Program-made: the position numbers and the translations under genes
Part shown: positions 1 through 64,000 of the stretch, in pieces
Layout of the letters: each line of letters starts with the position of its first letter
How positions within the stretch are numbered: the stretch's first letter is position 1
Notes under the pieces: model-generated
Seen by the model: the letters and a program-made list of their open reading frames with translations, nothing else
Database searches by the model: none
Told to the model about the DNA's origin: nothing
NCBI GenBank assembly: GCA_963931035.1
Contig: OZ006979.1
Span: 1,960,238-2,024,237, forward strand
Origin: an uncultured Atopobiaceae bacterium
Lineage (GTDB): Bacteria > Actinomycetota > Coriobacteriia > Coriobacteriales > Atopobiaceae
Length of the DNA stretch: 64,000 nucleotides
Direction: 5' to 3'

Positions 1-354
1 GCTCCGCACGTACTCCGCGATGCCCTCGACCGGCGAGCTGGAGATGACCGCGTCGGCAACGATCTCGCACTGGGCGTCGTCGCGGCTCTGCTCGATGAGC
101 GCCTGGGCGTCCGAGCAGGCGTTCTCCGCCACGGACTGCATGATGCGCTCGTAGCTCGTGGGGTCGACCATCGCGTAGGGCGTCTCGAGCGCGTTGGCCA
201 TCAGCGTGGGGTCGGGCAGGCTCGAGGAGGGTATGACAGTCATCACGTGGACCTTTGCCTCGGGATAGGGCCCGGCCAGGCCAAGCGCGATGTGCAGGGC
301 GCTCTTTGCGTGATCGGACTCGTCGTAGGGAACCAGGATGTTCTTGAAGTACAT
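1..354 (-). CDS. Universal stress protein (UspA family), 5' end complete, 3' end runs off window
   Basis: Reverse-complement of 1..354 translates MYFKNILVPYDESDHAKSALHIALGLAG...VMTVIPSS..., the typical UspA N-terminus. Not in the ORF track because no stop lies in the window. Confidence 0.5.
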   Translation of the reverse strand, partial: MYFKNILVPYDESDHAKSALHIALGLAGPYPEAKVHVMTVIPSSSLPDPTLMANALETPYAMVDPTSYERIMQSVAENACSDAQALIEQSRDDAQCEIVADAVISSSPVEGIAEYVRS

Positions 355-493
355 GGTTGCCTCCCTCGTCGCGAACGTGCCGTCTATCCGCGTTATACCC
401 CTCGCTCGGCCGTCGGGCGCCGCGCTCGGTGAGCGTGGGCGAGAAGCCCGTGGGCGCGTATCATGGAGCCGTCGCTTCGCAAGGGAGGCCGCC

Positions 494-1333
494 ATGCGCG
501 TCACGGTCCTGATGGAGAACAGCACCCCCTCGAGCCGCCTCGCCGCGCGGCACGGCCTCAGCCTGTGGCTGGAGCCCGCGGGCGGCCGGCGCGTCCTCTT
601 TGACATGGGGCCCGACGAGGCGTTTCTCGCCAACGCGCACACGCTCGGCGTGGACGTGACCTCGGCGGACCTCGCGGTTCTCTCCCACGGGCACTACGAC
701 CACGGCGGCGGGCTGCCCGCGTTTCTCGCCGCCTGTGCGCGGGCCGGTCGCGACGTGCCCGTCTACGTGCGCGAACGCGCCTTCGAGGAGCACGTCTCCG
801 GAACGCCCGAGTGCCATCACGCGATCGGGCTGGACCCGACGCTCGCCGCGGACCCGCGCGTGCACCTGGTGGGCGAGAAGTGCGATCTGGGCGGCGGGCT
901 CATGCTCTTCTCGACCGCGCGGCGCGACCACGCGGCCGCCAAGTCAAACGCGCGCCTGCTCATGCGGGGTGCGGACGGCGGCCTGGTGCCAGACGCCTTT
1001 GCGCATGAGCAGAGCCTGCTGGTGGAGGAGGGCGGCCGGCACGTTCTGGTCTCCGGCTGCTCGCACGGCGGGATCTTGAACCTCATGGACGCGGCTGAGG
1101 AGCTGGCCGGTGCGCCGCTCGATGCGGTGGTGGCGGGCTTCCACCTCATGGACCCGAGCGGCGGCGCGGTGGAGGACGCCGAGCTCACGCGCGCGCTCGC
1201 CCGCGAGCTGGCGGCGCGGCCCACGCGCTACCTCACGTTCCACTGCACCGGCACCGACGCGTTCTCGCTGCTGCGCGACGCCCTCGGCGAGCGCGTGGGC
1301 TACCTCCACGTGGGCAGTCGCGCCGAGGTGTGA
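494..1333 (+). CDS. MBL-fold metallo-hydrolase
   Basis: ORF 338..1333 with a likely true start at MRVTVLMENS (494) after a GGAGG-like RBS. Metallo-beta-lactamase motif HGHYDHGGG is present. Confidence 0.75.
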   Translation: MRVTVLMENSTPSSRLAARHGLSLWLEPAGGRRVLFDMGPDEAFLANAHTLGVDVTSADLAVLSHGHYDHGGGLPAFLAACARAGRDVPVYVRERAFEEHVSGTPECHHAIGLDPTLAADPRVHLVGEKCDLGGGLMLFSTARRDHAAAKSNARLLMRGADGGLVPDAFAHEQSLLVEEGGRHVLVSGCSHGGILNLMDAAEELAGAPLDAVVAGFHLMDPSGGAVEDAELTRALARELAARPTRYLTFHCTGTDAFSLLRDALGERVGYLHVGSRAEV

Positions 1334-1378
1334 GCTCCGGCCGGGTACAATCGTCTCAGTCGTCTTTGGGAGGTTCGC

Positions 1379-1585
1379 ATGCCCCAGATCGTTGGCGCCC
1401 TGTTCGCCCTGCTCGTCGTTGCGTTTGTCGTCTCGCTCGTGATCTCGTTTCTGGTCAACATCGTCGCGGGTGCGCTCTCCATGCTGCCGGCGATCTTTGT
1501 GATCGTGGTCATCTGGTTCTTTGTGAAGGGCGGGAAGATTCATATCGACTTCCCCAACCGACGCGACCGCAACGACCGCTACTAG
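1379..1585 (+). CDS. Small hydrophobic membrane protein (hypothetical)
   Basis: 68-aa ORF with two predicted TM helices and GGAGG 8 nt upstream. No recognisable family. Confidence 0.35.
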   Translation: MPQIVGALFALLVVAFVVSLVISFLVNIVAGALSMLPAIFVIVVIWFFVKGGKIHIDFPNRRDRNDRY

Positions 1586-1600
1586 AGGGGCGAGAAGACC

Positions 1601-2104
1601 ATGGCAACGCCCGAGTTCATCCTCAAGCTGCGCGAGAAGATCGGCCACGACCTGCTGTGGCTCATCGGCGTGACCGCCTACGTGGAGGACGGCGATGGGC
1701 GCGTGCTCCTGGGCCGGCGCTCCGACACGGGGGAGTGGGCGCTCGTCTACGGCATCAACGAGCCGGGCGAGGAACCGGCGGACACGGTCGCGCGCGAGGT
1801 CGCCGAGGAGACGGGCGTGGACGTGGTGCCCACGGACCTGGTTCACGTGCGGGCCCAGCACCACGAGACCGTCTACGCCAACGGGGACCGCACACAGTAT
1901 CTGGACCTCATGTTCGTGTGCCGGCTCGCCGAGGGCGGCTGCGCCGAGCCGCGCGTTGCCGACGACGAGAGCCTCGATGTGGGGTGGTTCGCGCCGGACG
2001 CGCTGCCGGAGCCGCTCGCGGCCTCGACGGTCGAGCGCCTCGCCGCGCTCGCCGCATGGCGCGAGGCGGGCGCGAGCAGGGCGCTCTTCTCGTTTGGGGG
2101 ATAG
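1601..2104 (+). CDS. NUDIX hydrolase
   Basis: Nudix box GEWALVYGINEPGEEPADTVAREVAEETGV (GX5EX7REUXEEXGU). Confidence 0.8.
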   Translation: MATPEFILKLREKIGHDLLWLIGVTAYVEDGDGRVLLGRRSDTGEWALVYGINEPGEEPADTVAREVAEETGVDVVPTDLVHVRAQHHETVYANGDRTQYLDLMFVCRLAEGGCAEPRVADDESLDVGWFAPDALPEPLAASTVERLAALAAWREAGASRALFSFGG

Positions 2105-2112
2105 TCGGGTCG

Positions 2113-2511
2113 CTACCAGCGGATCGTGTAGGGGTCCTTGTTGAACGAGCAGAACGTGGCGGTGACGTTCTCCAGCGCAAAGACCTCGCAGTTGCCGTCG
2201 TCCGCGGCGTACATGGGCTGCAGCTCGGGATACTCGGCGAGCACGGCCTCGCGGGCCTCCAGGCGGTCGTCGAGCACGGCGTCCGCCTCGACACGCAGCC
2301 ACGAGCCGTCCTCGCCCATCGCGCAGATCGCCACGCGCGGGTGGGCGAGCATCTGCTCGGAGACGGCCTTGACCTTGCCGGTCTGGATGTAGAGCCTGCC
2401 CTCGAACTTGGCGATGGTGCCAAACGGGCGGACCTGCGGGTCGCCCTTCTCGTCGACGGTTGCCAGGAAGTACGTGGGGTTGGCCTTGAGGTAGGCAAGG
2501 ACCTCGTCCAT
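2113..2511 (-). CDS. Pyridoxamine 5'-phosphate oxidase family (FMN-binding split-barrel) protein
   Basis: MDEVLAYLKANPTYFLATVDEKGDPQVRPFG...LYIQTGK... matches the PNPOx-like general stress family. Start trimmed to MDEV. Confidence 0.6.
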   Translation of the reverse strand: MDEVLAYLKANPTYFLATVDEKGDPQVRPFGTIAKFEGRLYIQTGKVKAVSEQMLAHPRVAICAMGEDGSWLRVEADAVLDDRLEAREAVLAEYPELQPMYAADDGNCEVFALENVTATFCSFNKDPYTIRW

Positions 2512-3116
2512 GGGTGCTCCTCTCCGCAGGCGGTCGTTGACGTTACTGTACCCCGCCTGCGGCACGGGCGCGCGGTTCTTCTCGCCAGCGCGACGCCTTG
2601 CTAGGGGCGGCGCCGGCGCGGGTGCGGACGGCCGTCGTCCAGGATGACGGCGAGCCCGGCGATGACGACGAACGCGATGAAGATGAGCTTCTTCATGATG
2701 GCCTCCCTGCCTTGGTTGGTGGGACCATCGTCGTTCTTGGGGTGGCAGGGAGCCATCGATGCGGCTTACTGCTGGCTTTCACTTTCGTAAGGTTGGGGGC
2801 ACGCGGCGCCCCTCCTCCGCAAACTGTCGCTTTCTGCTGCCCGCGAGCCTTCCAAACGGCCTGCGAGCAGTAATTTCCGACAGTCTGCGAAGCGGGAGGC
2901 GAGAAGGACCTCGGCTCGCGGCAGTGACGGTGCGCGCGGTGCGTCCCCTGCCCCCAAAACCTAGGTTTTGGGGCAAAGGATTTATGCATTACCGAGAAGA
3001 GCATCAAACTTGTTGCCCAAAACGGGAAGGTTTCGTTGGGGCAACAGCATCTCGCGTGCACGCGCTACGCGGGGCCGCCTGTCGTAGAATGGGGCGCAGT
3101 CAAGATAGGAGGACCT

Positions 3117-3433
3117 ATGCCCCTTACCAGAGAAGACGTCGCGGGCATCGCGGACTACGCGCGGATCGCGCTCACGCCCGAGGAGCTCGACGAGATGACC
3201 GCGTACATGAACGATGCCATCGACCTGCTGGAGCCCATCCGCCAGTACGACCTCGAGGGCGTGGAGCCCACGTTCCACCCCATCGGCGACCTCTCCAACG
3301 TGATGGGGGAGGACGTTCCGGACGATGCGGTGCGCCACCTGAGCGTGGACGTGGCGCTCAAGAACGCCGGCGCGTCCCGCGACCGCAGCTTCCGCGTGCC
3401 GTCCATCCTCGGCGACCAGGGGGGTGACCGCTA

Positions 3434-3434
<1 letters not shown>
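3117..3434 (+). CDS. gatC: Asp-tRNA(Asn)/Glu-tRNA(Gln) amidotransferase subunit C
   Basis: MPLTREDVAGIADYARIALTPEELDEMTAYMNDAIDLLEPI... is the typical GatC. The stop overlaps the gatA start (ATAATG). Confidence 0.85.
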
Positions 3435-4935
<1,501 letters not shown>

Positions 4936-4939
<4 letters not shown>

Positions 4940-6444
4940 AGAAGCTCGCCGAGGTCCTCAAGGACTGGGAGGCCGTGATCGGCCTCGAGGTCCACACCGA
5001 GCTCACCACGCTCGAGACCAAGATGTTCTGCAACTGCCGCCTCTCCCACGACGACGAGCCCAACACCAACGTCTGCCCCGTCTGCCTGGGCATGCCGGGC
5101 GCGCTGCCCGTGCCCAACGAGAAGGCCATCGAGTCGATCGTCATGGCGGGCCTGGCCACCAACTGTGAGATCATGCGCCACTCCATGTTCTACCGGAAGC
5201 ACTACTTCTACCCGGACATGGCCAAGAACTTCCAGACCACGCAGGGTCCCGTGGCGTTCTGCATGCACGGCCGCCTGGACCTGGAGGTCTCCGGCGCCGG
5301 CGCCAAGGAGCGCCCGGACAGCACTGTGGAGAAGGACGCCGACGGCGGCTACGTGGCGCCCATCCGGATCCTGCGCATCCACATGGAGGAGGACGCCGCC
5401 AAGATGGTGCACGTGGGCGGCGAGGAGGGTCGCATCACCGCGGCAACGGAGTCCCTCATCGACTACAACCGCTGCGGCACGCCGCTCATCGAGCTCGTCA
5501 CCGAGCCCGACCTGCGCACACCCGAGGAGGCGCGCCTCTTCATGGAGAAGCTGCGCCAGACGTTCCTCACGCTCGGCATCTCCGACTGCTCGCTCGAGAG
5601 CGGCTCGATGCGCTGCGACGGCAACATTTCCCTCCGCCGCCGCGGCGAGACGAAGTTTGGCACCAAGACCGAGATGAAGAACATTAACTCGTTCAAGAGC
5701 CTGCACGACGCGCTCGAATACGAGATCTGCCGCCAGGCCGAGGTGCTCGAGGAGGGCGGCATCGTCTACCAGGAGACGCGCCACTGGGAGCCGAGTCGCC
5801 GGCGTACCGTGGTCATGCGCGTCAAGGAGACCGCGGACGACTACCGCCTCTTCCCGGACCCGGACCTCGCGCCCTTCGACCTCACGGACGAGTTCGTGGA
5901 GCGCTGCCGCGCGCGCATCCCGGAGCTGCCGGACGCCAAGCGCGACCGCTACATGGCGAGCTATGGCATCAAGCGCGCCGACGCCGCCCAGCTTGCGGGC
6001 GACCCGACGGTCGCGGCCTTCTTCGAGGAGACGCTTTCCGCGGCGGGCGAGAAGAACGTGGAGACCGTGGCCAAGGTCATGGTGAACCTCGTCCCCAGCT
6101 ACGACGCCCTCTCGCCAGCACAGGTCGCGAGCCTCTCCGCCCTTCTCGCCGAGGATGCGATCACGTTCGCCCAGGCGCGCGAGGTGCTCGACGCGGTCAA
6201 CGGCACCGAGGAGGACCCGGCCGCCTACGTGGACGCCCACGGCATGCGCCAGTCCACGGACGAGGGCGCGCTCGGCGCTATCGTCGACGAGGTGCTCGGC
6301 CGCTGCACCGACCAGGTCCAGCAGTATCGCGATGGCAACAAGAAGGTGCTCGGGTTCCTCGTGGGCCAGTGCATGAAGGCGGCCAAGGGCTCCGGCAACC
6401 CCAAGGCGTTCAACAAAATGCTCGCGGAGCGGCTCGAGTCGTAG
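4936..6444 (+). CDS. gatB: Asp-tRNA(Asn)/Glu-tRNA(Gln) amidotransferase subunit B
   Basis: MKKLAEVLKDWEAVIGLEVHTELTT... is the GatB N-terminus and a C-terminal GatB/YqeY domain is present. The start overlaps the gatA stop. Confidence 0.9.
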
Positions 6445-6454
6445 GGACCCGAGG

Positions 6455-6544
6455 CACATGGCGAGAGGGGCGGCGGCCTCGCACGCAGGACTGCGCTTCG
6501 CGGAAGATCCTGCTTAGCGAGGCCGCCGCCCCTCTCGCCATGTG
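6455..6544. terminator. Long perfect inverted repeat (28-bp arms cacatggcgagaggggcggcggcctcgc / gcgaggccgccgcccctctcgccatgtg) just after gatB, a candidate factor-independent terminator
   Basis: Read directly from the sequence. No T-tract follows, as is common in high-GC actinobacteria. Confidence 0.4.
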
Positions 6545-6765
6545 CCCGCCCGTACTCCTCGAGCACCACTCCGACCGATGTGGGGGCGTGCGCAAGTCGG
6601 GATTTCCAGCAATCCCAACTTGCGCGGCCAGCAAGAGACGACGGCTGCTGCGTAACCCGGGAATATTGTCCGTTTGACGAGAAAAACCGACTTACGCGGG
6701 CGTCGCGCCCACTCAAGACGTGCGTAAGTCGGGATTACTGGAAATCCTGACTTACGCGTCCCGTC

Positions 6766-7785
6766 ATGATGCGGCGCGAGCTGCTAGACTTCCGGGGCGA
6801 GAGTGGGCATCGCGCGCGGGAGGAGCCAGCGGTGGGCGAGGAGGACGTGCAGGTCGCAGAGGGTGTCGAACCAGTCGCGGAGGAGATGACGCCCGACGAG
6901 GCGCGCCGGGCGGAGAAGCTCTCGCGCCGGCGCATGGCCTACAGCTTCCCGCAGTTCTTCTGTCTGCTCAACCTCGGCCTCATCCTCACGGCCGTGGCGC
7001 TGGTGCTCTTCAAGACGCCCAACCACCTGGCCTTTGGCGGCACCACGGGCTTTGCGATCCTGCTCAACACGGCGCTGCCGGCGCTTCCCGTCTCTGCGTA
7101 CATGTGGATCCTCAATGCCGTGCTCGTCCTTCTCGGCCTGGTCTTCCTGGAGCGCAAGGCGGTGCTGTGGAGTGCGTTCGCGTCCTTTGCGCTCTCGGGC
7201 TACACGTCGCTCTTCGAGTGGCTGTTCCCGGTCACGACCTCGATCACCGGCGACCTCTGGCTCGACGTCTGCTTTGCCGTGCTGCTGCCGGCCGTGGGCT
7301 CGGCGCTGGTCTTTGACATCGGCGCGTCGACCGGCGGCACGGACATCCTGGCCATGATCTTGCGCAAGCGCACCGACCTGGAGATCGGCAAGGCGCTCTT
7401 TGCCGTGGACGTGGCCGTGGTCGTGGCGGCGATCGGGCTCTACGGGCCGCGCGTGGGCCTCTACTGCGTGCTCGCGCTCATCGGCAAGACCTTTGTGGTG
7501 GACGGCTTCATCGAGTCCATCCGCCAGCGCAAGGTCTGCCAGGTCATCTGCGACCACCCGCGCGACGTGGAGGAGTTCATCGTCAAGAAGCTCGGCCGCA
7601 CGGCCACGGTGACCTTTGGCTGGGGCGCGTACTCCGGCAAGCGGCAGACGATTCTCACCAGCGTGCTCTCGCGCCGCGAGGCGATGAAGCTGCGCCTCTT
7701 CGTGCGCGCGCAGGATCCGGGCGCCTTCATCACCATAGTGAGCAGCTCAGAGATCATCGGCCGGGGCTTTCGCGGCGTGAACTAG
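6766..7785 (+). CDS. YitT family (DUF161/DUF2179) membrane protein
   Basis: Multi-TM N-terminal region with GGTTGFAIL and STGGTDILAMIL motifs, plus a C-terminal DUF2179-like domain (TFGWGAYSGK...FVRAQD...IVSS). The true start is probably downstream of 6766. Confidence 0.7.
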   Translation: MMRRELLDFRGESGHRAREEPAVGEEDVQVAEGVEPVAEEMTPDEARRAEKLSRRRMAYSFPQFFCLLNLGLILTAVALVLFKTPNHLAFGGTTGFAILLNTALPALPVSAYMWILNAVLVLLGLVFLERKAVLWSAFASFALSGYTSLFEWLFPVTTSITGDLWLDVCFAVLLPAVGSALVFDIGASTGGTDILAMILRKRTDLEIGKALFAVDVAVVVAAIGLYGPRVGLYCVLALIGKTFVVDGFIESIRQRKVCQVICDHPRDVEEFIVKKLGRTATVTFGWGAYSGKRQTILTSVLSRREAMKLRLFVRAQDPGAFITIVSSSEIIGRGFRGVN

Positions 7786-7920
7786 CGCGCACGCGGCAGC
7801 CCTCCGAATCCCCTCTCGGAGGTTTGGGTTCATCGTTTCTGCCGCGGAGGGGAGACCCATCCGCAAAACCCCAGCTCAGCTGATGGTATGAAAAAGTATG
7901 TGACTCCTTGAGGCTCCAAC

Positions 7921-7952
7921 ACGAACCCAAACCGGAAAACGGTTTGGGTTCA
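7921..7952. terminator. Perfect 12-bp-arm hairpin gaacccaaaccg-gaaaa-cggtttgggttc between convergent genes, a likely bidirectional terminator
   Basis: Read directly. It is nested inside a larger inverted repeat (7829-7850 vs 8031-8052). Confidence 0.45.
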
Positions 7953-8067
7953 CTTTCTTGAGCGCACGTGCCATAGGAAAAACCGCCAAGCCTGTGACCT
8001 GCGGTTTCTCTCGGGGTGTCCGCACGTGAGCGAAAACGATGAACCCAAACCTCAAAGAGAGGGCTCG

Positions 8068-8712
8068 CTACTCCGTGGCGCGGGCCTCGTCGAGGTAGTT
8101 GTAGAGCGTGTACTTGGAGATGCCGAAGTACTTGCAGACCTTGGGGCCGCTCTTGGTTATGAGGAACGCACCCGTGTCGTTGAGGTAGCGGATCGCGCGG
8201 ACTTTCTCCTCCTTGGTCATGAGGGCCACGGGCGTGCCCACGAGCTGGACGCTCTGCTCGATGAGGTCGTCCAGCAGATCGGCCACGCTGCGCACGATTG
8301 GCTCCGGCTCGCGCGGGGCGCTGGGCTCCGTGCCCACGACCTCGGCAATCGTGTCTCCCATCGCCCGCAGGATCGTGATGTCGTAGTTGACGGCAAAGAT
8401 GCCCACCGTTCGACCGTCATCATCACGGATGAAGACGGTCGAGGACTTGAGGATCTTGCCGTCTGCGGTCTTGGTGAGGTAGGCGAGGCGGTCCTCGAGA
8501 CGCTCCGTGCCGGCGTGCAGCGCCTCCAGCACCACGTGGCTCGGCCCGTCGCCGAGCTTGCGGCCGGTGACGTGGCCGTTCTCGATGGCGACGATCGAGT
8601 GGCTGGGGTCGGTCGTCTCGAGGTCGTGAACGACGACCTCGCACCCGCTGCCAAACTGCAGCGCGAGCGCGTGGGCGAGCCGCTTGTAGAAGTCGAGCTG
8701 TGTCTCGGTCAT
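8068..8712 (-). CDS. YheO-like PAS-domain / HTH transcriptional regulator
   Basis: NGHVTGRKLG, VGIFAVNYD and a C-terminal HTH (GISKYTLYNYL) align by eye with E. coli YheO. It is divergent from the nucleobase permease gene. Confidence 0.75.
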   Translation of the reverse strand: MTETQLDFYKRLAHALALQFGSGCEVVVHDLETTDPSHSIVAIENGHVTGRKLGDGPSHVVLEALHAGTERLEDRLAYLTKTADGKILKSSTVFIRDDDGRTVGIFAVNYDITILRAMGDTIAEVVGTEPSAPREPEPIVRSVADLLDDLIEQSVQLVGTPVALMTKEEKVRAIRYLNDTGAFLITKSGPKVCKYFGISKYTLYNYLDEARATE

Positions 8713-9008
8713 GGCGTTCTCCTCGCGTTGTGTGAACGAGAGAGATGGTACCCGAAATGGTGGGCCTGCCAAACTTTTTGTTTGGTCCCCGCACGTCCGC
8801 AGACACCCAAAAGAAGTTGAGAAAAACGCCCTGACGTCGCGTTATATCACGCCGTGGACAACGAAAACTTTTTGAAGACCCGTCCGAGCCCGACCGCTCA
8901 CGCCCCGCAACCTACCGTCTAACAGATTTTCATCGAAGCAGACAAATTGTTAGCCATCCCCGCGCAATACTATCGAAACATAGTCGGAGCATCGTGGAGA
9001 GGACGAGC

Positions 9009-10409
9009 ATGTCGAAGACGCAAGCAGTGGAGGAAAAGGGGTCCTCCGCGATTCTGTTCCAGCGCGAGGGGATGCCGCCCGTCGGCGAGATGCTGCCCTG
9101 CGCGCTCCAGCACGTGCTGGCGTCCTTCGCCGGCATCATCACGCCGGCGATCCTCATCGCGGCCACCTTTGACTTCACCACCCAGCAGCGCACGGACATC
9201 ATCCAGGTCGCGCTGATCCTCTCCGCCATCGACACGGCGCTGCAGGCCTTCGCGCCGTTCCGTCGCATAGGCGGTAACCTGCCCATCGTCATGGGCGTCT
9301 CGTTCGCGTTCCTGCCCGCGCTGCAGGCCATGGGTGCCACGTTCTCCTTTGGTGCGCTTCTCGGCGGTGAGATCGTGGGCGGCATCGCGGCCGTTCTCTT
9401 TGGCATCTTCTACGGCAAGCTCAAGGCGTTCTTCCCGCCGGTGGTCACCGGCACGGTGATCTTCACCATCGGCGTCTCGCTCTATCCCACGGCCATCAAG
9501 TACATGGCCGGCGGCGAGGGCACCCCGCTCTGGGGCACCCCGCAGGCCTGGTGCGTGGCGCTCGTCACGTTTGCCGTGGTCTTTGGCCTCAGCAACTTTG
9601 CCAAGGGCACCCTCAAGCTCGGTAGCGTCTTCTTTGGCATGATCGCGGGCATCATCGTGTCCGCGCCCTTCGGTATGCTCGACTTCTCCGCCGTGGGCGA
9701 GGCGGGCGTCTTCGCGTTCCCCAAGATCATGCCGTACGCGATCGAGTTCCACCCCGAGGTCTGCATCACGCTCGCCGTGGTCTACCCGATGGTCGCCATT
9801 CAGGTCATCGGCGACGTCTCCGCCGCCTGCCTCGGCGCCATGGACCGCATGCCCACCGAGCGCGAGCTCTCCGGCGCCATCGTCTCCCAGGGCTGCACCT
9901 CGCTCGTCTCCGCCTTCATCGGCGGCCTGCCCACCTCCGCGCTCGGCCAGAACGTGGGCATCATCTGCTCCAACAAGGTCGTCAACAAGTGGGTCTTCGT
10001 GATCGTGGCGGCCGTCTTCGCCGCAGCTGGCCTGCTCCCGCAGCTCTCCGCGCTGCTCACGGCCATCCCGCAGCCCGTCATCGGCGGCGCCACGGTGGGC
10101 GTCTTCGGCACCATCACCATGAACGGCGTCCGCATGTTCACCAAGGACGGCCTCACCCCGCGCACCACCACCATCGTGGGCACCTCCGTGGTCTTTGGCC
10201 TGGGCATCTGGATGGCCTCCGGCTGCCTTGCCGGCCCCGGCATGCCCACGTGGGTGACCACCGTCATCGGCTCCAACGCCATCACGCCCGCGGCGCTCAT
10301 GGCCATCATCCTGAACCTCATCCTGCCCGTGGACCCGCCGCACGAGATCCGCACCGCGGCCACCAAGGAGCAGGCCGTCGCCAAGGTCATGCCCGCGAGC
10401 AAGGAGTAG
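9009..10409 (+). CDS. NCS2 family nucleobase:cation symporter (xanthine/uracil-type permease)
   Basis: 12-14 TM helices, NCS2-type motifs (e.g. QHVLASFAGIITPAILIA and GLPTSALGQNVGII), and a GGAGAGG RBS before ATG 9009. Confidence 0.8.
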   Translation: MSKTQAVEEKGSSAILFQREGMPPVGEMLPCALQHVLASFAGIITPAILIAATFDFTTQQRTDIIQVALILSAIDTALQAFAPFRRIGGNLPIVMGVSFAFLPALQAMGATFSFGALLGGEIVGGIAAVLFGIFYGKLKAFFPPVVTGTVIFTIGVSLYPTAIKYMAGGEGTPLWGTPQAWCVALVTFAVVFGLSNFAKGTLKLGSVFFGMIAGIIVSAPFGMLDFSAVGEAGVFAFPKIMPYAIEFHPEVCITLAVVYPMVAIQVIGDVSAACLGAMDRMPTERELSGAIVSQGCTSLVSAFIGGLPTSALGQNVGIICSNKVVNKWVFVIVAAVFAAAGLLPQLSALLTAIPQPVIGGATVGVFGTITMNGVRMFTKDGLTPRTTTIVGTSVVFGLGIWMASGCLAGPGMPTWVTTVIGSNAITPAALMAIILNLILPVDPPHEIRTAATKEQAVAKVMPASKE

Positions 10410-10450
10410 CGGGCCCCGGGACGACCCCGAGCACCCAGCAGGAACGCGGT

Positions 10451-10472
10451 GCGAGAAGACCGGTCTTCTCGC
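10451..10472. repeat. Perfect 22-bp palindrome gcgagaagacc|ggtcttctcgc (a member of the recurrent GGCGAGAAGA motif family)
   Basis: Read directly. It lies between the permease stop and the ssnA start. Confidence 0.5.
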
Positions 10473-10491
10473 CAAAAGGATAGGAGACGAA

Positions 10492-11835
10492 ATGCTGCTC
10501 GTCACCAATGGTCGCGTCATCACGCGCGACGCTGACAACGCTTACCTCGAGAACGGCGCCGTTGCCATCGATGGCGAGAAGATCGCCGAGGTCGGCGACG
10601 CCCGAGCCCTGGCCGAGAAGTACCCGCAGGCCGAGGTCGTGGACGCCCACGGCGGCGTCATCATGCCGGGCCTGGTGAACTGCCACACCCACATCTACTC
10701 CGGCCTGGCTCGCGGCCTCTCCATCAAGGGCTGCAACCCCACCAACTTCCTCGAGAACCTCGAGCAGCAGTGGTGGAAGATCGACGACAACCTCACGCTC
10801 GACGGCACCCGCGCGAGCGCCTATGCCACCGTGCTCGACAGCCTGCGCGACGGCGTGACCACGATCTTCGACCACCACGCGAGCTTCTGCGAGATCCCCG
10901 GCTCCCTCTTCGCGATCAAGGACGTCTGCGAGGAGACGGGCATCCGCGCGTGCCTGTGCTACGAGACCTCAGACCGCCGCGGTGACGAGAAGCGCGACCA
11001 GTCGATCGCCGAGAACGCCGAGTTCGCGCGGTGGGCGGCCGAGCAGGACTCCGGCATGATCGCCGCGATGTTCGGCGGCCACGCCACCTTCACGCTCTCC
11101 GACGAGACGATGGACAAGATGGCCGAGGCCAACGACGGCCTCACCGGCTTCCACATCCACGTCTGCGAGGGCATGAACGACGTCTGGGACAGCCGCCTGA
11201 ACCGCGGCGGAATCTCGCCGATCGAGCGCCTGCTGCAGCACGACCTCCTGGGCCCGCGCACGATGCTCGGCCACTGCATCCACGTCACGCCCGCCGAGAT
11301 GGACATCATCAAGGAGACCGGCACCCACATCGTCAACAACCCCGAGTCCAACATGGGCAACGCCGTGGGCTGCGCGCCGGTGCTCGAGTTCTACCGCCGC
11401 GGCATCCCGGTGCACATGGGCACCGACGCCTACACGCACGACATGCTCGAGAGCCTCAAGGTCTTCCTCATCATCCAGCGCCACAACGCGGCCATGCCCA
11501 ACGTGGGCTGGGTCGAGGCTATGACGATGCTCTTCCAGAACAACCCCGCCATGGCGAGCGCCTACTTCGGGCGCGAGGTCGGCGTGCTCAAGCCCGGCGC
11601 CGCGGCCGACGTCATCGTGATGGACTACCCGGTCTTCACGCCGTTTTCGGACGAGAACATCGACGGCCACATGCTCTTCGGCATGATGGGCAAGAACTGC
11701 CGCACCACCATCGTCAACGGCAAGGTGCTCTACAAGGATCGCGAGTTCGTGGCCTTTGACGAGGAGCGCATCAACGCCTGGACCCTCGAGCAGTCCAAGT
11801 TGCTCTGGGGCACCCTGAACGAGCGCACGTACTAG
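10492..11835 (+). CDS. ssnA: SsnA-type putative aminohydrolase (amidohydrolase/chlorohydrolase superfamily)
   Basis: Metal-binding HxH (VNCHTHIYSG) plus downstream His and Asp residues typical of the cytosine/guanine deaminase-like fold. It sits adjacent to a ygfK homolog, as in the E. coli ssnA-ygfK arrangement. Confidence 0.7.
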   Translation: MLLVTNGRVITRDADNAYLENGAVAIDGEKIAEVGDARALAEKYPQAEVVDAHGGVIMPGLVNCHTHIYSGLARGLSIKGCNPTNFLENLEQQWWKIDDNLTLDGTRASAYATVLDSLRDGVTTIFDHHASFCEIPGSLFAIKDVCEETGIRACLCYETSDRRGDEKRDQSIAENAEFARWAAEQDSGMIAAMFGGHATFTLSDETMDKMAEANDGLTGFHIHVCEGMNDVWDSRLNRGGISPIERLLQHDLLGPRTMLGHCIHVTPAEMDIIKETGTHIVNNPESNMGNAVGCAPVLEFYRRGIPVHMGTDAYTHDMLESLKVFLIIQRHNAAMPNVGWVEAMTMLFQNNPAMASAYFGREVGVLKPGAAADVIVMDYPVFTPFSDENIDGHMLFGMMGKNCRTTIVNGKVLYKDREFVAFDEERINAWTLEQSKLLWGTLNERTY

Positions 11836-11934
11836 GAACCGTTGGCCGGGCGCGAGGGGTGCCCGGCCCCACTCGGCCTCCGCGGGGCCGACCGTCACCT
11901 TTCGCCGGCGCGCGGTCTCGCCGGCGGGCCACAT

Positions 11935-11967
11935 GATTCAAAAGGGGTCTGTCCCCTTTTGGATCAC
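11935..11967. promoter_or_regulatory. Conserved palindromic hairpin element gattcaaaagggg-tctgt-ccccttttggatca, ending about 15 nt before the ygfK start codon
   Basis: Read directly. The same element with an inverted loop occurs at 57518-57550, and related copies at 14989-15019 and 15053-15083. Confidence 0.5.
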
Positions 11968-11981
11968 GGAGAGGAGCAACA

Positions 11982-14978
11982 ATGAGCGATGTCATGAGGC
12001 CGATCCCGTTCGCGCAGGTCATGGACTGGGTCCTGACCGAGCACGACACGCAGGCCAGCATCTTCGGCGTGCGCAAGGCCTACGTCCACGAGGGCGGCGC
12101 CGAGCCCATCTTTGCCGAGAAGATCGAGACCCCCTTCGGCCCGGCCGCCGGCCCCAACACCCAGCTCGCGCAGAACATCATCGCCTCCTACGTGGCGGGC
12201 TCGCGCTTCTTCGAGCTCAAGACCGTCCAGGTCATGGACGGCGAGGAGCTCTCCGCCTGCGTGAACAAGCCCTGCATCGTGGCCGAGGACGAGTGCTACA
12301 ACTGCGAGTGGTCCACCGAGCTCACGGTGCCCGACGCCTTCGCCGAGTACGTCAAGGCCTGGTGGGCCTGCAAGCTCATCGCCCGCGAGTACGGCCTGGG
12401 CGACCCGGACGGCTTTGTCTTCAACATGTCTGTGGGCTACAGCCTCGAGGGCATCAAGTCCGAGAAGGTCGACAAGTACATCGAGGGCATGAAGGACGCC
12501 TCCGGCACCGAGGTCTGGGCCGAGTGCCGCGACTGGGCCCTCGCCAACCTCGACCGCTTTGACAACGTCGACGCCGACTTCGTCAACGCCGTCTCCCCGC
12601 AGGTCTCCAACTCCGTCACCGAGTCCACGCTTCACGGCTGCCCGCCCGACGAGATCGAGCGCATCGCCACCTACCTCATCGCCGAGAAGGGCGTGAACAC
12701 CTACATCAAGTGCAACCCGACGCTCCTGGGCTACGACTTCGCCCGCGCGCGCCTGAACGAGCTCGGCTTTGACTACATCGTCTTCGACGACACGCACTTC
12801 CGCGAGGACCTGCAGTGGGTCGACGCCGTGCCCATGTTCGAGCGCCTCATCAAGCTCTGCGCCGAGAAGGGCCTCGCCTTCGGCGTCAAGCTCACCAACA
12901 CGTTCCCGGTGGACGTGACCCGCGGCGAGCTGCCGAGCGAGGAGATGTACATGTCCGGCCGCTCGCTCTTCCCGCTCACGATCGAACTCGCGCGTCGCAT
13001 CGCCCGCCAGTTCGAGGGCAAGCTGCGCATCTCCTACTCCGGCGGCGCCGACGCCCGCAACATCCGCGAGCTCTACGCGGCCGGCATCTGGCCGATCACC
13101 ATGGCCACCAACGTCCTCAAGCCCGGCGGCTACGAGCGCTTCTTCCAGATCGCCGGTCTTCTCGCCGGCGCCCCGCGCGCCGAGGTCGTGGACGTCGACG
13201 CCGTGACCGAGCTCGCGGCCCGCGTGGCCTCCGGCAAGGATTACCAGAAGCCCATCAAGCCGGCCAAGCCTCACAAGATCGACGCCGAGCTCCCGCTCAT
13301 GAGCTGCTTCACGGCGCCGTGCCGCACCGGCTGCCCCATCCAGCAGGACATCCCGGCCTACCTCTCCCGCGTGGACGAGGGCAAGTTCGCCGAGGCGCTC
13401 CAGATCGTCGTGGAGCGCAACGCCCTGCCGCACATCACCGGCAACCTCTGCCCGCACCCCTGCGGCGCCAAGTGCGAGCGCAGCTTCTACGAGCCCGAGG
13501 GCGCGCGCATCCGCGAGTCCAAGCTTGCAGCGGCGCGCGGCGGCTTCGACGAGGTCGTGAAGAAGCTCCGCGCCGCCGGTCCTTCTCGGCTTGCCTCTGC
13601 GGCCGATAAGAACGTCGCCGTGATCGGCGGCGGCCCGGCGGGTCTCGCCACCGCGTTCTTCCTCACGCGCGCCGGTGCCAAGGTCACCATCATCGAGCGC
13701 ACGGACAAGCTCGGCGGCGTGGCGCGCCACGTCATCCCCGAGTTCCGCATCTCCCACGACGACATCGACAAGGACGTGGCCCTCTGCCTCGCCTTTGGCG
13801 CGCAGGTCCAGATGGGGCGCGAGGTCACGAGCGTCCAGCAGCTCTTCGATGAGGGCTTCACGGACGTCGTGGTCGCCACGGGCGCGTGGGCGCCGGGCAA
13901 GGTGGGCCTCAAGGCCGGCGAGGAGATCGACGTTCTGGAGTTCCTCGAGGCCGCCAAGGCCGGCGAGCCTATGGAGCTGGGTACCGACGTCGTGATCGTG
14001 GGCGCCGGCAACACCGCCATGGACGCCGCGCGCGTGGCCAAGCGCGCCGAGGGCGTGCAGAACGTGCGCATCGTGTACCGCCGCACCAAGAAGGAGATGC
14101 CGGCGGACGAGGAGGAGCTGCAGCTGGCGCTCGAGGAGGGCGTGGAGCTCTGCGAGCTTCTCGCCCCGATCGGCGTGGCAGGTGGCCAGCTGGCCTGCGA
14201 GGTCATGCGCCTCGGCGAGCCGGACGAGTCCGGGCGTCGCCGCCCCGAGCCCACGGGCGACACCGTGGACGTCCCGGCCACGGCCGTGATCTGCGCCGTG
14301 GGCGAGCAGATCGAGCGCGGGCTCTACGAGGGCGCGGGCGTCGAGGTCGACCGCCGCGGCCGTCCGACCGGTACCGCCACTGGTGTGGACCACGTCTGGG
14401 CCGCCGGCGACTGCCGCCGCGGGCCGGCCACCTTCGTGGAGGCCATCGCCGACGCGCAGGCCGTCGCCCGCGACCTGGCCGGCGTCGACTTCAACGCCTA
14501 TGCCGACAAGAACGTCCGCGCCGACAAGTACGACGCCATCATGGGCCGCAAGGGCGACATCTGCCTCGACGTGGCCGGCTGCACGTCCAGCCGCTGCCTG
14601 GGCTGCGCCACCGTCTGCGAGGTCTGCTGCGACGTCTGCCCCAACCGCGCCAACGTGGCCATCAAGGTGCCGGGCCTCGCTCAGGAGCAGGTCGTCCACG
14701 TGGACGGCATGTGCAACGAGTGCGGCAACTGCGCCGTCTTCTGCCCGTGGAGCGGCCGTCCGTACAAGGACAAGCTCACGCTCTTCTGGAGCGCCGAGGA
14801 CATGGATGCGAGCGAGAACCGCGGGTTCCTCCCGCTGCCCGATGGCACGTTCCGCGTGCGCCTGGCGTCCGGCGAGGGCACCTACGACGTGAGCGACGCC
14901 GCCTGCGGCCTGCCCGAGGACGTGCGCCTCACCATTGCCGCGGTCCGCGACGACTACGCCTACCTGCTGGCCAAGTAA
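11982..14978 (+). CDS. ygfK: YgfK-like Fe-S/FAD oxidoreductase (homolog of E. coli 'putative selenate reductase subunit' YgfK; DPD-like N-terminus, pyridine-nucleotide-disulfide oxidoreductase centre, C-terminal 4Fe-4S cysteine clusters)
   Basis: 998 aa. Dinucleotide-binding GGGPAG..ERTDKLGG and VVIVGAGNTAMD motifs, plus C-terminal CxxCxxC...CP clusters. The size and architecture match YgfK. Confidence 0.75.
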   Translation: MSDVMRPIPFAQVMDWVLTEHDTQASIFGVRKAYVHEGGAEPIFAEKIETPFGPAAGPNTQLAQNIIASYVAGSRFFELKTVQVMDGEELSACVNKPCIVAEDECYNCEWSTELTVPDAFAEYVKAWWACKLIAREYGLGDPDGFVFNMSVGYSLEGIKSEKVDKYIEGMKDASGTEVWAECRDWALANLDRFDNVDADFVNAVSPQVSNSVTESTLHGCPPDEIERIATYLIAEKGVNTYIKCNPTLLGYDFARARLNELGFDYIVFDDTHFREDLQWVDAVPMFERLIKLCAEKGLAFGVKLTNTFPVDVTRGELPSEEMYMSGRSLFPLTIELARRIARQFEGKLRISYSGGADARNIRELYAAGIWPITMATNVLKPGGYERFFQIAGLLAGAPRAEVVDVDAVTELAARVASGKDYQKPIKPAKPHKIDAELPLMSCFTAPCRTGCPIQQDIPAYLSRVDEGKFAEALQIVVERNALPHITGNLCPHPCGAKCERSFYEPEGARIRESKLAAARGGFDEVVKKLRAAGPSRLASAADKNVAVIGGGPAGLATAFFLTRAGAKVTIIERTDKLGGVARHVIPEFRISHDDIDKDVALCLAFGAQVQMGREVTSVQQLFDEGFTDVVVATGAWAPGKVGLKAGEEIDVLEFLEAAKAGEPMELGTDVVIVGAGNTAMDAARVAKRAEGVQNVRIVYRRTKKEMPADEEELQLALEEGVELCELLAPIGVAGGQLACEVMRLGEPDESGRRRPEPTGDTVDVPATAVICAVGEQIERGLYEGAGVEVDRRGRPTGTATGVDHVWAAGDCRRGPATFVEAIADAQAVARDLAGVDFNAYADKNVRADKYDAIMGRKGDICLDVAGCTSSRCLGCATVCEVCCDVCPNRANVAIKVPGLAQEQVVHVDGMCNECGNCAVFCPWSGRPYKDKLTLFWSAEDMDASENRGFLPLPDGTFRVRLASGEGTYDVSDAACGLPEDVRLTIAAVRDDYAYLLAK

Positions 14979-14988
14979 CCAACCCGCG

Positions 14989-15083
14989 GCGTGCAAAGGG
15001 GACAGTCACTTTTGCACGCCGCGCATGAACTCGCCGGGTTCGGAATCTGGGTGCGTGCAAAAGTGACTGTCCCCTTTGCACGC
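14989..15083. promoter_or_regulatory. Two exact reverse-complement 31-bp copies (gcgtgcaaaggggacagtcacttttgcacgc at 14989-15019 and its reverse complement at 15053-15083) between ygfK and the ferredoxin/xdh genes. Each copy is itself a hairpin
   Basis: Read directly. It shares the core AAAGGGGACAG with the elements at 11935 and 57518. Confidence 0.5.
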
Positions 15084-15098
15084 AACGAGGGGAGAGAC

Positions 15099-15311
15099 AT
15101 GGACGACGAGCTCAAGCGCATCTGGGTCGCCGACGAGGGCTGCATAGGCTGCCGCCTCTGCGAGCGCGCGTGCCCCACCGGTGCCATGCGCGTGGAGGAC
15201 AAGCAGGCGGCAATCGACTACGCGCTCTGCATCGCGTGCGGCATGTGCGCCACCAAGTGCCGCAAGGGCGTCATCCACGACACGCTGGGCATCTACGCCC
15301 CGGCCCAGTAG
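15099..15311 (+). CDS. Small 4Fe-4S dicluster ferredoxin
   Basis: MDDELKRIWVADEGCIGCRLCERACPTGA...CIACGMCATKCRKG carries two CxxCxxCxxxCP motifs. GGGGAGAG RBS. Confidence 0.7.
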   Translation: MDDELKRIWVADEGCIGCRLCERACPTGAMRVEDKQAAIDYALCIACGMCATKCRKGVIHDTLGIYAPAQ

Positions 15312-15322
15312 GGGAGGAGACC

Positions 15323-18094
15323 ATGGCCGCTGGAACCGCCGTCAAGGCACCCGCCGAGTACCGCTTCACCGTCAACGGCGAGGAGCAGGTCGTCGCTACC
15401 GACAAGCCGCTCCTTCGCTACCTGCGCGACGAGCTTCATCTCACCTCCGTCAAGGACGGCTGCTCCGAGGGCGCGTGCGGCACCTGCACCGTGCTCGTGG
15501 ACGACCGCGCCACCAAGGCGTGCGTCCTCACCACGCGCCTAGCCGCAGGCCGCGACATCGTGACCGTGGAGGGCCTGCCCCACGAGGAGCAGGAGGCCTT
15601 CGTCTACGCCTTCGGTGCCGTGGGTGCCGTCCAGTGCGGATTTTGCATCCCCGGCATGGTCATGGCGGGCGCAGCCCTCATCCACAAGGTGCCCGACCCC
15701 ACCGAGGATCAGGTCAAAGTGGCCATCCGCGGCAACGTCTGCCGCTGCACCGGCTACAAGAAGATCATCGAGGGCATCCTGCTCGCCGCCGCCATCCTGC
15801 GGGGCGAGAAGAGCATCGACCCCGAGCTCGAGCGCGGCGACGACTACGGCGTGGGCAAGCGCGCCTTCCGCGTTGACGTGCGCCGCAAGGTCCTGGGCTT
15901 TGGCAAGTACCCCGATGACATCGACGAGCGCGACTTCCCGGACCTCACCTACGCCAGCGCCGTGCGCTCCAAGTACCCGCGCGCCCGCGTGGTCAAGATC
16001 GACGCCGAGAAGGCCCGCGCCATGCCGGGCGTCCTCGCCGTGCTCACGGCCGCCGACGTGCCCGTGAACGCCGTCGGCCACCTGCTCTACGACTGGGACG
16101 TCATGACGGCCGAGGGCGACATCACCCACTGCGTGGGCGACGCGATTGCCCTGGTGGTGGCTGAGGACGCCGCCACGCTGGAGAAGGCCAAGAAGGCCGT
16201 CAAGGTGGAGTACGAGGTCCTCGAGCCCGTCCGCTCCATCGAGGAGGCCCGCGCCGAGGGTGCGCCCGTGCTCCACAAGCCCTACCTCGCCTTTGGCACC
16301 TGGGTCACGCCCGAGAACAACATCTGCCAGCAGCGCCACGTGGTCCGCGGCGACGCTGCCGCCGCGCTCGCGGGAGCTGCGCACAAGGTGACGCGCACCT
16401 TCAAGACGCCGTTCACCGAGCACGCCTTCCTCGAGCCCGAGTGCGCCGTCGCCTTCCCGTACAAGGGCGGCGTCAAGGTGTGCTCGTCCGACCAGGGCGC
16501 CTACGACTCCCGCAAGGAGATCGCCCACATGCTGGGCTGGGACGCCACGCCCGAGAAGGTGGTCGTGGAGACCATGCTCGTGGGCGGCGGCTTTGGCGGC
16601 AAGGAGGACGTCTCCGTGCAGCACCTGGCCGCGCTCGCCGCGCTCGCGGTGGACCGTCCCGTCAAGGTGCGCCTCACGCGCCAGGAGTCCATCAACTTCC
16701 ACCCCAAGCGCCACTACATGGAGGGCACGTTCACCCTCGGCTGCGACGAGGACGGTACTTTCGTGGGCCTGGACTGCGAGATCAACTTCGACACCGGCGC
16801 CTACGCGTCGCTCTGCGGCCCGGTCCTGGAGCGCGCCTGCACGCACTCCGTGGGTCCCTACTGTTACCAGAACACGGACATCCGCGGCTTTGGCTGGTAC
16901 ACCAACAACCCGCCCGCCGGCGCGTTCCGCGGCTTCGGTGTCTGCCAGAGCGAGTTTGCGCTGGAGAGCCTCATCGACCTTCTCGCCGACGAGGTGGGCA
17001 TCTCCCCGTGGGAGATCCGGTACAGGAACGCCATCGAGCCGGGCAAGGTCCTGCCCAATGGCCAGATTGCCGACCGCTCCACTGCCCTCAAGGAGACCCT
17101 GCTCGCGGTGCGCGATGTCTACGAGGCGCACCCCGGCCACGCCGGCCTCGCCTGTGCGATGAAGAACGCGGGCGTGGGCGTGGGCCTGCCCGACGCCGGC
17201 CGCTGCAAGATCCGTGTGGAGGACGGCCGCGCCGTGGTCTACTCCGCCACCTCCGACATCGGCCAGGGCTGCAACACCGTCTTCCTGCAGGACGTTGCCG
17301 AGGCCACCGGACTTCCGCTTGCAAACATCGTGAACGGCGAGTGCTCCACCGAGAACGCGCCCGACTCCGGCACCACCTCCGGGTCGCGCCAGACCCTCAT
17401 CACCGGCGAGGCCGTGCGCGGCGCGGCGTTCCTGCTGCGCGACGCCATGCTCGCGGTGGAGGAGGGCACCGAGACCGGCACGGAGCCCGTGGTCGCCCAC
17501 GGTGACGGCTTTGTGGTTGAGTACGCCGACGGCACGCCCTACGTGGGCCCGGGCGCCGGCTACCACGCGCAGGACCCGGTGGCCGCGCTCGCCAAGCTCG
17601 AGGGCCGCGAGTTCTCCTACGAGTATCTCGAGAAGACCGACAAGCTCGGCGCGGACGTGCCCAACCCCAAGAGCCACGTGGCCTACGGCTATGCCACGCA
17701 CGTGGTGATCCTGGACGATGACGGCCGCGTGACCGAGGTCCACGCTGCGCACGACTCCGGGCGCGTGGTGAACCCGATTGCCATCCAGGGCCAGATCGAG
17801 GGCGGTGTGCTCATGGGCATGGGCTACGCGCTGACCGAGCGCTTTGACCTCGAGGACTGCGCGCCGCAGGTGAAGTTCGGCACGCTGGGCCTCTTCAGGG
17901 CGACGGACATTCCGGACATCCACGCGATCTACGTCGAGAAGGACGAGCTTTTGGACGTGGCGTACGGCGGCAAGGGCATCGGCGAGATCGCCACGATCCC
18001 GACGGCACCCGCGGTGCAGAACGCCTACCGTGCGCTCACCGGCGAGCTGCAGTGCGAACTGCCGCTGCGCCACTCGTACTACGCGCGCGACTAG
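15323..18094 (+). CDS. xdhD: Xanthine dehydrogenase-family molybdenum hydroxylase with fused N-terminal 2Fe-2S domain (XdhD-like; candidate selenium-dependent purine/urate hydroxylase)
   Basis: N-terminal 2Fe-2S ferredoxin plus [2Fe-2S]-binding domain (CSEGACGTCTV, QCGFCIPG, CRCTGY) followed by an aldehyde-oxidase/xanthine-DH molybdopterin-binding domain (GGGFGGKE). GGGGAGGAGA RBS. No FAD domain, as in E. coli XdhD. Confidence 0.8.
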   Translation: MAAGTAVKAPAEYRFTVNGEEQVVATDKPLLRYLRDELHLTSVKDGCSEGACGTCTVLVDDRATKACVLTTRLAAGRDIVTVEGLPHEEQEAFVYAFGAVGAVQCGFCIPGMVMAGAALIHKVPDPTEDQVKVAIRGNVCRCTGYKKIIEGILLAAAILRGEKSIDPELERGDDYGVGKRAFRVDVRRKVLGFGKYPDDIDERDFPDLTYASAVRSKYPRARVVKIDAEKARAMPGVLAVLTAADVPVNAVGHLLYDWDVMTAEGDITHCVGDAIALVVAEDAATLEKAKKAVKVEYEVLEPVRSIEEARAEGAPVLHKPYLAFGTWVTPENNICQQRHVVRGDAAAALAGAAHKVTRTFKTPFTEHAFLEPECAVAFPYKGGVKVCSSDQGAYDSRKEIAHMLGWDATPEKVVVETMLVGGGFGGKEDVSVQHLAALAALAVDRPVKVRLTRQESINFHPKRHYMEGTFTLGCDEDGTFVGLDCEINFDTGAYASLCGPVLERACTHSVGPYCYQNTDIRGFGWYTNNPPAGAFRGFGVCQSEFALESLIDLLADEVGISPWEIRYRNAIEPGKVLPNGQIADRSTALKETLLAVRDVYEAHPGHAGLACAMKNAGVGVGLPDAGRCKIRVEDGRAVVYSATSDIGQGCNTVFLQDVAEATGLPLANIVNGECSTENAPDSGTTSGSRQTLITGEAVRGAAFLLRDAMLAVEEGTETGTEPVVAHGDGFVVEYADGTPYVGPGAGYHAQDPVAALAKLEGREFSYEYLEKTDKLGADVPNPKSHVAYGYATHVVILDDDGRVTEVHAAHDSGRVVNPIAIQGQIEGGVLMGMGYALTERFDLEDCAPQVKFGTLGLFRATDIPDIHAIYVEKDELLDVAYGGKGIGEIATIPTAPAVQNAYRALTGELQCELPLRHSYYARD

Positions 18095-18185
18095 GGGCCG
18101 CGCCGCCCGTGCGCCCGCGGAGGGCGCCCGACCTGACATACCCCCGCGACAAGTAGCTCCGCTTCGTCGCACATCCCTTGCTTGG

Positions 18186-18226
18186 GGCCCGCCGGTTTGC
18201 CATGCCCGGCGGGCCCTCGTTTTGTG
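18186..18226. terminator. Rho-independent terminator of xdh (11-bp GC stem gggcccgccgg/ccggcgggccc followed by tcgttttgtg)
   Basis: Read directly. Confidence 0.6.
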
Positions 18227-18235
18227 CGAGCTGCC

Positions 18236-18709
18236 TCAACCTGCGAAGTCGAACGCTGCGGTCGCGAAGTTGACCGACTCCTCGTTTCGTGCGGCTACTT
18301 GCTGGTACAACTTGAAGTCAGCAGTGATGACGGGGATACCCTCCTCAGCGAGCTCCACGTAAGATGCGTCGGTGAATCCCAGCCACATGAAGGGCTGTGC
18401 TTCAACTACCTTGACGGCGGGGACGTGCTTCTCGTTGAGCGCCTCTCCAGACTCGATGAGCTCCCTCAGTATCTGATAGCAGCGCGTGCGGGAACCCTTG
18501 TCCGAGTCCAGGAGATTGGTCGTCTCCGCGAGACATCCTGGTGTGACGACAATTTCGTCATAGCTTGCAAGAAGCCTGCAGAGCACGTCGTAGGAGCCAG
18601 CATCGTAGGCGGCAAGACGCTTGTGACGGGCTATTGTCGAGCGGTCTGCGAGTCCAACAAGAAAGAGCAGGAATACGTTGGTGTCGAGCGCAACTTTACG
18701 CCGGCTCAT
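18236..18709 (-). CDS. PIN-domain toxin (VapC-like ribonuclease)
   Basis: N-terminal VALDTNVFLLFL has the first PIN acidic residue. About 157 aa. It overlaps the upstream small gene by 14 bp. Confidence 0.65.
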   Translation of the reverse strand: MSRRKVALDTNVFLLFLVGLADRSTIARHKRLAAYDAGSYDVLCRLLASYDEIVVTPGCLAETTNLLDSDKGSRTRCYQILRELIESGEALNEKHVPAVKVVEAQPFMWLGFTDASYVELAEEGIPVITADFKLYQQVAARNEESVNFATAAFDFAG

Positions 18710-18977
18710 GGTAGGGCTCCATCCTCTTGAGCTCGAGCGTAGCTCTGTCGAGGATGAGCGTCTTATAGGTGCGCAGTGACTTTGGGCTTGTAGTGAGTCC
18801 TGCAAGGGCCGTTGCCGGAAGGTCGCTTCCGAGGACGTAACCAACAACGACGCGCCAGCTGGTTTCGTCCTCGCTCAACTCGATGCCCTCGAGAGCTGCG
18901 TACCTGGCCTCCGGGATGAGCTCCACGAGAATCTCAACCGCTCTCTTTGCTGCTGCCTGCGCCGACGAGACGTCCAT
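18696..18977 (-). CDS. Putative antitoxin partner of the PIN toxin (unclassified family)
   Basis: Small ORF immediately upstream of the PIN gene and overlapping it in the classic TA arrangement. Palindromic operator-like sequences lie upstream (18990-19100). Confidence 0.4.
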   Translation of the reverse strand: MDVSSAQAAAKRAVEILVELIPEARYAALEGIELSEDETSWRVVVGYVLGSDLPATALAGLTTSPKSLRTYKTLILDRATLELKRMEPYHEPA

Positions 18978-19596
18978 GACGAGTCCTCCAACCATGTCGT
19001 TCCTTTCTCTTCAAGTGTAGCGCGCTCGCGTTCAAGCTCTTGAGGTAGTTCCTCATGAAGCCTCCGTGCCTCCATTGAGGGGTAAGACCCTAGCACGGAG
19101 GCGGTAGGCCTTGTCTTGCAGTTGTCTTCCACGTAGCTGCGTTCCCAGCTCAAGACAGTTGAGAAGGACATATGATTCGAATCTCTATCGACAGACGGTC
19201 GGGTTTCGTGTGTCACCGGTAGATAAGTTGCCTTGGGTGCAAATCGTTGCGTCGCGCGTCCGCACAATGGGTGTCGGGGACAGCGAACGGCATAGTCGCC
19301 GTCAAAACGGCTTGCTGGAAGAAGCGCTTGTGGACAGCGAGGGCCAGGCGTTCGCGACGCTCGCGACTTTACCGCCAAATCTTTACCGCCAGTGGCGGTA
19401 AAACGCCTATCGGCGCGGAGGCCAAGATTATTCTGCTGAGAATTATTCTGCGGAGAATAATCATGCGGCCGAGAAGGGCGCGGCGCTTCAAGCGTAGCCC
19501 GACAATCAACGCTCCCGTCACGCTACGGAAACACGGGTAGGGCAAAGTTACCCTTTGTGTAGCTGAAACTGCCCGCGCCCCGTCGAGAGGCCCTCC

Positions 19597-21030
19597 ATGT
19601 TTGACTTCCTCATGTCCGCCATCACCGCCCTGAACGACAACGTGCTGTGGGGCGTCCCCATGGTCGTGCTGATGCTGGGAACCGGCGTGTTCCTGCTCTT
19701 TGTCATCAAGGGCGTCGTGTTCACGCGCTTCAATGTGGTCATGCGCTACACCACCAAGACGCTCTTCCAGCGCGCCGATCCGTCGGAGGCGGGGGAGGGC
19801 ACCATCTCGCCCTTCCAGGCGGTGTGCACCGCGCTCGCGGCGACGCTCGGTACCGGCAACATCGTGGGCGTGGCGCTCGCGGTGGCCACGGGCGGCCCGG
19901 GATCGATCTTCTGGCTGTGGCTCTCCGCGCTGGCCGGCATGGTCATCAAGTTCTGCGAGGTCACGCTCTCGGTGGCCTACCGCACGCGCAACGAGCGCGG
20001 CGAGATCGTGGGCGGCCCCATGTACTACATCTCCCGCGGGCTGGGCAAGACCTGGCTCGCCATGCTGTTCGCCGCCTTCGGCTTCCTCGCGTCCTTCGGC
20101 ATCGGCGCGAGCGTGCAGGCCAACTCGCTCGCCGGCAGCGTGAACGCCACCTTTGGGGTGCCGCTGCCCGTCATCGGCGCCGTCGTGGCGCTGCTCGCGG
20201 GTCTCGTCCTCATCGGCGGCATCACCCGCATCGCTCAGATTACCGAGAAGCTCGTGCCGTTTGCCGCCATCTTCTACCTCGTCGGCGCCGCGGCGGTGCT
20301 CGTCGTCAACGCCGCCGAGATCCCCGCGGCGATCGCCCAGATCTTCCGCGACGCCTTCACTGGCACCGCAGCCACGGGCGGCTTTTTGGGCGCCACGGTC
20401 ATGTACGCGTGCCGCGTGGGCATGTCGCGCGGCGTGTTCACGCACGAGGCGGGCATGGGCTCGGCGCCCATCGCGCACGCCTCCGCCGACACCGACCACC
20501 CCGCCCGCCAGGGCCTGTGGGGCACCTTCGAGGTGTTCTTCGACACCATCGTCATGTGCACGATCACGGGCCTTGTGATCATCACCTCGGGGCTGTGGCA
20601 CGCCGACCCCATGATGTCCGAGGGCGCCATGAGCTCGGAGGCCTTCGGGCAGAGCATCCCCTTTGGCCAGTACATCGTGACCGTGGGCCTCATGCTCTTC
20701 GCGTTTGCCACGCTGATTGCGTGGTACTACTACGGCGAGAAGTGCGTCGAGTACCTCTTCCGCAAGAGCCGCGCCCAGCGCGTGGCGGTGCGCGTCTACC
20801 AGGTTGCCTATGTGGCCATGGTGTTCGCGGGCTGCGTGACCAACCTCGACGTGGTGTGGGAGTTCGCCGACTGCTTCAACGGCCTCATGGCGATCCCCAA
20901 CCTCATCGCGCTGATCGCGCTCTCGCCCGTGATCCGCCGGCTTGCCGCGGACTTCTTCCGCGACCCCGACCGCCGCCGCCCGCGCGACACTGACTACAGC
21001 GGGATGCTGGTGTTTAGGGACAAGCGCTAG
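19597..21030 (+). CDS. Alanine/glycine:cation symporter (AGCS) family transporter
   Basis: GVPMVVLMLGTGVFL, ATLGTGNIVGVALA and GGPGSIFWLWLSALAGM are hallmark AGCS motifs. Confidence 0.85.
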   Translation: MFDFLMSAITALNDNVLWGVPMVVLMLGTGVFLLFVIKGVVFTRFNVVMRYTTKTLFQRADPSEAGEGTISPFQAVCTALAATLGTGNIVGVALAVATGGPGSIFWLWLSALAGMVIKFCEVTLSVAYRTRNERGEIVGGPMYYISRGLGKTWLAMLFAAFGFLASFGIGASVQANSLAGSVNATFGVPLPVIGAVVALLAGLVLIGGITRIAQITEKLVPFAAIFYLVGAAAVLVVNAAEIPAAIAQIFRDAFTGTAATGGFLGATVMYACRVGMSRGVFTHEAGMGSAPIAHASADTDHPARQGLWGTFEVFFDTIVMCTITGLVIITSGLWHADPMMSEGAMSSEAFGQSIPFGQYIVTVGLMLFAFATLIAWYYYGEKCVEYLFRKSRAQRVAVRVYQVAYVAMVFAGCVTNLDVVWEFADCFNGLMAIPNLIALIALSPVIRRLAADFFRDPDRRRPRDTDYSGMLVFRDKR

Positions 21031-21053
21031 CGCATCCGCTTGCCGCGGCTCAC

Positions 21054-21116
21054 CGAGTGTGCACCAACCGAGAAAAACGTCTCTGCGGAAGCGCTTTTTC
21101 TCGGCTGGTGCACACT
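21054..21116. terminator. 23-bp-arm inverted repeat (gagtgtgcaccaaccgagaaaaa / tttttctcggctggtgcacactc) after the AGCS gene. Terminator, and left edge of the low-GC island
   Basis: Read directly. Confidence 0.45.
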
Positions 21117-21212
21117 CGATGCGACTCTACCCAGTTGTCTGCATGGTCCGAATTGTTGTCCGGTCGCTCAGGTAGCCTTGAGCAAAGATGGGCATCGATT
21201 TGGAGGTAGACA

Positions 21213-22055
21213 ATGGGCCTTGATGCCACGGTGCGCTGTCGGTGCTTTGAGGAGGGCAAACTCAAACCTGGCCCCCTTCCGCTGGATGACCTGTATATCG
21301 ACGAGGAGGGATACCTCTCGTCGCACAAGTTGGACGCGGCTCATGCGAGATTGACGTACCGGCAGTTTGACGCTCGGTATGACGATCTCCAGAGGGAGTT
21401 CGAGAAATGGGCGGACTCTTGCTGCGAGCACGAGTGCGGGGAGTACTGCTCTGAGTGGGTAGGCAATATAGCAGGGTGTGCTCAGTTTGAGTCCCTTGTT
21501 GAGGCTGCTGGCGGTGAAGCTGAGTTTCCCTTGCTTGCAAAACTGCTTCCGCACGCGAACGGGGGAACGTATCCGGCAGAGATGGCGGCTGCCACCCTGG
21601 AAGAGCTGGACCGGTTCATCGAGAAGGTCAGTGACGTCGATGAGTGGATCCTATGTGACGCAGAATCTGATACAGAAATCTGGACCTCCACGGAGAAGGC
21701 GTCGTTTCCGTGGATGATGGGTCCGTTCGACGAGGTGAGAATGACCGGCGGCAAGGTCTGCTTCTTACATGCGGGGCGTCCACCGGTGGAGACGACTCAC
21801 TTCAAGCAGGTTCCGCTCGGTAAGTCAAGCGAGAGTGGCTGTCAGCGGATGGAGATCATCTGTCTGGATACGGGTGCGACGACGGAGACCTTTGACTCCA
21901 TCGGGCCGGAGGGGGCTCCGAAGGTCGAGCGCGAGTTCTATGTCACCTCAAAGAAGGCCCCTTTCCTCTACGAAGGTAAGTACGGGACCGCGGAACGCAT
22001 ACGGAACCTACTCGTTGCCTCTCTCGAGACGGGCAACCCGATAAGGTGGTGCTAA
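21213..22055 (+). CDS. Hypothetical protein (Cys-rich N-terminus), first gene of a 4-gene accessory cluster
   Basis: 280-aa ORF with a coding-like composition. GGAGG before the ATG. No recognisable domain. Confidence 0.45.
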   Translation: MGLDATVRCRCFEEGKLKPGPLPLDDLYIDEEGYLSSHKLDAAHARLTYRQFDARYDDLQREFEKWADSCCEHECGEYCSEWVGNIAGCAQFESLVEAAGGEAEFPLLAKLLPHANGGTYPAEMAAATLEELDRFIEKVSDVDEWILCDAESDTEIWTSTEKASFPWMMGPFDEVRMTGGKVCFLHAGRPPVETTHFKQVPLGKSSESGCQRMEIICLDTGATTETFDSIGPEGAPKVEREFYVTSKKAPFLYEGKYGTAERIRNLLVASLETGNPIRWC

Positions 22056-22057
22056 CA

Positions 22058-22921
22058 ATGAGGCGTCACATCGTTCCGGACGAGGCCTCGGTTGAGGTCC
22101 CGCATCTCAGCTACAAAGACAGACACGCGCTGAACCGCCTGACGGCATACGGACGTCCCATACTCGAGGGGAGCTTGCTCCGCTGCGGCTGTTTCCATTG
22201 CGGGAGCTCGTTTGTGGCGAGCAAGATTACCGACTGGATGCCTGAGGAGGACGGCGCGGACACAGCCCTCTGTCCGTACTGCGGGTGCGACGCCGTACTT
22301 TATGACACGAAGGAGTTCCCGCTGTCCACGGCCTTGCTCTCGAGCATGTATATGGAGTGGTTCAAGTCGAAATACCAGGAGCGGGAGACAGTCGCGACGT
22401 ACGCTCCGTCGTTCTCGGGATATGATGACTACCTGAGGCAGGGCATCGCCTTTCGATTGGAGAAAAGCCCTAGGCACGAGCTGGTAGGGGAGGTCGAGCT
22501 CTGGCTGATGGATAACATCAGCGACTGGGATTGGCTCGTGGATAAAGGTTTAGCTGAACTCTATTCTGACGATATGGTTGACGCGGGCTCGCATGCCGAG
22601 GAGGAAGAGGGGCCTAAGGAGGAGCCAGACGAGAAAAACAAGGACGCCGGCGGCCTGTTGAGAATCGTTGCTCATGTCGAGAATGGCGAGTCTGCCGAGT
22701 ACGAGTTCATCGACGAGCGCGGTCATGTGATCTCTTACCCGCTCTGGCATGAGGAGGATCGTTGCCTGCTTCGCGAGCTTCTAGAAAAGCACGGCTCGCG
22801 TCTCATGGGCCTGCTCGTTGACCCCTTTGGCTCAAAAGTGCGGCTCGTTGTTGATCATGGAGAAGGAGCTGCTAATCCAACTATTCCAGCTGCTTGCTGG
22901 AATCAAGCCGCCTATCGATAA
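22058..22921 (+). CDS. Hypothetical cysteine-rich protein (CGCFHCG...CPYCGCD zinc-ribbon-like, CPCC-type motif)
   Basis: Starts 3 nt after the previous stop. Four-cysteine motif plus an acidic low-complexity linker. Confidence 0.45.
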   Translation: MRRHIVPDEASVEVPHLSYKDRHALNRLTAYGRPILEGSLLRCGCFHCGSSFVASKITDWMPEEDGADTALCPYCGCDAVLYDTKEFPLSTALLSSMYMEWFKSKYQERETVATYAPSFSGYDDYLRQGIAFRLEKSPRHELVGEVELWLMDNISDWDWLVDKGLAELYSDDMVDAGSHAEEEEGPKEEPDEKNKDAGGLLRIVAHVENGESAEYEFIDERGHVISYPLWHEEDRCLLRELLEKHGSRLMGLLVDPFGSKVRLVVDHGEGAANPTIPAACWNQAAYR

Positions 22922-22997
22922 CTGCCCTTCAGTCGCTGTGTGGGCGGTAAGATTTGTCTGTGATAGCCCACTAATCCCTTTGACCAAGGAGAGTGTT

Positions 22998-23810
22998 GTG
23001 GCAAATCCTGAAGAGCTCGACAGTCAGGACATTCCGAGCACGAAGCGTTCGGCGGATATGTACGTTGATGCTGTCAACGCGGTTATCGGGCTTGCCGGCA
23101 TGGCCGTACCACTACTCGTCCCGGGCGGAAAGGCCGCTGCCGTTGCAGGTGCTGTTGTGAAGGCAGCCCCGGTAATACAGGGTGTTGCCAACCAACTTCC
23201 CAAAATAGCGCCCGTGGTGGCTCCGGCGGCAAAGAAGGTTGTTGGCGTCGCTGCCGAGAAAGCCCCCGACGCTGTTGCTGCTGGGTTCGGCAAGGTTGCT
23301 GCCGCTGCCAAGGGTGCCGCTGAAGCGGCGGGAGGGGCGGCGGTTGGGGCGAGAAACGCGGTGCAGGGAGCGATAGACGCCAAGGCCCAGGAGAAGGCAC
23401 GCAAGCTTGCTCGCAGGACCCTGCTCGATGGTGCTGGGATTCGTATGTCCTCGGCCTCGTTCATGGAGAACTGGGATGCACAGTCCAAGCTTCAGGAGGG
23501 GAGCACTGGCGAAGGCTATCTCAACTACTGCGGCTGCTATGCGATTATCACCTGTGACGGTGCTGTCCACAAGGATGATTACAGCAAGTATCGGGAAATC
23601 TACGTGGGCAAGTCCACGAACATGGGGGCAAGCATTCACGACGACTTCGTCGGCAAGGGAAACGCGGACGTCTACGCCGACGTAAAGTACAAGCAGCATG
23701 TCTACGTTCTGCTCTATCCATGCTCAGAGGACAAGCTTGACCAGCTGGAGGAGTCGCTTATCACCGCCTTGGACGCGGATGCATCATACAATCGTGAACG
23801 TCTCTCTTGA
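22998..23810 (+). CDS. GIY-YIG nuclease-domain protein with Ala/Gly/Val-rich N-terminal region
   Basis: C-terminal GCYAIIT-(11 aa)-REIYVGKSTNMGASIHDDF...LEESLITALDADASYNRE fits GIY-x10-YVGK...R/H...E...N of GIY-YIG (compare UvrC IYVGKAKDLRKRLSSYF). GTG start after AGGAGAG. Confidence 0.55.
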   Translation: MANPEELDSQDIPSTKRSADMYVDAVNAVIGLAGMAVPLLVPGGKAAAVAGAVVKAAPVIQGVANQLPKIAPVVAPAAKKVVGVAAEKAPDAVAAGFGKVAAAAKGAAEAAGGAAVGARNAVQGAIDAKAQEKARKLARRTLLDGAGIRMSSASFMENWDAQSKLQEGSTGEGYLNYCGCYAIITCDGAVHKDDYSKYREIYVGKSTNMGASIHDDFVGKGNADVYADVKYKQHVYVLLYPCSEDKLDQLEESLITALDADASYNRERLS

Positions 23811-23921
23811 GAATCCCGCATAGCAGCTACTCGCGGGCGCATACGCTGTCCGTCCTTCTTCTGGCCACGGACTTTTCGAGGGATATCCTAGCTATAGAGA
23901 CAAACCAGAATCGGGGACGCC

Positions 23922-25220
23922 ATGTCAGACAGTAGCGAAACAACTCAAGAAATCACCGTCATCAAAGACGAGCACGGCCTGCTTTTTCTCGGCGACCCCA
24001 AGGAGATCAAGACCTGGCTTGACGAGCGCGGTCTTGCCTCTCGCGAGTTCGCTACCAAGGCATTGAGGACCGGTGGCTCTGCCGTGCAAACGGCAGCCAA
24101 GGTGTCCTCGGAGTCCGGTCGCTGGGTGAAGCTCACTAAGGACTCCGCCAAGCTTCTCGAGAAGTATGGCAAGGCGGGCGCCATACAACCCGGTGTGGTG
24201 CAGAAGTCAAATGGACAGATTGTCAAGTGGCTCAGGTTTGAGAATCCGAGCCAGCTCTTCTCTCCTGCTATGGCGACGGGCGTTGCCGGGATGATGACCC
24301 AGATGGCGCTCGAGCAGGCCATCCAGGAGATTACGGACTATCTCAAGAGCATTGACGAGAAGGTCGGAGACCTCCTTCAAGACCAGAAGGACCAGACCGT
24401 GGCCGACCTCATTGGGGTGGTCTTTGAGGTGGACGAGGCTGCGGCAATCAGGGACAAGGCGGGCACATTGAGCGATGCCGCTTGGTCAAAGCTTGCCCCG
24501 TGTGCTCAGACGACGAGCCGGGCGCTCGGATATGCCTTGACCAAGCTTCAGGGCATTTCGGACAAGCTCTCGCGCGCCGAGTCTGTCGATAAGATCGAGC
24601 ACGTGCTGAGCGCTGCAAAGGAAGACGTGCCCGCGTGGCTCGTTATGGTTTCCAGGGCTGTGCAGACGAGGGACAAGCTCTCGGTCATCGAGCTGGAACG
24701 TGCCTACGCCGAGCTTCCCGAGGTGCTCGAGGAGCATCGCTTGGGAATCGTGGAGGCGAGGCGAGAGCGCCTTGGCAAGGTCAAGGCCAGGATTGATGCC
24801 CTTCGCGAGGTGCTCGAACTGTCGGCAGACAGGGTCAGGGAGGAGAAGCTTCTCCATCCCTTTGCCGTGGATGACGTTCTCAGAACTCTTGATTCACTGA
24901 TGGAGCAGACCAGTCAGTTCTCCAAGGGGCTCGATATCGAGATGGACGAGAAAGTCATCGAGCGTGCTCCGGAGTGGCTTGACGTTGCCGGGAAGCTTGC
25001 TGGCGACGTTGCCTCGGGTGCCGCGAACGGCGCGCAGCAGCTTGGCGGTGCTATTGCTGATGGGGCGGGAGCTCTGAGCGAGGCAGCGGGGAAGGGGGCC
25101 GCTGATCTTGGGGCTGCCGTGGCTGACGGAGTTCATGAGCTTGGCAAGGCCATTGGTAGTGTTGATCTCAAGAAGGCTGCGGATTCGCTTCCGCTCAAGC
25201 TTCCATTTGGGAAGCGCTAG
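23922..25220 (+). CDS. Hypothetical coiled-coil protein with C-terminal Ala/Gly-rich repeats
   Basis: 432 aa. The C-terminal GDVASGAANGAQQLGGAIADGAGALSEAAGKGAADLGAAVADG resembles the Ala-rich segment of the GIY-YIG protein. Confidence 0.5.
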   Translation: MSDSSETTQEITVIKDEHGLLFLGDPKEIKTWLDERGLASREFATKALRTGGSAVQTAAKVSSESGRWVKLTKDSAKLLEKYGKAGAIQPGVVQKSNGQIVKWLRFENPSQLFSPAMATGVAGMMTQMALEQAIQEITDYLKSIDEKVGDLLQDQKDQTVADLIGVVFEVDEAAAIRDKAGTLSDAAWSKLAPCAQTTSRALGYALTKLQGISDKLSRAESVDKIEHVLSAAKEDVPAWLVMVSRAVQTRDKLSVIELERAYAELPEVLEEHRLGIVEARRERLGKVKARIDALREVLELSADRVREEKLLHPFAVDDVLRTLDSLMEQTSQFSKGLDIEMDEKVIERAPEWLDVAGKLAGDVASGAANGAQQLGGAIADGAGALSEAAGKGAADLGAAVADGVHELGKAIGSVDLKKAADSLPLKLPFGKR

Positions 25221-25530
25221 ACAGAGTAATCCCAGAGATTGCAAATGACCTTCTCATGAAGACTGGCTGCAGAATCTGGCGCGCTCATAATCTCGCAGTA
25301 TTCCTGTCCGGTAAACAATTGACGTCAGTTCCGGCAAGCGAAAGAAGATGTGAAGGCAGCAATTAATTTGCAAGAACAGTATCTTCGAGCCTATATGGCT
25401 TGAAGATCCGGTCATCGCGTCGCTATCAAAATACGATGATTAGTATGTTCGACGCTGCTCTATTGGTGGAGAGAAAACCGCGTAGGTATAGCGTGCTAAA
25501 CTGCAATCTGGTCACGGTGAAGCTCGATCT

Positions 25531-27288
25531 TTGAATGTGAATCGCATTCGCAAAAGAACTGTTTCTCACTGCGGGCAACTGTTTGATGGACTGATTGAAT
25601 TAGCCTTGTTGTCGCCTGGACCGTCCGGAAGGAGCTTCACCGTGGCCTCTCCTGAGATTAGATTTACAAGCATCTCTACAAACGCTCAACTTGCCGAATA
25701 CTGCGGTGTTTCATGGGATGAGCTGAGAATGCTTGCGTATGCAGATGGAATCAAGCGGTATACGGAGTGGCTTGTTCCAAAAAAGAATGGGGAAGGCTTC
25801 AGGCGTATCTCCTCGCCCATGGCAAACCTGAGAAGAGTGCAACGGGCGATTGCTAAGGGCCTATCGGAATCCTATAGCCCCCTGAAATGCGTTTACGGCT
25901 TTGTTTGTGAGCGCAATGTGGCCATGAATGCTTTGCAGCACGCAAGAAAAAGAACGGTGCTCACCCTCGATCTCAAGGACTTCTTTCCGTCGATTTCAGC
26001 TTCACGTATTCACGGTCTTTTCGTTAAGACAATGGGTTTTCCTCAAGAGGTGGCAAATACGCTAACTAACTTAGTCCGCCACGAAGGGTCTTTGCCCCAG
26101 GGCGCGCCGACTTCTCCTGTAATAAGCAACATGATATGCTTCAAGATGGACCGAGCACTATTAAACTTTGCAGCAAATAACGGTCTTACATACACAAGAT
26201 ATGCCGACGACCTTGTCTTCTCCAGTACGAGTGCGTACTCAGCTCGAAAGATGGTAGATCAGGAGAAGAACGCTGTTTGTGGCATCAATCACTTTATTAC
26301 AGACACGATTGAGGCTAATGGTTTTGAAATTAATGAGCGAAAGGTTCATGTTGCAAACCGCGGGAGTCGTCAGATAGTCAATGGTATAATAGTCAATCAA
26401 AAGTGCAATATAAGGAGAAGTCAATACAGGGAGTTCAGAGCCCTATTCCATAGGTGGTCAAAGGAGGGCTATTCTGCGGCGGCCGCTGCATACTTCCGGA
26501 ACAAGAAAAACCATTGCTACAAGCCAAAGCTATGTGATGGAGACGAGCTGTGCGACGAGAAAACATTCGCGAGGCACATCCGTGGGCGTCTCGACTATTT
26601 CTCAATGGTTGTAGGGGTAAATGGACACCCTACTGAGCCGATGGCAAAGTTGTGGACCCTCTTTCATCAAGTTACGCATGAGCGTGTGCCGTACCTAACC
26701 TTTGAGAAATCGGCAGTTCAGCTTTCGTACGCGTTTGATTCCAGAGAGACGGACGATGTAGTCGGAGCAGATTCAAGCGGAGTGATAATCCAGGACATCT
26801 TGATGACGTGCAGTCATGGTCTGCCCAAAGAATGTATCGATAAGAATGGAGACGCTGTTTCTATTGATATCCGAACGGCGTTTGGCGGGAGTTTTTCTAT
26901 AGAAGCGTCTAGATTTAAGAAATATTCTGGCTTTGACTTTGCGTTTGCGCGGCTTGACGCAGATTACCGCGATTTGGGCATACAGTCGGTTAATCCAAGC
27001 TATATGCCTCAGGCGGGCGAGACAATATACGCCTCGGGATACGCAGGCGGCAATACACCTTCGCACTGCGTACAGGCTTCAGTGCTCCCTAGTCGTTACG
27101 GTAATGGAAGCGTTGTTGTCGATAGGGCGTTCATCAAGGGAATGAGCGGTGGGCCTGTCTTTAACACTCGACACGAGGTAATCGGAATTGTTCTTAAGGG
27201 AAGTGACGAATCGAGTTACTCAAGGGATGGCGAATTTCTTCCTTTCAAATCCATTTCCGATTTTGAGCCTTTTGCTCTACGCAAATGA
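25531..27288 (+). CDS. Retron-type reverse transcriptase fused to a C-terminal trypsin/chymotrypsin-like serine protease domain
   Basis: Retron-RT N-terminal signature YTEWLVPKKNGEGFRRISSPMANLRRVQRAIAKGL. RT motifs LTLDLKDFFPSI, SLPQGAPTSP and YTRYADDLVFS (YADD). VNGIIVN sits at the position of the retron VTG motif. C-terminal GYAGG...KGMSGGPVF is the GDSGGP-type serine protease motif. Alternative TTG/GTG start, so the start is uncertain. Confidence 0.75.
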   Translation: MNVNRIRKRTVSHCGQLFDGLIELALLSPGPSGRSFTVASPEIRFTSISTNAQLAEYCGVSWDELRMLAYADGIKRYTEWLVPKKNGEGFRRISSPMANLRRVQRAIAKGLSESYSPLKCVYGFVCERNVAMNALQHARKRTVLTLDLKDFFPSISASRIHGLFVKTMGFPQEVANTLTNLVRHEGSLPQGAPTSPVISNMICFKMDRALLNFAANNGLTYTRYADDLVFSSTSAYSARKMVDQEKNAVCGINHFITDTIEANGFEINERKVHVANRGSRQIVNGIIVNQKCNIRRSQYREFRALFHRWSKEGYSAAAAAYFRNKKNHCYKPKLCDGDELCDEKTFARHIRGRLDYFSMVVGVNGHPTEPMAKLWTLFHQVTHERVPYLTFEKSAVQLSYAFDSRETDDVVGADSSGVIIQDILMTCSHGLPKECIDKNGDAVSIDIRTAFGGSFSIEASRFKKYSGFDFAFARLDADYRDLGIQSVNPSYMPQAGETIYASGYAGGNTPSHCVQASVLPSRYGNGSVVVDRAFIKGMSGGPVFNTRHEVIGIVLKGSDESSYSRDGEFLPFKSISDFEPFALRK

Positions 27289-27615
27289 TAAGTGAGGGTA
27301 GCTCCTGATTGAAAAGAACATCCGAGTGACATAGCGCAGTGACTATCGAGAGAGCTTGGTTACGTGCAAAGGTCTGTAACTGCATTTCTCTAATGAGGTG
27401 TATGAATAGTTGCGTTTAGGCGGCGTTCCCGAGCGTAACGAGTCTTTGCTGCAGGAATGGTTGCTCCGCCCTTCTTAAACTCTTTCGTCTCGATCGATCG
27501 CATTCGTCGATATCACTTGCACTCCTTTCCCCTGATTCTAGTGTTGATTGCTGCCTGATGATTCCCTGTTGATGTGGAAGATGGCGAGTTAGCGGATTGA
27601 CATGCCGCGGACCAT

Positions 27616-28644
27616 GTGTGGCACATGGTAAAATCTTCTGCTTGCAAGGAATGGCATCGCATCGGACGGTGCGGCAACATCAGGTGGAAAGGGCAGGTCG
27701 GCACGTTGTCTGCGAATCAGGTACAGAGCAATAGCATCACTGCTGTGGACCTCTTCTCTGGCTGCGGCGGCATGTCCCTCGGCTTCGAGAATGCCGGGTT
27801 TAAGGTGCTAGCTGCATTTGACAACTGGACGCCAGCTGTCGAGGTGTACCGCAAGAATTTCGACCATCCCATTCTTGAGCAGGACCTCTCTGATGTTAAT
27901 GCTTCCGTCCCTCTTGTCCGACAGCTTGCCCCTACAGTCGTTTTCGGCGGGCCGCCTTGTCAGGATTTCTCGACGGCTGGGCATCAGGACGAGAACGGCG
28001 GTCGAGCCATTCTCTCGGTTGCTTTCGCGAAGATCGTTTCCCGAGTAAGGCCGCAGTGGTTCGTGATGGAGAATGTCGCGACCATAAGAAACACGCGCTC
28101 GTTCAAGCGTGCTTGCGATACCTTTCGAGAGGCGGGGTATGGTCTTACCTGCAAGGTGCTTAATGCCGCATATTGTGGGGTGCCGCAAATCCGTAAGCGC
28201 ATGTTCGTTATCGGGGGCATCGGTGAAGAGGATAACTTTCTTGATGATGTGCTCGACAAGGGGCTGAGCGAAAAGCCTCTCACGATCAGAGACTATCTCG
28301 GCGACTCGCTTGGGATCGATCACTACTTTCGCGTGCCGACGAATTACAGCCGGAGAGGCGTGTTCAGCATCGACGAACCGTCTATGACCATCCGCGCGGT
28401 CGACCGTCCTATACCGCCGGGGTATAAGGGCAACCCCAATGACTCCGCTCCCGTGAGCGAGACGCGCATATTAACTCCGAAGGAGCGCAGCTACATCCAG
28501 ACCTTCCCCGAGGAGTTCGAGTTCTTCGGGAGTAAGTCAGACGTGAACACGATGATTGGCAATGCCGTTCCGGTTAACCTGGCCAATTACGTCGCAAGAG
28601 CTCTGATGGGCTACATCTCCAACAAGAATGGTGGTAACGAATGA
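27616..28644 (+). CDS. DNA (cytosine-5)-methyltransferase, first of a tandem pair (LlaJI M1-like)
   Basis: Motif I DLFSGCGGMSLGF, motif IV GGPPCQDFSTAG, ENV motif. The N-terminus is probably shorter than the ORF. Confidence 0.85.
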   Translation: MWHMVKSSACKEWHRIGRCGNIRWKGQVGTLSANQVQSNSITAVDLFSGCGGMSLGFENAGFKVLAAFDNWTPAVEVYRKNFDHPILEQDLSDVNASVPLVRQLAPTVVFGGPPCQDFSTAGHQDENGGRAILSVAFAKIVSRVRPQWFVMENVATIRNTRSFKRACDTFREAGYGLTCKVLNAAYCGVPQIRKRMFVIGGIGEEDNFLDDVLDKGLSEKPLTIRDYLGDSLGIDHYFRVPTNYSRRGVFSIDEPSMTIRAVDRPIPPGYKGNPNDSAPVSETRILTPKERSYIQTFPEEFEFFGSKSDVNTMIGNAVPVNLANYVARALMGYISNKNGGNE

Positions 28645-29537
28645 GAGCCGTCGACATCTTCTCTGGTTGCGGCGGCATGTCTCTTGGTTTCGAGCAGGCT
28701 GGATTTAAGGTTGTCGCCGCGTTCGACAACTGGAAGCCTGCAGTGGAGATTTACCGCGCGAACTTCACGCATCCCATCTATGAGAAGGATCTCTGTGACG
28801 AGGATTCCGTTGAAACCATCAAGGAACTGAGGCCCGACTTGATCATGGGAGGGCCTCCCTGTCAGGACTACTCGATTGCGGGCAAGCGCACTGAGGGGGC
28901 GCGGGCGAACCTTACCATCCGGTTCGCCGAGATTGTCGCGGGCGTATTGCCTGAATGGGTCGTGTTCGAGAACGTCTACAACATCGAGAGGTTCGGCACG
29001 CTGCCGCGAATGAAGGCGATGCTCAAGGATGCCGGATATGGATTGAGCTCTCGCGTGCTCGATGCGAGCCGCTGTGGGGTGCCCCAGGCAAGAAAGCGCT
29101 TCATTCTGGTCGGCAGGCTCGGCGCCGAGGATGGGTTCTTCGACGAGTCGTTCGTTGAGGGCATGGCGGAAAAGCAGATGACCGTGCGGGATTATCTGGG
29201 TGACAAGCTCGGCACGCAGTACTATTACATGCACCCGCGCAGCTACAACCGGCGTGCCGTCTTCTCCGTTGACGAGCCCTCCGCGACGATACGTGGAATT
29301 AACAGGCCGATACCGGAGAACTACAAGCGACATCATGCCGATGCAGCGGCAATTGAAGACGGCGTTCGTGCTCTCACGACGAAGGAGCGCAGTTACCTGC
29401 AGTCCTTTCCCGAGGAGTTCAAGCTTGAGGGCGCAAAGACAAGCGTCGAGCTTGCCATCGGGAATGCCGTTCCTCCGGCATTGGCGAAATACGTTGCCGA
29501 ACGTGTCTTAAAATATGAGAACGGCGTTGAGCAGTAA
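28641..29537 (+). CDS. DNA (cytosine-5)-methyltransferase, second of the tandem pair (LlaJI M2-like)
   Basis: VDIFSGCGGMSLGF, GGPPCQDYSIAG, ENV. A paralog of the preceding gene with a 4-bp overlap. Confidence 0.85.
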   Translation: MRAVDIFSGCGGMSLGFEQAGFKVVAAFDNWKPAVEIYRANFTHPIYEKDLCDEDSVETIKELRPDLIMGGPPCQDYSIAGKRTEGARANLTIRFAEIVAGVLPEWVVFENVYNIERFGTLPRMKAMLKDAGYGLSSRVLDASRCGVPQARKRFILVGRLGAEDGFFDESFVEGMAEKQMTVRDYLGDKLGTQYYYMHPRSYNRRAVFSVDEPSATIRGINRPIPENYKRHHADAAAIEDGVRALTTKERSYLQSFPEEFKLEGAKTSVELAIGNAVPPALAKYVAERVLKYENGVEQ

Positions 29538-29540
29538 GAG

Positions 29541-31481
29541 GTGAGTGCCTTGTCGTACTTCAAGCAGACCGAGGATTACCGGACCTATCAGGGCGAGGAG
29601 TGCGACTTCCATCTTGACTACAACGCGAACAGCGGCGGAGGCCAGGCATTCCTTGGCGGGGCGTTTGCCGGGAAAGATGGCGGAAGAGCCTCAGCCTCGA
29701 CGCTCGGTGGCCTGACTGCCACTTTTGCGCTTCGCTTCCATAGGGCTGACGGCAGCGTGTGCAAAGTTGACTTGGGGACGCAGGAGTCGTATCGCTACCC
29801 TGTTTCTCCTCGCGGAGCCGGAAGCCAGCAGATGAAGCTAAGTCTTGGGGGGAAGGTCAGACCGAGCCTGCTGTTGCCGGCTGTCATGATGCTTCCTGAG
29901 ACAACGACCATCAACATGGCGGACTCTCTTGAACTCTCGCCGCTTACGAGGGGAAATTACTGGCTGAGATCTATGTGGCTCGATTGCGAGCTCGAAGATG
30001 ACGGTTCGGCTTGCTTCATTCCCAAGGACTATGTGTTCAGTGGCGGCCTCTCTAAGCAGGGTAAGTACGCGACGGAAGACGGTAAGCCAACCGGAGAAGC
30101 CATGTTCTTCACGCTCGATTTCGAGCGACGGATGAATGACATCCTCTATGCAGCAGATCGCTGCAGCGCTCTTCCGAAGGCTGCGGCCGACGTCCTGCGA
30201 CACTTTGGCGCTGTCCTTCTCGGCGTCGTACCGTTTGATTGCGAAGATTGCTACAAGAGAACCGCTGAGCTCATGAGCCTGATTGCTCACGAGTGCCCTA
30301 CGACCTATTCGGGCATCGGCGACCCGCTGCCTGCTGTGATGGATATTGTTGGACGCCCGACTTTTCTCGATCATTCTGTCGTTTCCGTCCCGTCAAGCGT
30401 CCCCGAGCCCCGCAACCTCATCTTCTTCGGGGCTCCTGGCACGGGCAAGTCGTACCGGCTCGCACGGCAGGCGGAGAAGTATTTCGACAAGAGGAACGTC
30501 AGGCGCGTCACCTTCCACCCCGACTACACCTACGCTCAGTTCGTGGGCTGCTACAAGCCGGTCACGACGATGCGCACGGTGACCGATGAAGATGGAACCG
30601 AGAGCACCCAGAGCGAGATCAGCTACGGTTTCGTTCCGGGGCCGTTCCTGGAGACATACATCGCTGCGGTGCAGAACCCCGGCACGAACTACTTGCTTGT
30701 CGTTGAGGAGATCAATCGCGCGAACCCGGCGGCCGCGTTCGGTGACGTGTTCCAGCTGCTTGACCGCGACTCCGACGGTCGCAGCGAGTACGAGATTGCT
30801 GCGCCGCGCGAGATGCGCGAGTACCTGCGCGTGTTCCTACCGGAGTACGCCACGACTGCGTATATCCAAGACCCGGAGCGGTTACTCTCCGAGCAGCTGC
30901 GTCTCAGGGACGAGGCGGAGCGGCTGTCGCTGCCGCCCAACATGTTCATCTGGGCAACCATGAACAGCGCGGATCAGGGCGTCTTCCCGATGGACACCGC
31001 TTTCAAGCGTCGCTGGGACTTCCGCTACATGGGCATAGACAAGGGCTCGGACAAGATCGCCGGCTACGCCGTGCCGGTCGGGACGCCCGCGCGCATGGTG
31101 AGCTGGGACGCTTTGAGGCGTGGCATCAACCAGGTGCTGCTCAATGCGGGCGTGAACGAGGACAAGCTGCTCGGGCCGTTCTTCATCTCGCCCGCGAGGC
31201 TCGCTGATCCCGACGGCTTCACTCAGGTTTTCAAGGACAAGGTGCTGCTCTACCTCTTCGAGGATGCCGCCAAAACCAAGGCTTCGAAGGTGTTCTCTCA
31301 CGAAGGCCGTGCGACGTACTCGGATGTTTGCGAGGACTTCGAGAGTTTTGGAGAGCTTGCGTTCAGGGGTATGCGCGAGTTGCCGTCCTTCTCGCCGGCC
31401 AACGCGAGCGTGACTGATGAGCTTGAGGCCGGAGAGGAAGCGGACGCCGTGGAGGAGCCTGTTTCTGACGGTGCGGAGTAG
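29541..31481 (+). CDS. McrB-like AAA+ GTPase restriction subunit (LlaJI R1-like)
   Basis: Walker A FFGAPGTGKS, VVEEINRAN, and McrB-family signature ATMNSADQG...FKRRWDF, with an unrelated roughly 280-aa N-terminal (DNA-binding) domain. GTG start. Confidence 0.75.
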   Translation: MSALSYFKQTEDYRTYQGEECDFHLDYNANSGGGQAFLGGAFAGKDGGRASASTLGGLTATFALRFHRADGSVCKVDLGTQESYRYPVSPRGAGSQQMKLSLGGKVRPSLLLPAVMMLPETTTINMADSLELSPLTRGNYWLRSMWLDCELEDDGSACFIPKDYVFSGGLSKQGKYATEDGKPTGEAMFFTLDFERRMNDILYAADRCSALPKAAADVLRHFGAVLLGVVPFDCEDCYKRTAELMSLIAHECPTTYSGIGDPLPAVMDIVGRPTFLDHSVVSVPSSVPEPRNLIFFGAPGTGKSYRLARQAEKYFDKRNVRRVTFHPDYTYAQFVGCYKPVTTMRTVTDEDGTESTQSEISYGFVPGPFLETYIAAVQNPGTNYLLVVEEINRANPAAAFGDVFQLLDRDSDGRSEYEIAAPREMREYLRVFLPEYATTAYIQDPERLLSEQLRLRDEAERLSLPPNMFIWATMNSADQGVFPMDTAFKRRWDFRYMGIDKGSDKIAGYAVPVGTPARMVSWDALRRGINQVLLNAGVNEDKLLGPFFISPARLADPDGFTQVFKDKVLLYLFEDAAKTKASKVFSHEGRATYSDVCEDFESFGELAFRGMRELPSFSPANASVTDELEAGEEADAVEEPVSDGAE

Positions 31482-31485
31482 CGCC

Positions 31486-32961
31486 ATGCGCACGGTCTAC
31501 GTTCGTGAGCGTTCTTTCCACACCCCAGTGAGCCTCGCGCGTACGCTTGGCATCGAGGTGGATGACACCGACCGCTACATCGCCCTTCTGTGCGCGCACG
31601 GCGTGCTTCGGTTGAGGACGGGTGACGAGCCGAAAGAGTACGATCCGCTTGGAGAGAGCGCGCCGCGCGGGACCTATCAGTTCGTCTACGTCGGTCTCGC
31701 CCTGGTGGAGAGCGTCTGCATCGTCGTGTACCCGAAGTACCTGCCCGAGGTCGACCCCCTGTGTCCCGATGACGCCACAAAGGCCGCGATGCGCCAGGTG
31801 TTCAGGGTGCTTCGCAAGAGCGGTGGAAGCTACGCCAGCATTGCCGCCGCGACTGAGGAGGGCATGGGGGCGAACGACCGCCTGGCGCTCATGCTCTCGC
31901 TGCTCGAGATGTATGACGAGTATGGCGTCTACTCTAACTACGTGCGCACCATTGCGGACAACGGGTCGGGCAACATCAGCTGGGAGCGCACCATCGCGGC
32001 GAACCTTCCCTTCGTGCGGGATGGGCGTCCCATCTACTTTGACTACAAGACCGTGGAGACTGACGCCGACGCCTCTGACTTCGTAACGCGACTGCATCGC
32101 GCGGTGCTTACGGAGTGCTCGCGCTTCATGCAGGAGAGCGGGCTGGCTCAGCTGCTGGCGCTCGACGAGGTGTGGCTGAGCGATTCCTCCGTGGCGGACT
32201 TTGGGGACGCCGACTTCGTGGCGTACCGGCTGGAGCGCGAGCGGGCGGTGCAGTTCGTCACGTGGAAGCAGGACGTGATCGACCTGCTCGTGCGCTATGT
32301 GCGCGACGAGGGCATGTCTGCGACGTCGGACGCGCCTCTGTGCCTGGGGACGTCAAGCTTCCATCACGTGTGGGAGACGGCGTGCAAGGTCGCGTTCGGT
32401 GACGTGCTGGCCGTTCGACTGGGGGAGCTGGGGATTGAGCTGGCTCCGCCGTTCGCGGGGATGGCGGAAAAGCGACTTATCGATGTCATCCCGAGACCGG
32501 AGTGGGCTGCATTAGGCGCTGGCGAGGAGCGGGCGTGCGGCGAGGTTGCGACGCTGATCCCGGACATCGTGACGGTGCGAGGTGCCGGCGGGCGCGCCGC
32601 CGCCGGGGGCGGGACGTTCGCCATCCTCGACGCCAAGTACTACATGCCGCTGCTGGGCGAGCGTGTTGGCGGCGTGCCGGGCGTGGAGTCGGTGACCAAG
32701 CAGTTCCTGTATCAGGCCGCGTACCGCGACTTTGTGCTCGCGTACGGGTTCTCCAGGGTGGTGAACGCGTTTCTCGTGCCGTCGTGCGGTGACGCCGTTG
32801 AGCATCTGGGGCGCGTGCGCTTCCCCGGCGTGATCGCTGCCGAGGAGCCGCCGTTCTCGAACGAGGTGGAGCTGTACGCGCTGCCGGCAGAGGCGGTGTT
32901 CGACGCCTATGTGGGCGGACGGGAGTTGGACGCCGCGCGCCTTGCTGAGGTGGTTGGCTAG
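31486..32961 (+). CDS. McrC-like PD-(D/E)xK nuclease subunit (LlaJI R2-like)
   Basis: Follows the McrB-like gene by 4 nt. PD...D/ExK-like IPDIVTV...FAILDAKYY. Confidence 0.6.
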   Translation: MRTVYVRERSFHTPVSLARTLGIEVDDTDRYIALLCAHGVLRLRTGDEPKEYDPLGESAPRGTYQFVYVGLALVESVCIVVYPKYLPEVDPLCPDDATKAAMRQVFRVLRKSGGSYASIAAATEEGMGANDRLALMLSLLEMYDEYGVYSNYVRTIADNGSGNISWERTIAANLPFVRDGRPIYFDYKTVETDADASDFVTRLHRAVLTECSRFMQESGLAQLLALDEVWLSDSSVADFGDADFVAYRLERERAVQFVTWKQDVIDLLVRYVRDEGMSATSDAPLCLGTSSFHHVWETACKVAFGDVLAVRLGELGIELAPPFAGMAEKRLIDVIPRPEWAALGAGEERACGEVATLIPDIVTVRGAGGRAAAGGGTFAILDAKYYMPLLGERVGGVPGVESVTKQFLYQAAYRDFVLAYGFSRVVNAFLVPSCGDAVEHLGRVRFPGVIAAEEPPFSNEVELYALPAEAVFDAYVGGRELDAARLAEVVG

Positions 32962-33335
32962 GCGAGGGCGTGCTCGTCGGCTTTGGTGACCGCGTCTGCC
33001 GATGCGTCTGCGGTGGTTTCCTCGCCGCTCTCGTCAACTATGACCCACGTCCATGAGCCGGCTCCTATGGGGTACAGGTGCCGTCCGTCGATGTCCGTGC
33101 CGGGGAAGGTTTCGGCGAGGTCGGGATCGTAGGTGGTGCGGAAGGCGTCTGACTTCTCGTCGTAGACAAGCGAATCGTCGAACTCGGGCAGCCATGCAGC
33201 CATGCGCTCGACCTCGGCGCGCTCGAAATATGGGCGCGCCCAGCCGTTCCACTCTTCGTTGGGGTCGAGGTAGGCGCGGTGGACGCACTCGGGGCGGTCT
33301 TCGAGGTCGGCTATGGCTACGCGGTGGGGTTGCAT
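32958..33335 (-). CDS. Hypothetical small acidic protein, last gene of the ATPase-peptidase operon
   Basis: 125-aa ORF on the same strand immediately downstream of the S8 peptidase. AAGGAAG RBS. Confidence 0.35.
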   Translation of the reverse strand: MQPHRVAIADLEDRPECVHRAYLDPNEEWNGWARPYFERAEVERMAAWLPEFDDSLVYDEKSDAFRTTYDPDLAETFPGTDIDGRHLYPIGAGSWTWVIVDESGEETTADASADAVTKADEHALA

Positions 33336-33383
33336 GGGTGGCTTCCTTCGCCTTCAAGGCCACTTCATTTAATATTGTATTGC

Positions 33384-35900
33384 CTAATGTGTGCCTGACG
33401 GTATGTTGATTGCAATAGGAGTTGTAGTATCAATCTTTTGCGATATGGCGCTGTATAGATCGGCGTCTGCGTCCGGTGTTTCAATGCTGACAACCAGCGA
33501 GTAGCGCGCTTTGGAATCAACACGATTCTCTGAATGGCGTTCACGCCACCAGCCTATGACAGGGAACACAGCGACGTTTTCAATGTCACTGAAGTCGAGC
33601 GCGGTCCCGTCTTTGAAGTCGGAAAAGATCGAGCCGATTCTTCTGTTATTCTGGCCCAGGAACCAGCCCTTCGATCCGCTCACACCCCTTCCCCCATCCT
33701 CGCCTCGCATGTTAACGTTAACCCTGCGAGCGAAATCGTCGGCGGATTCTCCAGGGTTGTTGACATCGAACCTTAACCCGTGAGAGGCGTAACGATATCT
33801 GTCCTTCCACCCTCGCATGCCGGGGCTCGGCTCAATGTAATACGAAAGCGTGACCCTCAAGCGCGCTTTCGTGTCACCGAGTTCGCGCAAAAGGTCGCTG
33901 GGCCAAGGAAGGTGATGAAGGTGCATGTCCTTCATGCAATATTGCTTGTGCCCGTTGTTTACAACGCACTCATATGGAGTCAATTCATCCTGAATGATGA
34001 GATTCACGCTGTTGCCAGCGCATTCAATTGCCTTGTCGAGCTGGGGTATGCCATACCCGCAAGCATGGAGCAGTTCACGGCGACCTGTGGATTGCCTGTC
34101 TCGTTCGGAGTCAGTCGGGCAAAACATGCTAATCATCGCTTCGGACCATCGGGCAGAGTGCACGAGGAGGGCACGGATAGTTTCCGACCAGAGCGCTGGG
34201 TAGGCATTTTCGATTTCAGCTGCCATCCAGGCTGCTTTCGCGACTGCCGCGCTCGTGGCGTTGAAGTGTTTCAGTGGATGTCCGGCTATGTCTGCTCCTG
34301 TGGACAGAGGAGAAAGATCTTCTATGCTCCATATGTGGCCGCTGCAATCTCTGGCGGCGTTTCCGCCATCGAGCACAATCTCCGGCTTCACTAAAGATGG
34401 ACGGTCCCATTGCATCGAAGTGGAGCTGAACGGAGAGAGACCGCCATGCTCCGCAACTGGTTCGTACCCTTGGGATTGTAGAGAAGTATCGAAGATAAAT
34501 GCATTTTTGCTGCACGCGCCAACGGTCAGCGCATTCCAGGCCTGTCCGGGAGTGCGCACGGGTGAAATCATATTGGCGTCTGGATAGCCCGCATCGGATA
34601 AAAGCGAAGGGTTCACGTTTCCAGCCGAGACCAAGAAAAGCTCGTGCTCCTCTTCAGGATTATCTGGATGCGAAATAGCGGCATCTACCGCCGCAGACCA
34701 TGATGTCGGTTTGCCGTTCGAGACGTCGGCTTCGTTCGCAGTGACCGCCGAGCAGAAGATGCGATTCTCTTCATAGCTTCCGCTCGTGGCGATATCGAAG
34801 CCCTGCTGGGTGATTGCCGCATATAGTTCGGGATTGCTCGGGTGCTGGGGCTCGTAAATCTTCACCGATTCCAGCCTATGAGTGATAATCACGGGTTCTG
34901 TTGAGGTCACCTTGCTGCTTAAGTCTCCATATAACGCGATGCCCGCAACGCCCGTACCATGATCCTTGTTGTCGGAGGACCCCCATGATGAATCTACGGA
35001 ATCGACCGTGCTCCCCTCAAATGCAGCCTTCAGCAGGGGGTGACCACTATTAACTCCCGAATCAAGTATGCACACTATTGACTTTCCGAAATGAATACTT
35101 GTTCTTGACTGAAGGTCACGGACCCAGAGCCCCTGCTCCTTAGCATCTGCACGGTCAAGGTATGCAGTTGCTTCCAAGGCTTCGCAGAATTCTGCTACGG
35201 AATCCGAGTTTCGTATTATCGCTTCAAGATCAGATGAATTCACACAAGCGAGTAAAACAATGCGCGAGGGGAATATGACCTGTTCGGTACGATGCTTAAT
35301 TGAGAGCTCATCAAGTAAGGTCATGAACTGATCGACGATGACGCAGGGCTGCTCCCTGTCGTATCGAAGCCAGACTTCAGTCCATTGCTTTGTTTCGGTA
35401 GGCATTCTTTCCGGGTTGCCGGTCCAGAAAGAAGCCGTCCTGTCGGCGAGGCGAATGTCTTCTACGCTCGTAACCAGCTTGTTATTCGATGGAGAGCCGG
35501 TGTCCTCTCTATCCTTTGAACTATCCGCATAGCTCCTGATTTTCTTGCCATAGAAATCGCTCTTCTTTGCCGGGACGTAGACTGTTGCTGCGAAAGAGTT
35601 ACCTTCTTGACGAACATTGAGAAGACGAACGTCTTGTCTTTGATCCTCCAGGCTGAGCACTGCCAGCTCGCCATCTGATGGTCCCCGGAAATCCAGATAT
35701 GTACCAGACCTTGTAACTGTCCCCTCCTCGCGCAATGCGCTCTCGGCCTGATAAGCCGAGGACAGGCGGTCGAGCAGCTTGGTTGCATGCCGCATACGAT
35801 CTCTTGGATAGGCATCCGAGTCGCTTCCGCCGCCTCGCTGGGGAGATTTATATTGGGTGGTTGTGCGGGTGTTCGTGAGGATAAAATTTGGCCGCTTCAT
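33384..35900 (-). CDS. S8 family (subtilisin-like) serine peptidase, large multidomain (IetS-like)
   Basis: Asp motif CILDSGVN, His motif DHGTGVAGIALYG, and a Ser-region ATSAAVA. 838 aa with N- and C-terminal extensions. There is a 4-bp gap to the upstream AAA ATPase gene. Confidence 0.7.
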   Translation of the reverse strand: MKRPNFILTNTRTTTQYKSPQRGGGSDSDAYPRDRMRHATKLLDRLSSAYQAESALREEGTVTRSGTYLDFRGPSDGELAVLSLEDQRQDVRLLNVRQEGNSFAATVYVPAKKSDFYGKKIRSYADSSKDREDTGSPSNNKLVTSVEDIRLADRTASFWTGNPERMPTETKQWTEVWLRYDREQPCVIVDQFMTLLDELSIKHRTEQVIFPSRIVLLACVNSSDLEAIIRNSDSVAEFCEALEATAYLDRADAKEQGLWVRDLQSRTSIHFGKSIVCILDSGVNSGHPLLKAAFEGSTVDSVDSSWGSSDNKDHGTGVAGIALYGDLSSKVTSTEPVIITHRLESVKIYEPQHPSNPELYAAITQQGFDIATSGSYEENRIFCSAVTANEADVSNGKPTSWSAAVDAAISHPDNPEEEHELFLVSAGNVNPSLLSDAGYPDANMISPVRTPGQAWNALTVGACSKNAFIFDTSLQSQGYEPVAEHGGLSPFSSTSMQWDRPSLVKPEIVLDGGNAARDCSGHIWSIEDLSPLSTGADIAGHPLKHFNATSAAVAKAAWMAAEIENAYPALWSETIRALLVHSARWSEAMISMFCPTDSERDRQSTGRRELLHACGYGIPQLDKAIECAGNSVNLIIQDELTPYECVVNNGHKQYCMKDMHLHHLPWPSDLLRELGDTKARLRVTLSYYIEPSPGMRGWKDRYRYASHGLRFDVNNPGESADDFARRVNVNMRGEDGGRGVSGSKGWFLGQNNRRIGSIFSDFKDGTALDFSDIENVAVFPVIGWWRERHSENRVDSKARYSLVVSIETPDADADLYSAISQKIDTTTPIAINIPSGTH

Positions 35901-35903
35901 GAT

Positions 35904-37061
35904 TTAGCCGGCCTTCTTTTCGCTGAAGTAGGCGGACAATCTGTCAGCGCAGAGACGCTGGAAGATCTCGTCGCTCAGCGAGGAATCGGCCAGCAGGGAC
36001 TCCTTCACCGCGTCCTCGCACAGGCGTGTAATGTCTGCCTGGCAGAGCTGAGACAGCTCAGCAGCGGTTTCTTCGCCAATGGAGAACTCGGGGTCGTAGG
36101 CACCCGTGCGGTTGGCGACGAGGCGCTGGACCTCATCCACGGTAGGAAGCTCATAATGCAAGACATCGTCAAAGCGCCGGAAGAGCGCTTGGTCGAGCAT
36201 TTGCCGATTGTTTGTCGCTGCGACGATGATGCTCTCGGAGACGTCTGCTTCGATGAATTGCAAGAACGAGTTGAGGATGCGGCGCATTTCGCCGACTTCG
36301 TTGTCCCTGCTACGGTCCGCGCCGATGGCATCGAACTCGTCGAATAGGTAGACAGCTCTGTTATTGGCGATTGTCTCGAAGATCTGGCGCAGCCTCGTGC
36401 TTGTCTCGCCAAGGTACTTCGTTATGAGTTTGTCGGTCTGCACGATGAAGAGCGGCAGACCGAGCTCTGCCGCGATTACCGAGGCGGTCATCGTCTTTCC
36501 GGTGCCCGGATCGCCCTCGAGCAGGAGCTTGCGGCGACAGCTGAGGCCAAAGGATGCGAGCTTCTTTCTCTGTCGGTATTCGGTGAGGACGCGATTGATC
36601 TTCTCGGTAATTTCGGGAGAAACGACTAAGTTATCGAGGCGCGCTTCGGGAAACGAGACTAGAAACAGGTTATCCTTGTTCACCAGGTTGATGATGTTGC
36701 CCTTGGTGCGAGAGGAAGCATCTACCATTGCGGTAATCTCCCGGCCTAGCGTCGTGTGTCCGGAGCGAGTCTCTGAGGCAGCTATGCGCAGCGCGGTGGT
36801 CTTGAAGCGCTCGTTATCCCGATCGTAATGTGCCTTGATGAGAGCTTTTATCTGCTCGCCGGTTGCCATGGCGCACCTCCCCCCTCCATACATTCTCCGT
36901 AATTCTACCGTGCGCTCCGAAGCCAGGCGATGGGGTTCTCGGCAAAGGGACGAATTTTCCATCTGAATTGTCCGGATGCTCTGATTGTGCTCGAGAGTCT
37001 TAATTGCTTCACTTTGTGACAAGCTCTTACCCTGACGCTGTCTCACTGTTGCCGACTTCAT
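35904..37061 (-). CDS. Classical AAA ATPase (IetA-like), operon partner of the S8 peptidase
   Basis: Walker A LLEGDPGTGKT, Walker B VYLFDEFD, and second region of homology ATNNRQMLDQALFRRF. Confidence 0.75.
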   Translation of the reverse strand: MKSATVRQRQGKSLSQSEAIKTLEHNQSIRTIQMENSSLCREPHRLASERTVELRRMYGGGRCAMATGEQIKALIKAHYDRDNERFKTTALRIAASETRSGHTTLGREITAMVDASSRTKGNIINLVNKDNLFLVSFPEARLDNLVVSPEITEKINRVLTEYRQRKKLASFGLSCRRKLLLEGDPGTGKTMTASVIAAELGLPLFIVQTDKLITKYLGETSTRLRQIFETIANNRAVYLFDEFDAIGADRSRDNEVGEMRRILNSFLQFIEADVSESIIVAATNNRQMLDQALFRRFDDVLHYELPTVDEVQRLVANRTGAYDPEFSIGEETAAELSQLCQADITRLCEDAVKESLLADSSLSDEIFQRLCADRLSAYFSEKKAG

Positions 37062-37416
37062 TTTGTCGGTATATCACAGAAAGACAGGTCGGCATGGTCG
37101 GTGATGAGGTTGGCTCGCAGGGGCAGGGGTGCACAGAAGGCACGGCGGCGCGCGAGCAGGAGTCGCAGGCGTCGCGGGAGGTGCTGACGGGTGGTAGCGT
37201 CGGTGCAGTGGGAGCGGGCACGGATTTCGAGGCCCATCTCGCCGAGCGCGACGCCAAGATCGCCGAGCTCAAGGAGGCTGAGCCGTGGCTGTTCAAGGGC
37301 ACTGTTCCCAGGCAGGGCGGCAAGACCGGCCTCCCCAACGTGGGGCAGCATCAGACGAGGGCAAGACGGTGAAGCAGTGGCGCGAGATCGCGGGCATCGC
37401 GGACGAGGAGTAGCAG

Positions 37417-37716
37417 ATGGCCAACAGCATCGCATCCACCAAGAACTACACGAGTATCCTGGACGAGGTCTACAAGCGCGCGGCGTGCTCGACCTGTCTG
37501 AACAGCCCGCGCCGCATGGCGCGCGCCGGGCGCAACGCCAAGGAGATCATGGTCCCGAAGATCGAGGTGACGGGGCTCGGCGACTACGCCCGCAACGTCG
37601 GGTACAAGACGGGCTCGATCACCTACGAGTTCGAGACCAAGACGTTCAACTACGACCGCGGCATCAAGCTGCTGGCCGACGTCATGGACGTGGAGGAGGC
37701 GGGCGCAAAGAGATGA
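37417..37716 (+). pseudogene. Phage structural (capsid-like) protein N-terminal fragment, a remnant
   Basis: 99-aa ORF MANSIASTKNYTSILDEVYKRAA...KTFNYDRGIKLLADVMDVEE looks like the N-terminus of a phage major capsid-type protein, truncated after about 100 aa. A weak call. Confidence 0.25.
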
Positions 37717-37922
37717 TTATTTGCAGTGGGTCAATAACCGATTTGAGTCTGGCGGTGAGGGTTAAGTTGCGATTAGCAACCCCCCCGAGAAAGTCGTCTG
37801 GGTAATAGAATGAGCTTGATGCTGTGGCTGACCGAATATGCTCTGTTCGCGCGTGACATATTCTTACATGGGCTTTGCGTTTTTCTGGCGATTGGCTCTT
37901 TTGCACAAAAGGAGGGTGGGGT

Positions 37923-38522
37923 ATGCGCCAAACGATCGAAGCCATCCGAGATGCCATCGAGAAGGAGTGCTGGTTGCCGGCTCTTGCCTTGGCGTTGACT
38001 ATCCCTGACGTGATGGGCCAGATTGCGTATCCGAAATACGCGTCTCCTCATGGGAAAAGGCTCGTTGGAAAACAGTACAAACAATGGTTCCACGAGAACG
38101 TCGAATCCCGATTTGCTGACCACACTGGGTTTGATGAGAATTGGAGAGCAAGGCGCCCGTACTTTTCCGCCGACATGTGCTATCAGCTGCGCTGCGAGCT
38201 GCTTCATTCTGGCAGTGATGACATTGACTTCGAATATGGGGAACGAGAGTCCGGGCGAGACTATACGTATGACTTCGAGCTACGCGTACATGCCTGTGAT
38301 AGCTATGGGTCATATTGGGTGGACCCATGTGGGGACGAGCGAATCGAGGAGCATGTTCATGTCTGCATAGACATCAAGACGCTCTGCGATGCCCTGTGCG
38401 ATGGGGCAGAACGTTGCCTGCAAAATATTAATGAAGATGAGCTGGCTAAGCATGAAGTTTGCATTGTTGACGTGACTAAATATGCGGGCTTGAAGCGCCG
38501 AAATTTGGGTGACACACAGTAG
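37923..38522 (+). CDS. Hypothetical protein
   Basis: 199-aa ORF with GGAGGGTGGGG RBS. No recognisable domain. Confidence 0.4.
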   Translation: MRQTIEAIRDAIEKECWLPALALALTIPDVMGQIAYPKYASPHGKRLVGKQYKQWFHENVESRFADHTGFDENWRARRPYFSADMCYQLRCELLHSGSDDIDFEYGERESGRDYTYDFELRVHACDSYGSYWVDPCGDERIEEHVHVCIDIKTLCDALCDGAERCLQNINEDELAKHEVCIVDVTKYAGLKRRNLGDTQ

Positions 38523-38856
38523 GCCACGAAAAATGGCCGTTTGTCATCTTGGTTTCCTCGGCAAGAGGTTAGTGGCAAATTGAAGCCGGTGGTGTGACGG
38601 CGTGGCGGGCGACGCGAGCCTTGATAAGGGTCGGCGCGCGGCCTCTATCCTGCTTAGCCAAGGAATGCTAGCCATGTCAGTATCAAACGCAAGGTCACTG
38701 GCAGTTTCGGAATCGGCGGGCACGGTTGGCTGCGATTCAATCTAGGCATTATTTCCGGTAAGTTAATCGAGTGGGGAATCCGCACCGGTCTTTCAGGGTA
38801 CTTGTCTTGGAAAGACATGACCTGTTTTCACCGTAGAGCGCGTTTTCCACCCGAGC

Positions 38857-40635
38857 TTACATTCCGTTTGCCTCTCGGATTATCTTCGTGAGCTTATTGA
38901 GATGTTTTTGAAGCTCGGATGACAGCTCATGTCCAAGCTCCGCCACTTTTCTCGCAACCCTAATTTTGTCGGGTCCGTAGGTCTTCCCTTTGAACTTTCC
39001 ACTCAGAGGGCAAGTATATTCTTCGTCCAACTCCCAATCGTATGTCTTGTTTGGGTAGAGCTCATCTAGCGCGTATCGTAGGACCTCGGCGGGGACGTAA
39101 TTCTCAATCGTCCTGCCATCTGTTACCCATGAGATGTTCCCGCTGTTCTCACACTCTTTTCTGATTCGAAGCTTGGTGGAGTTTAGTTGCGCCCCCTTCT
39201 TCTCCCTGTCGGAATCCATCAGAACGCAGAAGTGGGTGTTTACCCTGAACAGTGCGATGAGGTCGTCATCATCGCCTGGGACATCCGCGCTGCAGGAGTT
39301 AAGCAGCCTTCCTCCGTACATCATCACTGAATAATGAGTTCCCTCACTGAGCTCTGGAGCTACAACGCTTAGCCAGTAGTTCACGTAAATCCGGTCGGAG
39401 GGTCCCTCGACCCAAATGACGTAGTTTGACTGAAGTAGGTCGGATGGCTTTGCGCCGATATCGTCGAGAACGTTGCGTGCGTCTACTATTCCCCTTACCT
39501 GCGAGGCGGTGGATTTGCCTCCAATGTTGGTAACTTGCGTTATGGTGACGCCTGGAGTGTTGATGATCGAGGGCGAGTGCGTCGTGATCAGAAACCTGTT
39601 CCCGTTCTCGTCGTCGAGGAAGTAGCGGATCAGCTTAGACTGAAGCGTAGGGTGCAGATGAATCTCGGGCTCTTCGATGAGGATGAGCGTGTTGTCGTTG
39701 CAGGCTACGACCGCCGCAATTATTACGAGCTCTTCGATGCCGGTGCCAAGGTCGGATAGTTCAAGGAAGCCCGGAGTTCCCGACTTTACGAGAATTGCGG
39801 TTGCGTCCGCGTCTGTGTTAATTTCCGCTTCAGGATCGTTCAGGATGTCGCGGACAAACCTCTCGAACCTTGCCCATTTTTTCTGGTTGACAAACTGTTC
39901 GCCGACGTTGGGCATTCTGAGCCGTCTGAGCTCTTTGATGAGTCCTTCGCCGCCCGAAACGACATGATTATCCGGTTCGGCATCGTCAGTAACATAGCGA
40001 ATTGCACCCACCTTAATAACCGGGGGTATTGAGTCCCAAGGGATGAGCTCCCTTACTATCCTGCTGAGGTTATCGGTTGGGCTACCGCTGCCCTGCGAGG
40101 CAATAGCAAGAGAGGCGTCCGAGAAATTGGTTCCGCATTCTTCCGAGAGCTTCTCGGCAAACTGCTCGCTGAGAGTTAGTCGCTTTTGGTTGGTGGCCTT
40201 GAATTCTGCCGGAATGTCAAAATCGAGCCAGCAAGCTCCTTCCTCTTCGCGAGAGGCCAAATTGCTTGAGAGGGCCTTCTCCAAAACGTTCTTGGCGGGC
40301 CTGCACCGATATTGTTTGTCTCCAATTCCCGACAGAAGAGAATCACGACTGAAGCACAGCGATAAGGTTATGTTGGTATTGGATGTTTGGGGCACACCTT
40401 GAGGGAGATCTCTGTCAATAAATGGACGCTTATCCCAGTTGATGGCTCCGCCTCTCCGAAGTGACGGAAGAACATGATATGCGATGTTCGCCAGAGCTGA
40501 TTTTCCGGAGTTGTTCTGTCCAGTGATTAGATGGACTTTGCCAAATGGTCCGACTAAGGCCTGTTGATCTGATGTGAAGCAACGGTATCCCCCGATGCCA
40601 AATCCGAGAAACTCATATGGTGCGTTCTCGTTCAA
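38857..40635 (-). CDS. OLD-family (overcoming lysogenization defect) ATP-dependent nuclease: ABC-type ATPase plus C-terminal Toprim
   Basis: Walker A GQNNSGKSAL. ABC signature/Walker B region LILIEEPEIHLHPTLQ...LITTHSP. C-terminal Toprim-like IWVEGPSDRIYVNYWL...LMDSD. Confidence 0.7.
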   Translation of the reverse strand: MNENAPYEFLGFGIGGYRCFTSDQQALVGPFGKVHLITGQNNSGKSALANIAYHVLPSLRRGGAINWDKRPFIDRDLPQGVPQTSNTNITLSLCFSRDSLLSGIGDKQYRCRPAKNVLEKALSSNLASREEEGACWLDFDIPAEFKATNQKRLTLSEQFAEKLSEECGTNFSDASLAIASQGSGSPTDNLSRIVRELIPWDSIPPVIKVGAIRYVTDDAEPDNHVVSGGEGLIKELRRLRMPNVGEQFVNQKKWARFERFVRDILNDPEAEINTDADATAILVKSGTPGFLELSDLGTGIEELVIIAAVVACNDNTLILIEEPEIHLHPTLQSKLIRYFLDDENGNRFLITTHSPSIINTPGVTITQVTNIGGKSTASQVRGIVDARNVLDDIGAKPSDLLQSNYVIWVEGPSDRIYVNYWLSVVAPELSEGTHYSVMMYGGRLLNSCSADVPGDDDDLIALFRVNTHFCVLMDSDREKKGAQLNSTKLRIRKECENSGNISWVTDGRTIENYVPAEVLRYALDELYPNKTYDWELDEEYTCPLSGKFKGKTYGPDKIRVARKVAELGHELSSELQKHLNKLTKIIREANGM

Positions 40636-40712
40636 ATCGTCTCCCTAAGGCTAAAGAAGCTTTGTGGCATGCTTATCAAGATGATTATCTGTTTCAGATT
40701 AAGGTTGTTGAG

Positions 40713-42827
40713 TCACTTTGAGAATCTCATTTCGTTGATGTGACTTTGGAATCCCATCTTAGGGTAGCTTCTACGTTGATGGGGTGGTGTTGCTGCTGCC
40801 GGTTCCTGGTGAGAATGGTCTTTCTCCCAAAGCTTTCTTGCTGTCTGCAGAATGCTCTCGTCGCAAAGAGGCCAATCGTCGAAGTCCTCAACACCGCCCT
40901 TTCCGGTTTTATGGGCCAGCTCTTCGTTAATCTTGAGCGTAATACCTATAAGAATAGACAAGAGGCGGTAATAGTCGTCGCGAATATCTTCTGCTTGTGG
41001 ATTCGGGATGGCGCTATGAGCGTGGTCGTATCGGTTTCGAAGGGCTAAGGAATTTGGGAAAGAAGCATCGTTAAACATATAGTCAAGATAATCTGCCTCT
41101 ACGGGAGCAAATAGCTGGTCGCAATAGCAGAGAATTCGATCATTTACTAACGATTCAACTACAGAGGAGTCTTCCTCTGTACGACGCCGTAGAGTTATGG
41201 CGTCATAATCCCAGACCAGTTTGATGCATACGGCACGAGGGGTCGGAAGAAGCCTCTTATCCCTGCTGTCTTCGAGAATTAGGTCGGCATCAATAAGCAT
41301 GTCGATTGTCATCTGGAGATAGTCAGAATAATCGTGCCGCGTGACGCGATGTTTCCTCATAACATCGAAGAAGCAAAGCTCGCTCTCATGGGATTCGTGA
41401 AGATGGGCAAGCATACATTGATCGGAAAACAGCGCATGGCCCAATCGCTCGAATTCGGGTCCTGCTATGGCATACTTCTTCCCCTCTAGTGCCATAAGGG
41501 AGGAAAAGGACTTTAACGTTTCGAACGGAAAGAAATCGTCATCAACCTCGCCCCTCTTCGAGTAAATTGCGTACGCTTTAATAACTCGTTCGATTTCGGG
41601 CCCCATCGCTTTGCACTTGTCGAGCCAGGAAGAGCCTTTAGCGGGAAGCGAGAGCGTGAAGCCACGTATTCCGTACTCTTCAGAGAAGTACTCGCCATAT
41701 GCCCATTCAAGAGCGCTTTCGATGCTTGTTCCACTTGATTTGAGAAGATCGTTATAGGCTGCCGATTCAAGATAGGTCAATCCACTGCGCATCTGAAAGC
41801 TTGTTGATGTGCGATATTCTCCCTTCACGTGAGTTCCAAGTAATTCAAGGAGTGCCGTTTGCTCATGAGTTCGCGCAGGAGCAGACATGAGGCCGTTCAT
41901 GTCTATGTAGTCGAATATGAATTGCAAGTTGTTCAGTATGGTAGCGGGGTCGGTATACTTCTTCAGCCACTGTCCGCTAAAGATATGCGTTAAGTTATGG
42001 CCGTCGACCTTTAGGCCCTTGCACGCGATTTGATTCATGTCGATGGTTACGCCAGTGTAGAAATGAAGTCCTGTTCCGTTGGCAAAGAGCTGTTCAACGG
42101 AACTATCGTACTTTCTTTTCGCCTGTACTCTAACCTCCGGAGATGGGTTATAAAATCCGGAAGATCCAGTTGGCCAGCCCCGTAATGCTAGCAAGCAGTT
42201 TGGATTAGCATTTTCGCTCTTGATGTAGTCGAGCATAATGCGATCTATCTCAGAGCTGTCGAGCGAAGATGGAAGGTGGAGATTCTCGCGGCTACCCGAG
42301 TCCGTTGCAAGTCGGCTGATGATGAGCTCGGCCGCAATAGCCGTGTGATTAAGTAGAGCGCGTTTGATCGCTTCACCAAAGTCGCTAACGAGTCGCTTGC
42401 TTCTTAAGACGGAACTAATACATTCGGGATGACGGTTGATGAGTTTTTCTAAATCATCGGACTGGATTTTTGTGATGGCGCCAGACGTCTCAACGAGGCT
42501 CCAAAACTGCTCAGCATATTGAAGTTCGACAGCTTCAAACACGTCATCTACGCTGTAGACAGAAAGTAATTGATTGATGAACTTACACGCAGTAGAGAAG
42601 AGCCGTTTTGCGGGCTCGCCAGAGTCAAGAGAGGCCATGCCTTCGAATAGCTCTGGAATGTTGTCAGCCATTAATTTGCACTGGTGAGCCTCAATGGCGT
42701 CATTGATTGTGACAGGGGAATGCGTTTCTGATCTGGTCAGCATCTCAATGCATCTGTCACGGTAATAACCTGCGGACCAGTCGTTACGACCATAGTAGGT
42801 GACACGATTGTGATTGGCAGCATTCAT
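40713..42827 (-). CDS. Hypothetical 705-715 aa protein, co-oriented upstream partner of the OLD nuclease
   Basis: Long ORF with GAGGTGA RBS, 77 bp upstream of the OLD gene. No Walker A or helicase motifs seen. Confidence 0.5.
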   Translation of the reverse strand: MNAANHNRVTYYGRNDWSAGYYRDRCIEMLTRSETHSPVTINDAIEAHQCKLMADNIPELFEGMASLDSGEPAKRLFSTACKFINQLLSVYSVDDVFEAVELQYAEQFWSLVETSGAITKIQSDDLEKLINRHPECISSVLRSKRLVSDFGEAIKRALLNHTAIAAELIISRLATDSGSRENLHLPSSLDSSEIDRIMLDYIKSENANPNCLLALRGWPTGSSGFYNPSPEVRVQAKRKYDSSVEQLFANGTGLHFYTGVTIDMNQIACKGLKVDGHNLTHIFSGQWLKKYTDPATILNNLQFIFDYIDMNGLMSAPARTHEQTALLELLGTHVKGEYRTSTSFQMRSGLTYLESAAYNDLLKSSGTSIESALEWAYGEYFSEEYGIRGFTLSLPAKGSSWLDKCKAMGPEIERVIKAYAIYSKRGEVDDDFFPFETLKSFSSLMALEGKKYAIAGPEFERLGHALFSDQCMLAHLHESHESELCFFDVMRKHRVTRHDYSDYLQMTIDMLIDADLILEDSRDKRLLPTPRAVCIKLVWDYDAITLRRRTEEDSSVVESLVNDRILCYCDQLFAPVEADYLDYMFNDASFPNSLALRNRYDHAHSAIPNPQAEDIRDDYYRLLSILIGITLKINEELAHKTGKGGVEDFDDWPLCDESILQTARKLWEKDHSHQEPAAATPPHQRRSYPKMGFQSHINEMRFSK

Positions 42828-43158
42828 TATTATCACCTCGCTGCGGATGCAGTACGACATGGGTGGTCACAAGTTTGGCCTTGCTCCTAAGTCTACGTGC
42901 TAGAGACGGATGATTAGTCACTGTTTTGAAAACCGTCAAAGATTGACTTCGAAGTCCAGGCCAGCTTTGTTGCACGCAACGCGTATTGCCTCTTCAATCA
43001 CCATGTCTCAGACAACGGCTATGACAAGCCCGGACAGATAGCCCCTCAAAGAGATTCGCCGCTACGCTGGGCACTACGCGTGCATCACGGCTGGCGCCTG
43101 CGAGGACAAGGAGCTCCGCGTTCTTCTCGCACGCATTCAGAAGCTTGACGTCTCAGTT

Positions 43159-44646
43159 GTGAATCCGCTGCTCATGTCCTTCTTCGAGGACTATGTCGGC
43201 GACGCCCTCTCGCATGACGACTTCGCCTCCATGCTGAGGACCATGGAGAGCTACCTCTTCCGTCGCGCTGTTTGTGACGTCGCAACGAACAGCCTGAACA
43301 AGTTCTTCTCGTCCGTGATCGCGCGGCTGAACGCGGTACGAGACGACGGCGGCAATATCCGCGAGGCCTATGAGGCGATTCTCCTGGGCGAGGAGGGGAC
43401 GGCTCGACGCATGCCGAGCGACGCAGAGTTCGAGCGGGCGCTCAGGACGCGCGACTGCTATGCGTTCAAGCGCGGCTTCTACCTGCTCACCACGCTCGAG
43501 AATAGCTGGCATGCGAAGGATCCGCTGGACTTCTCGGGCGGTACCTTCTCCATCGAGCACATCATGTCGCAGAATGCGCTCAACAGTGCGGAGTGGCGTG
43601 AGATGCTCGGGGACGACTGCGAGCGCGTCTACGAAGAGCTCGTCAACACGCTGGGCAACCTCACGCTCGCGGCGTACAACTCTGAACTCTCCGACGCACC
43701 CTTCGCGGAGAAGAAGGCGCATCTCAAGGGTGGCTTTGACCAGGACTACCTGGTGATTTCCAAGGAGCTGCATGACCTGGACATGTGGGATGAGAGCGCT
43801 ATCCGCGAACGTGCCGAGCGGCTGGCAGAGCGTGCTCTCGAGGTCTGGCCGTTCCCTGAGCTGAGCGCTGACGTCGTGGCGTCGTATAAGCCGATCAAGA
43901 AGGCCGCGCCCACGATGAAGTCCATGACGTTCAGAGCGGTCTGCACCATGGCGAAGATTGTCCCGGGGATCGAGCTGGTTGCCAGCGAGGGCGACCGTGC
44001 CGTTGTTGCCACGGTGACCGACGACTACGGCATTCGCCTCTTCAACGGGGATGTCTTGGAGAGCCCTTCCCGTGCGGCGGAGCGGATGAAGGAGCTCGTG
44101 ACAGGAAAGCGAATCTCCACCAACGGGTGGAAGTACTGGAGCGTGGGGGAAACCGGCTCGTCCCTCTATGACATACGAGTGAAGTGCCTTGTGGAGACCC
44201 CGAACCCCGACCTCAAGTCGCTCTTTTGGGATGGCTTCTACGACTATTGCGCCGAACGACAGGACTTTGTGTCCGCGTATGCCGGCCCGTCGGGCAGGGC
44301 AGAGAACAACGGGTGGTATGAGACGTTCGGTCTGGGCATGCGGGGCGTTCATGCGACGGCGTACTTCGTGCAGCGCGATGGTTGGGTCGGTGTGAATCTG
44401 TGGTTCACGGATGCGTCGCTGTACGGGAAGCTTGTCGTGCGTCGTGAGGAGGTCGAGGCGCTGCTTGCCAACCTTGGTGGAAAGATTTCCTGGCGTGAGC
44501 TGAGCGAGAAGACGCGTGAGCTTCAGGTGCGACTGGACGCGGACGTGAGTCCCGAGCGCTGGGACGAGCTGTATGGCTGGCTCGTGATGGGGCTGCTTCG
44601 GATGCGTGGGCTCGCACTCGGTTTCCCTGCCTTGCTCTCGGAGTAG
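43159..44646 (+). pseudogene. GmrSD-like type IV restriction family remnant: DUF1524 (HNH-like) plus C-terminal domain, lacking the N-terminal DUF262 domain
   Basis: The FSIEHIMSQN motif of DUF1524 is at about aa 130. The reading frame stays open and protein-like for about 115 nt upstream of the first possible (GTG) start, which suggests 5' truncation. Confidence 0.45.
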
Positions 44647-44682
44647 CCGGGTACAATCAACTCATGCGGGAGGGAGGCGCTC

Positions 44683-45000
44683 ATGTGCTACACGCTTGAT
44701 GAGATTCGCGACGCGGTGAGTTCCGTGGCGGTGGAGTATAACTCGGCGGCGCCCGATGACGCCCGCATTCGCAGCGTCTCCCTGTTCGGGAGCTATGCCA
44801 AAGGCTCAGCAGATGATGACTCTGACGTCGACCTTCTCGTCTCTTTTTCCTCTTCGGTGGTGAGTCTCTTTACTCTTGCGCGAGTGCTCGAGGCCATGGA
44901 AAGCCGCCTGAGCGTCCCAGTGGACCTTGTGCAGGAGCCGCTTCCCGAGGAAGCCTTTCTCGACGTGGGGGAGAGGGTGTCGCTCTATGAGGCAGCCTGA
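44683..45000 (+). CDS. Minimal nucleotidyltransferase (Pol-beta superfamily, MNT-like)
   Basis: GSYAKGSADDDSDVDLLVSF (GS...DxD). Confidence 0.65.
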   Translation: MCYTLDEIRDAVSSVAVEYNSAAPDDARIRSVSLFGSYAKGSADDDSDVDLLVSFSSSVVSLFTLARVLEAMESRLSVPVDLVQEPLPEEAFLDVGERVSLYEAA

Positions 45001-45151
45001 CAAGAGGCTTGTGGAGCACGTAGCTGACTGCCGCATCTGATACTGCACAGGAGAACAGTGGCCGGACCCTCTTGTGCGAGATACAGCGCTAATTGTTGTC
45101 CGGTGCTCGTGCGACACTGAGCCTGGGGAAGTCTCTCGGGAAGGTGGCGTC

Positions 45152-46207
45152 ATGGCAGAAGCGATTATCAAGAATGACCCTGAGTATCTGGCTTGGGTGC
45201 AGGAGCTGAGCGAGCGGTATCGCCGCAGTCAGATTAAGGCGGCGGTTTCGGTAAACCGTGAGATGCTGCTGTTCTACTGGCGGCTGGGGAAGGATATCGC
45301 TGACTTGCATGCCGAGAGTCGGTGGGGCTCGGGGTTCTTCGAAACACTGAGCAGAGACCTCAAGAAGGAGATTCCGGACGCCAAGGGTTTCTCGCCACGC
45401 AATCTTCGGTACATGAAGCGCTTCTACGAGCTGTTTCCTGTGAACGCGGCAATTCTGCCACAACTTGTGGCAGAATTGCCGCCCTGCGAGGGGCTGTTCT
45501 CAATCCCATGGGGCCATATCAGAACGATTATTGACAAGTGTCATGGCAGCCGCGAGAAGGCGGAGTTCTACATCCGCAAGACTGTGGAGAACGGCTGGTC
45601 GCGCGCCGTGCTGCTCAACTATCTGGACGGCGGTCTCTATGAGCGGCAGGGCAGGGCGGTGAACAACTTCTCGAGTGCGCTTCCTGCCCACCAGAGCGAC
45701 CTTGCCCGGGAGATTACACGAGACCCCTACCAGTTTGACTTCCTCGCTATCCGTGACGACTACGACGAACGTGAGCTCAAGGACGCCCTGATGACCAACA
45801 TCTCTCAGTTTCTGATGGAGCTGGGGACGGGCTTTGCTCTTCTCGGTCGGGAGTACCGTCTGGTGGTGGGGAAGACGGAACAGTGGATCGACCTGCTCTT
45901 CTACCATGCCGCACTTCACTGCTATGTGGTCATTGAGGTTAAGGCCGCTGACTTCAGGCCGGAGTACGTGGGGCAGCTCGGAACCTACGTCGTGGCGGTC
46001 AACCACATCCTGAAGAGCGAGGTTGACCAACCTACGGTCGGGCTTCTCATCTGCAAAGGCAAAGACAATGTGCTGGCACAGTACGCAGTGGAGGGCTCCA
46101 GCCAACCGATCGGCATATCCGAGTACGAGCTTTCCAGGTTGATGCCGAAAGAGCTGCGCGGCTCTCTGCCTACCATTGAGGAGATTGAGGCGGAGCTGCG
46201 CGGATGA
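45152..46207 (+). CDS. YhcG-like PD-(D/E)xK nuclease (DUF1016)
   Basis: GFALLGREYRLVVGKTEQWIDLLFYHAALHCYVVIEVKAADFRPEYVGQLGTYV is the characteristic DUF1016 core. Confidence 0.7.
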   Translation: MAEAIIKNDPEYLAWVQELSERYRRSQIKAAVSVNREMLLFYWRLGKDIADLHAESRWGSGFFETLSRDLKKEIPDAKGFSPRNLRYMKRFYELFPVNAAILPQLVAELPPCEGLFSIPWGHIRTIIDKCHGSREKAEFYIRKTVENGWSRAVLLNYLDGGLYERQGRAVNNFSSALPAHQSDLAREITRDPYQFDFLAIRDDYDERELKDALMTNISQFLMELGTGFALLGREYRLVVGKTEQWIDLLFYHAALHCYVVIEVKAADFRPEYVGQLGTYVVAVNHILKSEVDQPTVGLLICKGKDNVLAQYAVEGSSQPIGISEYELSRLMPKELRGSLPTIEEIEAELRG

Positions 46208-46257
46208 GTTGTCTCGTTTGACGTAATGTTTGAGGTGCCGTTTTGAGAGGGGTAACC

Positions 46258-47034
46258 ATGCCAACACTTCGTGATTGCGTCTACGGCCAGGCGGTGGCCG
46301 ATGCGCTGGGCGTGCCCTACGAGTTTCGTCCTCGGGGCTCGTTCCGCTGCACGGACATGGTCGGCCACGGCAGCCACAACAAGCCGGCGGGCACGTGGAG
46401 CGACGACACTTCCATGACGCTTGCGGTCTGTGACAGCTACCGTGAGCTGGGGCGCATTGACGTCGACGACATCCGCGGACGCTTCGTGAGGTGGTATCGC
46501 GAGGGTGCCTACACGGTCGACGGGCTCTTCGACGTGGGCAACGCCACGCGCGAGGCGCTCGAGCGCGGGCACGGCCTTGCGGGGGAGTGGGACAACGGCA
46601 ACGGCTCGCTCATGCGCACGGTCCCGCTCGCGTTCACCGACGCCACCGACGACGAGGTGCGCGCCGTCTCCGCGATAACGCACGCAAACCCAACCTCGAC
46701 GGAGGCGTGCGTCGCCATGGTGCATATCGCGCGGGACCTCATCGCCGGCGCGAGCCCGGCGGACGTGGCGGGCGACGTCGCCGCGCGACCCGTGGACGAG
46801 ATCCGCTCCGGTGGCTTCGTGCGCCACACCTTCGACGCTGCGCTCTGGTGCCTTGCCAATACGTCGAGCTACGCCGAGTGTGCCCTCGCCGCGGTGAACC
46901 TCGGGGACGACACGGACACCACGGCCGCCGTTGCCGGCGCGCTCGCCGGCATCGTCTATGGCATCGAGGGAATCCCGGCCGAGTGGCTTGACAAGCTGCG
47001 GGGCAAGGACCTCATCGAGAGCTGCCTGTTCTGA
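46258..47034 (+). CDS. ADP-ribosylglycohydrolase family protein
   Basis: N-terminal GQAVADALGVPYEF and WSDDTSMTLAV motifs of the ARH fold. Confidence 0.6.
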   Translation: MPTLRDCVYGQAVADALGVPYEFRPRGSFRCTDMVGHGSHNKPAGTWSDDTSMTLAVCDSYRELGRIDVDDIRGRFVRWYREGAYTVDGLFDVGNATREALERGHGLAGEWDNGNGSLMRTVPLAFTDATDDEVRAVSAITHANPTSTEACVAMVHIARDLIAGASPADVAGDVAARPVDEIRSGGFVRHTFDAALWCLANTSSYAECALAAVNLGDDTDTTAAVAGALAGIVYGIEGIPAEWLDKLRGKDLIESCLF

Positions 47035-47209
47035 GGGTGAGCGGTAATAACTCCGTTTTGCGCATGCTTGAAACCTCGACTGCTTTGCATGTTGCGCTCA
47101 AGATTGCTCGCGAGTCCTTCTTGGTCGAAACCAACGTTTCTATACGCATCCGTGGCTTGTTGCGTACTATGCTATGTAATCATATGATTACACTCAGCTC
47201 GAGAGGAGG

Positions 47210-47554
47210 GTGATGGACCAAAGGACTTTGTTTCTGCGGCAGGTCAAGCTGTTCGTCGAAAAGCACGGGTTCATCCTCGTCCCTCGCGAGCAGAACATCT
47301 CATTCATGGCCGAGCATGGTATGACAGTAGATGACCTGAGGCGAGTGATTCTCTCGCTAGAGCCGAAGGACATGTTCGATGGGCCGGAGCCGGACAGGGA
47401 CCCTCGACGCGCCGAGAAGTGGACCGTGGCGGAATTCTCGCCGGAGTATGAGAAAGAGACGCTGTATCTGAAGTTGTCTGTTCGAACGGACGTGGAGCGA
47501 TGTAAGTGCTTGTCGGTAAAGCTGTATGTGGACCGACGGGGGACGAGGGAATGA
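47210..47554 (+). CDS. MqsR-like toxin (putative mRNA interferase)
   Basis: 114-aa protein upstream of and overlapping (ATGA) a zinc-ribbon/HTH antitoxin. Loose resemblance to MqsR (LYLKLSV...). Confidence 0.4.
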   Translation: MMDQRTLFLRQVKLFVEKHGFILVPREQNISFMAEHGMTVDDLRRVILSLEPKDMFDGPEPDRDPRRAEKWTVAEFSPEYEKETLYLKLSVRTDVERCKCLSVKLYVDRRGTRE

Positions 47555-48591
47555 ACGCAGAGAAGATGCTGAACACATACTGCCCTGAATGCGACCGTGA
47601 GGTCGACGCGCGGCTTGAGCGCAGGGCCGAGACGTTGCCCGTCAAGGGCGAGCCGACCTCCTATGATGCCGAGGTGGCCGTCTGCCCGTGCTGCGGCGAG
47701 GCGATTGGCGACTCCCGCGTCGAGGAGGGCAACCTGCGCCGCGCATACTCCGCCTATTGTGTAGCTCATGGCCTCATGGCCCCCGACGAGGTCAGGGAGC
47801 TTAGGAACAGCTATGGCCTGTCCCTGCGCGAGTTCAGCAAGTTCCTCGGCTTTGGCGAGCAGACGATCGCCCGCTATGAGTCGGGCGCCATTCCCGATGA
47901 CTCGCACAACACCATGCTCAAGCTTGCCTCGACGGCAGAGGGGGCGGCCGCCCTGCTGTCGGTTAGGGAGAGCCAGCTTAGTGGGAGGACGGCGTCAGCA
48001 GTCCGCCGGTTTATCGAGGGCAGGACCCCGCTCTCTGGGCTGGCCGCAGCTTTCGCCGCGCATCAGCGGCCGCCTCAGGAGATGGTGACGCCGAGCGGTC
48101 GCAACGGCTTCCGCTCCTTCAGCATGGAGCGCGTTGCCGCCGTGGTGTGCGAGCTCGCCGCTCGCTGCAAGGATCTCTACAAGACTAAGCTCCAGAAGGC
48201 GATGTTCTTCACCGACTTCCTCTGCTATGCAAGGACGTCTCGATCTATGACCGGACTTGCCTACGCGCATGCGGACTATGGCCCCGTAATGGACGGCAGG
48301 GACAGGATCGTCGCCGAGCTTCAGGATGCGGGCTTCGTTGAGCTCACGGAGAAGGGCTGGGGCGAGGTCGTGGTTCCCGTGTGCTGTCCGGAAGGCATTC
48401 TCAGCGAGGATGAGATCCGGCTCGTCGACGAGGTCGCCGACTTCGTCAATACGTTTGAGACGTCGTCGGAGATCTCGACCTTCTCGCACGAGCTTGACGC
48501 ATGGAGCAACACCGATAGCGGTCAGTTCATCGAATACGATTCGAATGCTGGGCAGGTTGAGATGGCAATTGCTCGAAGAATGGAAGGCTGA
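47551..48591 (+). CDS. MqsA-like antitoxin (N-terminal zinc ribbon plus XRE HTH) fused to a C-terminal Panacea/DUF4065 (SocA-like) domain
   Basis: YCPECD...CPCCGE zinc ribbon. HTH LRNSYGLSLREFSKFLGFGEQTIARYESG. The C-terminal about 190 aa resemble DUF4065. Confidence 0.55.
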   Translation: MNAEKMLNTYCPECDREVDARLERRAETLPVKGEPTSYDAEVAVCPCCGEAIGDSRVEEGNLRRAYSAYCVAHGLMAPDEVRELRNSYGLSLREFSKFLGFGEQTIARYESGAIPDDSHNTMLKLASTAEGAAALLSVRESQLSGRTASAVRRFIEGRTPLSGLAAAFAAHQRPPQEMVTPSGRNGFRSFSMERVAAVVCELAARCKDLYKTKLQKAMFFTDFLCYARTSRSMTGLAYAHADYGPVMDGRDRIVAELQDAGFVELTEKGWGEVVVPVCCPEGILSEDEIRLVDEVADFVNTFETSSEISTFSHELDAWSNTDSGQFIEYDSNAGQVEMAIARRMEG

Positions 48592-48593
48592 CC

Positions 48594-49310
48594 ATGAGTA
48601 AGGGACAAGAGCAATCGAGTCAGCGTCTGACGCAAATCGTCGAGCCGACCGACGACGAGAAGGCTGCTGCCCAGGCCGCTTGGACGTTCGGTCGCTCCTA
48701 CGCTCACGACAGCACGGCGCTCGGGGTGGCCGCCTTCGCGGGGGTCTTCTTCATCGTCTTCGCTATTGTCGTCGTGACGCTCGTCAGCGGCATCGCGCGC
48801 GGTGAGTACGGGAGCCAGGACGTTACGTGGCTCGCCGTGATCGGCGGCTCCGCGTTCGCCGTGTTTGCCGCACTTGCGATTGCGTCGGTTCTTGTCGCGC
48901 GGCGCCATTACCTCCATCCGGTCAAGAGCGACGTGTTCGCGGCTGGAGGGCGCCTGTTCCACGCCTCGTTCATGCGGGACAAGGAGAAGCACGAGGACGA
49001 CCGCGGGATCGTCCGCATTAACGTTGTCGGCATCGCGGAGTGCACCGGGTTCTACAACAGGAAGGACAGGACGGTCTGGATCCTTCCGAGTCCCGACGCG
49101 CGCATTCATGACGTGTGGCTGCGCGGCAAGCGGTGGGAGGACGAACGCGAGCTGTGCCTCGCCCTTCTGGAGAAGGGGGTTCCGAGCGGCGCGGACACGG
49201 ACCCGTTCTTTGGCGTGGACGAGAAGTACCGGGGGTTCCTCGAGCGAATCGGCGTTCGGATAGAGGAGACGACCAAGCCCGTCGACTTCCTGGCAGGAAC
49301 GTGGTCGTAG
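48594..49310 (+). CDS. Hypothetical 2-TM membrane protein directly following the antitoxin gene
   Basis: Starts 3 nt after the previous stop. Two hydrophobic helices. Confidence 0.4.
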   Translation: MSKGQEQSSQRLTQIVEPTDDEKAAAQAAWTFGRSYAHDSTALGVAAFAGVFFIVFAIVVVTLVSGIARGEYGSQDVTWLAVIGGSAFAVFAALAIASVLVARRHYLHPVKSDVFAAGGRLFHASFMRDKEKHEDDRGIVRINVVGIAECTGFYNRKDRTVWILPSPDARIHDVWLRGKRWEDERELCLALLEKGVPSGADTDPFFGVDEKYRGFLERIGVRIEETTKPVDFLAGTWS

Positions 49311-49600
49311 GCGAGCGACGGCTTTTGTGGCCGGGAGTTGTACGGTGTCGCCGGGATTCGCGGTCTCGGGACTTGCTCTCGGGCACATTTTGGTATTGAA
49401 GCTGGGTGCTTCTCGGCCGCGCTCGGTGAGCCGCCCCTCGAATAAAAAACTAGAATAAAATAACGAAAACGGTAATCATTCCAATCTCGAGTAGCAAGCC
49501 CTCCTCCCGGCAGAACAACGCAACAAACCCCGCCCGAGCCCCCTGCTAGACTAGCCCCCGACCGCGCGTTCTTCTCGCCCACAGGGAGGCTCTTCTCGCC

Positions 49601-50407
49601 ATGACGCCGGACATCAGGCTCGTGGCCGTCGACATCGACGGCACGTTCATGCGTTCCAACTACACCTACGACGTCCCGCGCTTCGAGCGCCTCCTGGCGC
49701 GCATGCGCGAGGCGGGTTGCGCCTTCGTGGTGGCGAGCGGCAACCAGTACTACCAGCTGCGCGACCACTTCCCCGGGCACGAGGACGAGCTGTGCTTCGT
49801 CGCCGAGAACGGCGCCTACGTCATGGACCGGGGCGAGCTCGTCTACGTGTGTTCCATGCCGGAGGAGACGGTCTCCGCGGTCGTCGACCTGTGCCGCGAC
49901 TACGCCGACGAGGTCTGGAACGTGCTCTGCGGCATGAAGGGCGCCTACTGCGAGCGCGGGGCGGTCTCGGACGAGTTCTTCGAGGACATGAGGCGCTACT
50001 GCCACCGTCTGAGCTGGGTGGACGACTTCAAGGTCACGGGCGACAAGATCCTCAAGTTTGCGGCCAACGTGCCCGACGAGCGGACGGACTTCTTCTACGA
50101 CCTGTTCCGCCGCGAGCTCGACGGCCTGGTGGAGCCCACGACGAGCGGCCACGGCTCCATCGACCTCATCACTCCCGGCTGCCACAAGGCGTCGGGGCTC
50201 GCACGCCTCGCCGAGCGCCGGGGGATCTCCCCGGAGCAGTGCGTGGCCTTCGGCGACGGTGGCAACGACATTGAGATGCTGCGCTTCTGCGGCATCGGCT
50301 ACGCGATGGACAACGCCCCCGACGACGTGAAGGCCGCGGCCGACCGCGTGTGCCCCTCCAACGACGAGGACGGCGTGCTCGTGGCGCTGGACGAGCTGTT
50401 CGCGTAG
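49601..50407 (+). CDS. Cof-type HAD-IIB family hydrolase
   Basis: VAVDIDGTF (DxD motif I), and FGDGGNDIEML (motif IV). Confidence 0.75.
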   Translation: MTPDIRLVAVDIDGTFMRSNYTYDVPRFERLLARMREAGCAFVVASGNQYYQLRDHFPGHEDELCFVAENGAYVMDRGELVYVCSMPEETVSAVVDLCRDYADEVWNVLCGMKGAYCERGAVSDEFFEDMRRYCHRLSWVDDFKVTGDKILKFAANVPDERTDFFYDLFRRELDGLVEPTTSGHGSIDLITPGCHKASGLARLAERRGISPEQCVAFGDGGNDIEMLRFCGIGYAMDNAPDDVKAAADRVCPSNDEDGVLVALDELFA

Positions 50408-50410
50408 GGC

Positions 50411-50983
50411 CTATCGCCCCGCGACCGCGCCCAGTGCGCGACGGATCCGCTCCGCCACGCCCACGCTCGCTGCGACCTTGACCACGTCCGGCACCACGAA
50501 TGGCACGACCGCCACGCCCAGCGCCGTCGGCGCGTCGAGTGCGTAGACGTTCATGAGCTGGAGCGTTCCCAGAGCGTAGCTCACCGCCAGCAGCGCGATG
50601 CCGGCCGCCGCGCCGCGTGCCCTTCCTGGCAACGCGCTCGTGTGCATGATGGCGCCCGCCACGGGCATGCCTGCGGCGAAGCCCAGGAGGTAGCCGCCCG
50701 TGGGTCCCAGCAGCACGCCGAGCCCTCCCTGGAACCCCGAGAACACCGGCACGCCCACCGCGCCCAGCAGCAGGTAGACCACCACGGTGAACACCGCGTC
50801 CCGCGTGCGCATGACCTGCGGCAGGAGCGCCAGCACGAAGGTCTGCATCGTGAACGGCACCGGACCCAGCGGCACGGTGATCCACGCGCTCACGGCGAGC
50901 AACGCTATGCAGACGCCGCAGCGTGCGACTTGGCGATTGGACACGGCAACTCCCTCGTAGTCGGACGTTCTTCTTGGCTGCAT
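50411..50983 (-). CDS. bioY: BioY family biotin transporter (ECF S-component)
   Basis: FTMQTFVLALLP...GPTGGYLLGF are typical BioY. Confidence 0.7.
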   Translation of the reverse strand: MQPRRTSDYEGVAVSNRQVARCGVCIALLAVSAWITVPLGPVPFTMQTFVLALLPQVMRTRDAVFTVVVYLLLGAVGVPVFSGFQGGLGVLLGPTGGYLLGFAAGMPVAGAIMHTSALPGRARGAAAGIALLAVSYALGTLQLMNVYALDAPTALGVAVVPFVVPDVVKVAASVGVAERIRRALGAVAGR

Positions 50984-51530
50984 TTTCGCCGAAACAGAGA
51001 GACTGCACAAAATGAGGCCGTTTCGAGGGCATTTTTGTGCATTTCCTCTGTCTCGGTGATGAGTGGAACGATTGGGCTGCCGAGCTGGTGCACTTGGCAG
51101 GCGGTTTCGCTGGGCGACTTGAGAGAATGCTGCCTTCAAAGCCGACTTGTGAATAGATTTCTGGAAGCCCGACGGGGTGGTGCCTAGGACGGGAGGGCAA
51201 ACGCCCAGTTGTTTTTAATTCAATAAACAATGTCAAGTCACCACGCGGGAGAAATCTGTTCACAAGTCGGTTCTCAAGTCACTTTCTCTCGTTTTGGCGT
51301 ACCGGGCGCCGCCGGCCGAGGGGGCGCAGGCAAGAAGAACGAACGACGCGTGTGGTGGTCGTGGAGTGGTTCTTCTGGCCATGCCGTTCGCAGCCGCAAA
51401 CGTACCGCCCGCGGCATCGCGAAAATTCCTCTTGAAACACTCTTGAAAAGTGGGAATATATGGGCTAACAAACATTTTGTTTGGATACCAGACAAAAAGT
51501 TGGTAAGCCCGAAGGAGCAAGGAGGAAGCG

Positions 51531-52745
51531 TTGAGCGAGAAGATCAAGTGGGTCGCCAACAAGATGCCTAAGAGCGACGACCGCCACCTCGGCATCATGT
51601 CCCTCGAGAACGTGGAGGCGGCGCGCAGCTTCCACCAGAGCTTCCCGCAGTACGACGTCACCCCGCTCGCCAAGCTCGACGCGCTGGCGGGCGAGCTCGG
51701 CCTCAAGAACCTGGCCGTGAAGGACGAGTCCTACCGCTTTGGCCTCAACGCCTTCAAGGTGCTCGGTGGCTCCTTCGCCATGGCCAACTACATCGCGGGC
51801 AAGATCGGCCGTCCGGTCTCCGAGATGACCTACGACTACCTCACGAGCGACGAGCTCGCGCGCGACTTCGGCCAGGCCACGTTCTTCACCGCCACCGACG
51901 GCAACCACGGTCGCGGCGTGGCCTGGGCCGCCAACAAGCTGGGCCAGAAGGCCGTCGTGCACATGCCCAAGGGCAGCGTGAAGAGCCGCTTTGACAACAT
52001 CGCCGCCGAGGGCGCCGAGGTCACGATCGAGGACGTCAACTACGACGAGTGCGTCCGCATGGCCGCCGCCGAGGCCGAGGCCTGCGAGAACGGCGTCATC
52101 GTCCAGGACACCGCCTGGGACGGCTACGAGGAGATCCCGTCCTGGATCATGGAGGGCTACGGTACCATGGCCTCCGAGGCGGCCGAGCAGTACGCGGCGG
52201 CCGGCGTGGAGCGCCCGACGCACGTCTTTGTGCAGGCCGGCGTCGGCAGCCTGGCCGGTGGCGTGGTGGGCTACTTCACCAACCTCTTCCCCGACAACCC
52301 GCCCACCTTTGTGGTGATGGAGGCCGACACCGCGGCCTGCCTCTACAAGGGCGCGCTGGCCGGCGATGGCGATCCGCGCATCGTGGACGGCGACATGCCC
52401 ACGATCATGGCAGGCCTGGCCTGCGGCGAGCCCAACACGCTGGGCTGGGACATCCTGCGCAACCACGTGTCCGTGTTCGTGAGCTGCCCCAACTGGGTGG
52501 CCGCCAAGGGCATGCGCGTGCTCGGCGCTCCCAAGAAGGGCGACCCGCGCGTCATCTCCGGCGAGTCCGGCGCCGTGGGCGCGGGCCTGGTCACGACCCT
52601 CATGGAGTCCGACGAGTACGCCGAGCTCCGCGAGGCCATCGGCCTGGATGAGACGAGCTCCGTGCTGCTCTTCTCGACCGAGGGCGACACGGACCCGGTG
52701 AACTACCGTCGCGTTGTGTGGGACGGCGCGTACCCCGCTGAGTAG
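51531..52745 (+). CDS. dpaL: Diaminopropionate ammonia-lyase (PLP-dependent; E. coli YgeX/DpaL homolog)
   Basis: PLP fold-type II with FKVLGGSF (PLP Lys) and the typical DpaL N-terminus. TTG start after AAGGAGGAAG. Confidence 0.8.
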
Positions 52746-52752
52746 GGGGAGA

Positions 52753-52774
52753 GCGAGAAGAACGGGTTCTTCTC
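52753..52774. terminator. Perfect palindrome cgagaagaac-g-ggttcttctcg, 8 nt after the dpaL stop (the same motif family as 10451-10472)
   Basis: Read directly. Confidence 0.45.
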
Positions 52775-52818
52775 GGCAGATGACTGGTAACGAGGGCGTC
52801 AGAAAGGACGTAAGCAAA

Positions 52819-54225
52819 ATGGCCAAGGAACTGGATTTCGAGCAGATCAAGAGCGCGGCGGAGGCGTATGGCAAGGACATGACCGCCTTCCTGCGCGCCA
52901 TGATCTCCCACCCCAGCGAGTCCTGCGAGGAGGGCGAGGTCGTGGCCTGCATCAAGGCCGAGATGGAGAAGCTCGGCTTTGACAAGGTCGAGGTCGACGG
53001 CCTGGGCAACGTCATCGGCTGGATGGGCGAGGGCGACAAGATCATCGCCATCGACTCCCACATCGACACCGTGGGCATCGGCAACCGCGACAACTGGGAG
53101 GCCGACCCCTACGAGGGCTACGAGACCGACGAACTCATCTACGGCCGCGGCGGCTCCGACCAGGAGGGCGGCATGGCCTCCGCGACCTACGCCGCGAAGA
53201 TGATGAAGGACCTCGGCCTCATCCCCGAGGGCTACAAGATCATGGTCGTGGGCTCCGTCCAGGAGGAGGACTGCGACGGCATGTGCTGGCAGTACATCGT
53301 CAACAAGTACTTCGACGGCCCCGAGGACGCCCGCGAGAAGATCGAGTTCGTGATCTCCACCGAGCCCACCGACGGCGGCATCTACCGTGGTCACCGTGGC
53401 CGCATGGAGATTCGCGTGGACGTGCACGGCGTCTCCTGCCACGGATCCGCGCCCGACCGCGGCGACAACGCCATCTACAAGATGGCCGACATCATCGCCG
53501 ACGTCCGCGCCCTCAACAACAACGGCTGCGACGAGTCCACTTCCATCAAGGGCCTCGTCAAGATGCTCGACCCCAAGTACAACCCCGAGCACTTCGAGGA
53601 CGCGCGCTTCCTGGGCCGCGGCACCTGCACCGTCTCCCAGATCTTCTACACCTCGCCCAGCCGCTGCGCCGTGGCCGACTCCTGCGCGATCTCCATCGAC
53701 CGCCGCATGACCGCCGGCGAGACCTGGGACTCCTGCCTCCAGGAGATCCGCGACCTGCCGTCCGTCAAGAAGTACGGCGACGACGTCAAGGTCTCCATGT
53801 ACATGTACGACCGCCCGAGCTGGAAGGGCACCGTCTACGAGACCGAGGCCTACTTCCCCACGTGGATCAACTCCGAGAGCGCCGCTCACGTCCAGGCCCT
53901 CGTCGACGCGCACCACGCGCTCTTTGGCGAGGAGCGCATCGGCTGCGAGCCGTCCATGGACAAGCGCGCCGGCCGTCCGCTCACGGACAAGTGGACCTTC
54001 TCGACCAACTGCGTCTCCATCCAGGGCCGCTACGGCATCCCGTGCGTGGGCTTTGGCCCCGGCGCCGAGAGCCAGGCGCACGCGCCCAACGAGGTCACCT
54101 ACAAGCAGGACCTCGTGACCTGCGCCGCGCTCTACACCGCCGCGCTCAACCTCTACGACCCGTCCAAGAAGACCGGCGACGTCACCGTCTTCCGCGCCGG
54201 CGCCACCGACAACGACATCCAGTAG
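52819..54225 (+). CDS. ygeY: M20 family peptidase, YgeY homolog
   Basis: M20 motifs [15 protein letters not shown], and TEPT. Size and position match ygeY. Confidence 0.8.
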
Positions 54226-54256
54226 ACGCTCTGACCCACACAGAAAGGAAACGACC

Positions 54257-55459
54257 ATGGCCAAGGACTTCTCCGCGCTCCTCGACGAGCTCAAGGGCTA
54301 CGACTTCTCCGGCATGTACGACTCCGACTTCCTGCACACCTGGGACAAGACCACCGACGAGCTGCGCGCGCTCTACGCCGTGGCCGCCGCCCTGCGCAAC
54401 CTCCGCGAGCGCAACATCTCGCCGCGCATCTTTGACTCCGGCCTCGCCGTCTCGCTGTTCCGCGACAACTCCACGCGCACGCGCTTCTCGTTCTCCAAGG
54501 CCACGAACCTCCTGGGCCTCCAGCTCCAGGACCTCGACGAGAAGAAGTCCCAGATCGCCCACGGCGAGACCGTCCGCGAGACCGCCACGATGATCTCCTT
54601 CATGGCCGACGTCATCGGCATCCGCGACGACATGTACATCGGCGCCGGCGACGCCTACATGGCCGAGGTCGCCGAGTCCGTCGCCGAGGCCTACAAGGAC
54701 GGCGTGCTCGACCACCGTCCCACGCTCATCTCCCTGCAGTCCGACTCCGACCACCCCACCCAGTCCTCCGCCGACATGCTCTACCTCATCGAGGAGTTTG
54801 GCGGCCTGGAGAACCTCCGCGGCAAGAAGGTGGCCGTGACCTGGGCCTACTCCCCGAGCTACGGCAAGCCGCTCTCCTGCCCGCAGTCGCTCATCTCGCT
54901 GCTGCCGCGCTTTGGCATGGACGTCACGCTGGCCCACCCCGAGGGCTACGACCTCATGGGCGACCGCGTGGAGGCCGCCAAGGCCTACGCCGCCGAGTCC
55001 GGCTGCACCTTCAAGCAGGTGAACACCATGGAGGAGGCCTTCGAGGGCGCCGACATCGTCATCCCCAAGAGCTGGGCGCCCTACGCCGCCATGGAGCAGC
55101 GCACCAAGCTCTACGCCGCGGGCGACGACGAGGGCATCAAGGCCCTGGAGAAGGAGCTTCTCGCCCAGAACGCCACCCACATGGACTGGTGCTCCACGCG
55201 CGAGCTCATGGCGAAGACCGCCAACGGCGACGACACGATCTACATGCACCCGCTGCCCGCCGACATCTCCGGCGTCTCCTGCGAGCACGGCGAGGTCATG
55301 GCCGACGTCTTTGACATGCACCGCGTGGGCATGTACAAGGAGGCCAGCTACAAGCCGTACGCCATCGCGGCCATGATCTTCCTGCAGAAAGTCAAGGACC
55401 CCGTGGCCACGCTCGCCGCGCTCGAGGCGGCCGGCAAGCCCCGCTGGAACCAGGCGTAG
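54257..55459 (+). CDS. ygeW: YgeW-type putative carbamoyltransferase (ATCase/OTCase fold)
   Basis: STRTR carbamoyl-phosphate binding motif (FRDNSTRTRFSF) and HPLP-like motif (YMHPLP). Confidence 0.8.
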   Translation: MAKDFSALLDELKGYDFSGMYDSDFLHTWDKTTDELRALYAVAAALRNLRERNISPRIFDSGLAVSLFRDNSTRTRFSFSKATNLLGLQLQDLDEKKSQIAHGETVRETATMISFMADVIGIRDDMYIGAGDAYMAEVAESVAEAYKDGVLDHRPTLISLQSDSDHPTQSSADMLYLIEEFGGLENLRGKKVAVTWAYSPSYGKPLSCPQSLISLLPRFGMDVTLAHPEGYDLMGDRVEAAKAYAAESGCTFKQVNTMEEAFEGADIVIPKSWAPYAAMEQRTKLYAAGDDEGIKALEKELLAQNATHMDWCSTRELMAKTANGDDTIYMHPLPADISGVSCEHGEVMADVFDMHRVGMYKEASYKPYAIAAMIFLQKVKDPVATLAALEAAGKPRWNQA

Positions 55460-55478
55460 GAAATCGTCCGTCCGGGCT

Positions 55479-55548
55479 GGGGCCGCCCACAAGTCGCTCG
55501 CTCACTGCGCGTTGCGCAGAAGTCGCTCGCTGACTTGTGGGCGGCCCC
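55479..55548. terminator. 17-bp-arm inverted repeat (ggggccgcccacaagtc / gacttgtgggcggcccc) with inner palindrome, between ygeW and carbamate kinase
   Basis: Read directly. Confidence 0.4.
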
Positions 55549-55592
55549 GCCCTTCTCGACGGGTCTTGTCGCAGCTCAAGGAGTAATATAAA

Positions 55593-56534
55593 ATGTCTAA
55601 GAGAATCGTCATCGCGCTGGGCGGCAACGCGCTCGGAAAGAACCTGCCTGAGCAGATGGAGGCGGTCAAGCACACGGCGCGCGCGATCGTGGACCTCATC
55701 GAGCAGGGCAACGAGGTCGTGGTGGCCCACGGCAACGGCCCGCAGGTGGGCATGATCCAGGAGGCCATGACGCAGCTCACGCGCTCCGACCCCGAGAAGT
55801 ACATCCCGTGCCCGCTTTCCGTCTGCGTGGCCATGAGCCAGGGCTACATCGGCTACGACCTGCAGAACGCGCTGCGCGAGGAGATGCTGGACCGCGGGAT
55901 CGAGATGGGCGCCGCCACGGTGCTCACGCAGGTGGAGGTGGACCCGGAGGACCCGGCGTTCGCCAACCCCACCAAGCCGATCGGCGCCTTCATGACGCGC
56001 GAGGAGGCCGACCGCATGATCGCCGAGCGCGGCTATGACGTGATCGAGGACGCCGGGCGCGGGTACCGCCGCGTGGTGGCGTCGCCCAAGCCGGTGGGCA
56101 TCGTGGAGCTGGACACCATCCGCTCGCTCGTCGAGACCAACCACGTGGTCATCGCCTGCGGGGGCGGCGGCATCCCGGTCTTCCACACGGAGGGCCACCA
56201 CCTCAAGGGCGCTGCGGCCGTGATCGACAAGGACTTCGCCGCGGCGCGCCTGGCCGAGCAGCTGGACGCCGACTTCCTGGTGATCCTCACGGCCGTGGAG
56301 AAGGTCGCCGTGAACTTTGGCAAGCCCGACCAGCAGTGGCTTGACGAGCTCACGCCCGAGACCGCGGCGCGCTACATCGAGGAGGGCCAGTTCGCGCCCG
56401 GCTCGATGCTGCCCAAGGTGGAGGCCGCGCTCGCCTTCGCGCAGTCCGGCGCTGGCCGCTCGTCGCTCATCACGCTCCTCGACCGGGCGGCCGACGGAAT
56501 CGCCGGCAAGACGGGTACCATCGTACGTGGCTAG
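55593..56534 (+). CDS. arcC: Carbamate kinase (E. coli YqeA/ArcC type)
   Basis: MSKRIVIALGGNALG...VVAHGNGPQVG is the canonical carbamate kinase N-terminus. Confidence 0.85.
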   Translation: MSKRIVIALGGNALGKNLPEQMEAVKHTARAIVDLIEQGNEVVVAHGNGPQVGMIQEAMTQLTRSDPEKYIPCPLSVCVAMSQGYIGYDLQNALREEMLDRGIEMGAATVLTQVEVDPEDPAFANPTKPIGAFMTREEADRMIAERGYDVIEDAGRGYRRVVASPKPVGIVELDTIRSLVETNHVVIACGGGGIPVFHTEGHHLKGAAAVIDKDFAAARLAEQLDADFLVILTAVEKVAVNFGKPDQQWLDELTPETAARYIEEGQFAPGSMLPKVEAALAFAQSGAGRSSLITLLDRAADGIAGKTGTIVRG

Positions 56535-56574
56535 CAAGGGCGCGGCGGGCGAGAAGGACGGTGGGGCGCGCGGC

Positions 56575-57519
56575 ATGAGACCCGACCTCAGGGCATATCT
56601 TCTGGGTGACGACGGGCACCGGGTCTTTGGGCCCGGTCCGGTCGAGCTGCTGGAGCGCGTGGGCGAGCTGGGCAGCCTGCGCGCCGCCGCGATTGACATG
56701 GGGATGGCCTACACCAAGGCCACGCGCCTCGTGCACGATGCCGAGCAGGCCTTCGGCTTCGCGCTCACCGAGCGGACCGTGGGCGGTTCCGGGGGCGGCG
56801 GCTCGCAGCTCACCGCCGAGGCGCGCGAGCTGATCGAGCGCTACCGCGCGTTCGAGCGCACGAGCCGCTGGGCGCTCTCCTCCGCCTATGAGACGTGCTT
56901 CTCGGGCTTTGCCGACGTGGCCCGCCTGGGCTGCGTGGTCATGGCGTCCGGCGAGGGCGCGCGCTTTGGCGGCGAGCCGGGCGAGAAGCTCGTGGCGCCG
57001 CTGGCCGGCACGGCCGTGCTCGAGCGCACGCTCGCCGCGCTGCCGGCGGATTTGCTGGACGTCGTGGTGGTGACGCGCTGGGACGCGGTCGAGGAGTTGT
57101 GCGAGCGGCTCGGCGTTCGCTGCGTGCGCGCGGCGGGCCCGCTCAAGAGCGACACGATGCGCGCGGGCCTGGAGGCGCTGGGGCATCGCGCCGGCTGCCT
57201 CTTTGTGACCGGCGACCAGCCGCTTCTGAGCGAGAGGAGCGTGCGCGCGCTCGTGGCGGAGCTCGTCCGCGAGCCCACCGCGATCGTGCGCCTGGGCTGG
57301 CGCGGCCGCGCCGCGAACCCGGTACTCTGGCCGAACGACACGCTGGCCGCGCTGGCTCGGCTGGAGGGCGACACGGGAGGGCGCGTCCTTCTCGACGGCC
57401 ATGCCGAGCTGGAGGGTCGCGTGCGCCTGGTGGAGGCCGCCGACGAGTGGGAGCTCGTCGACGTGGACACGCCCGAGGACCTGGCGCGCCTCGAGGGCGC
57501 GCTGGCCGAGAGAGGCTGA
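56575..57519 (+). CDS. mocA: Fusion protein: ModE-like winged-helix DNA-binding domain plus MocA/MobA-like molybdenum-cofactor nucleotidyltransferase (YgfJ/MocA position)
   Basis: The N-terminal roughly 110 aa match the ModE N-terminal domain (ISxLxxIxxxGS...ERxxGGxGGGGxxLT). The C-terminus carries MobA-like NTP_transf_3 motifs (MASGEGARFGG..KLVAPLAG, and TGDQPLL). Confidence 0.65.
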   Translation: MRPDLRAYLLGDDGHRVFGPGPVELLERVGELGSLRAAAIDMGMAYTKATRLVHDAEQAFGFALTERTVGGSGGGGSQLTAEARELIERYRAFERTSRWALSSAYETCFSGFADVARLGCVVMASGEGARFGGEPGEKLVAPLAGTAVLERTLAALPADLLDVVVVTRWDAVEELCERLGVRCVRAAGPLKSDTMRAGLEALGHRAGCLFVTGDQPLLSERSVRALVAELVREPTAIVRLGWRGRAANPVLWPNDTLAALARLEGDTGGRVLLDGHAELEGRVRLVEAADEWELVDVDTPEDLARLEGALAERG

Positions 57520-57550
57520 TTCAAAAGGGGACAGACCCCTTTTGGATCAT
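57518..57550. promoter_or_regulatory. Conserved palindromic hairpin element gattcaaaagggg-acaga-ccccttttggatca, about 18 nt upstream of the hydantoinase start
   Basis: Read directly. A near-identical copy of 11935-11967 with a reverse-complemented loop. Confidence 0.5.
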
Positions 57551-57568
57551 TCGCAGAGGGGAGAGCCG

Positions 57569-58942
57569 ATGAGGAGGATCCTGGCAAACGGCACGCTGGT
57601 CACGCCGGAGGGCCTGCGTCGCGCCGACCTCGCGCTGGAGGGCGAGAAGATCGCGGAGATTGCCGCGCACATCGAGCCCGGGCTCACGGACGTCGTGGAG
57701 GACGTGAGCGGCTGCTGGGTGTTTCCCGGCTTCATCGACGCGCACACCCACCTGCAGTGCTGGACCGGCATGGACTGGACGGCCGACAGCTTTGAGACCG
57801 GGACGCGCGCCGCTGCCTGCGGCGGCACCACCTGCATCGTGGACTACGCCACGGCCGACCGCGGCGTGACGATGGACGAGGCGCTGGCCGAGTGGCACAG
57901 GCGCGCCGAGAGCGGTGCGGGCTGCACGGCCAACTATGGCTTCCACATGGCGATCGCCGAGTGGGGCGAGGACTCGCCGGGGCAGATGCGCCGCATGCGC
58001 GAGGCGGGCGTGAGCAGCTTCAAGACCTACCTCGCCTATGACCACCTGCGGCTCTCCGACGCGGAGACGCTGCGCTGCCTGGAGGTCGTGCGCGACCTGG
58101 ACGCCGTGCTCTGCGTGCACTGCGAGAACGGCGACGTGGTGAACGAGCTGCAGCGTCAGGTGCTCGCCGAGGGCATCACGGGCCCGGAGGGGCACCCGCT
58201 CTCCCGACCGGCCGAGGCTGAGGCGGACGCCGTGAGCCGCCTGCTCTACCTGGCCCAGATCGCGGGCGCGCGCGTCAACGTGGTGCACCTGTCCACGGAG
58301 CTCGGCCTTCTCGCCGTGCGCGCCGCCCGCGCCCGCGGCCAGCAGGGCATCTACGTGGAGACCTGCCCGCAGTACCTCACGCTGGACGACACGCGCTACC
58401 TCGAGGCCGGTGACGACGGGTTCGCGGGCGCCAAGTACGTGATGAGCCCGCCGCTGCGTAAGCCGCGTGATGTGCGCGCCCTGCGCGAGGCGGTGCTCGC
58501 CGGCGAGGTGGACTCCATCGCGACGGACCACTGCTCGTTCAACCTGCACGGCCAGAAGGACCGCGGCCGCGGCGACTTCACCAAGATCCCCAACGGCGGG
58601 CCCGGCATCGAGCATCGCCCGGCCGTCATGGCCACGACCTTCGAGAGTCAGCTCGGGCCCGAGGGACTCTGCCGCCTGCTGGCGGAGGGCCCGGCGCGCA
58701 CGTTCGGCCTGTGGCCGGAGCGCGGGCGCCTGGCCGTGGGCGCGGCCGCCGACGTCTGCGTGTGGGATCCGTCGGCGCGCTGGACCATCAGCGCGGCGAC
58801 CCAGCACCAGGCCGTGGACTACACGCCGTGGGAGGGCTTCGAGGCACGCGGTCGCGCGCATCTCGTCTACGTGGGCGGCGAGCTCGTGGCCCGCGACGGC
58901 GAGCCCTGCGGCCCCACCCCCGGCCGCTACGTGGCACGATAG
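57569..58942 (+). CDS. hyuA: Cyclic amidohydrolase: D-hydantoinase/dihydropyrimidinase family (E. coli HyuA/YgeZ type)
   Basis: Metal-binding GFIDAHTHLQ, a carboxylated-Lys region, and size about 457 aa. The RBS AGAGGGGAGAG is present. Confidence 0.8.
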   Translation: MRRILANGTLVTPEGLRRADLALEGEKIAEIAAHIEPGLTDVVEDVSGCWVFPGFIDAHTHLQCWTGMDWTADSFETGTRAAACGGTTCIVDYATADRGVTMDEALAEWHRRAESGAGCTANYGFHMAIAEWGEDSPGQMRRMREAGVSSFKTYLAYDHLRLSDAETLRCLEVVRDLDAVLCVHCENGDVVNELQRQVLAEGITGPEGHPLSRPAEAEADAVSRLLYLAQIAGARVNVVHLSTELGLLAVRAARARGQQGIYVETCPQYLTLDDTRYLEAGDDGFAGAKYVMSPPLRKPRDVRALREAVLAGEVDSIATDHCSFNLHGQKDRGRGDFTKIPNGGPGIEHRPAVMATTFESQLGPEGLCRLLAEGPARTFGLWPERGRLAVGAAADVCVWDPSARWTISAATQHQAVDYTPWEGFEARGRAHLVYVGGELVARDGEPCGPTPGRYVAR

Positions 58943-58995
58943 TCATCAGTCAGTCGTAAAGCGGGGGACATCCCCCTCAAGCAAAGGAGAAGAAC

Positions 58996-59382
58996 ATGGC
59001 AATCGAGGCAATCGTCACCGACAAGGCGCCTGCGGCGCTCGGCCCCTACTCCGCCGCCGTTGCGGCCCCGGCCGCCAAGGCCATCCACGTGTCCGGCCAG
59101 CTGCCGATCGACCCGGCCACCGGCGAGTTCGCCGGCGAGGACATCCAGGCCCAGACCCGCCAGAGCCTGACCAACATCAAGAACATCCTCGAGGCCGCCG
59201 GCGCCTCCATGGCCGACGTCGCCGAGGTCACCGTCCTTCTCGACGACATCGCGGACTTCGCGGCGATGAACGAGGTCTACGGCGAGTTCTTCGCCGCGCC
59301 GTATCCCAGCCGCGCCGCCTTCGAGGTGGCCGCGCTGCCCAAGGCCGCCAAGGTCGAGATTAAGGCCGTGGCCTACCTGTAG
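58996..59382 (+). CDS. ridA: RidA family reactive enamine/imine deaminase
   Basis: YSAAVAAP...HVSGQLPIDPATGE...AAFEVAALPKAAKVEI are canonical RidA/YjgF features. Confidence 0.8.
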   Translation: MAIEAIVTDKAPAALGPYSAAVAAPAAKAIHVSGQLPIDPATGEFAGEDIQAQTRQSLTNIKNILEAAGASMADVAEVTVLLDDIADFAAMNEVYGEFFAAPYPSRAAFEVAALPKAAKVEIKAVAYL

Positions 59383-59406
59383 GCAGGGTCTCACGCGCGG
59401 GGACGG

Positions 59407-59471
59407 CGCGCCACGCTTCACGCGAGAGTGTTCGCGCTTTGCGCTCAGAACTCTCGCTTAGAAGCGTGGCG
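59407..59471. terminator. Imperfect inverted repeat (gcgccacgcttc..cgcgagag / ctctcgcttagaagcgtggcg) downstream of ridA
   Basis: Read directly. Confidence 0.4.
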
Positions 59472-59646
59472 GGCCGCTCGCGTTTGGTCCCCAGGTGCCG
59501 AGAAGGGCGGGTGCTGGAGACGGTTGTGTACACCCCTGTTCGCTCAACTCAGTAGGGACCCTCGCATAGGAGCAGGTAGACGCCTTGTCAATACAGGGGG
59601 TTTCCGACGGGGTGTACACAACCGGAAAGGTGGTCGTTTTGGCCTG

Positions 59647-60564
59647 CTAGACCTGGTTCCAGCCGAAGAGGCCCTTGATCGGGCCGTCCTCGACGGTGCA
59701 CTCGCCGGAGGCCTGGTAGCCATTGGCGCCTCGGAACACGATCGTGAGGAGGTCGAGCGCGCCGCCCTCCCAGTAGTACTGGCCGGTGAGCTGATAGGTG
59801 ATGCCGGGCTGGTCGGTGGGAACGCCGAGCGCCTGCGCGCACATGAGGACAAAGGCCTGCTCGTCGGCACCCTCGAGCGGCACGGAGTCGGCTGTGGCCG
59901 TGAAGGGGAAGGTTGATGCCAGGACCTCGGGGTCCTGAGTCGGCGCGTCCTGAGCCTCGACGTCCTGGGTCGGCGCGTCCGGCTCTTCCTCCTTGGTCGT
60001 CTGGTAGCGGCCGTCGGCGGCGGCGCGCAGCTCACGTGACATATCGCCGTCGGCGCCGGCCCTGAGCAGCGCGTCGTATGCCTCATAGACGGAGCTTGCC
60101 GTGACGTCGCCGGGGTCTGCTGCCGCAAGCTCAAAGCCTATGGGCGCGGCGGCCCCCGCGTCCGGGACCTCGATCTTGAGCGCGCCCTCCGGGGCCCGGT
60201 AGAGCGCGCCGTCCGTTCCGATCACCGCTCCGGCAACGCCGACCTCGTAGCTGCCCGGCTCGAGCATGAGGTTGCACGGGTCGGCTTTGACCAGGGCATA
60301 GCCGCTCACCTGCTCACCGCTTGACGTCGCGCCCTCCACGAGCAGGGGCACGGGCCCGTTCTCGCTCGGCACAAAACCTTCGGCGGCCACGCTCACGCTG
60401 ACCGCGCACCGTGGGTGGGACGCCTCGTAGCTCGCGCGGGCGGAGAGCCGCCACGCGGTGTACGAGCAGCCCAGAACGGCGAGAAGAACGGCGATGGTCG
60501 CCAGGATCACCGTTGCGACAAATCGGCGCTCACCAGCGGTCTGCGCGCTCCTGCTGCTGCCCAT
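59647..60564 (-). CDS. Hypothetical signal-anchored/secreted protein with acidic low-complexity linker
   Basis: AAGGAGG RBS. An N-terminal hydrophobic helix follows a basic stretch. Confidence 0.45.
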   Translation of the reverse strand: MGSSRSAQTAGERRFVATVILATIAVLLAVLGCSYTAWRLSARASYEASHPRCAVSVSVAAEGFVPSENGPVPLLVEGATSSGEQVSGYALVKADPCNLMLEPGSYEVGVAGAVIGTDGALYRAPEGALKIEVPDAGAAAPIGFELAAADPGDVTASSVYEAYDALLRAGADGDMSRELRAAADGRYQTTKEEEPDAPTQDVEAQDAPTQDPEVLASTFPFTATADSVPLEGADEQAFVLMCAQALGVPTDQPGITYQLTGQYYWEGGALDLLTIVFRGANGYQASGECTVEDGPIKGLFGWNQV

Positions 60565-60687
60565 GACCCCTCCTTTCGTTTCACAGCCGAGTATCCCATA
60601 GATTAATCCACGGCTTTTGCGCAATGATTCTTGCGACGTTCATGGATACTGGCATATGGGCAACTGTTGGGAGTGAGGAGGCCTGCG

Positions 60688-61377
60688 ATGTTCTGCACGA
60701 GCTGCGGCGCGGAGATTCCCGATGGCGCGAGGTTCTGCACGAGCTGCGGCGCGGTGGCCGCCGCAGGCGACCCCGTCGCGTCGCGGGCGGGGGCGACCCT
60801 GCCTTCCGAGGCGCCTCATGTCCGTGGGCGCCGCCGCCAGGCCCCTGGGTGGGCGGTCGCCGTTGCCGCGACGCTCGCGCTTCTCGCCTGCGGGGGCACC
60901 GTGGCGGCGTTTGTGCTCCTGGGCGGGTTCTCCCCGATAGGCGAGGAGCCGGAGAACCAGGTGCAGGTTGTTGCCGAGCAGCCGGGTGCCCCAGATCCCG
61001 CGCCGGTCGAGGAGTCCGACCCGGGGGGCGGGACCGAGGTGGAGTCTGGTTCCTCGCCCGTGGCCGAGCTAGCGCCGGAGCGCGACGCCGCGCCCGACGC
61101 CGGGTCCCCCACGGGGTCAGAGCCCTTCTGGGGCGTGTGGATCGGGGCCTACAGCCAGAGCCAGAACGCCCAGGAGTGCGCGGCCCTGGCGCACGAGCTC
61201 GGCTTTGGCGACGCGCGAATCGAGTTCTCCAGCGACTGGGCGGAGCTCAACCAGGCGGGCTACTACGTTGTCAGCGCGGGCACGTACGCCTCCCAGGCCG
61301 ATGCCGAGAGCGTCCTGTCCTCCGTGCGGCAGCACTTCTCGGACGCCTACGTGAAGTACTCGGGCACGCACAAGTAG
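60688..61377 (+). CDS. Zinc-ribbon plus TM plus C-terminal SPOR (peptidoglycan-binding) domain protein
   Basis: Double zinc ribbon FCTSCGAEIPDGARFCTSCG. GAGGAGG RBS. The C-terminal roughly 75 aa (FWGVWIGAYSQSQNAQE...YYVVSAGTYASQADAESV) fit the SPOR fold pattern. Confidence 0.55.
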   Translation: MFCTSCGAEIPDGARFCTSCGAVAAAGDPVASRAGATLPSEAPHVRGRRRQAPGWAVAVAATLALLACGGTVAAFVLLGGFSPIGEEPENQVQVVAEQPGAPDPAPVEESDPGGGTEVESGSSPVAELAPERDAAPDAGSPTGSEPFWGVWIGAYSQSQNAQECAALAHELGFGDARIEFSSDWAELNQAGYYVVSAGTYASQADAESVLSSVRQHFSDAYVKYSGTHK

Positions 61378-61402
61378 CGGCGACGCCCCGCGCCGCGCAC
61401 GG

Positions 61403-62002
61403 CTAGTACCCGCTGCCCGGGCGGTCCATCAGCTCGAAGAGCCGGTCGACGTCCGCCTGCGTGGCGCCCACGTGGACGGCCTTGTCAAAGAGCTCGGCCG
61501 AGCTGGGCTGCGCGATGAGGCCGCGCTGCTCGTAGAAGCGGCTCTGCAGGCAGCTCCACAGCAGGTAGAGCCCTGGGATGGTGCCAACGGCGAGCCCCGC
61601 GCGCACGTCCTCGGCGATCTCCTCGGCGGTGAACGTGCCGATGTCCGACATGGGCTCCCCGCCCAGCAGCGCGATGGCGTGGTAGAGGTAGGCCTCGGGG
61701 TTGTCCAGGTCCAGCTCGATGGCGTCCTGGAAGCACTTCTCGGCCTTCGCGTACTTTCCGAGCCTGAGATAGCAGCAGCCCAGCGAGAAGAGCGCGCGGG
61801 CGTCGTCGGGATGCTTGAGGGTCTGGGCGTCAAAGTCCCCGGCGGCCTGCTTGAGCTCGCTCATGCTGAGGTCGTACATGCTCGTGAACGTGGTGACGTA
61901 GACCGTGCGCCCGCAGTAGGCGCACACGGTGCCGCCCTCCGGCAGGGGGGCGCCGCAGCTGGGGCACTCCGGGCTCGAGATTCGTTCCTGCGCATTTGCC
62001 AT
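61403..62002 (-). CDS. Zinc-ribbon plus TPR-repeat protein
   Basis: CPSCGAPLPEGGTVCAYCG zinc ribbon, followed by TPR-like helices (ALFSLGCCYLRLGKYAKAEKCFQDAIELD). Confidence 0.5.
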   Translation of the reverse strand: MANAQERISSPECPSCGAPLPEGGTVCAYCGRTVYVTTFTSMYDLSMSELKQAAGDFDAQTLKHPDDARALFSLGCCYLRLGKYAKAEKCFQDAIELDLDNPEAYLYHAIALLGGEPMSDIGTFTAEEIAEDVRAGLAVGTIPGLYLLWSCLQSRFYEQRGLIAQPSSAELFDKAVHVGATQADVDRLFELMDRPGSGY

Positions 62003-62011
62003 GGCAGCCTC

Positions 62012-62701
62012 CTACGAGCGAAGCTTGAGCGACTCGTTGCGCACCGCGACCGCGCGGGCGAGCTCGGCGACGCACGCGTCGATCTCCTGCGGACCGGAGC
62101 CCGTCGAGCAGAGCCGCTCGATGTTGCTCACCTGGCGCTCGATGGCGCTGTCATACGAGACGAGGTCGGGCCTGGACTCGCCGGTGAGGGAGAGCGCCAC
62201 GTCGCGCGCGCGGTCGAGGGAGCGCCGGCGCCCCAGGTCGCGCTCGGCGCGAACGAGCGCGTCGATGCGGGCGACGGTCTGCGCCCTCAGGGCGTCGCTC
62301 TGGGCCTGCGCGGCGGCCTGTGCCTGGATGTTCTCCGTCACCGGGCGGACGATGGCCATCGGCAGGAGGTAGGCGGCGAGAAGAACGAGCGCGCCCGCCA
62401 GGATGACCCCGGTGCCCGCCCCCGCGAGGGCCGCCACGAGCGTGAGGGCCGCAGTGAGCAGGCAGAGCAGGCCCACGTAGGTCGACGTTCCGGCCGTGAG
62501 CAGGTAGGACCCGCGGCGGCCCTTGGCGACGAAGAGGGGGGCGGTGGCGAAGACGACCATGAGCAGGCAGCCAACGACGAGCGCGAGCGGGGCCGTCGCC
62601 GAGGCGCTCGGCAGGTCGAGCAGGACGCAGACGGCTGCGAACACGAGGACGATCGCAAGGAGAGGGACCGACCAGGCCCCTCGGGAGACGTTGACCGACA
62701 T
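62012..62701 (-). CDS. Hypothetical multi-TM membrane protein
   Basis: Four hydrophobic segments followed by a C-terminal coiled-coil-like region. Confidence 0.4.
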   Translation of the reverse strand: MSVNVSRGAWSVPLLAIVLVFAAVCVLLDLPSASATAPLALVVGCLLMVVFATAPLFVAKGRRGSYLLTAGTSTYVGLLCLLTAALTLVAALAGAGTGVILAGALVLLAAYLLPMAIVRPVTENIQAQAAAQAQSDALRAQTVARIDALVRAERDLGRRRSLDRARDVALSLTGESRPDLVSYDSAIERQVSNIERLCSTGSGPQEIDACVAELARAVAVRNESLKLRS

Positions 62702-62704
62702 GGG

Positions 62705-63913
62705 CTATCCCTCCAGTTTGGTGCCGCACTCGGGGCAGAACTTAGCGCCGTCGGCGACGCGAGACCCGCACTGCGGGCAGTGGCGCTCGCGGGGCGCGGG
62801 GGTCCCGCACTCGGGGCAGAACTTTGCCGAGGGCGGGAGCGTGCTACCGCACTTGGGGCACTGGGCGGGCGCCGGTGCAGGCGCGGGCGCCGGCGCGGGC
62901 TGTGCTGCCGGGGTCGGCGCGGGCGTCCCGCCCATGGCCCCGAGCGCGATCTGGTTGGACATCGTGCCGACGGCGCCCATCGCGCCGAGGCCCACGCCGA
63001 GCCCCGCGGCCGCTGCGGCCACGTCGCCGCCGGAGTTCTGGGCGACCTGGCCCATGATGTTGACGCTCTGCTGCGCCTGCCACGCCTGGTTGGGCTGGAC
63101 CGCGGCGAAGGCGCCCATGGCCTGGCTCTCCGCGACGGCGCGGTCCACGATGTCGACGCGCTGCTCGGCGCGCTTGTGGACCAGCTGCAGGTAGGGGTCG
63201 TCAGGCGGGACGCTCAGGCCCGAGATGCTAAAGCGCTGGAGCGCCAGGCCGTAGCGGGAGAGCTCGTCGGCGACCGGCTCCTCCACCAGGCCCGCCATCT
63301 CGGCGGCGTGCGAGCAGACGTCGATGATGGAGCGGCCCTGCGCCGCCTGGGCGCCCATCACGGAGGTGATGGCCCCCATGATCTCCTGGCCCACGACGTC
63401 CTCGAGCTGCTGGCGCACGTACCCCACGCTCATCGACCTGACGTTGTTGCCCACGAGCTTGCGATAGAGCGTCGCGGCGTCCGTGACCCGGATGACGTAG
63501 GAGCCGTAGGCCCGGATGTTGGCGGGGCTTCCCATCAGGGGGTCAAAGACCTGGACGGGGGTCTTCGTCCCCCAGCGGATGGGCTCGGAGTCCTCGAGGC
63601 GGATGAACAGTATCCGGCAGCTGAACGAGCTCACGCCGCCGGAGACCGAGTTGAACAGGCGGCTGATGAACGGGTAGTTGCTGGTCTCGAGCTCGTAGCG
63701 GCCCGCGGAGAACTCCTGGACGATGGCGCCGTCGCGGCAGAAGAGGGCGACCTCGCCCTCGCCGACGATGAGCACCGAGCCCGTGTTGAAGTCCTCCTGG
63801 GGGTTGAGGTAGAAGAGGTCGCGCGGGCCGCCCTCGCTCTTGATCACCTCGAGGAAGTGCTTCTTTCCTCCGGGAAACAGTGCCTCGCTGGGATTCTTGG
63901 GAAAAAGGGCCAT
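62705..63913 (-). CDS. SPFH-domain protein with Pro/Ala repeat linker and three C-terminal zinc ribbons
   Basis: N-terminal SPFH-like region (COG4260-type). GGAGG RBS. (PA)n linker. CPKCG...CPECG...CPQCG...CPECG. Confidence 0.55.
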   Translation of the reverse strand: MALFPKNPSEALFPGGKKHFLEVIKSEGGPRDLFYLNPQEDFNTGSVLIVGEGEVALFCRDGAIVQEFSAGRYELETSNYPFISRLFNSVSGGVSSFSCRILFIRLEDSEPIRWGTKTPVQVFDPLMGSPANIRAYGSYVIRVTDAATLYRKLVGNNVRSMSVGYVRQQLEDVVGQEIMGAITSVMGAQAAQGRSIIDVCSHAAEMAGLVEEPVADELSRYGLALQRFSISGLSVPPDDPYLQLVHKRAEQRVDIVDRAVAESQAMGAFAAVQPNQAWQAQQSVNIMGQVAQNSGGDVAAAAAGLGVGLGAMGAVGTMSNQIALGAMGGTPAPTPAAQPAPAPAPAPAPAQCPKCGSTLPPSAKFCPECGTPAPRERHCPQCGSRVADGAKFCPECGTKLEG

Positions 63914-64000
63914 GAGCGACCTCCTGACTGTGCGCTTCTGACTTGAGTACCAGTGTAGTCGGATGCGCTCACTTTTTTTGCGCAAAACGATCCGCCCCTC

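Follow-up and report, generated by a model that had tools for sequence, protein, structure and literature searches.

GENOMIC SETTING AND GENE CONTENT

The DNA analysed here, a stretch of 64,000 nucleotides referred to below as the window, carries four co-oriented ORFs (Table 1) at the left-hand border of a stretch of lower GC (57-59% vs. 67-72% in the flanks), a placement proposed by a sequence-only reading of the locus and borne out by the ORF list and the GC values. The gaps from ORF1 through ORF4 are 2, 76 and 111 bp. A core Na+/alanine symporter gene lies on the 5' side of the four genes and a type XI retron on the 3' side, with 311 bp between the end of ORF4 and the retron RT gene. The adjoining genes comprise this retron, Dcm/AAA_5/LlaJI restriction genes and others, which places the locus in a defence island, in line with the earlier defence reading. 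Every contig of this lineage has the four genes together and keeps the ORF4-then-retron arrangement, L047 included. Pfam, NCBIfam and PADLOC gave no match for any of the four, in keeping with the earlier statement that none can be assigned to a known system, and no paralogues were found within the window.

Table 1. Genes and features of the locus, in window coordinates
Feature	Position	Strand	Description	Basis
ORF1	21213..22055	+	280 aa; first gene of pair A	ORF list
ORF2	22058..22921	+	287 aa; second gene of pair A	gene calls on identical contigs
ORF2 four-Cys zinc-ribbon domain	22142..22363	+	residues 29-102 of the 287-aa form	phrog_30788, E = 1.9e-11
ORF3 ribosome-binding site	22986..22991	+	AAGGAG, 6 nt before GTG 22998	sequence reading
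ORF3	22998..23810	+	270 aa	gene callers on identical contigs agree
ORF3 helix-to-hydrophobic stretch	23052..23120	+	residues 19-41	AF2, hydropathy scan
ORF3 low-complexity region	23103..23354	+	residues 36-119	pLDDT below 50
ORF3 GIY-YIG-fold domain	23424..23795	+	residues 143-266	
ORF3-ORF4 spacer	23811..23921	+	weak terminator-like hairpin 23833-23853; recombination junction near 23908	
ORF4	23922..25220	+	432 aa	ORF list
ORF4 long antiparallel helices	24264..24929	+	residues 115-336	confident model ~150-340
ORF4 tail	24954..25217	+	residues 345-432; 24% Ala, 17% Gly; degenerate 11-residue repeats	

ORF1 AND ORF2

The first two genes are a translationally coupled pair of Cys-rich proteins (pair A). 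ORF1, for which profile searches gave no family match, has its cysteines in the N-terminal region (C9, C11, C70-C71, C75, C79). ORF2 most likely starts at ATG 22058, 2 bp past the ORF1 stop; the alternative GTG 22046 would give 291 aa. Its Cys motif, CGCFHCG...CPYCGCD, was rightly singled out before: ORF2 has 54 homologues, the four-Cys motif is invariant in 37 homologues, and in alignment A4 the invariant positions are C43 G44 C45 F46 C48 G49 S50 ... C72 P73 C75. The zinc ribbon of ORF2 is widespread. It also stands alone in ~80-aa 'cytoplasmic protein' genes of Bacillus plasmids and in a similarly small gene of a Blautia phage, with further matches on Enterococcus, Sinorhizobium and Mycobacterium plasmids. 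In one group of loci (L034-37) a 67-68% identical ORF1 homologue sits directly upstream of an ORF2 homologue (39% identity), again with a 2-bp gap, and ORF3 and ORF4 are absent. L038 has a further ORF1 homologue, and in the fusion protein P0252 the N-terminal ~125 aa of the ORF1 type are joined to an ORF2 homologue.

ORF3: A GIY-YIG FOLD WITH A DECAYED ACTIVE SITE

A start of ORF3 at 22818 was rejected in favour of GTG 22998, given the AAGGAG before it and the gene calls on identical contigs. From its N- to its C-terminus the protein has a helix with a hydrophobic segment, then a region rich in Ala, Gly, Val, Pro and Lys that is modelled with low confidence, and last the GIY-YIG-fold domain. 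The AF2 model places a helix at residues 19-32 (block-mean pLDDT 73-82 over residues 11-30), and the consensus RSAxDYxxAxNAVIxIAExAV is kept across 59 homologues. The most hydrophobic stretch, VDAVNAVIGLAGMAVPLLV, has a mean Kyte-Doolittle value of 1.93, borderline for a membrane helix; residues 19-41, with a hydrophobic N-terminal segment that is poorly modelled, are a possible membrane-associating element. Residues 20-135 consist of 33% Ala, 16% Val and 12% Gly. Downstream of the gene, the terminator scan score of the spacer hairpin is not above shuffle expectation.

The proposal that ORF3 is a GIY-YIG protein is confirmed for the fold and homology of its C-terminus, while the motif string put forward for it had left out the catalytic Arg. 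The domain carries G179-C180-Y181, Y202-V203-G204, S212 at the Arg position, H214, D216 at the His position, G221-N222-x-D224-V-Y226-A-D228-x-K230, P241-C242, E251 and S263-Y264-N265, and phmmer links it to 249 clusters at E <= 0.001. We compared 151 representatives, which fall into an Arg clade (60) and an ORF3 clade (91) defined by the absence of R212. In the Arg clade Q205 is found in 59/60 (one gap), R212, H216 and E251 are conserved, and 82% have an N-terminal TM-like segment; in the ORF3 clade H216 and E251 are each kept in 19% and the N-termini are Ala/Gly-rich. When ten Arg-clade relatives were scanned with Pfam PF01541 (cut-off 22.6 bits), half passed at 25.5-27.5 bits and the rest fell short (four at 18.9-21.1 bits, one at 13.4 bits), and no member of the ORF3 close family reaches Pfam GIY-YIG. 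Of this close family, 93% carry Ser or Ala at the Arg position, all keep K230, and 76% have K205, where the Arg clade has Gln. Across the 91 members of the ORF3 clade, residue 205 varies (K 17, A 16, S 14, R 10) and therefore offers no consistent compensation for the missing Arg.

The canonical catalytic set of the ORF3 branch has decayed in its Arg and His and, in much of the branch, in its Glu. The assignment had been staked on recovering Arg and Glu, and Arg is Ser212 in ORF3 whereas E251 is present there and poorly conserved (64% of the close family). With the catalytic Arg and His gone from its branch, ORF3 is unlikely to be an ordinary DNA-cutting toxin; some nuclease activity, residual or by a non-canonical route, may nevertheless persist, given that Y181, Y202, H214, K230, E251 and N265 are retained.

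ORF4 AND THE ALA/GLY-RICH SEGMENTS

ORF4 consists of a conserved N-terminal region with the motif SGRWVKLTK, a central helical bundle and a C-terminal Ala/Gly-rich repeat tail that ends in P-x-K-L-P-F-G-K-R. It had been described as a coiled-coil protein; the model supports its helical character, as a bundle, rather than demonstrating a coiled coil. Autocorrelation of the tail peaks at lags 11 and 22, and tail length and repeat number vary among homologues (alignment A3). Both ORF3 and ORF4 had been credited with degenerate A-x-x-G-A repeats of similar composition. The motif A..GA occurs five times in ORF3 against 1.4 expected (6/1000 shuffles reach 5) and three times in ORF4 against 0.8 expected (40/1000 reach 3), and no periodicity was found in the ORF3 segment. 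Local alignment of the two segments gives z = 2 over composition-preserving shuffles (15/300 equal it). The segments therefore appear alike mainly by composition, not homology: the similar composition stands, the shared repeat does not, and the shared interaction or delivery module built upon it loses its support.

GENE NEIGHBOURHOODS

The four genes are two independent pairs, ORF1+ORF2 and ORF3+ORF4 (pair B), not one conserved unit; neighbourhood analysis never found all four together outside this lineage, and ORF1+ORF2, ORF3 and ORF4 each occur without the rest, contrary to the four-gene module first envisaged. Co-location in other genomes, which had been named as a check, is found for ORF3 and ORF4 homologues in several other lineages: in other Eggerthellaceae they recur paired, usually in reverse order (ORF4 then ORF3 with gaps of 30-75 bp in L022, L023/24, L041, L042 and L045). 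ORF3 occurs without ORF1, ORF2 and ORF4 in four lineages, and ORF4 without the other three genes in Collinsella, Bifidobacterium, Kribbella and plasmids, being alone in most of its range. ORF4 is widespread in Actinobacteria, where it is carried in defence islands, plasmids and transposon cargo.

The partners of ORF4 vary. A DUF8426-Mrr_cat nuclease lies 34 bp upstream of it in Collinsella, and in L040 a 68%-identical homologue of this nuclease follows a 93%-identical ORF4 after a gap of 134 bp. Homology of both L039 and L040 to the window starts at 23908; the upstream gene differs in L040, and in L039 an inserted DUF4230 gene separates ORF3 from ORF4. DUF262/GmrSD_N genes adjoin ORF4 or the ORF4-ORF3 pair in L022/L041 and on a Corynebacterium plasmid, and in L023 such a gene is near the pair with one small gene between. 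Other contexts include type I R-M with a kinase, Tn7-like cargo and an HNH gene, and in most Bifidobacterium-type loci the gene constantly found next to ORF4 encodes a helical protein of 145 aa rather than a nuclease.

INTERPRETATION

We tentatively favour, at slightly less than even confidence, two independent two-gene modules of which ORF3+ORF4 is a membrane-face accessory module with a degenerate GIY-YIG domain. Pair B would be built around ORF4, with its helical bundle and amphipathic 11-residue-repeat tail, and the nuclease-fold or nuclease-family gene directly beside it differs by lineage, being the GIY-YIG-like ORF3, the DUF8426-Mrr_cat nuclease or a DUF262 protein. The TM-like segment found at the N-terminus of most members of the GIY-YIG family to which ORF3 belongs is read as a membrane anchor, which in the ORF3 branch would have been replaced by the hydrophobic helix and Ala/Gly-rich linker. 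ORF3 and ORF4 would then work jointly on the cytoplasmic side of the membrane, in an accessory role either against mobile elements or tied to envelope functions, and the GIY-YIG domain would bind nucleic acid or a partner protein, or cut weakly or non-canonically. That ORF3 and ORF4 interact physically, associate with the membrane or serve in defence is inferred; the membrane link is suggested by the Arg-clade TM-like segments, the Band_7/DUF4230 neighbours and the amphipathic periodicity of the ORF4 tail. The adjacency of ORF4 to nucleases could simply reflect defence-island crowding.

An alternative that we consider unlikely, though it deserves weight, is that ORF3 and ORF4 are accessory parts of an actinobacterial membrane-organization or envelope-stress neighbourhood (SPFH/Band_7_1, double-zinc-ribbon membrane protein, DUF4230, DUF6591, Ser/Thr kinase, XRE/MerR regulators) with no anti-phage or anti-plasmid role, their proximity to the retron being a chance result of where the island inserted. 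Operons of the type HTH-DZR-Band_7_1/GYF_2-GYF_2 end in an ORF3 homologue in L128-130 (34-bp gap), and likewise in L018; ORF3 homologues also directly follow DUF4230 in L126/127, lie near DUF4230 and a MerR-like gene in L011-16, and have Band_7/GYF remnants upstream in L017-21. In B. oedipodis, DUF4230, Band_7_1-SHOCT and DUF6591 are within 5 kb of ORF4 and a Ser/Thr kinase is ~7.5 kb off. [quoted passage not shown] However, restriction-type genes instead of an adjacent Band_7 or DUF4230 are found in the window, L022-24, L040-45, Collinsella, Kribbella and plasmids, the window's own Band_7_1+DZR gene is 38 kb from the pair, ORF4 travels on plasmids and as Tn7-like cargo, and the DNA of the pair is ~10% below host GC.

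It is distinctly improbable that ORF3 is an active GIY-YIG nuclease with a rewired site (e.g., Lys205 or Lys230 for Arg) and ORF4 its sensor or regulator in a two-gene abortive-infection or restriction-like system. The fold, the retained Y181, Y202, H214, E251 and N265, the Lys residues of the close family, the defence-island setting and the exchange of ORF3 for a bona fide Mrr_cat nuclease beside ORF4 all fit such a system, but E251 is unevenly kept, position 205 shows no consistent compensation across the clade, the close family lacks any Pfam GIY-YIG match, and ORF3 stands alone in conserved loci, which would not be tolerable for an unregulated nuclease.

A single four-gene toxin/immunity or defence operon, in which a GIY-YIG toxin is served by neighbours acting in immunity or delivery via a shared Ala/Gly-rich module, is very improbable and largely refuted by the neighbourhood analysis. 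Co-orientation, tight spacing, common lower GC and co-location throughout the lineage speak for it; outside the lineage only pairs and singletons occur, the Ala/Gly-rich segments share no homology, ORF3 lacks the catalytic Arg, profile searches detected no secretion or delivery domain, and viral contigs yielded no homologues. The toxin/immunity part is hard to keep because conserved ORF3-homologue loci share no candidate immunity gene. It is scarcely credible that ORF4, alone or together with ORF3, serves as an accessory to the neighbouring type XI retron (RT-protease): the arrangement, in which ORF4 ends 311 bp short of the RT gene, is kept on all lineage contigs, but PADLOC treats RT-Protease type XI as a system of one gene, the other lineages have no RT near ORF4 (among ~100 loci, none placed an ORF4 homologue next to a type XI retron), and L047 is not an independent case because it belongs to the same lineage (91% nucleotide identity).

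COMPARISON WITH KNOWN SYSTEMS

Compared with the GIY-YIG superfamily (I-TevI catalytic domain, UvrC N-terminal domain, T4 EndoII, R.Eco29kI; PF01541), ORF3 has Ser at the I-TevI R27 position and Asp at the following His position, a Glu that is not conserved across its clade and no direct Pfam match. It adds the family-specific motif G-N-x-D-V-Y-A-D-x-K and near-invariant C180 and C242, and its N-terminus is Ala/Gly-rich and of low model confidence instead of a DNA-binding or UvrB-binding module. PD-T4-3 is a single-gene GIY-YIG defence protein and, according to its PDB entry (9u75), an active 5hmC-specific restriction endonuclease; ORF3 differs from it in domain architecture, in the missing Arg and in having no PADLOC match. 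ORF4 gave a fold match, not reproduced by Foldseek, to JukB (PDB 9jht), the pore-forming effector of the Juk anti-jumbo-phage system.

The ORF4 tail resembles apolipoprotein/perilipin-type 11-residue amphipathic repeats in periodicity and in Ala/Gly/Leu/Lys/Asp composition. Since its profile matches to apolipoprotein A-IV and apolipophorin III are weak and not significant (E 0.015-1), the likeness is one of repeat type and composition, not family membership. The most frequent immediate neighbours of ORF4, in either order and with short gaps, are the type IV (modification-dependent) restriction genes Mrr and GmrSD/DUF262, from which ORF4 differs in having no nuclease or NTPase motif. Mrr and GmrSD/DUF262 enzymes are known to act as stand-alone proteins. 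The closest true relatives of the ORF3 domain are the Arg-clade proteins (~165-190 aa; P0283, P0297, P0316, P0383; phmmer E 1e-19 to 1e-10), a GIY-YIG family of which we found no earlier description in the literature. These strictly keep Gln, Arg, His and Glu and have a single N-terminal hydrophobic segment, both of which ORF3 lacks, and they have in common with ORF3 the F-x-E-N-W lead-in and the GCY, YxG, GNxDVYAD, PC and SYN motifs.

Gene models and island setting

The four co-oriented genes ORF1 to ORF4 lie at the edge of a low-GC island, as the sequence-only reading had placed them, with a GC content of 67-72% in the flanks, 57-59% at the four genes and 47-56% deeper in the island. For ORF2 the preferred start is the choice of gene callers on identical public contigs. 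The longest frame of ORF3 opens at 22818, within ORF2, and the 270-aa product that begins at the GTG following a ribosome-binding-like AAGGAG agrees with the gene calls and with the length of nearly all homologues. None of the four genes has a paralogue within the window. That none could be assigned to a known system holds true: ORF1 to ORF4 match no family in Pfam, NCBIfam or PADLOC, and the sole match when PHROGs is added is a zinc ribbon in ORF2. With the PADLOC-DB v2 HMMs, ORF1 to ORF3 gave no match and ORF4 only a 12-bit chance match, and profile searches with alignments of the four against PDB sequences returned only low-complexity, apolipoprotein or designed-helix noise. Rfam matches and tRNA genes were absent from the window, and a promoter and terminator scan did not rise above shuffle expectation.

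The genes downstream of ORF4 are a genuine defence island. Its retron gene, a fusion of reverse transcriptase and trypsin-like protease, is a 585-aa ORF (548 aa according to the gene callers), and the 310-nt non-coding stretch upstream of it (25221-25530) could hold the msr/msd RNA; the fold of this stretch is unexceptional (z = -1.7) and Rfam finds nothing there. The plus-strand genes at 27616-32961 form a LlaJI/McrBC-like restriction-modification cluster, and those at 33384-46207 are probably further defence cargo. Upstream of the symporter gene, the stretch 18000-19600 varies within the species (L001 versus L002, locus coordinates 2900-5500), some contigs carrying a Fic gene and a 363-aa RelB-like gene and others genes of 157 and 99 aa, while in the sister species represented by loci L030-33 this place is taken by a BrnT toxin gene, a small adjacent upstream gene and an ORF2 homologue. 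Either flank of the symporter gene has the look of an insertion hot spot.

Features of the window and of compared loci (window positions unless a locus is named)
Feature	Position	Strand	Remarks
Core Na+/alanine symporter gene	19597-21030		left neighbour of the four-ORF stretch
ORF1	21213-22055	+	280 aa
ORF2	from ATG 22058 (preferred start)	+	287 aa; 2 bp after ORF1 stop
AAGGAG	22986-22991		6 nt before in-frame GTG 22998 (ORF3 start)
Common recombination junction	~23908; L039:1119-2247; L040:1-727		
ORF4	23922-25220	+	432 aa
Reverse-transcriptase gene, type XI retron RT-protease	25531-27288	+	right neighbour of the four-ORF stretch; PADLOC RT-Protease_XI, 3e-116
Two adjoining Dcm-type cytosine methylases	27616-28644, 28641-29537	+	
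AAA_5 ATPase	29541-31481	+	after Dcm pair
LlaJI-type restriction gene	31417-32961	+	
Peptidase_S8 (subtilase) protein	33384-35900	-	838 aa
AAA ATPase	35904-37061	-	weak nSTAND3 match; adjoins Peptidase_S8 gene
AAA_15/AAA_21 ATPase	38857-40635	-	
Protein without family	40713-42860	-	714 aa; adjoins AAA_15/AAA_21 ATPase
Protein without assignment	43153-44352	-	398 aa
YhcG/DUF1016 PDDEXK nuclease	45074-46207		
Zinc-ribbon/TPR protein	61403-62002	-	
Protein weakly similar to L128 DZR membrane protein	62012-62701	-	228 aa
Host Band_7_1 protein	62705-63985	-	C-terminal double zinc ribbon (DZR)
Helical partner of ORF4, examples	L052:4407-4853; L028:9498-9932		about 145 aa; loci L049-L118

Two separable gene pairs

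The four genes had been taken for one module, which comparison with other genomes does not bear out. Near-identical copies of the window are the sole contigs that carry all four, which elsewhere occur as pairs or singletons; gene order is constant among the contigs with exactly the window's ORF4, but these belong to one lineage. The region consists of two separable pairs, ORF1 with ORF2 (pair A) and ORF3 with ORF4 (pair B), each of which is co-located elsewhere, though never all four in unrelated genomes.

In loci L034-37, homologues of ORF1 and ORF2 (67% and 39% identity) adjoin with the same 2-bp gap beside a serpin gene and a type II-A CRISPR-Cas locus, and ORF3 and ORF4 are absent. In the species of L030-33, which is syntenic with the window, ORF2 has its homologue upstream of the symporter gene and only a 21-codon remnant of ORF1 is left, and in the protein P0252 a segment resembling the N-terminus of ORF1 (36% identity across some 110 residues, Cys/His pattern retained) is fused to an ORF2 homologue. 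The coupled homologues without ORF3 and ORF4, the remnant and the fusion together show that pair A is real and separate. Its sole assignable piece is the four-Cys zinc ribbon of ORF2 (phrog_30788, E = 1.9e-11), which also occurs as stand-alone genes of about 80 aa, annotated as "cytoplasmic protein", on Bacillus plasmids, as a gene of comparably small size in a phage of Blautia, and in matches on Enterococcus, Sinorhizobium and Mycobacterium plasmids. ORF1 and ORF3 had no plasmid matches, and a scan of the genome collection with ORF1 returned one 2-kb contig.

ORF3 and ORF4 have adjoining homologues (62-72% and 62-65% identity) in no fewer than three other lineages, represented by L022/L041/L042, L023/L024 and L045, in the order ORF4 to ORF3 and with gaps of 30-75 bp. 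In Rubneribacter and one more species, the 10 kb around the ORF3 homologue (about 59% identity) contain none of the other three genes. The partnership of pair B is thus genuine, yet facultative.

Neighbours of ORF3 outside the pair

Outside pair B, ORF3 homologues have a consistent context that differs from that of ORF4. They close an operon of XRE, DZR, Band_7_1/GYF_2 and GYF_2 genes in L128-130 and L018, follow directly after DUF4230 in L126/127, and lie near DUF4230 and a MerR-like gene in L011-16; a Ser/Thr kinase and DUF6591 are often close by. The B. oedipodis ORF4 likewise has DUF4230, Band_7_1-SHOCT and DUF6591 genes within 5 kb and a Ser/Thr kinase about 7.5 kb away. This association of ORF3 with SPFH, DZR and DUF4230 genes recurs across loci, and it provides a concrete starting point for work on several domains of unknown function. 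[quoted passage not shown] A purely envelope-related role, to which such company points, is the main rival of the reading favoured below, in which ORF3 and ORF4 act together at the membrane; set beside the nuclease-type genes that adjoin ORF4, we regard it as possible, though rather unlikely.

In loci L017-L021, decayed remnants of Band_7_1/GYF_2 genes are found in an otherwise "empty" stretch of about 1 kb upstream of ORF3 (around 9677-9940 in L017), and the same genes are intact in L018 and L128-130; in L017-21 the SPFH cluster has been lost and ORF3 kept. The host of the window has an SPFH module of its own on the minus strand (61403-63985), 38 kb from ORF3, and in other Eggerthellaceae such a cluster ends with an ORF3 homologue.

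A GIY-YIG domain with a decayed active site

The GIY-YIG domain proposed for the C-terminus of ORF3 is borne out by fold and, transitively, by homology. An AlphaFold2 model built on 59 close homologues is confident over about residues 140-260 (block-mean pLDDT mostly >90) and poor (<50) over residues 36-119, and its C-terminal domain has the alpha/beta GIY-YIG fold, a three-stranded sheet flanked by helices. The GIY-YIG families of Pfam, PF01541 and PF20815, are matched directly by none of these 59 homologues and not by ORF3 itself. When residues 136-270 were searched exhaustively with phmmer, 249 clusters came up at E <= 0.001, and five of the ten distant relatives scanned pass PF01541 (25.5-27.5 bits, cut-off 22.6), so that homology of ORF3 to GIY-YIG proteins follows through these relatives only.

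The motifs themselves correspond to G179-C180-Y181 and Y202-V203-G204, with both tyrosines present; among the 59 close homologues position 181 is Tyr in 58 and position 202 is Tyr in 46 and Phe in 10. In the helix that follows strand 3, the Glu that binds metal in the superfamily (E75 in I-TevI) has a counterpart in ORF3, E251, which is kept in only 64% of the close family. The catalytic Arg (R27 in I-TevI), due at the eighth residue past the Gly of YIG, is missing, its place being taken by Ser212 in ORF3 and by Ser in 71%, Ala in 22% and Arg in only one of the 59 close homologues. Position 216 is Asp in 98% of this family, whose other fixed features are Lys230 (100%), Asn265 (93%), a G-N-x-D-V-Y-A-D-x-K motif and Cys180/Cys242. 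N265, in an S-Y-N motif at the position of I-TevI N90, is Asn in all 141 non-gap representatives of the wider alignment.

This alignment of the ORF3 domain, with 151 representatives, divides cleanly into two clades, defined by the presence or absence of Arg at position 212. The Arg clade (n=60, Arg in 60/60) conserves Gln205 (59/60, one gap), Arg212, His216 and Glu251 (100%), and its proteins have a median length of 190 aa; 82% begin with a strongly hydrophobic segment followed by basic residues, which we read as a putative membrane anchor. The clade without Arg (n=91, including ORF3) keeps His216 and Glu251 in 19% each, has no consistent compensating basic residue at position 205, and consists of longer proteins (median 249 aa) with Ala/Gly-rich N-termini. 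As judged from this alignment, the canonical catalytic residues are lost in ORF3's clade, and ORF3 is a GIY-YIG homologue with a decayed canonical active site, in a new and apparently degenerate branch of a known enzyme superfamily. Its domain is predicted to bind without catalysis or, with lower probability, to be a nuclease whose site has been rewired; an active nuclease effector of the latter kind is in our estimate distinctly unlikely.

The Arg clade includes small GIY-YIG proteins of about 165-190 aa (P0283, P0297, P0301, P0316, P0359, P0383 and some 50 further representatives) with one N-terminal TM-like hydrophobic segment and a fully conserved Gln/Arg/His/Glu set. They form an apparently undescribed family that seems to come mostly from low-GC organisms. 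Fusions within the clade join the domain to a Rep3 replication initiator (P0286), to Sel1 repeats (P0344) and to zinc ribbons and coiled coils (P0384, P0396), and P0320 is a tandem duplication.

Toxin and immunity, and the Ala/Gly-rich segments

The toxin/immunity reading is not upheld by the neighbourhoods. No constant cognate small immunity gene follows the ORF3 homologues across the lineages compared, and the genes beside them vary by lineage (an opposite-strand PEP carboxylase, NTP_transf_2, unknowns of 129-133 aa, or a GmrSD_N gene following the ORF4-ORF3 pair). ORF3 and its homologues carry no N-terminal secretion or trafficking Pfam domain (LXG, WXG100, Rhs etc.), the Pfam scan of the close family yielding one isolated weak EspC match in a single one of the 59 members. 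A four-gene toxin/immunity operon, the original reading, has the co-orientation of the genes in its favour, and in view of the separable pairs it is poorly supported and highly improbable.

ORF3 and ORF4 had also been credited with shared A-x-x-G-A repeats. The two segments are alike in composition (33% Ala, 16% Val and 12% Gly in ORF3 residues 20-135; 24% Ala and 17% Gly in ORF4 residues 345-432), and the A..GA motif is modestly in excess (5 observed against 1.4 expected in ORF3, 3 against 0.8 in ORF4). Homology between them was rejected, the Smith-Waterman score lying at only z = 2 over composition-preserving shuffles, 15 of 300 of which reach it. The ORF4 tail is a degenerate 11-residue repeat with autocorrelation peaks at lags 11 and 22, seen also in three of four ORF4 homologues; its copy number varies, and it is apolipoprotein-like in type only. 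The ORF3 segment has no periodicity. The likeness is one of common composition, with no common module, and the shared interaction or delivery module once suggested is not supported.

ORF4 and its exchangeable neighbours

ORF4 is an uncharacterised gene widespread in Actinobacteria, with 300 matches in the protein search and 464 metagenome stretches, in Eggerthellaceae, Collinsella, Bifidobacterium, Kribbella, Microbispora and others, and on plasmids of Corynebacterium, Gordonia, Arthrobacter, Streptomyces and Rhodococcus. Its homologues conserve an N-terminal region with SGRWVKLTK, a hydrophobic helix, long helices and a variable tail, and the AlphaFold2 model is confident only over about residues 150-340, a helical bundle. 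Neither the ORF3 nor the ORF4 family was found in IMG/VR viral contigs. The single "phage" record with an ORF4 fragment, MT837117 (L122), does not speak for a phage origin, being an unverified 7.7-kb faecal contig with Dcm methylases; on it, a truncated ORF4 homologue adjoins a methylase pair similar to the Dcm pair of the window. On the linear plasmid pLP1 of Rhodococcus qingshengii (L131, locus 36-6668), a distant relative (24% identity, 566 aa) opens the cargo next to Tn7-like tnsA, an HTH-domain gene, an ATP-binding gene and tniQ.

In the loci compared, the immediate neighbours of ORF4 are repeatedly nuclease-type genes. A DUF8426-Mrr_cat gene lies 34 bp upstream of ORF4 in Collinsella, and in L040 a homologue of that gene (68% identity) follows 134 bp downstream of the local ORF4, itself 93% identical; Mrr, an HNH-like gene and GmrSD_N surround the ORF4-ORF3 pair in L022/L041/L042, GmrSD_N and a DUF4011 helicase lie near it in L023, DUF262 stands beside ORF4 on a Corynebacterium plasmid, type I restriction-modification and Ser/Thr kinase genes in Kribbella, and an HNH gene, as well as Tn7-like cargo, in Rhodococcus. 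The nucleotide homology of the window to both L039 and L040 starts 14 bp before the ORF4 start, at 23908. In L039 (91% nucleotide identity over ORF4) a DUF4230 gene is inserted between ORF3 and ORF4, and in L040 an unrelated 209-aa gene lies upstream and the Mrr_cat nuclease downstream. This common junction with differing flanking genes indicates that ORF4 holds its place while partners are exchanged, which is typical of modular accessory systems, although crowding in islands could produce the same picture.

Loci of the Bifidobacterium type mostly have another constant neighbour, a helical protein of about 145 aa (MARKGGFLKGIVASAATYAVK...), upstream of ORF4 in 52 loci (by about 80 bp in most) and downstream in B. 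oedipodis. A relationship of this protein, compared in its 148-aa Bifidobacterium form, to the ORF3 N-terminus was rejected (hhalign probability 0.1). A metallophosphoesterase-like gene lies downstream in these loci, in some together with an HEPN/MNT-like pair. That ORF4, with or without ORF3, is an accessory of the adjacent type XI retron is poorly supported and barely credible, since PADLOC lists this retron as a single gene and no reverse transcriptase lies near ORF4 homologues outside the window's lineage, the seemingly independent case of L047 having been rejected as the same lineage (91% nucleotide identity).

Interpretation and comparison with known systems

The observation from which this analysis started is partly confirmed and its interpretation partly supported. 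ORF4 is widely distributed and has exchangeable nuclease-type neighbours, ORF3 has a GIY-YIG fold and ancestry, and on function we can only infer from sequence and context. In the reading that we favour, ORF3 and ORF4 may act together at the membrane, the GIY-YIG domain binding instead of cutting, in a role that would be defence-like or envelope-linked. We propose, as a speculative and on the whole doubtful reading, that ORF4 is a new component of defence, modular in that its nuclease-fold partners can be swapped. Under this proposal ORF4 would be a helical protein associated with the membrane through its amphipathic tail, its partners would be the GIY-YIG-like ORF3, DUF8426-Mrr_cat or DUF262, and it would recruit them to incoming foreign DNA at the membrane or would, like JukB, permeabilise a membrane itself. 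In that case ORF3 would serve as a pseudo-nuclease adaptor close to the membrane, derived from an active GIY-YIG enzyme with a TM-like anchor.

Should the core reading be right, it would correct the tempting mis-annotation "GIY-YIG nuclease toxin operon", and we would have a clean case of an enzyme family dividing in two, one branch with a TM-like N-terminus and an intact catalytic set, the other decayed and with a low-complexity N-terminus gained. ORF4 is enriched beside type IV restriction-type nucleases in Actinobacteria, and the hosts of its family include the common human-gut Bifidobacterium, Collinsella and Eggerthellaceae, whose defence systems have, to our knowledge, been little studied. 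The literature on TM-anchored GIY-YIG defence proteins, SPFH in defence and DUF4230 yielded no earlier description. Among the systems in PADLOC, UzuA and PDC-S14 resemble the Arg-clade relatives of ORF3 in short local matches only, around the YIGQS motif.

Follow-up and report, generated by a model that had tools for sequence, protein, structure and literature searches.

The locus examined here, on the + strand of a 64,000-nt window (the whole stretch of DNA that was analyzed), is a canonical type XI retron, in which a retron-type reverse transcriptase (RT) is fused to a chymotrypsin-fold serine protease in a single gene (25642..27288, stop codon included). Directly 5′ of the RT and on the same strand, positions 25510..25647 encode a conserved, covarying, strand-specific RNA of 138 nt that is strictly linked to RT-protease genes. 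The architecture has already been catalogued as type XI, for which dedicated PADLOC models exist, and the locus adds to this known type; it is no new kind of system.

The RT-protease fusion and its start codon

The product of the gene, a protein of 548 aa, was matched by the PADLOC model RT-Protease_XI at 3e-116 (387 bits), with residues 45-576 (numbered as in a 585-aa reading of the ORF) aligned to model positions 5-505 of 510. Pfam recognizes an RVT_1 domain (4.8e-19; about 25777-26358) and a Trypsin_2 domain (3.4e-12; about 26776-27189) in the ORF. These profiles confirm the RT and serine protease fusion that an earlier note on this DNA had proposed, and the motifs quoted there (YTEWLVPKKNGEGFRRI, LDLKDFFPSI, YTRYADDLVFS, VNG, and GMSGGPVF) are all present in the translation. 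The same note had called for a profile check of the RT class and for an alignment of the protease triad, and both turned out in its favor. The YADD box (26200-26211) and the catalytic residues H392 (26815-26817), D432 (26935-26937), and S502 (27145-27147) are unchanged across 35 homologs with identity down to 27%, and the fusion itself is unbroken over the range of 27-99% identity. In region X, which reads NALQH (NAxxH), these homologs all keep A97 and H100, and nearly all keep N96, while region Y is VNG in the subclade formed by this locus and its closest relatives, instead of the VTG found in the remaining homologs.

The assignment of the RT to the retrons is consistent across several comparisons. 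PDB matches by sequence were Ec67, Ec86, Ec78, and Ec83, and the top PADLOC and NCBIfam models all represent retron RT types. An AlphaFold2 model of the protein (pLDDT 89.3) had retron Eco2 as its top PDB fold match, followed by DegS/DegP/HtrA. A group II intron RT/maturase was rejected, as NCBIfam TIGR04416 reached 52 bits, far under its cut-off of 300, and no Rfam intron matched in 24000-29000. A DRT/UG/Abi defense RT was likewise rejected, with Drt2 at 42 bits (cut-off 390), Drt3a at 27 bits (cut-off 200), and retron types as all of the top PADLOC matches.

With regard to its extent, the protein had been read as 585 aa in the earlier note. An ORF of that length does run from the first TTG (25531..27288, +), but the comparison with homologs indicates that translation almost certainly begins at GTG 25642 and yields 548 aa, rather than at TTG 25531. 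The PADLOC match and the homologs start at this GTG, most homologs being 540-560 aa long, and a Shine-Dalgarno sequence, GGAAGGAG (25627-25634), is located 7 nt before it, with its last three 3′ bases inside the a2 arm of the RNA described below. Across 21 sequences, the GGAAGG of this region shows little or no variation. Positions 25531-25641 were considered non-coding because the indels of relatives in this segment are not multiples of three. What is corrected here is a systematic ORF-calling error, an N-terminal extension that engulfs the ncRNA: the latter begins 21 nt 5′ of the first TTG and lies mostly within the first 37 codons of the longer ORF.

A conserved and covarying RNA upstream of the RT

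The sequence at 25510..25647 (+) is the sole conserved block 5′ of the RT, where about 160 nt before the RT start are conserved, and it was delimited as an a1/a2-bounded retron ncRNA (msr-msd) by conservation, folding, covariation, and a covariance model (R1). Its fold has an energy of -56.2 kcal/mol (z = -5.0), and none of 200 shuffled sequences was as stable. Model R1 gave 138 bits on the + strand vs. 21 bits on the - strand; the window contains no second copy, and the score is the highest of all copies against the model. When 21 relatives (39-99% protein identity) were aligned with MAFFT, 94.9% of cells were paired vs. 31-48% with the partners slid, and double changes were present in 17 pairs and 80 cells vs. 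3-8 pairs and 8-18 cells; none of 500 shuffles matched any of five covariation measures. A set of 13 sequences gave 96.4% of cells paired (34-48% when slid) and 15 pairs with double changes, and the a1/a2 stem occupies the same place in 13/13 loci (40-99% protein identity). A scan of 24000-29000 against Rfam (E <= 10) yielded no match, and model R1 found weak matches (E = 0.06-0.14) in Collinsella relatives of 32% identity. The RNA is thus bounded by a1/a2 and adjacent to the RT on the same strand, which is the arrangement by which a retron is recognized. The computable hallmarks listed by Khan et al. are present as well: the a1/a2 stem has >8 bp, a G stands where a1 ends, several hairpins are formed, and the RNA immediately precedes the RT on its strand.

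The a1 arm, GGTCACGGTGAAGCTC (25510..25525), and the a2 arm, GAGCUUCACCGUGGCC (25632..25647), form a 16-nt inverted repeat (94% complementary; 16/16 pairs in the stem), and 12 of the 16 pairs show compensatory double changes, with 96.1% of cells paired in 21 sequences. The a2 arm holds the RT start codon (GTG, 25642-25644) together with codon 2, and it ends 1-6 nt beyond the start codon in all 13 loci that were fetched via the protein. The first unpaired base past a1, G25526, is a candidate branching (priming) guanosine; it is invariant in 21/21 sequences (C19 G20), and the a1-CTCG context is also found in the validated type XI ncRNA of terminal 1122, an analogy that suggests G25526 as the branch point.

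Two stem-loops follow. The msr stem-loop SL1 (25532..25550), with the sequence UGAAUGUG-AAU-CGCAUUCG and a stem of 8 bp, has 100% of cells paired in 21 sequences; one of its pairs shows a compensatory change (A-U to G-C), and its strand is fixed because two G.U pairs are invariant in the same sequences. A similar stem, with the loop UGUUUCG, occurs in the validated I-C2 ncRNA of terminal 1119. The small stem-loop SL2, AGAA-CUGU-UUCU (25555..25566), comes from single-sequence fold predictions, and its site in relatives is occupied by GGGGG/CCCCC, GGAA/UUCC, or GAGG/CCUC; it was left out of the formal scoring, since the MAFFT alignment shows it in a shifting register from one sequence to the next.

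The remaining part of the RNA is a hypervariable segment (25567..25631), the putative msd template, whose sequence is unalignable but whose length varies little (77-86 nt between SL1 and a2). It contains an enclosing helix, GCGG/CCGU (25571-25574/25621-25624), with compensatory changes at 4/4 pairs but only 79.8% of cells paired in 21 sequences, and it includes the invariant CCGGAAGG next to a2 (25625-25632; 21 relatives). Some hairpin is present within the variable segment in every member. Its stability does not exceed that of shuffled controls (mean z = -0.22), and a classic long msd hairpin is therefore unsupported. The exact msd ends given below are placed by analogy with validated retrons and should be read as predicted.

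This location differs from the one suggested previously, where msr/msd candidates were sought in the AT-rich flanks of the gene. That placement was wrong in its particulars, since neither of the two candidate elements is conserved as such. The proposed a1/a2 pair is a mere 8-nt match (AGATTGCA, 25236-25243, and TGCAATCT, 25502-25509) that is already lost in an 85% relative; by our own estimate, 550 nt should contain about two perfect 8-mer pairs by chance alone, and a further pair did turn up. The hairpin at 25381-25407 does exist, but it is only partly conserved, being limited to relatives of 85-91% and lying outside the conserved block. As for the 3′ flank, which had also been named as a possible ncRNA site, its fold is less stable than those of shuffled controls (z = +2.0), and it holds no structured RNA; its conservation is confined to one relative, which has the same restriction-modification (R-M) neighbor.

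A promoter-like element precedes the RNA. The -10-like hexamer TAAACT (25497..25502, +), with a TG at 25494-25495 (extended -10), was noticed in the comparison of loci: a TAnnnT hexamer stands 6-8 nt before a1 in 12/13 loci (TAAACT, TATAGT, TATACT, TATCAT, TATATT, or TATAAT), and the sequence around it is unalignable. This position suggests that transcription may start at or just before a1. A strict scan for sigma-70 promoters and for terminators gave no result on the + strand; TAAACT was missed because it has no -35.

Genomic setting, relatives, and comparison with known retrons

The locus lies in a defense island. Defense genes around it comprise R-M, IetAS, PDC-S56, GmrSD, and an ABC ATPase, and defense genes also surround the RT-protease in all relatives examined. 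The downstream LlaJI-like R-M system mentioned in the earlier note is there, with two C5 methylases, an AAA_5 protein, and RE_LlaJI. The low-GC pocket described in the same place holds for the flanks (about 46-48% GC), but the gene itself has 44-50% GC and the island is larger than the flanks, extending over 25-30 kb at 48-63% GC in a core genome of 68-70% GC. That the gene stands as a single unit was borne out, as its neighbors differ in all 13 related loci; an upstream ORF of 432 aa was rejected as an accessory gene because it recurs at one related locus only.

Relatives were collected by a scan of genome contigs, in which those among the matches listed had <=40% identity, and a graded series was obtained from 12 protein look-ups. 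An SL1 motif scan of public collections returned at least 120 metagenome matches and 12 viral ones, most of the former and all 12 of the latter being chance matches; only 10, all of them metagenome copies, passed the covariance model, and 9 of these 10 have an RT ORF at the predicted codon, with complete RT-proteases in six of the nine. Some relatives are damaged, such as L120, which is cut to 403 aa, and L147, in which an intact RNA is followed by an ORF of 11 aa. A megablast search of a plasmid collection gave no match. A generic stem search revealed the ncRNAs of L020/L023 and L007/L022, whose msr is nearly identical to those of the validated terminals 1122 and 1163/1165, respectively.

RT-protease fusions constitute retron type XI of Mestre et al. 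2020, who reported no recognizable ncRNA for this type and only speculated on the role of the protease, in terms of "cleavage of targeting peptides" (PMC7736814). Khan et al. 2024 later showed that several type XI members, including terminals 1122, 1143, 1163, and 1235, make RT-DNA, and type XI ncRNAs were validated and their RT-DNA sequenced, with low to moderate yields of 0.02-0.79 x Eco1 (PMC10849725). Mapping of four validated type XI retrons from these data placed the RT-DNA start beside the GAAGG adjoining a2 in three (terminals 1122, 1143, and 1163), whereas in terminal 1235 it lies inside a2 and no GAAGG start is seen. The present locus resembles type XI in its full-length protein match, its single gene, the G after a1, and the same-strand ncRNA that is bounded by a1/a2 and immediately precedes the gene; it also has, beside a2, the GAAGG at which RT-DNA synthesis begins in terminals 1122, 1143, and 1163. 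Unlike the validated members, it carries an ncRNA of another sequence subfamily, which accounts for the lack of matches to Rfam or to the validated msr motifs. In addition, a2 covers the RT start codon here, whereas in the validated-related loci L007, L022, and L023 it ends upstream, by an estimated 15-40 nt.

Outside type XI, the closest solved structure is Retron-Eco2 (Ec67, type I-C; PDB 9lm3, 9i2f, and 9s1f), which ranks first in sequence (4e-82 over the RT domain) as well as in fold (Foldseek E of about 1e-25). The two share RT clade 8, a single RT-effector fusion, and an upstream ncRNA; however, the effector of Eco2 is a Toprim RNase cutting tRNA and that of the present locus is an S1 protease. 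In Eco2, msDNA cages the effector and the phage nuclease DenB releases it (PMC12916289). The trimer, the three-way-junction msDNA, and the DenB trigger are established features of Eco2 only. The Eco2 paper, which appeared in 2026, names type XI as a plausible analogue and states that other RT-effector fusion retrons have no structure or mechanism (PMC12916289). Type XII (RT-TIR), which belongs to the same clade and is also a single gene, is the second-best match over the RT part (PADLOC 4.7e-97; NCBIfam 1.8e-75), but it has a C-terminal TIR in place of the protease, and the NCBIfam score of 255 bits is below the cut-off of 600. Finally, the type XI-related clade-8 RT lineages of the Toro 2026 preprint have a computationally inferred a1/a2-type ncRNA upstream of the RT, as seen here, at 22-104 bp and 38-388 bp in two lineages. 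Those lineages are without the protease and have separate WYL or DnaB_C accessory genes, in contrast to the canonical protease fusion; the ncRNA models of that preprint cover the protease-less lineages only, and none represents the canonical fusion.

Proposed mechanism and alternative readings

The locus is probably a self-contained type XI retron residing in a defense island, and it is proposed to work in the following manner. The promoter with its -10 at 25497-25502 would give a single transcript starting at a1, whose first 138 nt would fold into the ncRNA, with the 16-bp a1/a2 stem closing a multiloop of SL1, SL2, and the variable segment. The same transcript would run on into the RT-protease ORF, the Shine-Dalgarno sequence and GTG lying in or beside a2. 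The RT domain would recognize the msr hairpins and prime on the 2′-OH of G25526, and the template would be copied leftwards from about 25631, beside the invariant GGAAGG, for about 65-72 nt, giving a branched msDNA that is predicted to begin, opposite about 25631, with 5′-CCTTCCGG.... By analogy with other type XI members, msDNA is likely to be produced by this locus. As in Eco2, the msDNA might lock the S1 protease at the C-terminus into an assembly that lacks activity, until a phage function degrades or modifies the msDNA and thereby sets the protease free. Cleavage of host or phage proteins by the freed protease would then lead to abortive infection. The anti-phage activity of the locus, as well as the regulation and the targets of its protease, is thus put forward as a presumption, in the latter case by analogy.

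An alternative view holds that the conserved structure is a translational leader only, in which the 16-bp stem hides the Shine-Dalgarno sequence and the start codon and throttles the synthesis of a potentially toxic RT-protease, the structure not being reverse transcribed and any true msr/msd lying elsewhere. That a2 takes in the start codon and some of the Shine-Dalgarno bases in all 13 loci fetched via the protein would suit such a leader, as would the ordinary stability of the middle segment and the failure of Mestre et al. to recognize a type XI ncRNA. Nevertheless, every computable retron ncRNA hallmark of Khan et al. is present, the GAAGG beside a2 is where RT-DNA starts in three validated type XI retrons, and nothing else is conserved within the conserved unit. 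The ncRNAs of these three could not have acted as leaders because they were placed downstream of the RT in the assay (PMC10849725). Besides, the roles of retron ncRNA and leader are not mutually exclusive, and the leader-only view appears improbable. The protease, for its part, might be a maturation enzyme that cleaves its own fusion, as retroviral proteases do, or a partner, with an output other than abortive infection. Its fold resembles the quality-control proteases HtrA, DegS, and DegP, the targets of no type XI retron are established beyond the speculation of Mestre et al., and the searched literature contains no report of phage defense by any type XI retron. Against this stand the position of the gene amid defense genes here and in all relatives examined, the survival of an intact fusion and an unchanged triad across 27-99% identity, and the sister types of clade 8, in which the same RT is fused to established effectors, namely Toprim in Eco2 and TIR in type XII; a maturation role is accordingly held to be unlikely.

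It could also be argued that the locus is a decaying or silent copy on horizontally acquired low-GC DNA and non-functional in its host, since the gene has a GC content far from that of the genome around it and relatives such as L120 and L147 are clearly damaged. In this copy, however, the ORF is intact with all catalytic residues, the RNA has the highest score of all copies and a fully paired a1/a2 stem, and both the -10 box and the Shine-Dalgarno sequence are intact, which makes decay very unlikely.

Under the preferred reading of a functional type XI retron, the ncRNA may, rather tentatively, represent a subfamily of its own within canonical type XI, occurring in Coriobacteriia as well as in related bacteria from the gut and the environment. 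In such a subfamily a2 holds the start codon and the msd would include the Shine-Dalgarno sequence, so that each transcript would face a choice between translation and reverse transcription. If true, reverse transcription would destroy the transcript's own ribosome-binding site, and this built-in feedback would set the ratio of RT-protease to msDNA, the protease never being made without its msDNA restraint. In that case, the covariance model would also be the first consensus structure for a protease-fused type XI retron within the searched literature.

Type XI is one of several retron types whose effector mechanism awaits an explanation, and the locus offers a test construct: a compact unit of about 1.8 kb in which a promoter and a 138-nt ncRNA, with mapped a1/a2, a candidate priming G, and a predicted msd, precede an RT-protease of 548 aa whose triad is mapped. 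With the covariance model, annotators can locate the ncRNA of this subfamily, which is missed by Rfam and by the published panel of retron models (per Toro 2026). The mapped variable segment is, moreover, a possible donor insertion site for genome editing.

Gene, start codon and retron type

The locus is a retron of type XI, in which a reverse transcriptase (RT) is fused to a protease. In RT clade 8, Mestre et al. 2020 (PMC7736814) distinguish three fusion types: RT-Protease_XI, RT-TIR_XII and RT-Toprim_I-C. The architecture, which the earlier note had taken for one of the rarer and poorly characterised fusions, is already catalogued and not new. The ORF occupies 25531..27288 (+ strand), reads 585 aa from the first TTG and holds in its translation all motifs quoted in that note; in Pfam, RVT_1 covers residues 83-276 (4.8e-19) and Trypsin_2 residues 416-553 (3.4e-12). 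The top PADLOC model is RT-Protease_XI (3e-116; protein residues 45-576 against model positions 5-505 of 510), followed by RT-TIR_XII and then RT-Toprim_I-C. A 35-homolog profile searched against solved structures returned retron Ec67/Eco2 first (4e-82), its C-terminal half leading to HtrA, V8 and Spl proteases. This agrees with the AlphaFold2 model (pLDDT 89.3, pTM 0.81), whose fold matches are Eco2 (E ~1e-25) and then DegS, DegP and HtrA.

Identity as a group II intron RT or a Drt protein was rejected, NCBIfam scores for both lying far under the cut-offs. The alignment of 35 sequences (identity down to 27%) shows conservation of the YADD box and of the protease triad (H392/D432/S502); in region X, A97 and H100 are invariant and N96 is nearly so. 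With these elements conserved and the RT matching retrons and not group II intron RTs, the reading of the gene as a retron RT joined to a catalytic protease domain stands.

The ORF proposed earlier exists, but its start does not hold, since the PADLOC model and the homologs begin at GTG 25642. On these sequence comparisons, the true start is almost certainly this codon, giving a protein of 548 aa. Homolog lengths, mostly 540-560 aa, match it; in relatives, the 111 nt upstream contain insertions and deletions that would break the reading frame, their lengths not being multiples of three, and a Shine-Dalgarno sequence, GGAAGGAG, lies ahead of the GTG at 25627-25634 (+). Several database entries are extended by 35-70 aa at the N-terminus, so that the proteins measure 584-615 aa; they are the comparison locus L085 (4001-4150) and the protein entries P0009, P0010, P0013, P0017 and P0020. 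Such extensions, like the 585-aa ORF of the window, are probably mistranslated ncRNA, a systematic artefact of this subfamily.

The conserved RNA upstream of the RT

Type XI has been described as being without a recognisable ncRNA module (Mestre 2020, PMC7736814), and a preprint (Toro 2026) likewise reports none for canonical type XI, giving models for two protease-less lineages only. An Rfam search at the locus gave no match. An alignment of the gaps upstream of the RT in the window and in four relatives (91, 85, 69 and 53% protein identity) showed conservation only in the final ~160 nt ahead of the RT start codon. A 16-nt inverted repeat (+ strand; a1, 25510-25525; a2, 25632-25647), the arms expected around a retron ncRNA, marks the two ends of the conserved block, which folds with z = -5.0. 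A generic long-range stem search ranked the same stem first in 13/13 loci (40-99% protein identity), with a span of 131-141 nt, widely divergent arm sequences and a 3′ arm (a2) terminating 1-6 nt beyond the start codon. The earlier note was therefore correct on the gene and incorrect on the position of the RNA, which is 25510-25647; the 8-nt a1/a2 pair proposed there falls in the unconserved upstream part. The hairpin it described does exist (AUCUUCGAGCC-UAUAU-GGCUUGAAGAU, one G.U pair, 25376-25412), but it lies outside the conserved block and is kept partly, in the 85-91% relatives only. It sits ~160 nt past the stop of the upstream 432-aa ORF and ~100 nt ahead of the retron promoter, and has no U-tract.

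RNAalifold on the 13 sequences gave the a1/a2 stem, a conserved 8-bp msr hairpin (SL1, 25532-25550) and a short helix around a hypervariable segment. In this alignment, 96.4% of cells pair, compared with 34-48% after sliding of the 3′ partners, and double changes occur in 15 pairs (3-6 when slid); none of 500 shuffles reached four of five measures, and 7/500 reached the fifth. In a set of 21 sequences, aligned with MAFFT independently of the covariance model, 94.9% of cells pair (31-48% slid), double changes occur in 17 pairs and 80 cells (3-8 pairs and 8-18 cells slid), and 0/500 shuffles reached any of the five measures. G25526, directly after a1, is invariant in 21/21 sequences, and invariance extends to the GGAAGG adjoining a2 and to most of SL1; the invariant G.U pairs of SL1 fix the strand. 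Stability of the hypervariable middle, an expected feature, is not supported: the segment shows no excess over shuffled sequence (mean z = -0.22), its length alone being conserved (77-86 nt). A TAnnnT hexamer 6-8 nt upstream of a1 in 12/13 loci implies that transcription starts at a1.

The covariance model finds one copy in the window (138 bits on the + strand versus 21 on the - strand) and, in Collinsella relatives, weak matches at the expected place. An SL1 motif scan of metagenomes gave more than 120 matches, mostly chance, of which the model confirmed 10 (70-128 bits); it confirmed 0/12 viral SL1 matches. In nine of the ten confirmed copies, the RT ORF starts at the predicted codon within a2: six encode complete RT-proteases (542-558 aa), two run off the contig and one is truncated. 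Two of the metagenome copies combine an intact, high-scoring ncRNA with a damaged RT gene: at L120 (3583-3726; 94 bits) the RT ORF stops after 403 aa and lacks the protease motif, and at L147 (3139-3281, - strand; 86 bits) an 11-aa ORF is all that follows. Decay of the copy or an assembly error may account for either case.

Relation to validated retrons and proposed mechanism

It was reported that ncRNAs from "clade 8, type XI" are validated, with several type XI retrons listed and the ncRNA and sequenced RT-DNA printed for each (Khan et al. 2024, PMC10849725). Mapped onto their ncRNAs, the published RT-DNAs start beside (G/A)GAAGG adjoining a2 in the retrons named terminals 1122, 1143 and 1163, which in motif and position equals the invariant CCGGAAGG of the window (25625-25632); the template 5′ limit is at nt 48-56 of the ncRNA in the same three. 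Terminal 1235 departs from this pattern, with RT-DNA that begins within a2. By analogy, the msd of the window is predicted to run from ~25560 to 25631 (65-72 nt).

The stem-finding method was checked against the validated ncRNAs using distant loci. The msr of two of these (L020, L023) is near-identical to that of terminal 1122, and the msr of two others (L007, L022) to those of terminals 1163/1165, so that type XI comprises, by sequence, at least three ncRNA subfamilies. That of the window is distinct in sequence from those with validated members: in the latter two, a2 stops upstream of the RT start (~15-40 nt by estimate), whereas here the start codon lies inside a2. The msr hairpin of the window (25528-25550) has the subfamily form UUUGAAUGUG-nn(n)-UCGCAUUC, with the loop UGUUUCG in several members. 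It is closer to the hairpin of terminal 1119 (I-C2, Streptococcus suis; Khan et al. 2024), UUUGACUUA-UGUUUCG-UAAGU, than to those of validated type XI retrons, a hint that RT clade 8 has seen exchange of ncRNA modules and of effector domains.

In the best-supported account of the mechanism, of which the analysis itself shows only the anatomy, a single transcript would begin at a1 and its leader would fold as the ncRNA. The RT domain would prime on G25526 and copy the variable segment from beside GGAAGG into msDNA, which, as in Eco2, would hold the fused effector until damaged by phage activity. In Eco2, the Toprim domains are caged by a branched msDNA scaffold and freed by the phage nuclease DenB; its authors state that the mechanism is known for no other fusion retron and that type XI may act similarly (PMC12916289). 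The effector here is an S1 protease instead of Toprim, and we infer the msDNA, the trigger, the regulation of the protease and the defence phenotype at this locus. With the start codon inside a2 and the Shine-Dalgarno sequence inside the predicted template, translation should face competition from folding and reverse transcription of the same RNA; the feedback that this might provide is speculative.

The analysis corrects the start codon, locates a covariation-supported ncRNA and ties it to experimentally mapped RT-DNA start sites, provides a usable covariance model, and describes a subfamily-specific overlap of a2 and start codon. These serve annotation and experimental entry to an uncharacterised effector, with little surprise for a specialist.

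Neighbours and the defence island

The AT-rich pocket of the earlier note is borne out for the flanks (46-48% GC; window core, 68-70%), but the RT-protease gene is equally GC-poor (44-50%) and all lie inside a wider island of 25-30 kb (48-63% GC), from ~18-21 kb to ~46-50 kb. The LlaJI-like R-M neighbour was confirmed (27616-32961, +): of the four genes downstream of the retron, two encode C5 methylases, one encodes an AAA_5 (McrB-like) protein and one encodes an endonuclease of the RE_LlaJI family. The latter two ORFs, as listed (29541-31481 and 31417-32961), overlap by 65 nt, and the real start of the RE_LlaJI gene is probably further downstream. Beyond are IetS/IetA (33384-37061, -), an ABC ATPase (AAA_15/AAA_21; GajA/AriA/PtuA-like, of the Gabija/PARIS/Septu kind; 38857-40635, -), PDC-S56 (40713-42860, -; 5.9e-136), a GmrSD-family nuclease (GmrSD_C+RAMA+DUF4268; 43159-44646, +), a YhcG PDDEXK nuclease (45074-46207, +) and an HTH+SocA/Panacea antitoxin (47506-48591, +). 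No tRNA genes were found within the window.

The neighbours of the RT-protease differ in every relative examined, including LlaJI-like R-M, Eco57I/ResIII, type I R-M, type ISP and RES, as well as KAP NTPase with HD, AbiH and Fic with SocA, so that the unit consists of the ncRNA and a single gene. A gene for a sodium:alanine symporter lies ahead of the island in the window (19597-21030) and also in the relative from Olsenella sp. An290 (L082, 1-842), whose island content is otherwise unlike that of the window. The shared position suggests that defence genes insert at a conserved hotspot, and that the window originates from Coriobacteriia (Olsenella-like).

Four co-oriented ORFs (280, 291, 330 and 432 aa; 21213-25220) upstream of the retron have no Pfam or PADLOC match and may be uncharacterised defence-island genes. 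The 432-aa ORF, which has a Gly/Ala-rich C-terminus, was considered as an accessory gene and rejected, a 63%-identical homolog occurring directly upstream of the RT in one comparison locus only (L083). Further upstream, the 280-aa ORF, whose N-terminus is Cys-rich (MGLDATVRCRCFEEGK...), shares 67% identity with an ORF of another comparison locus (L081). Recurrence of such upstream ORFs reflects island mosaicism and does not mark an accessory gene.
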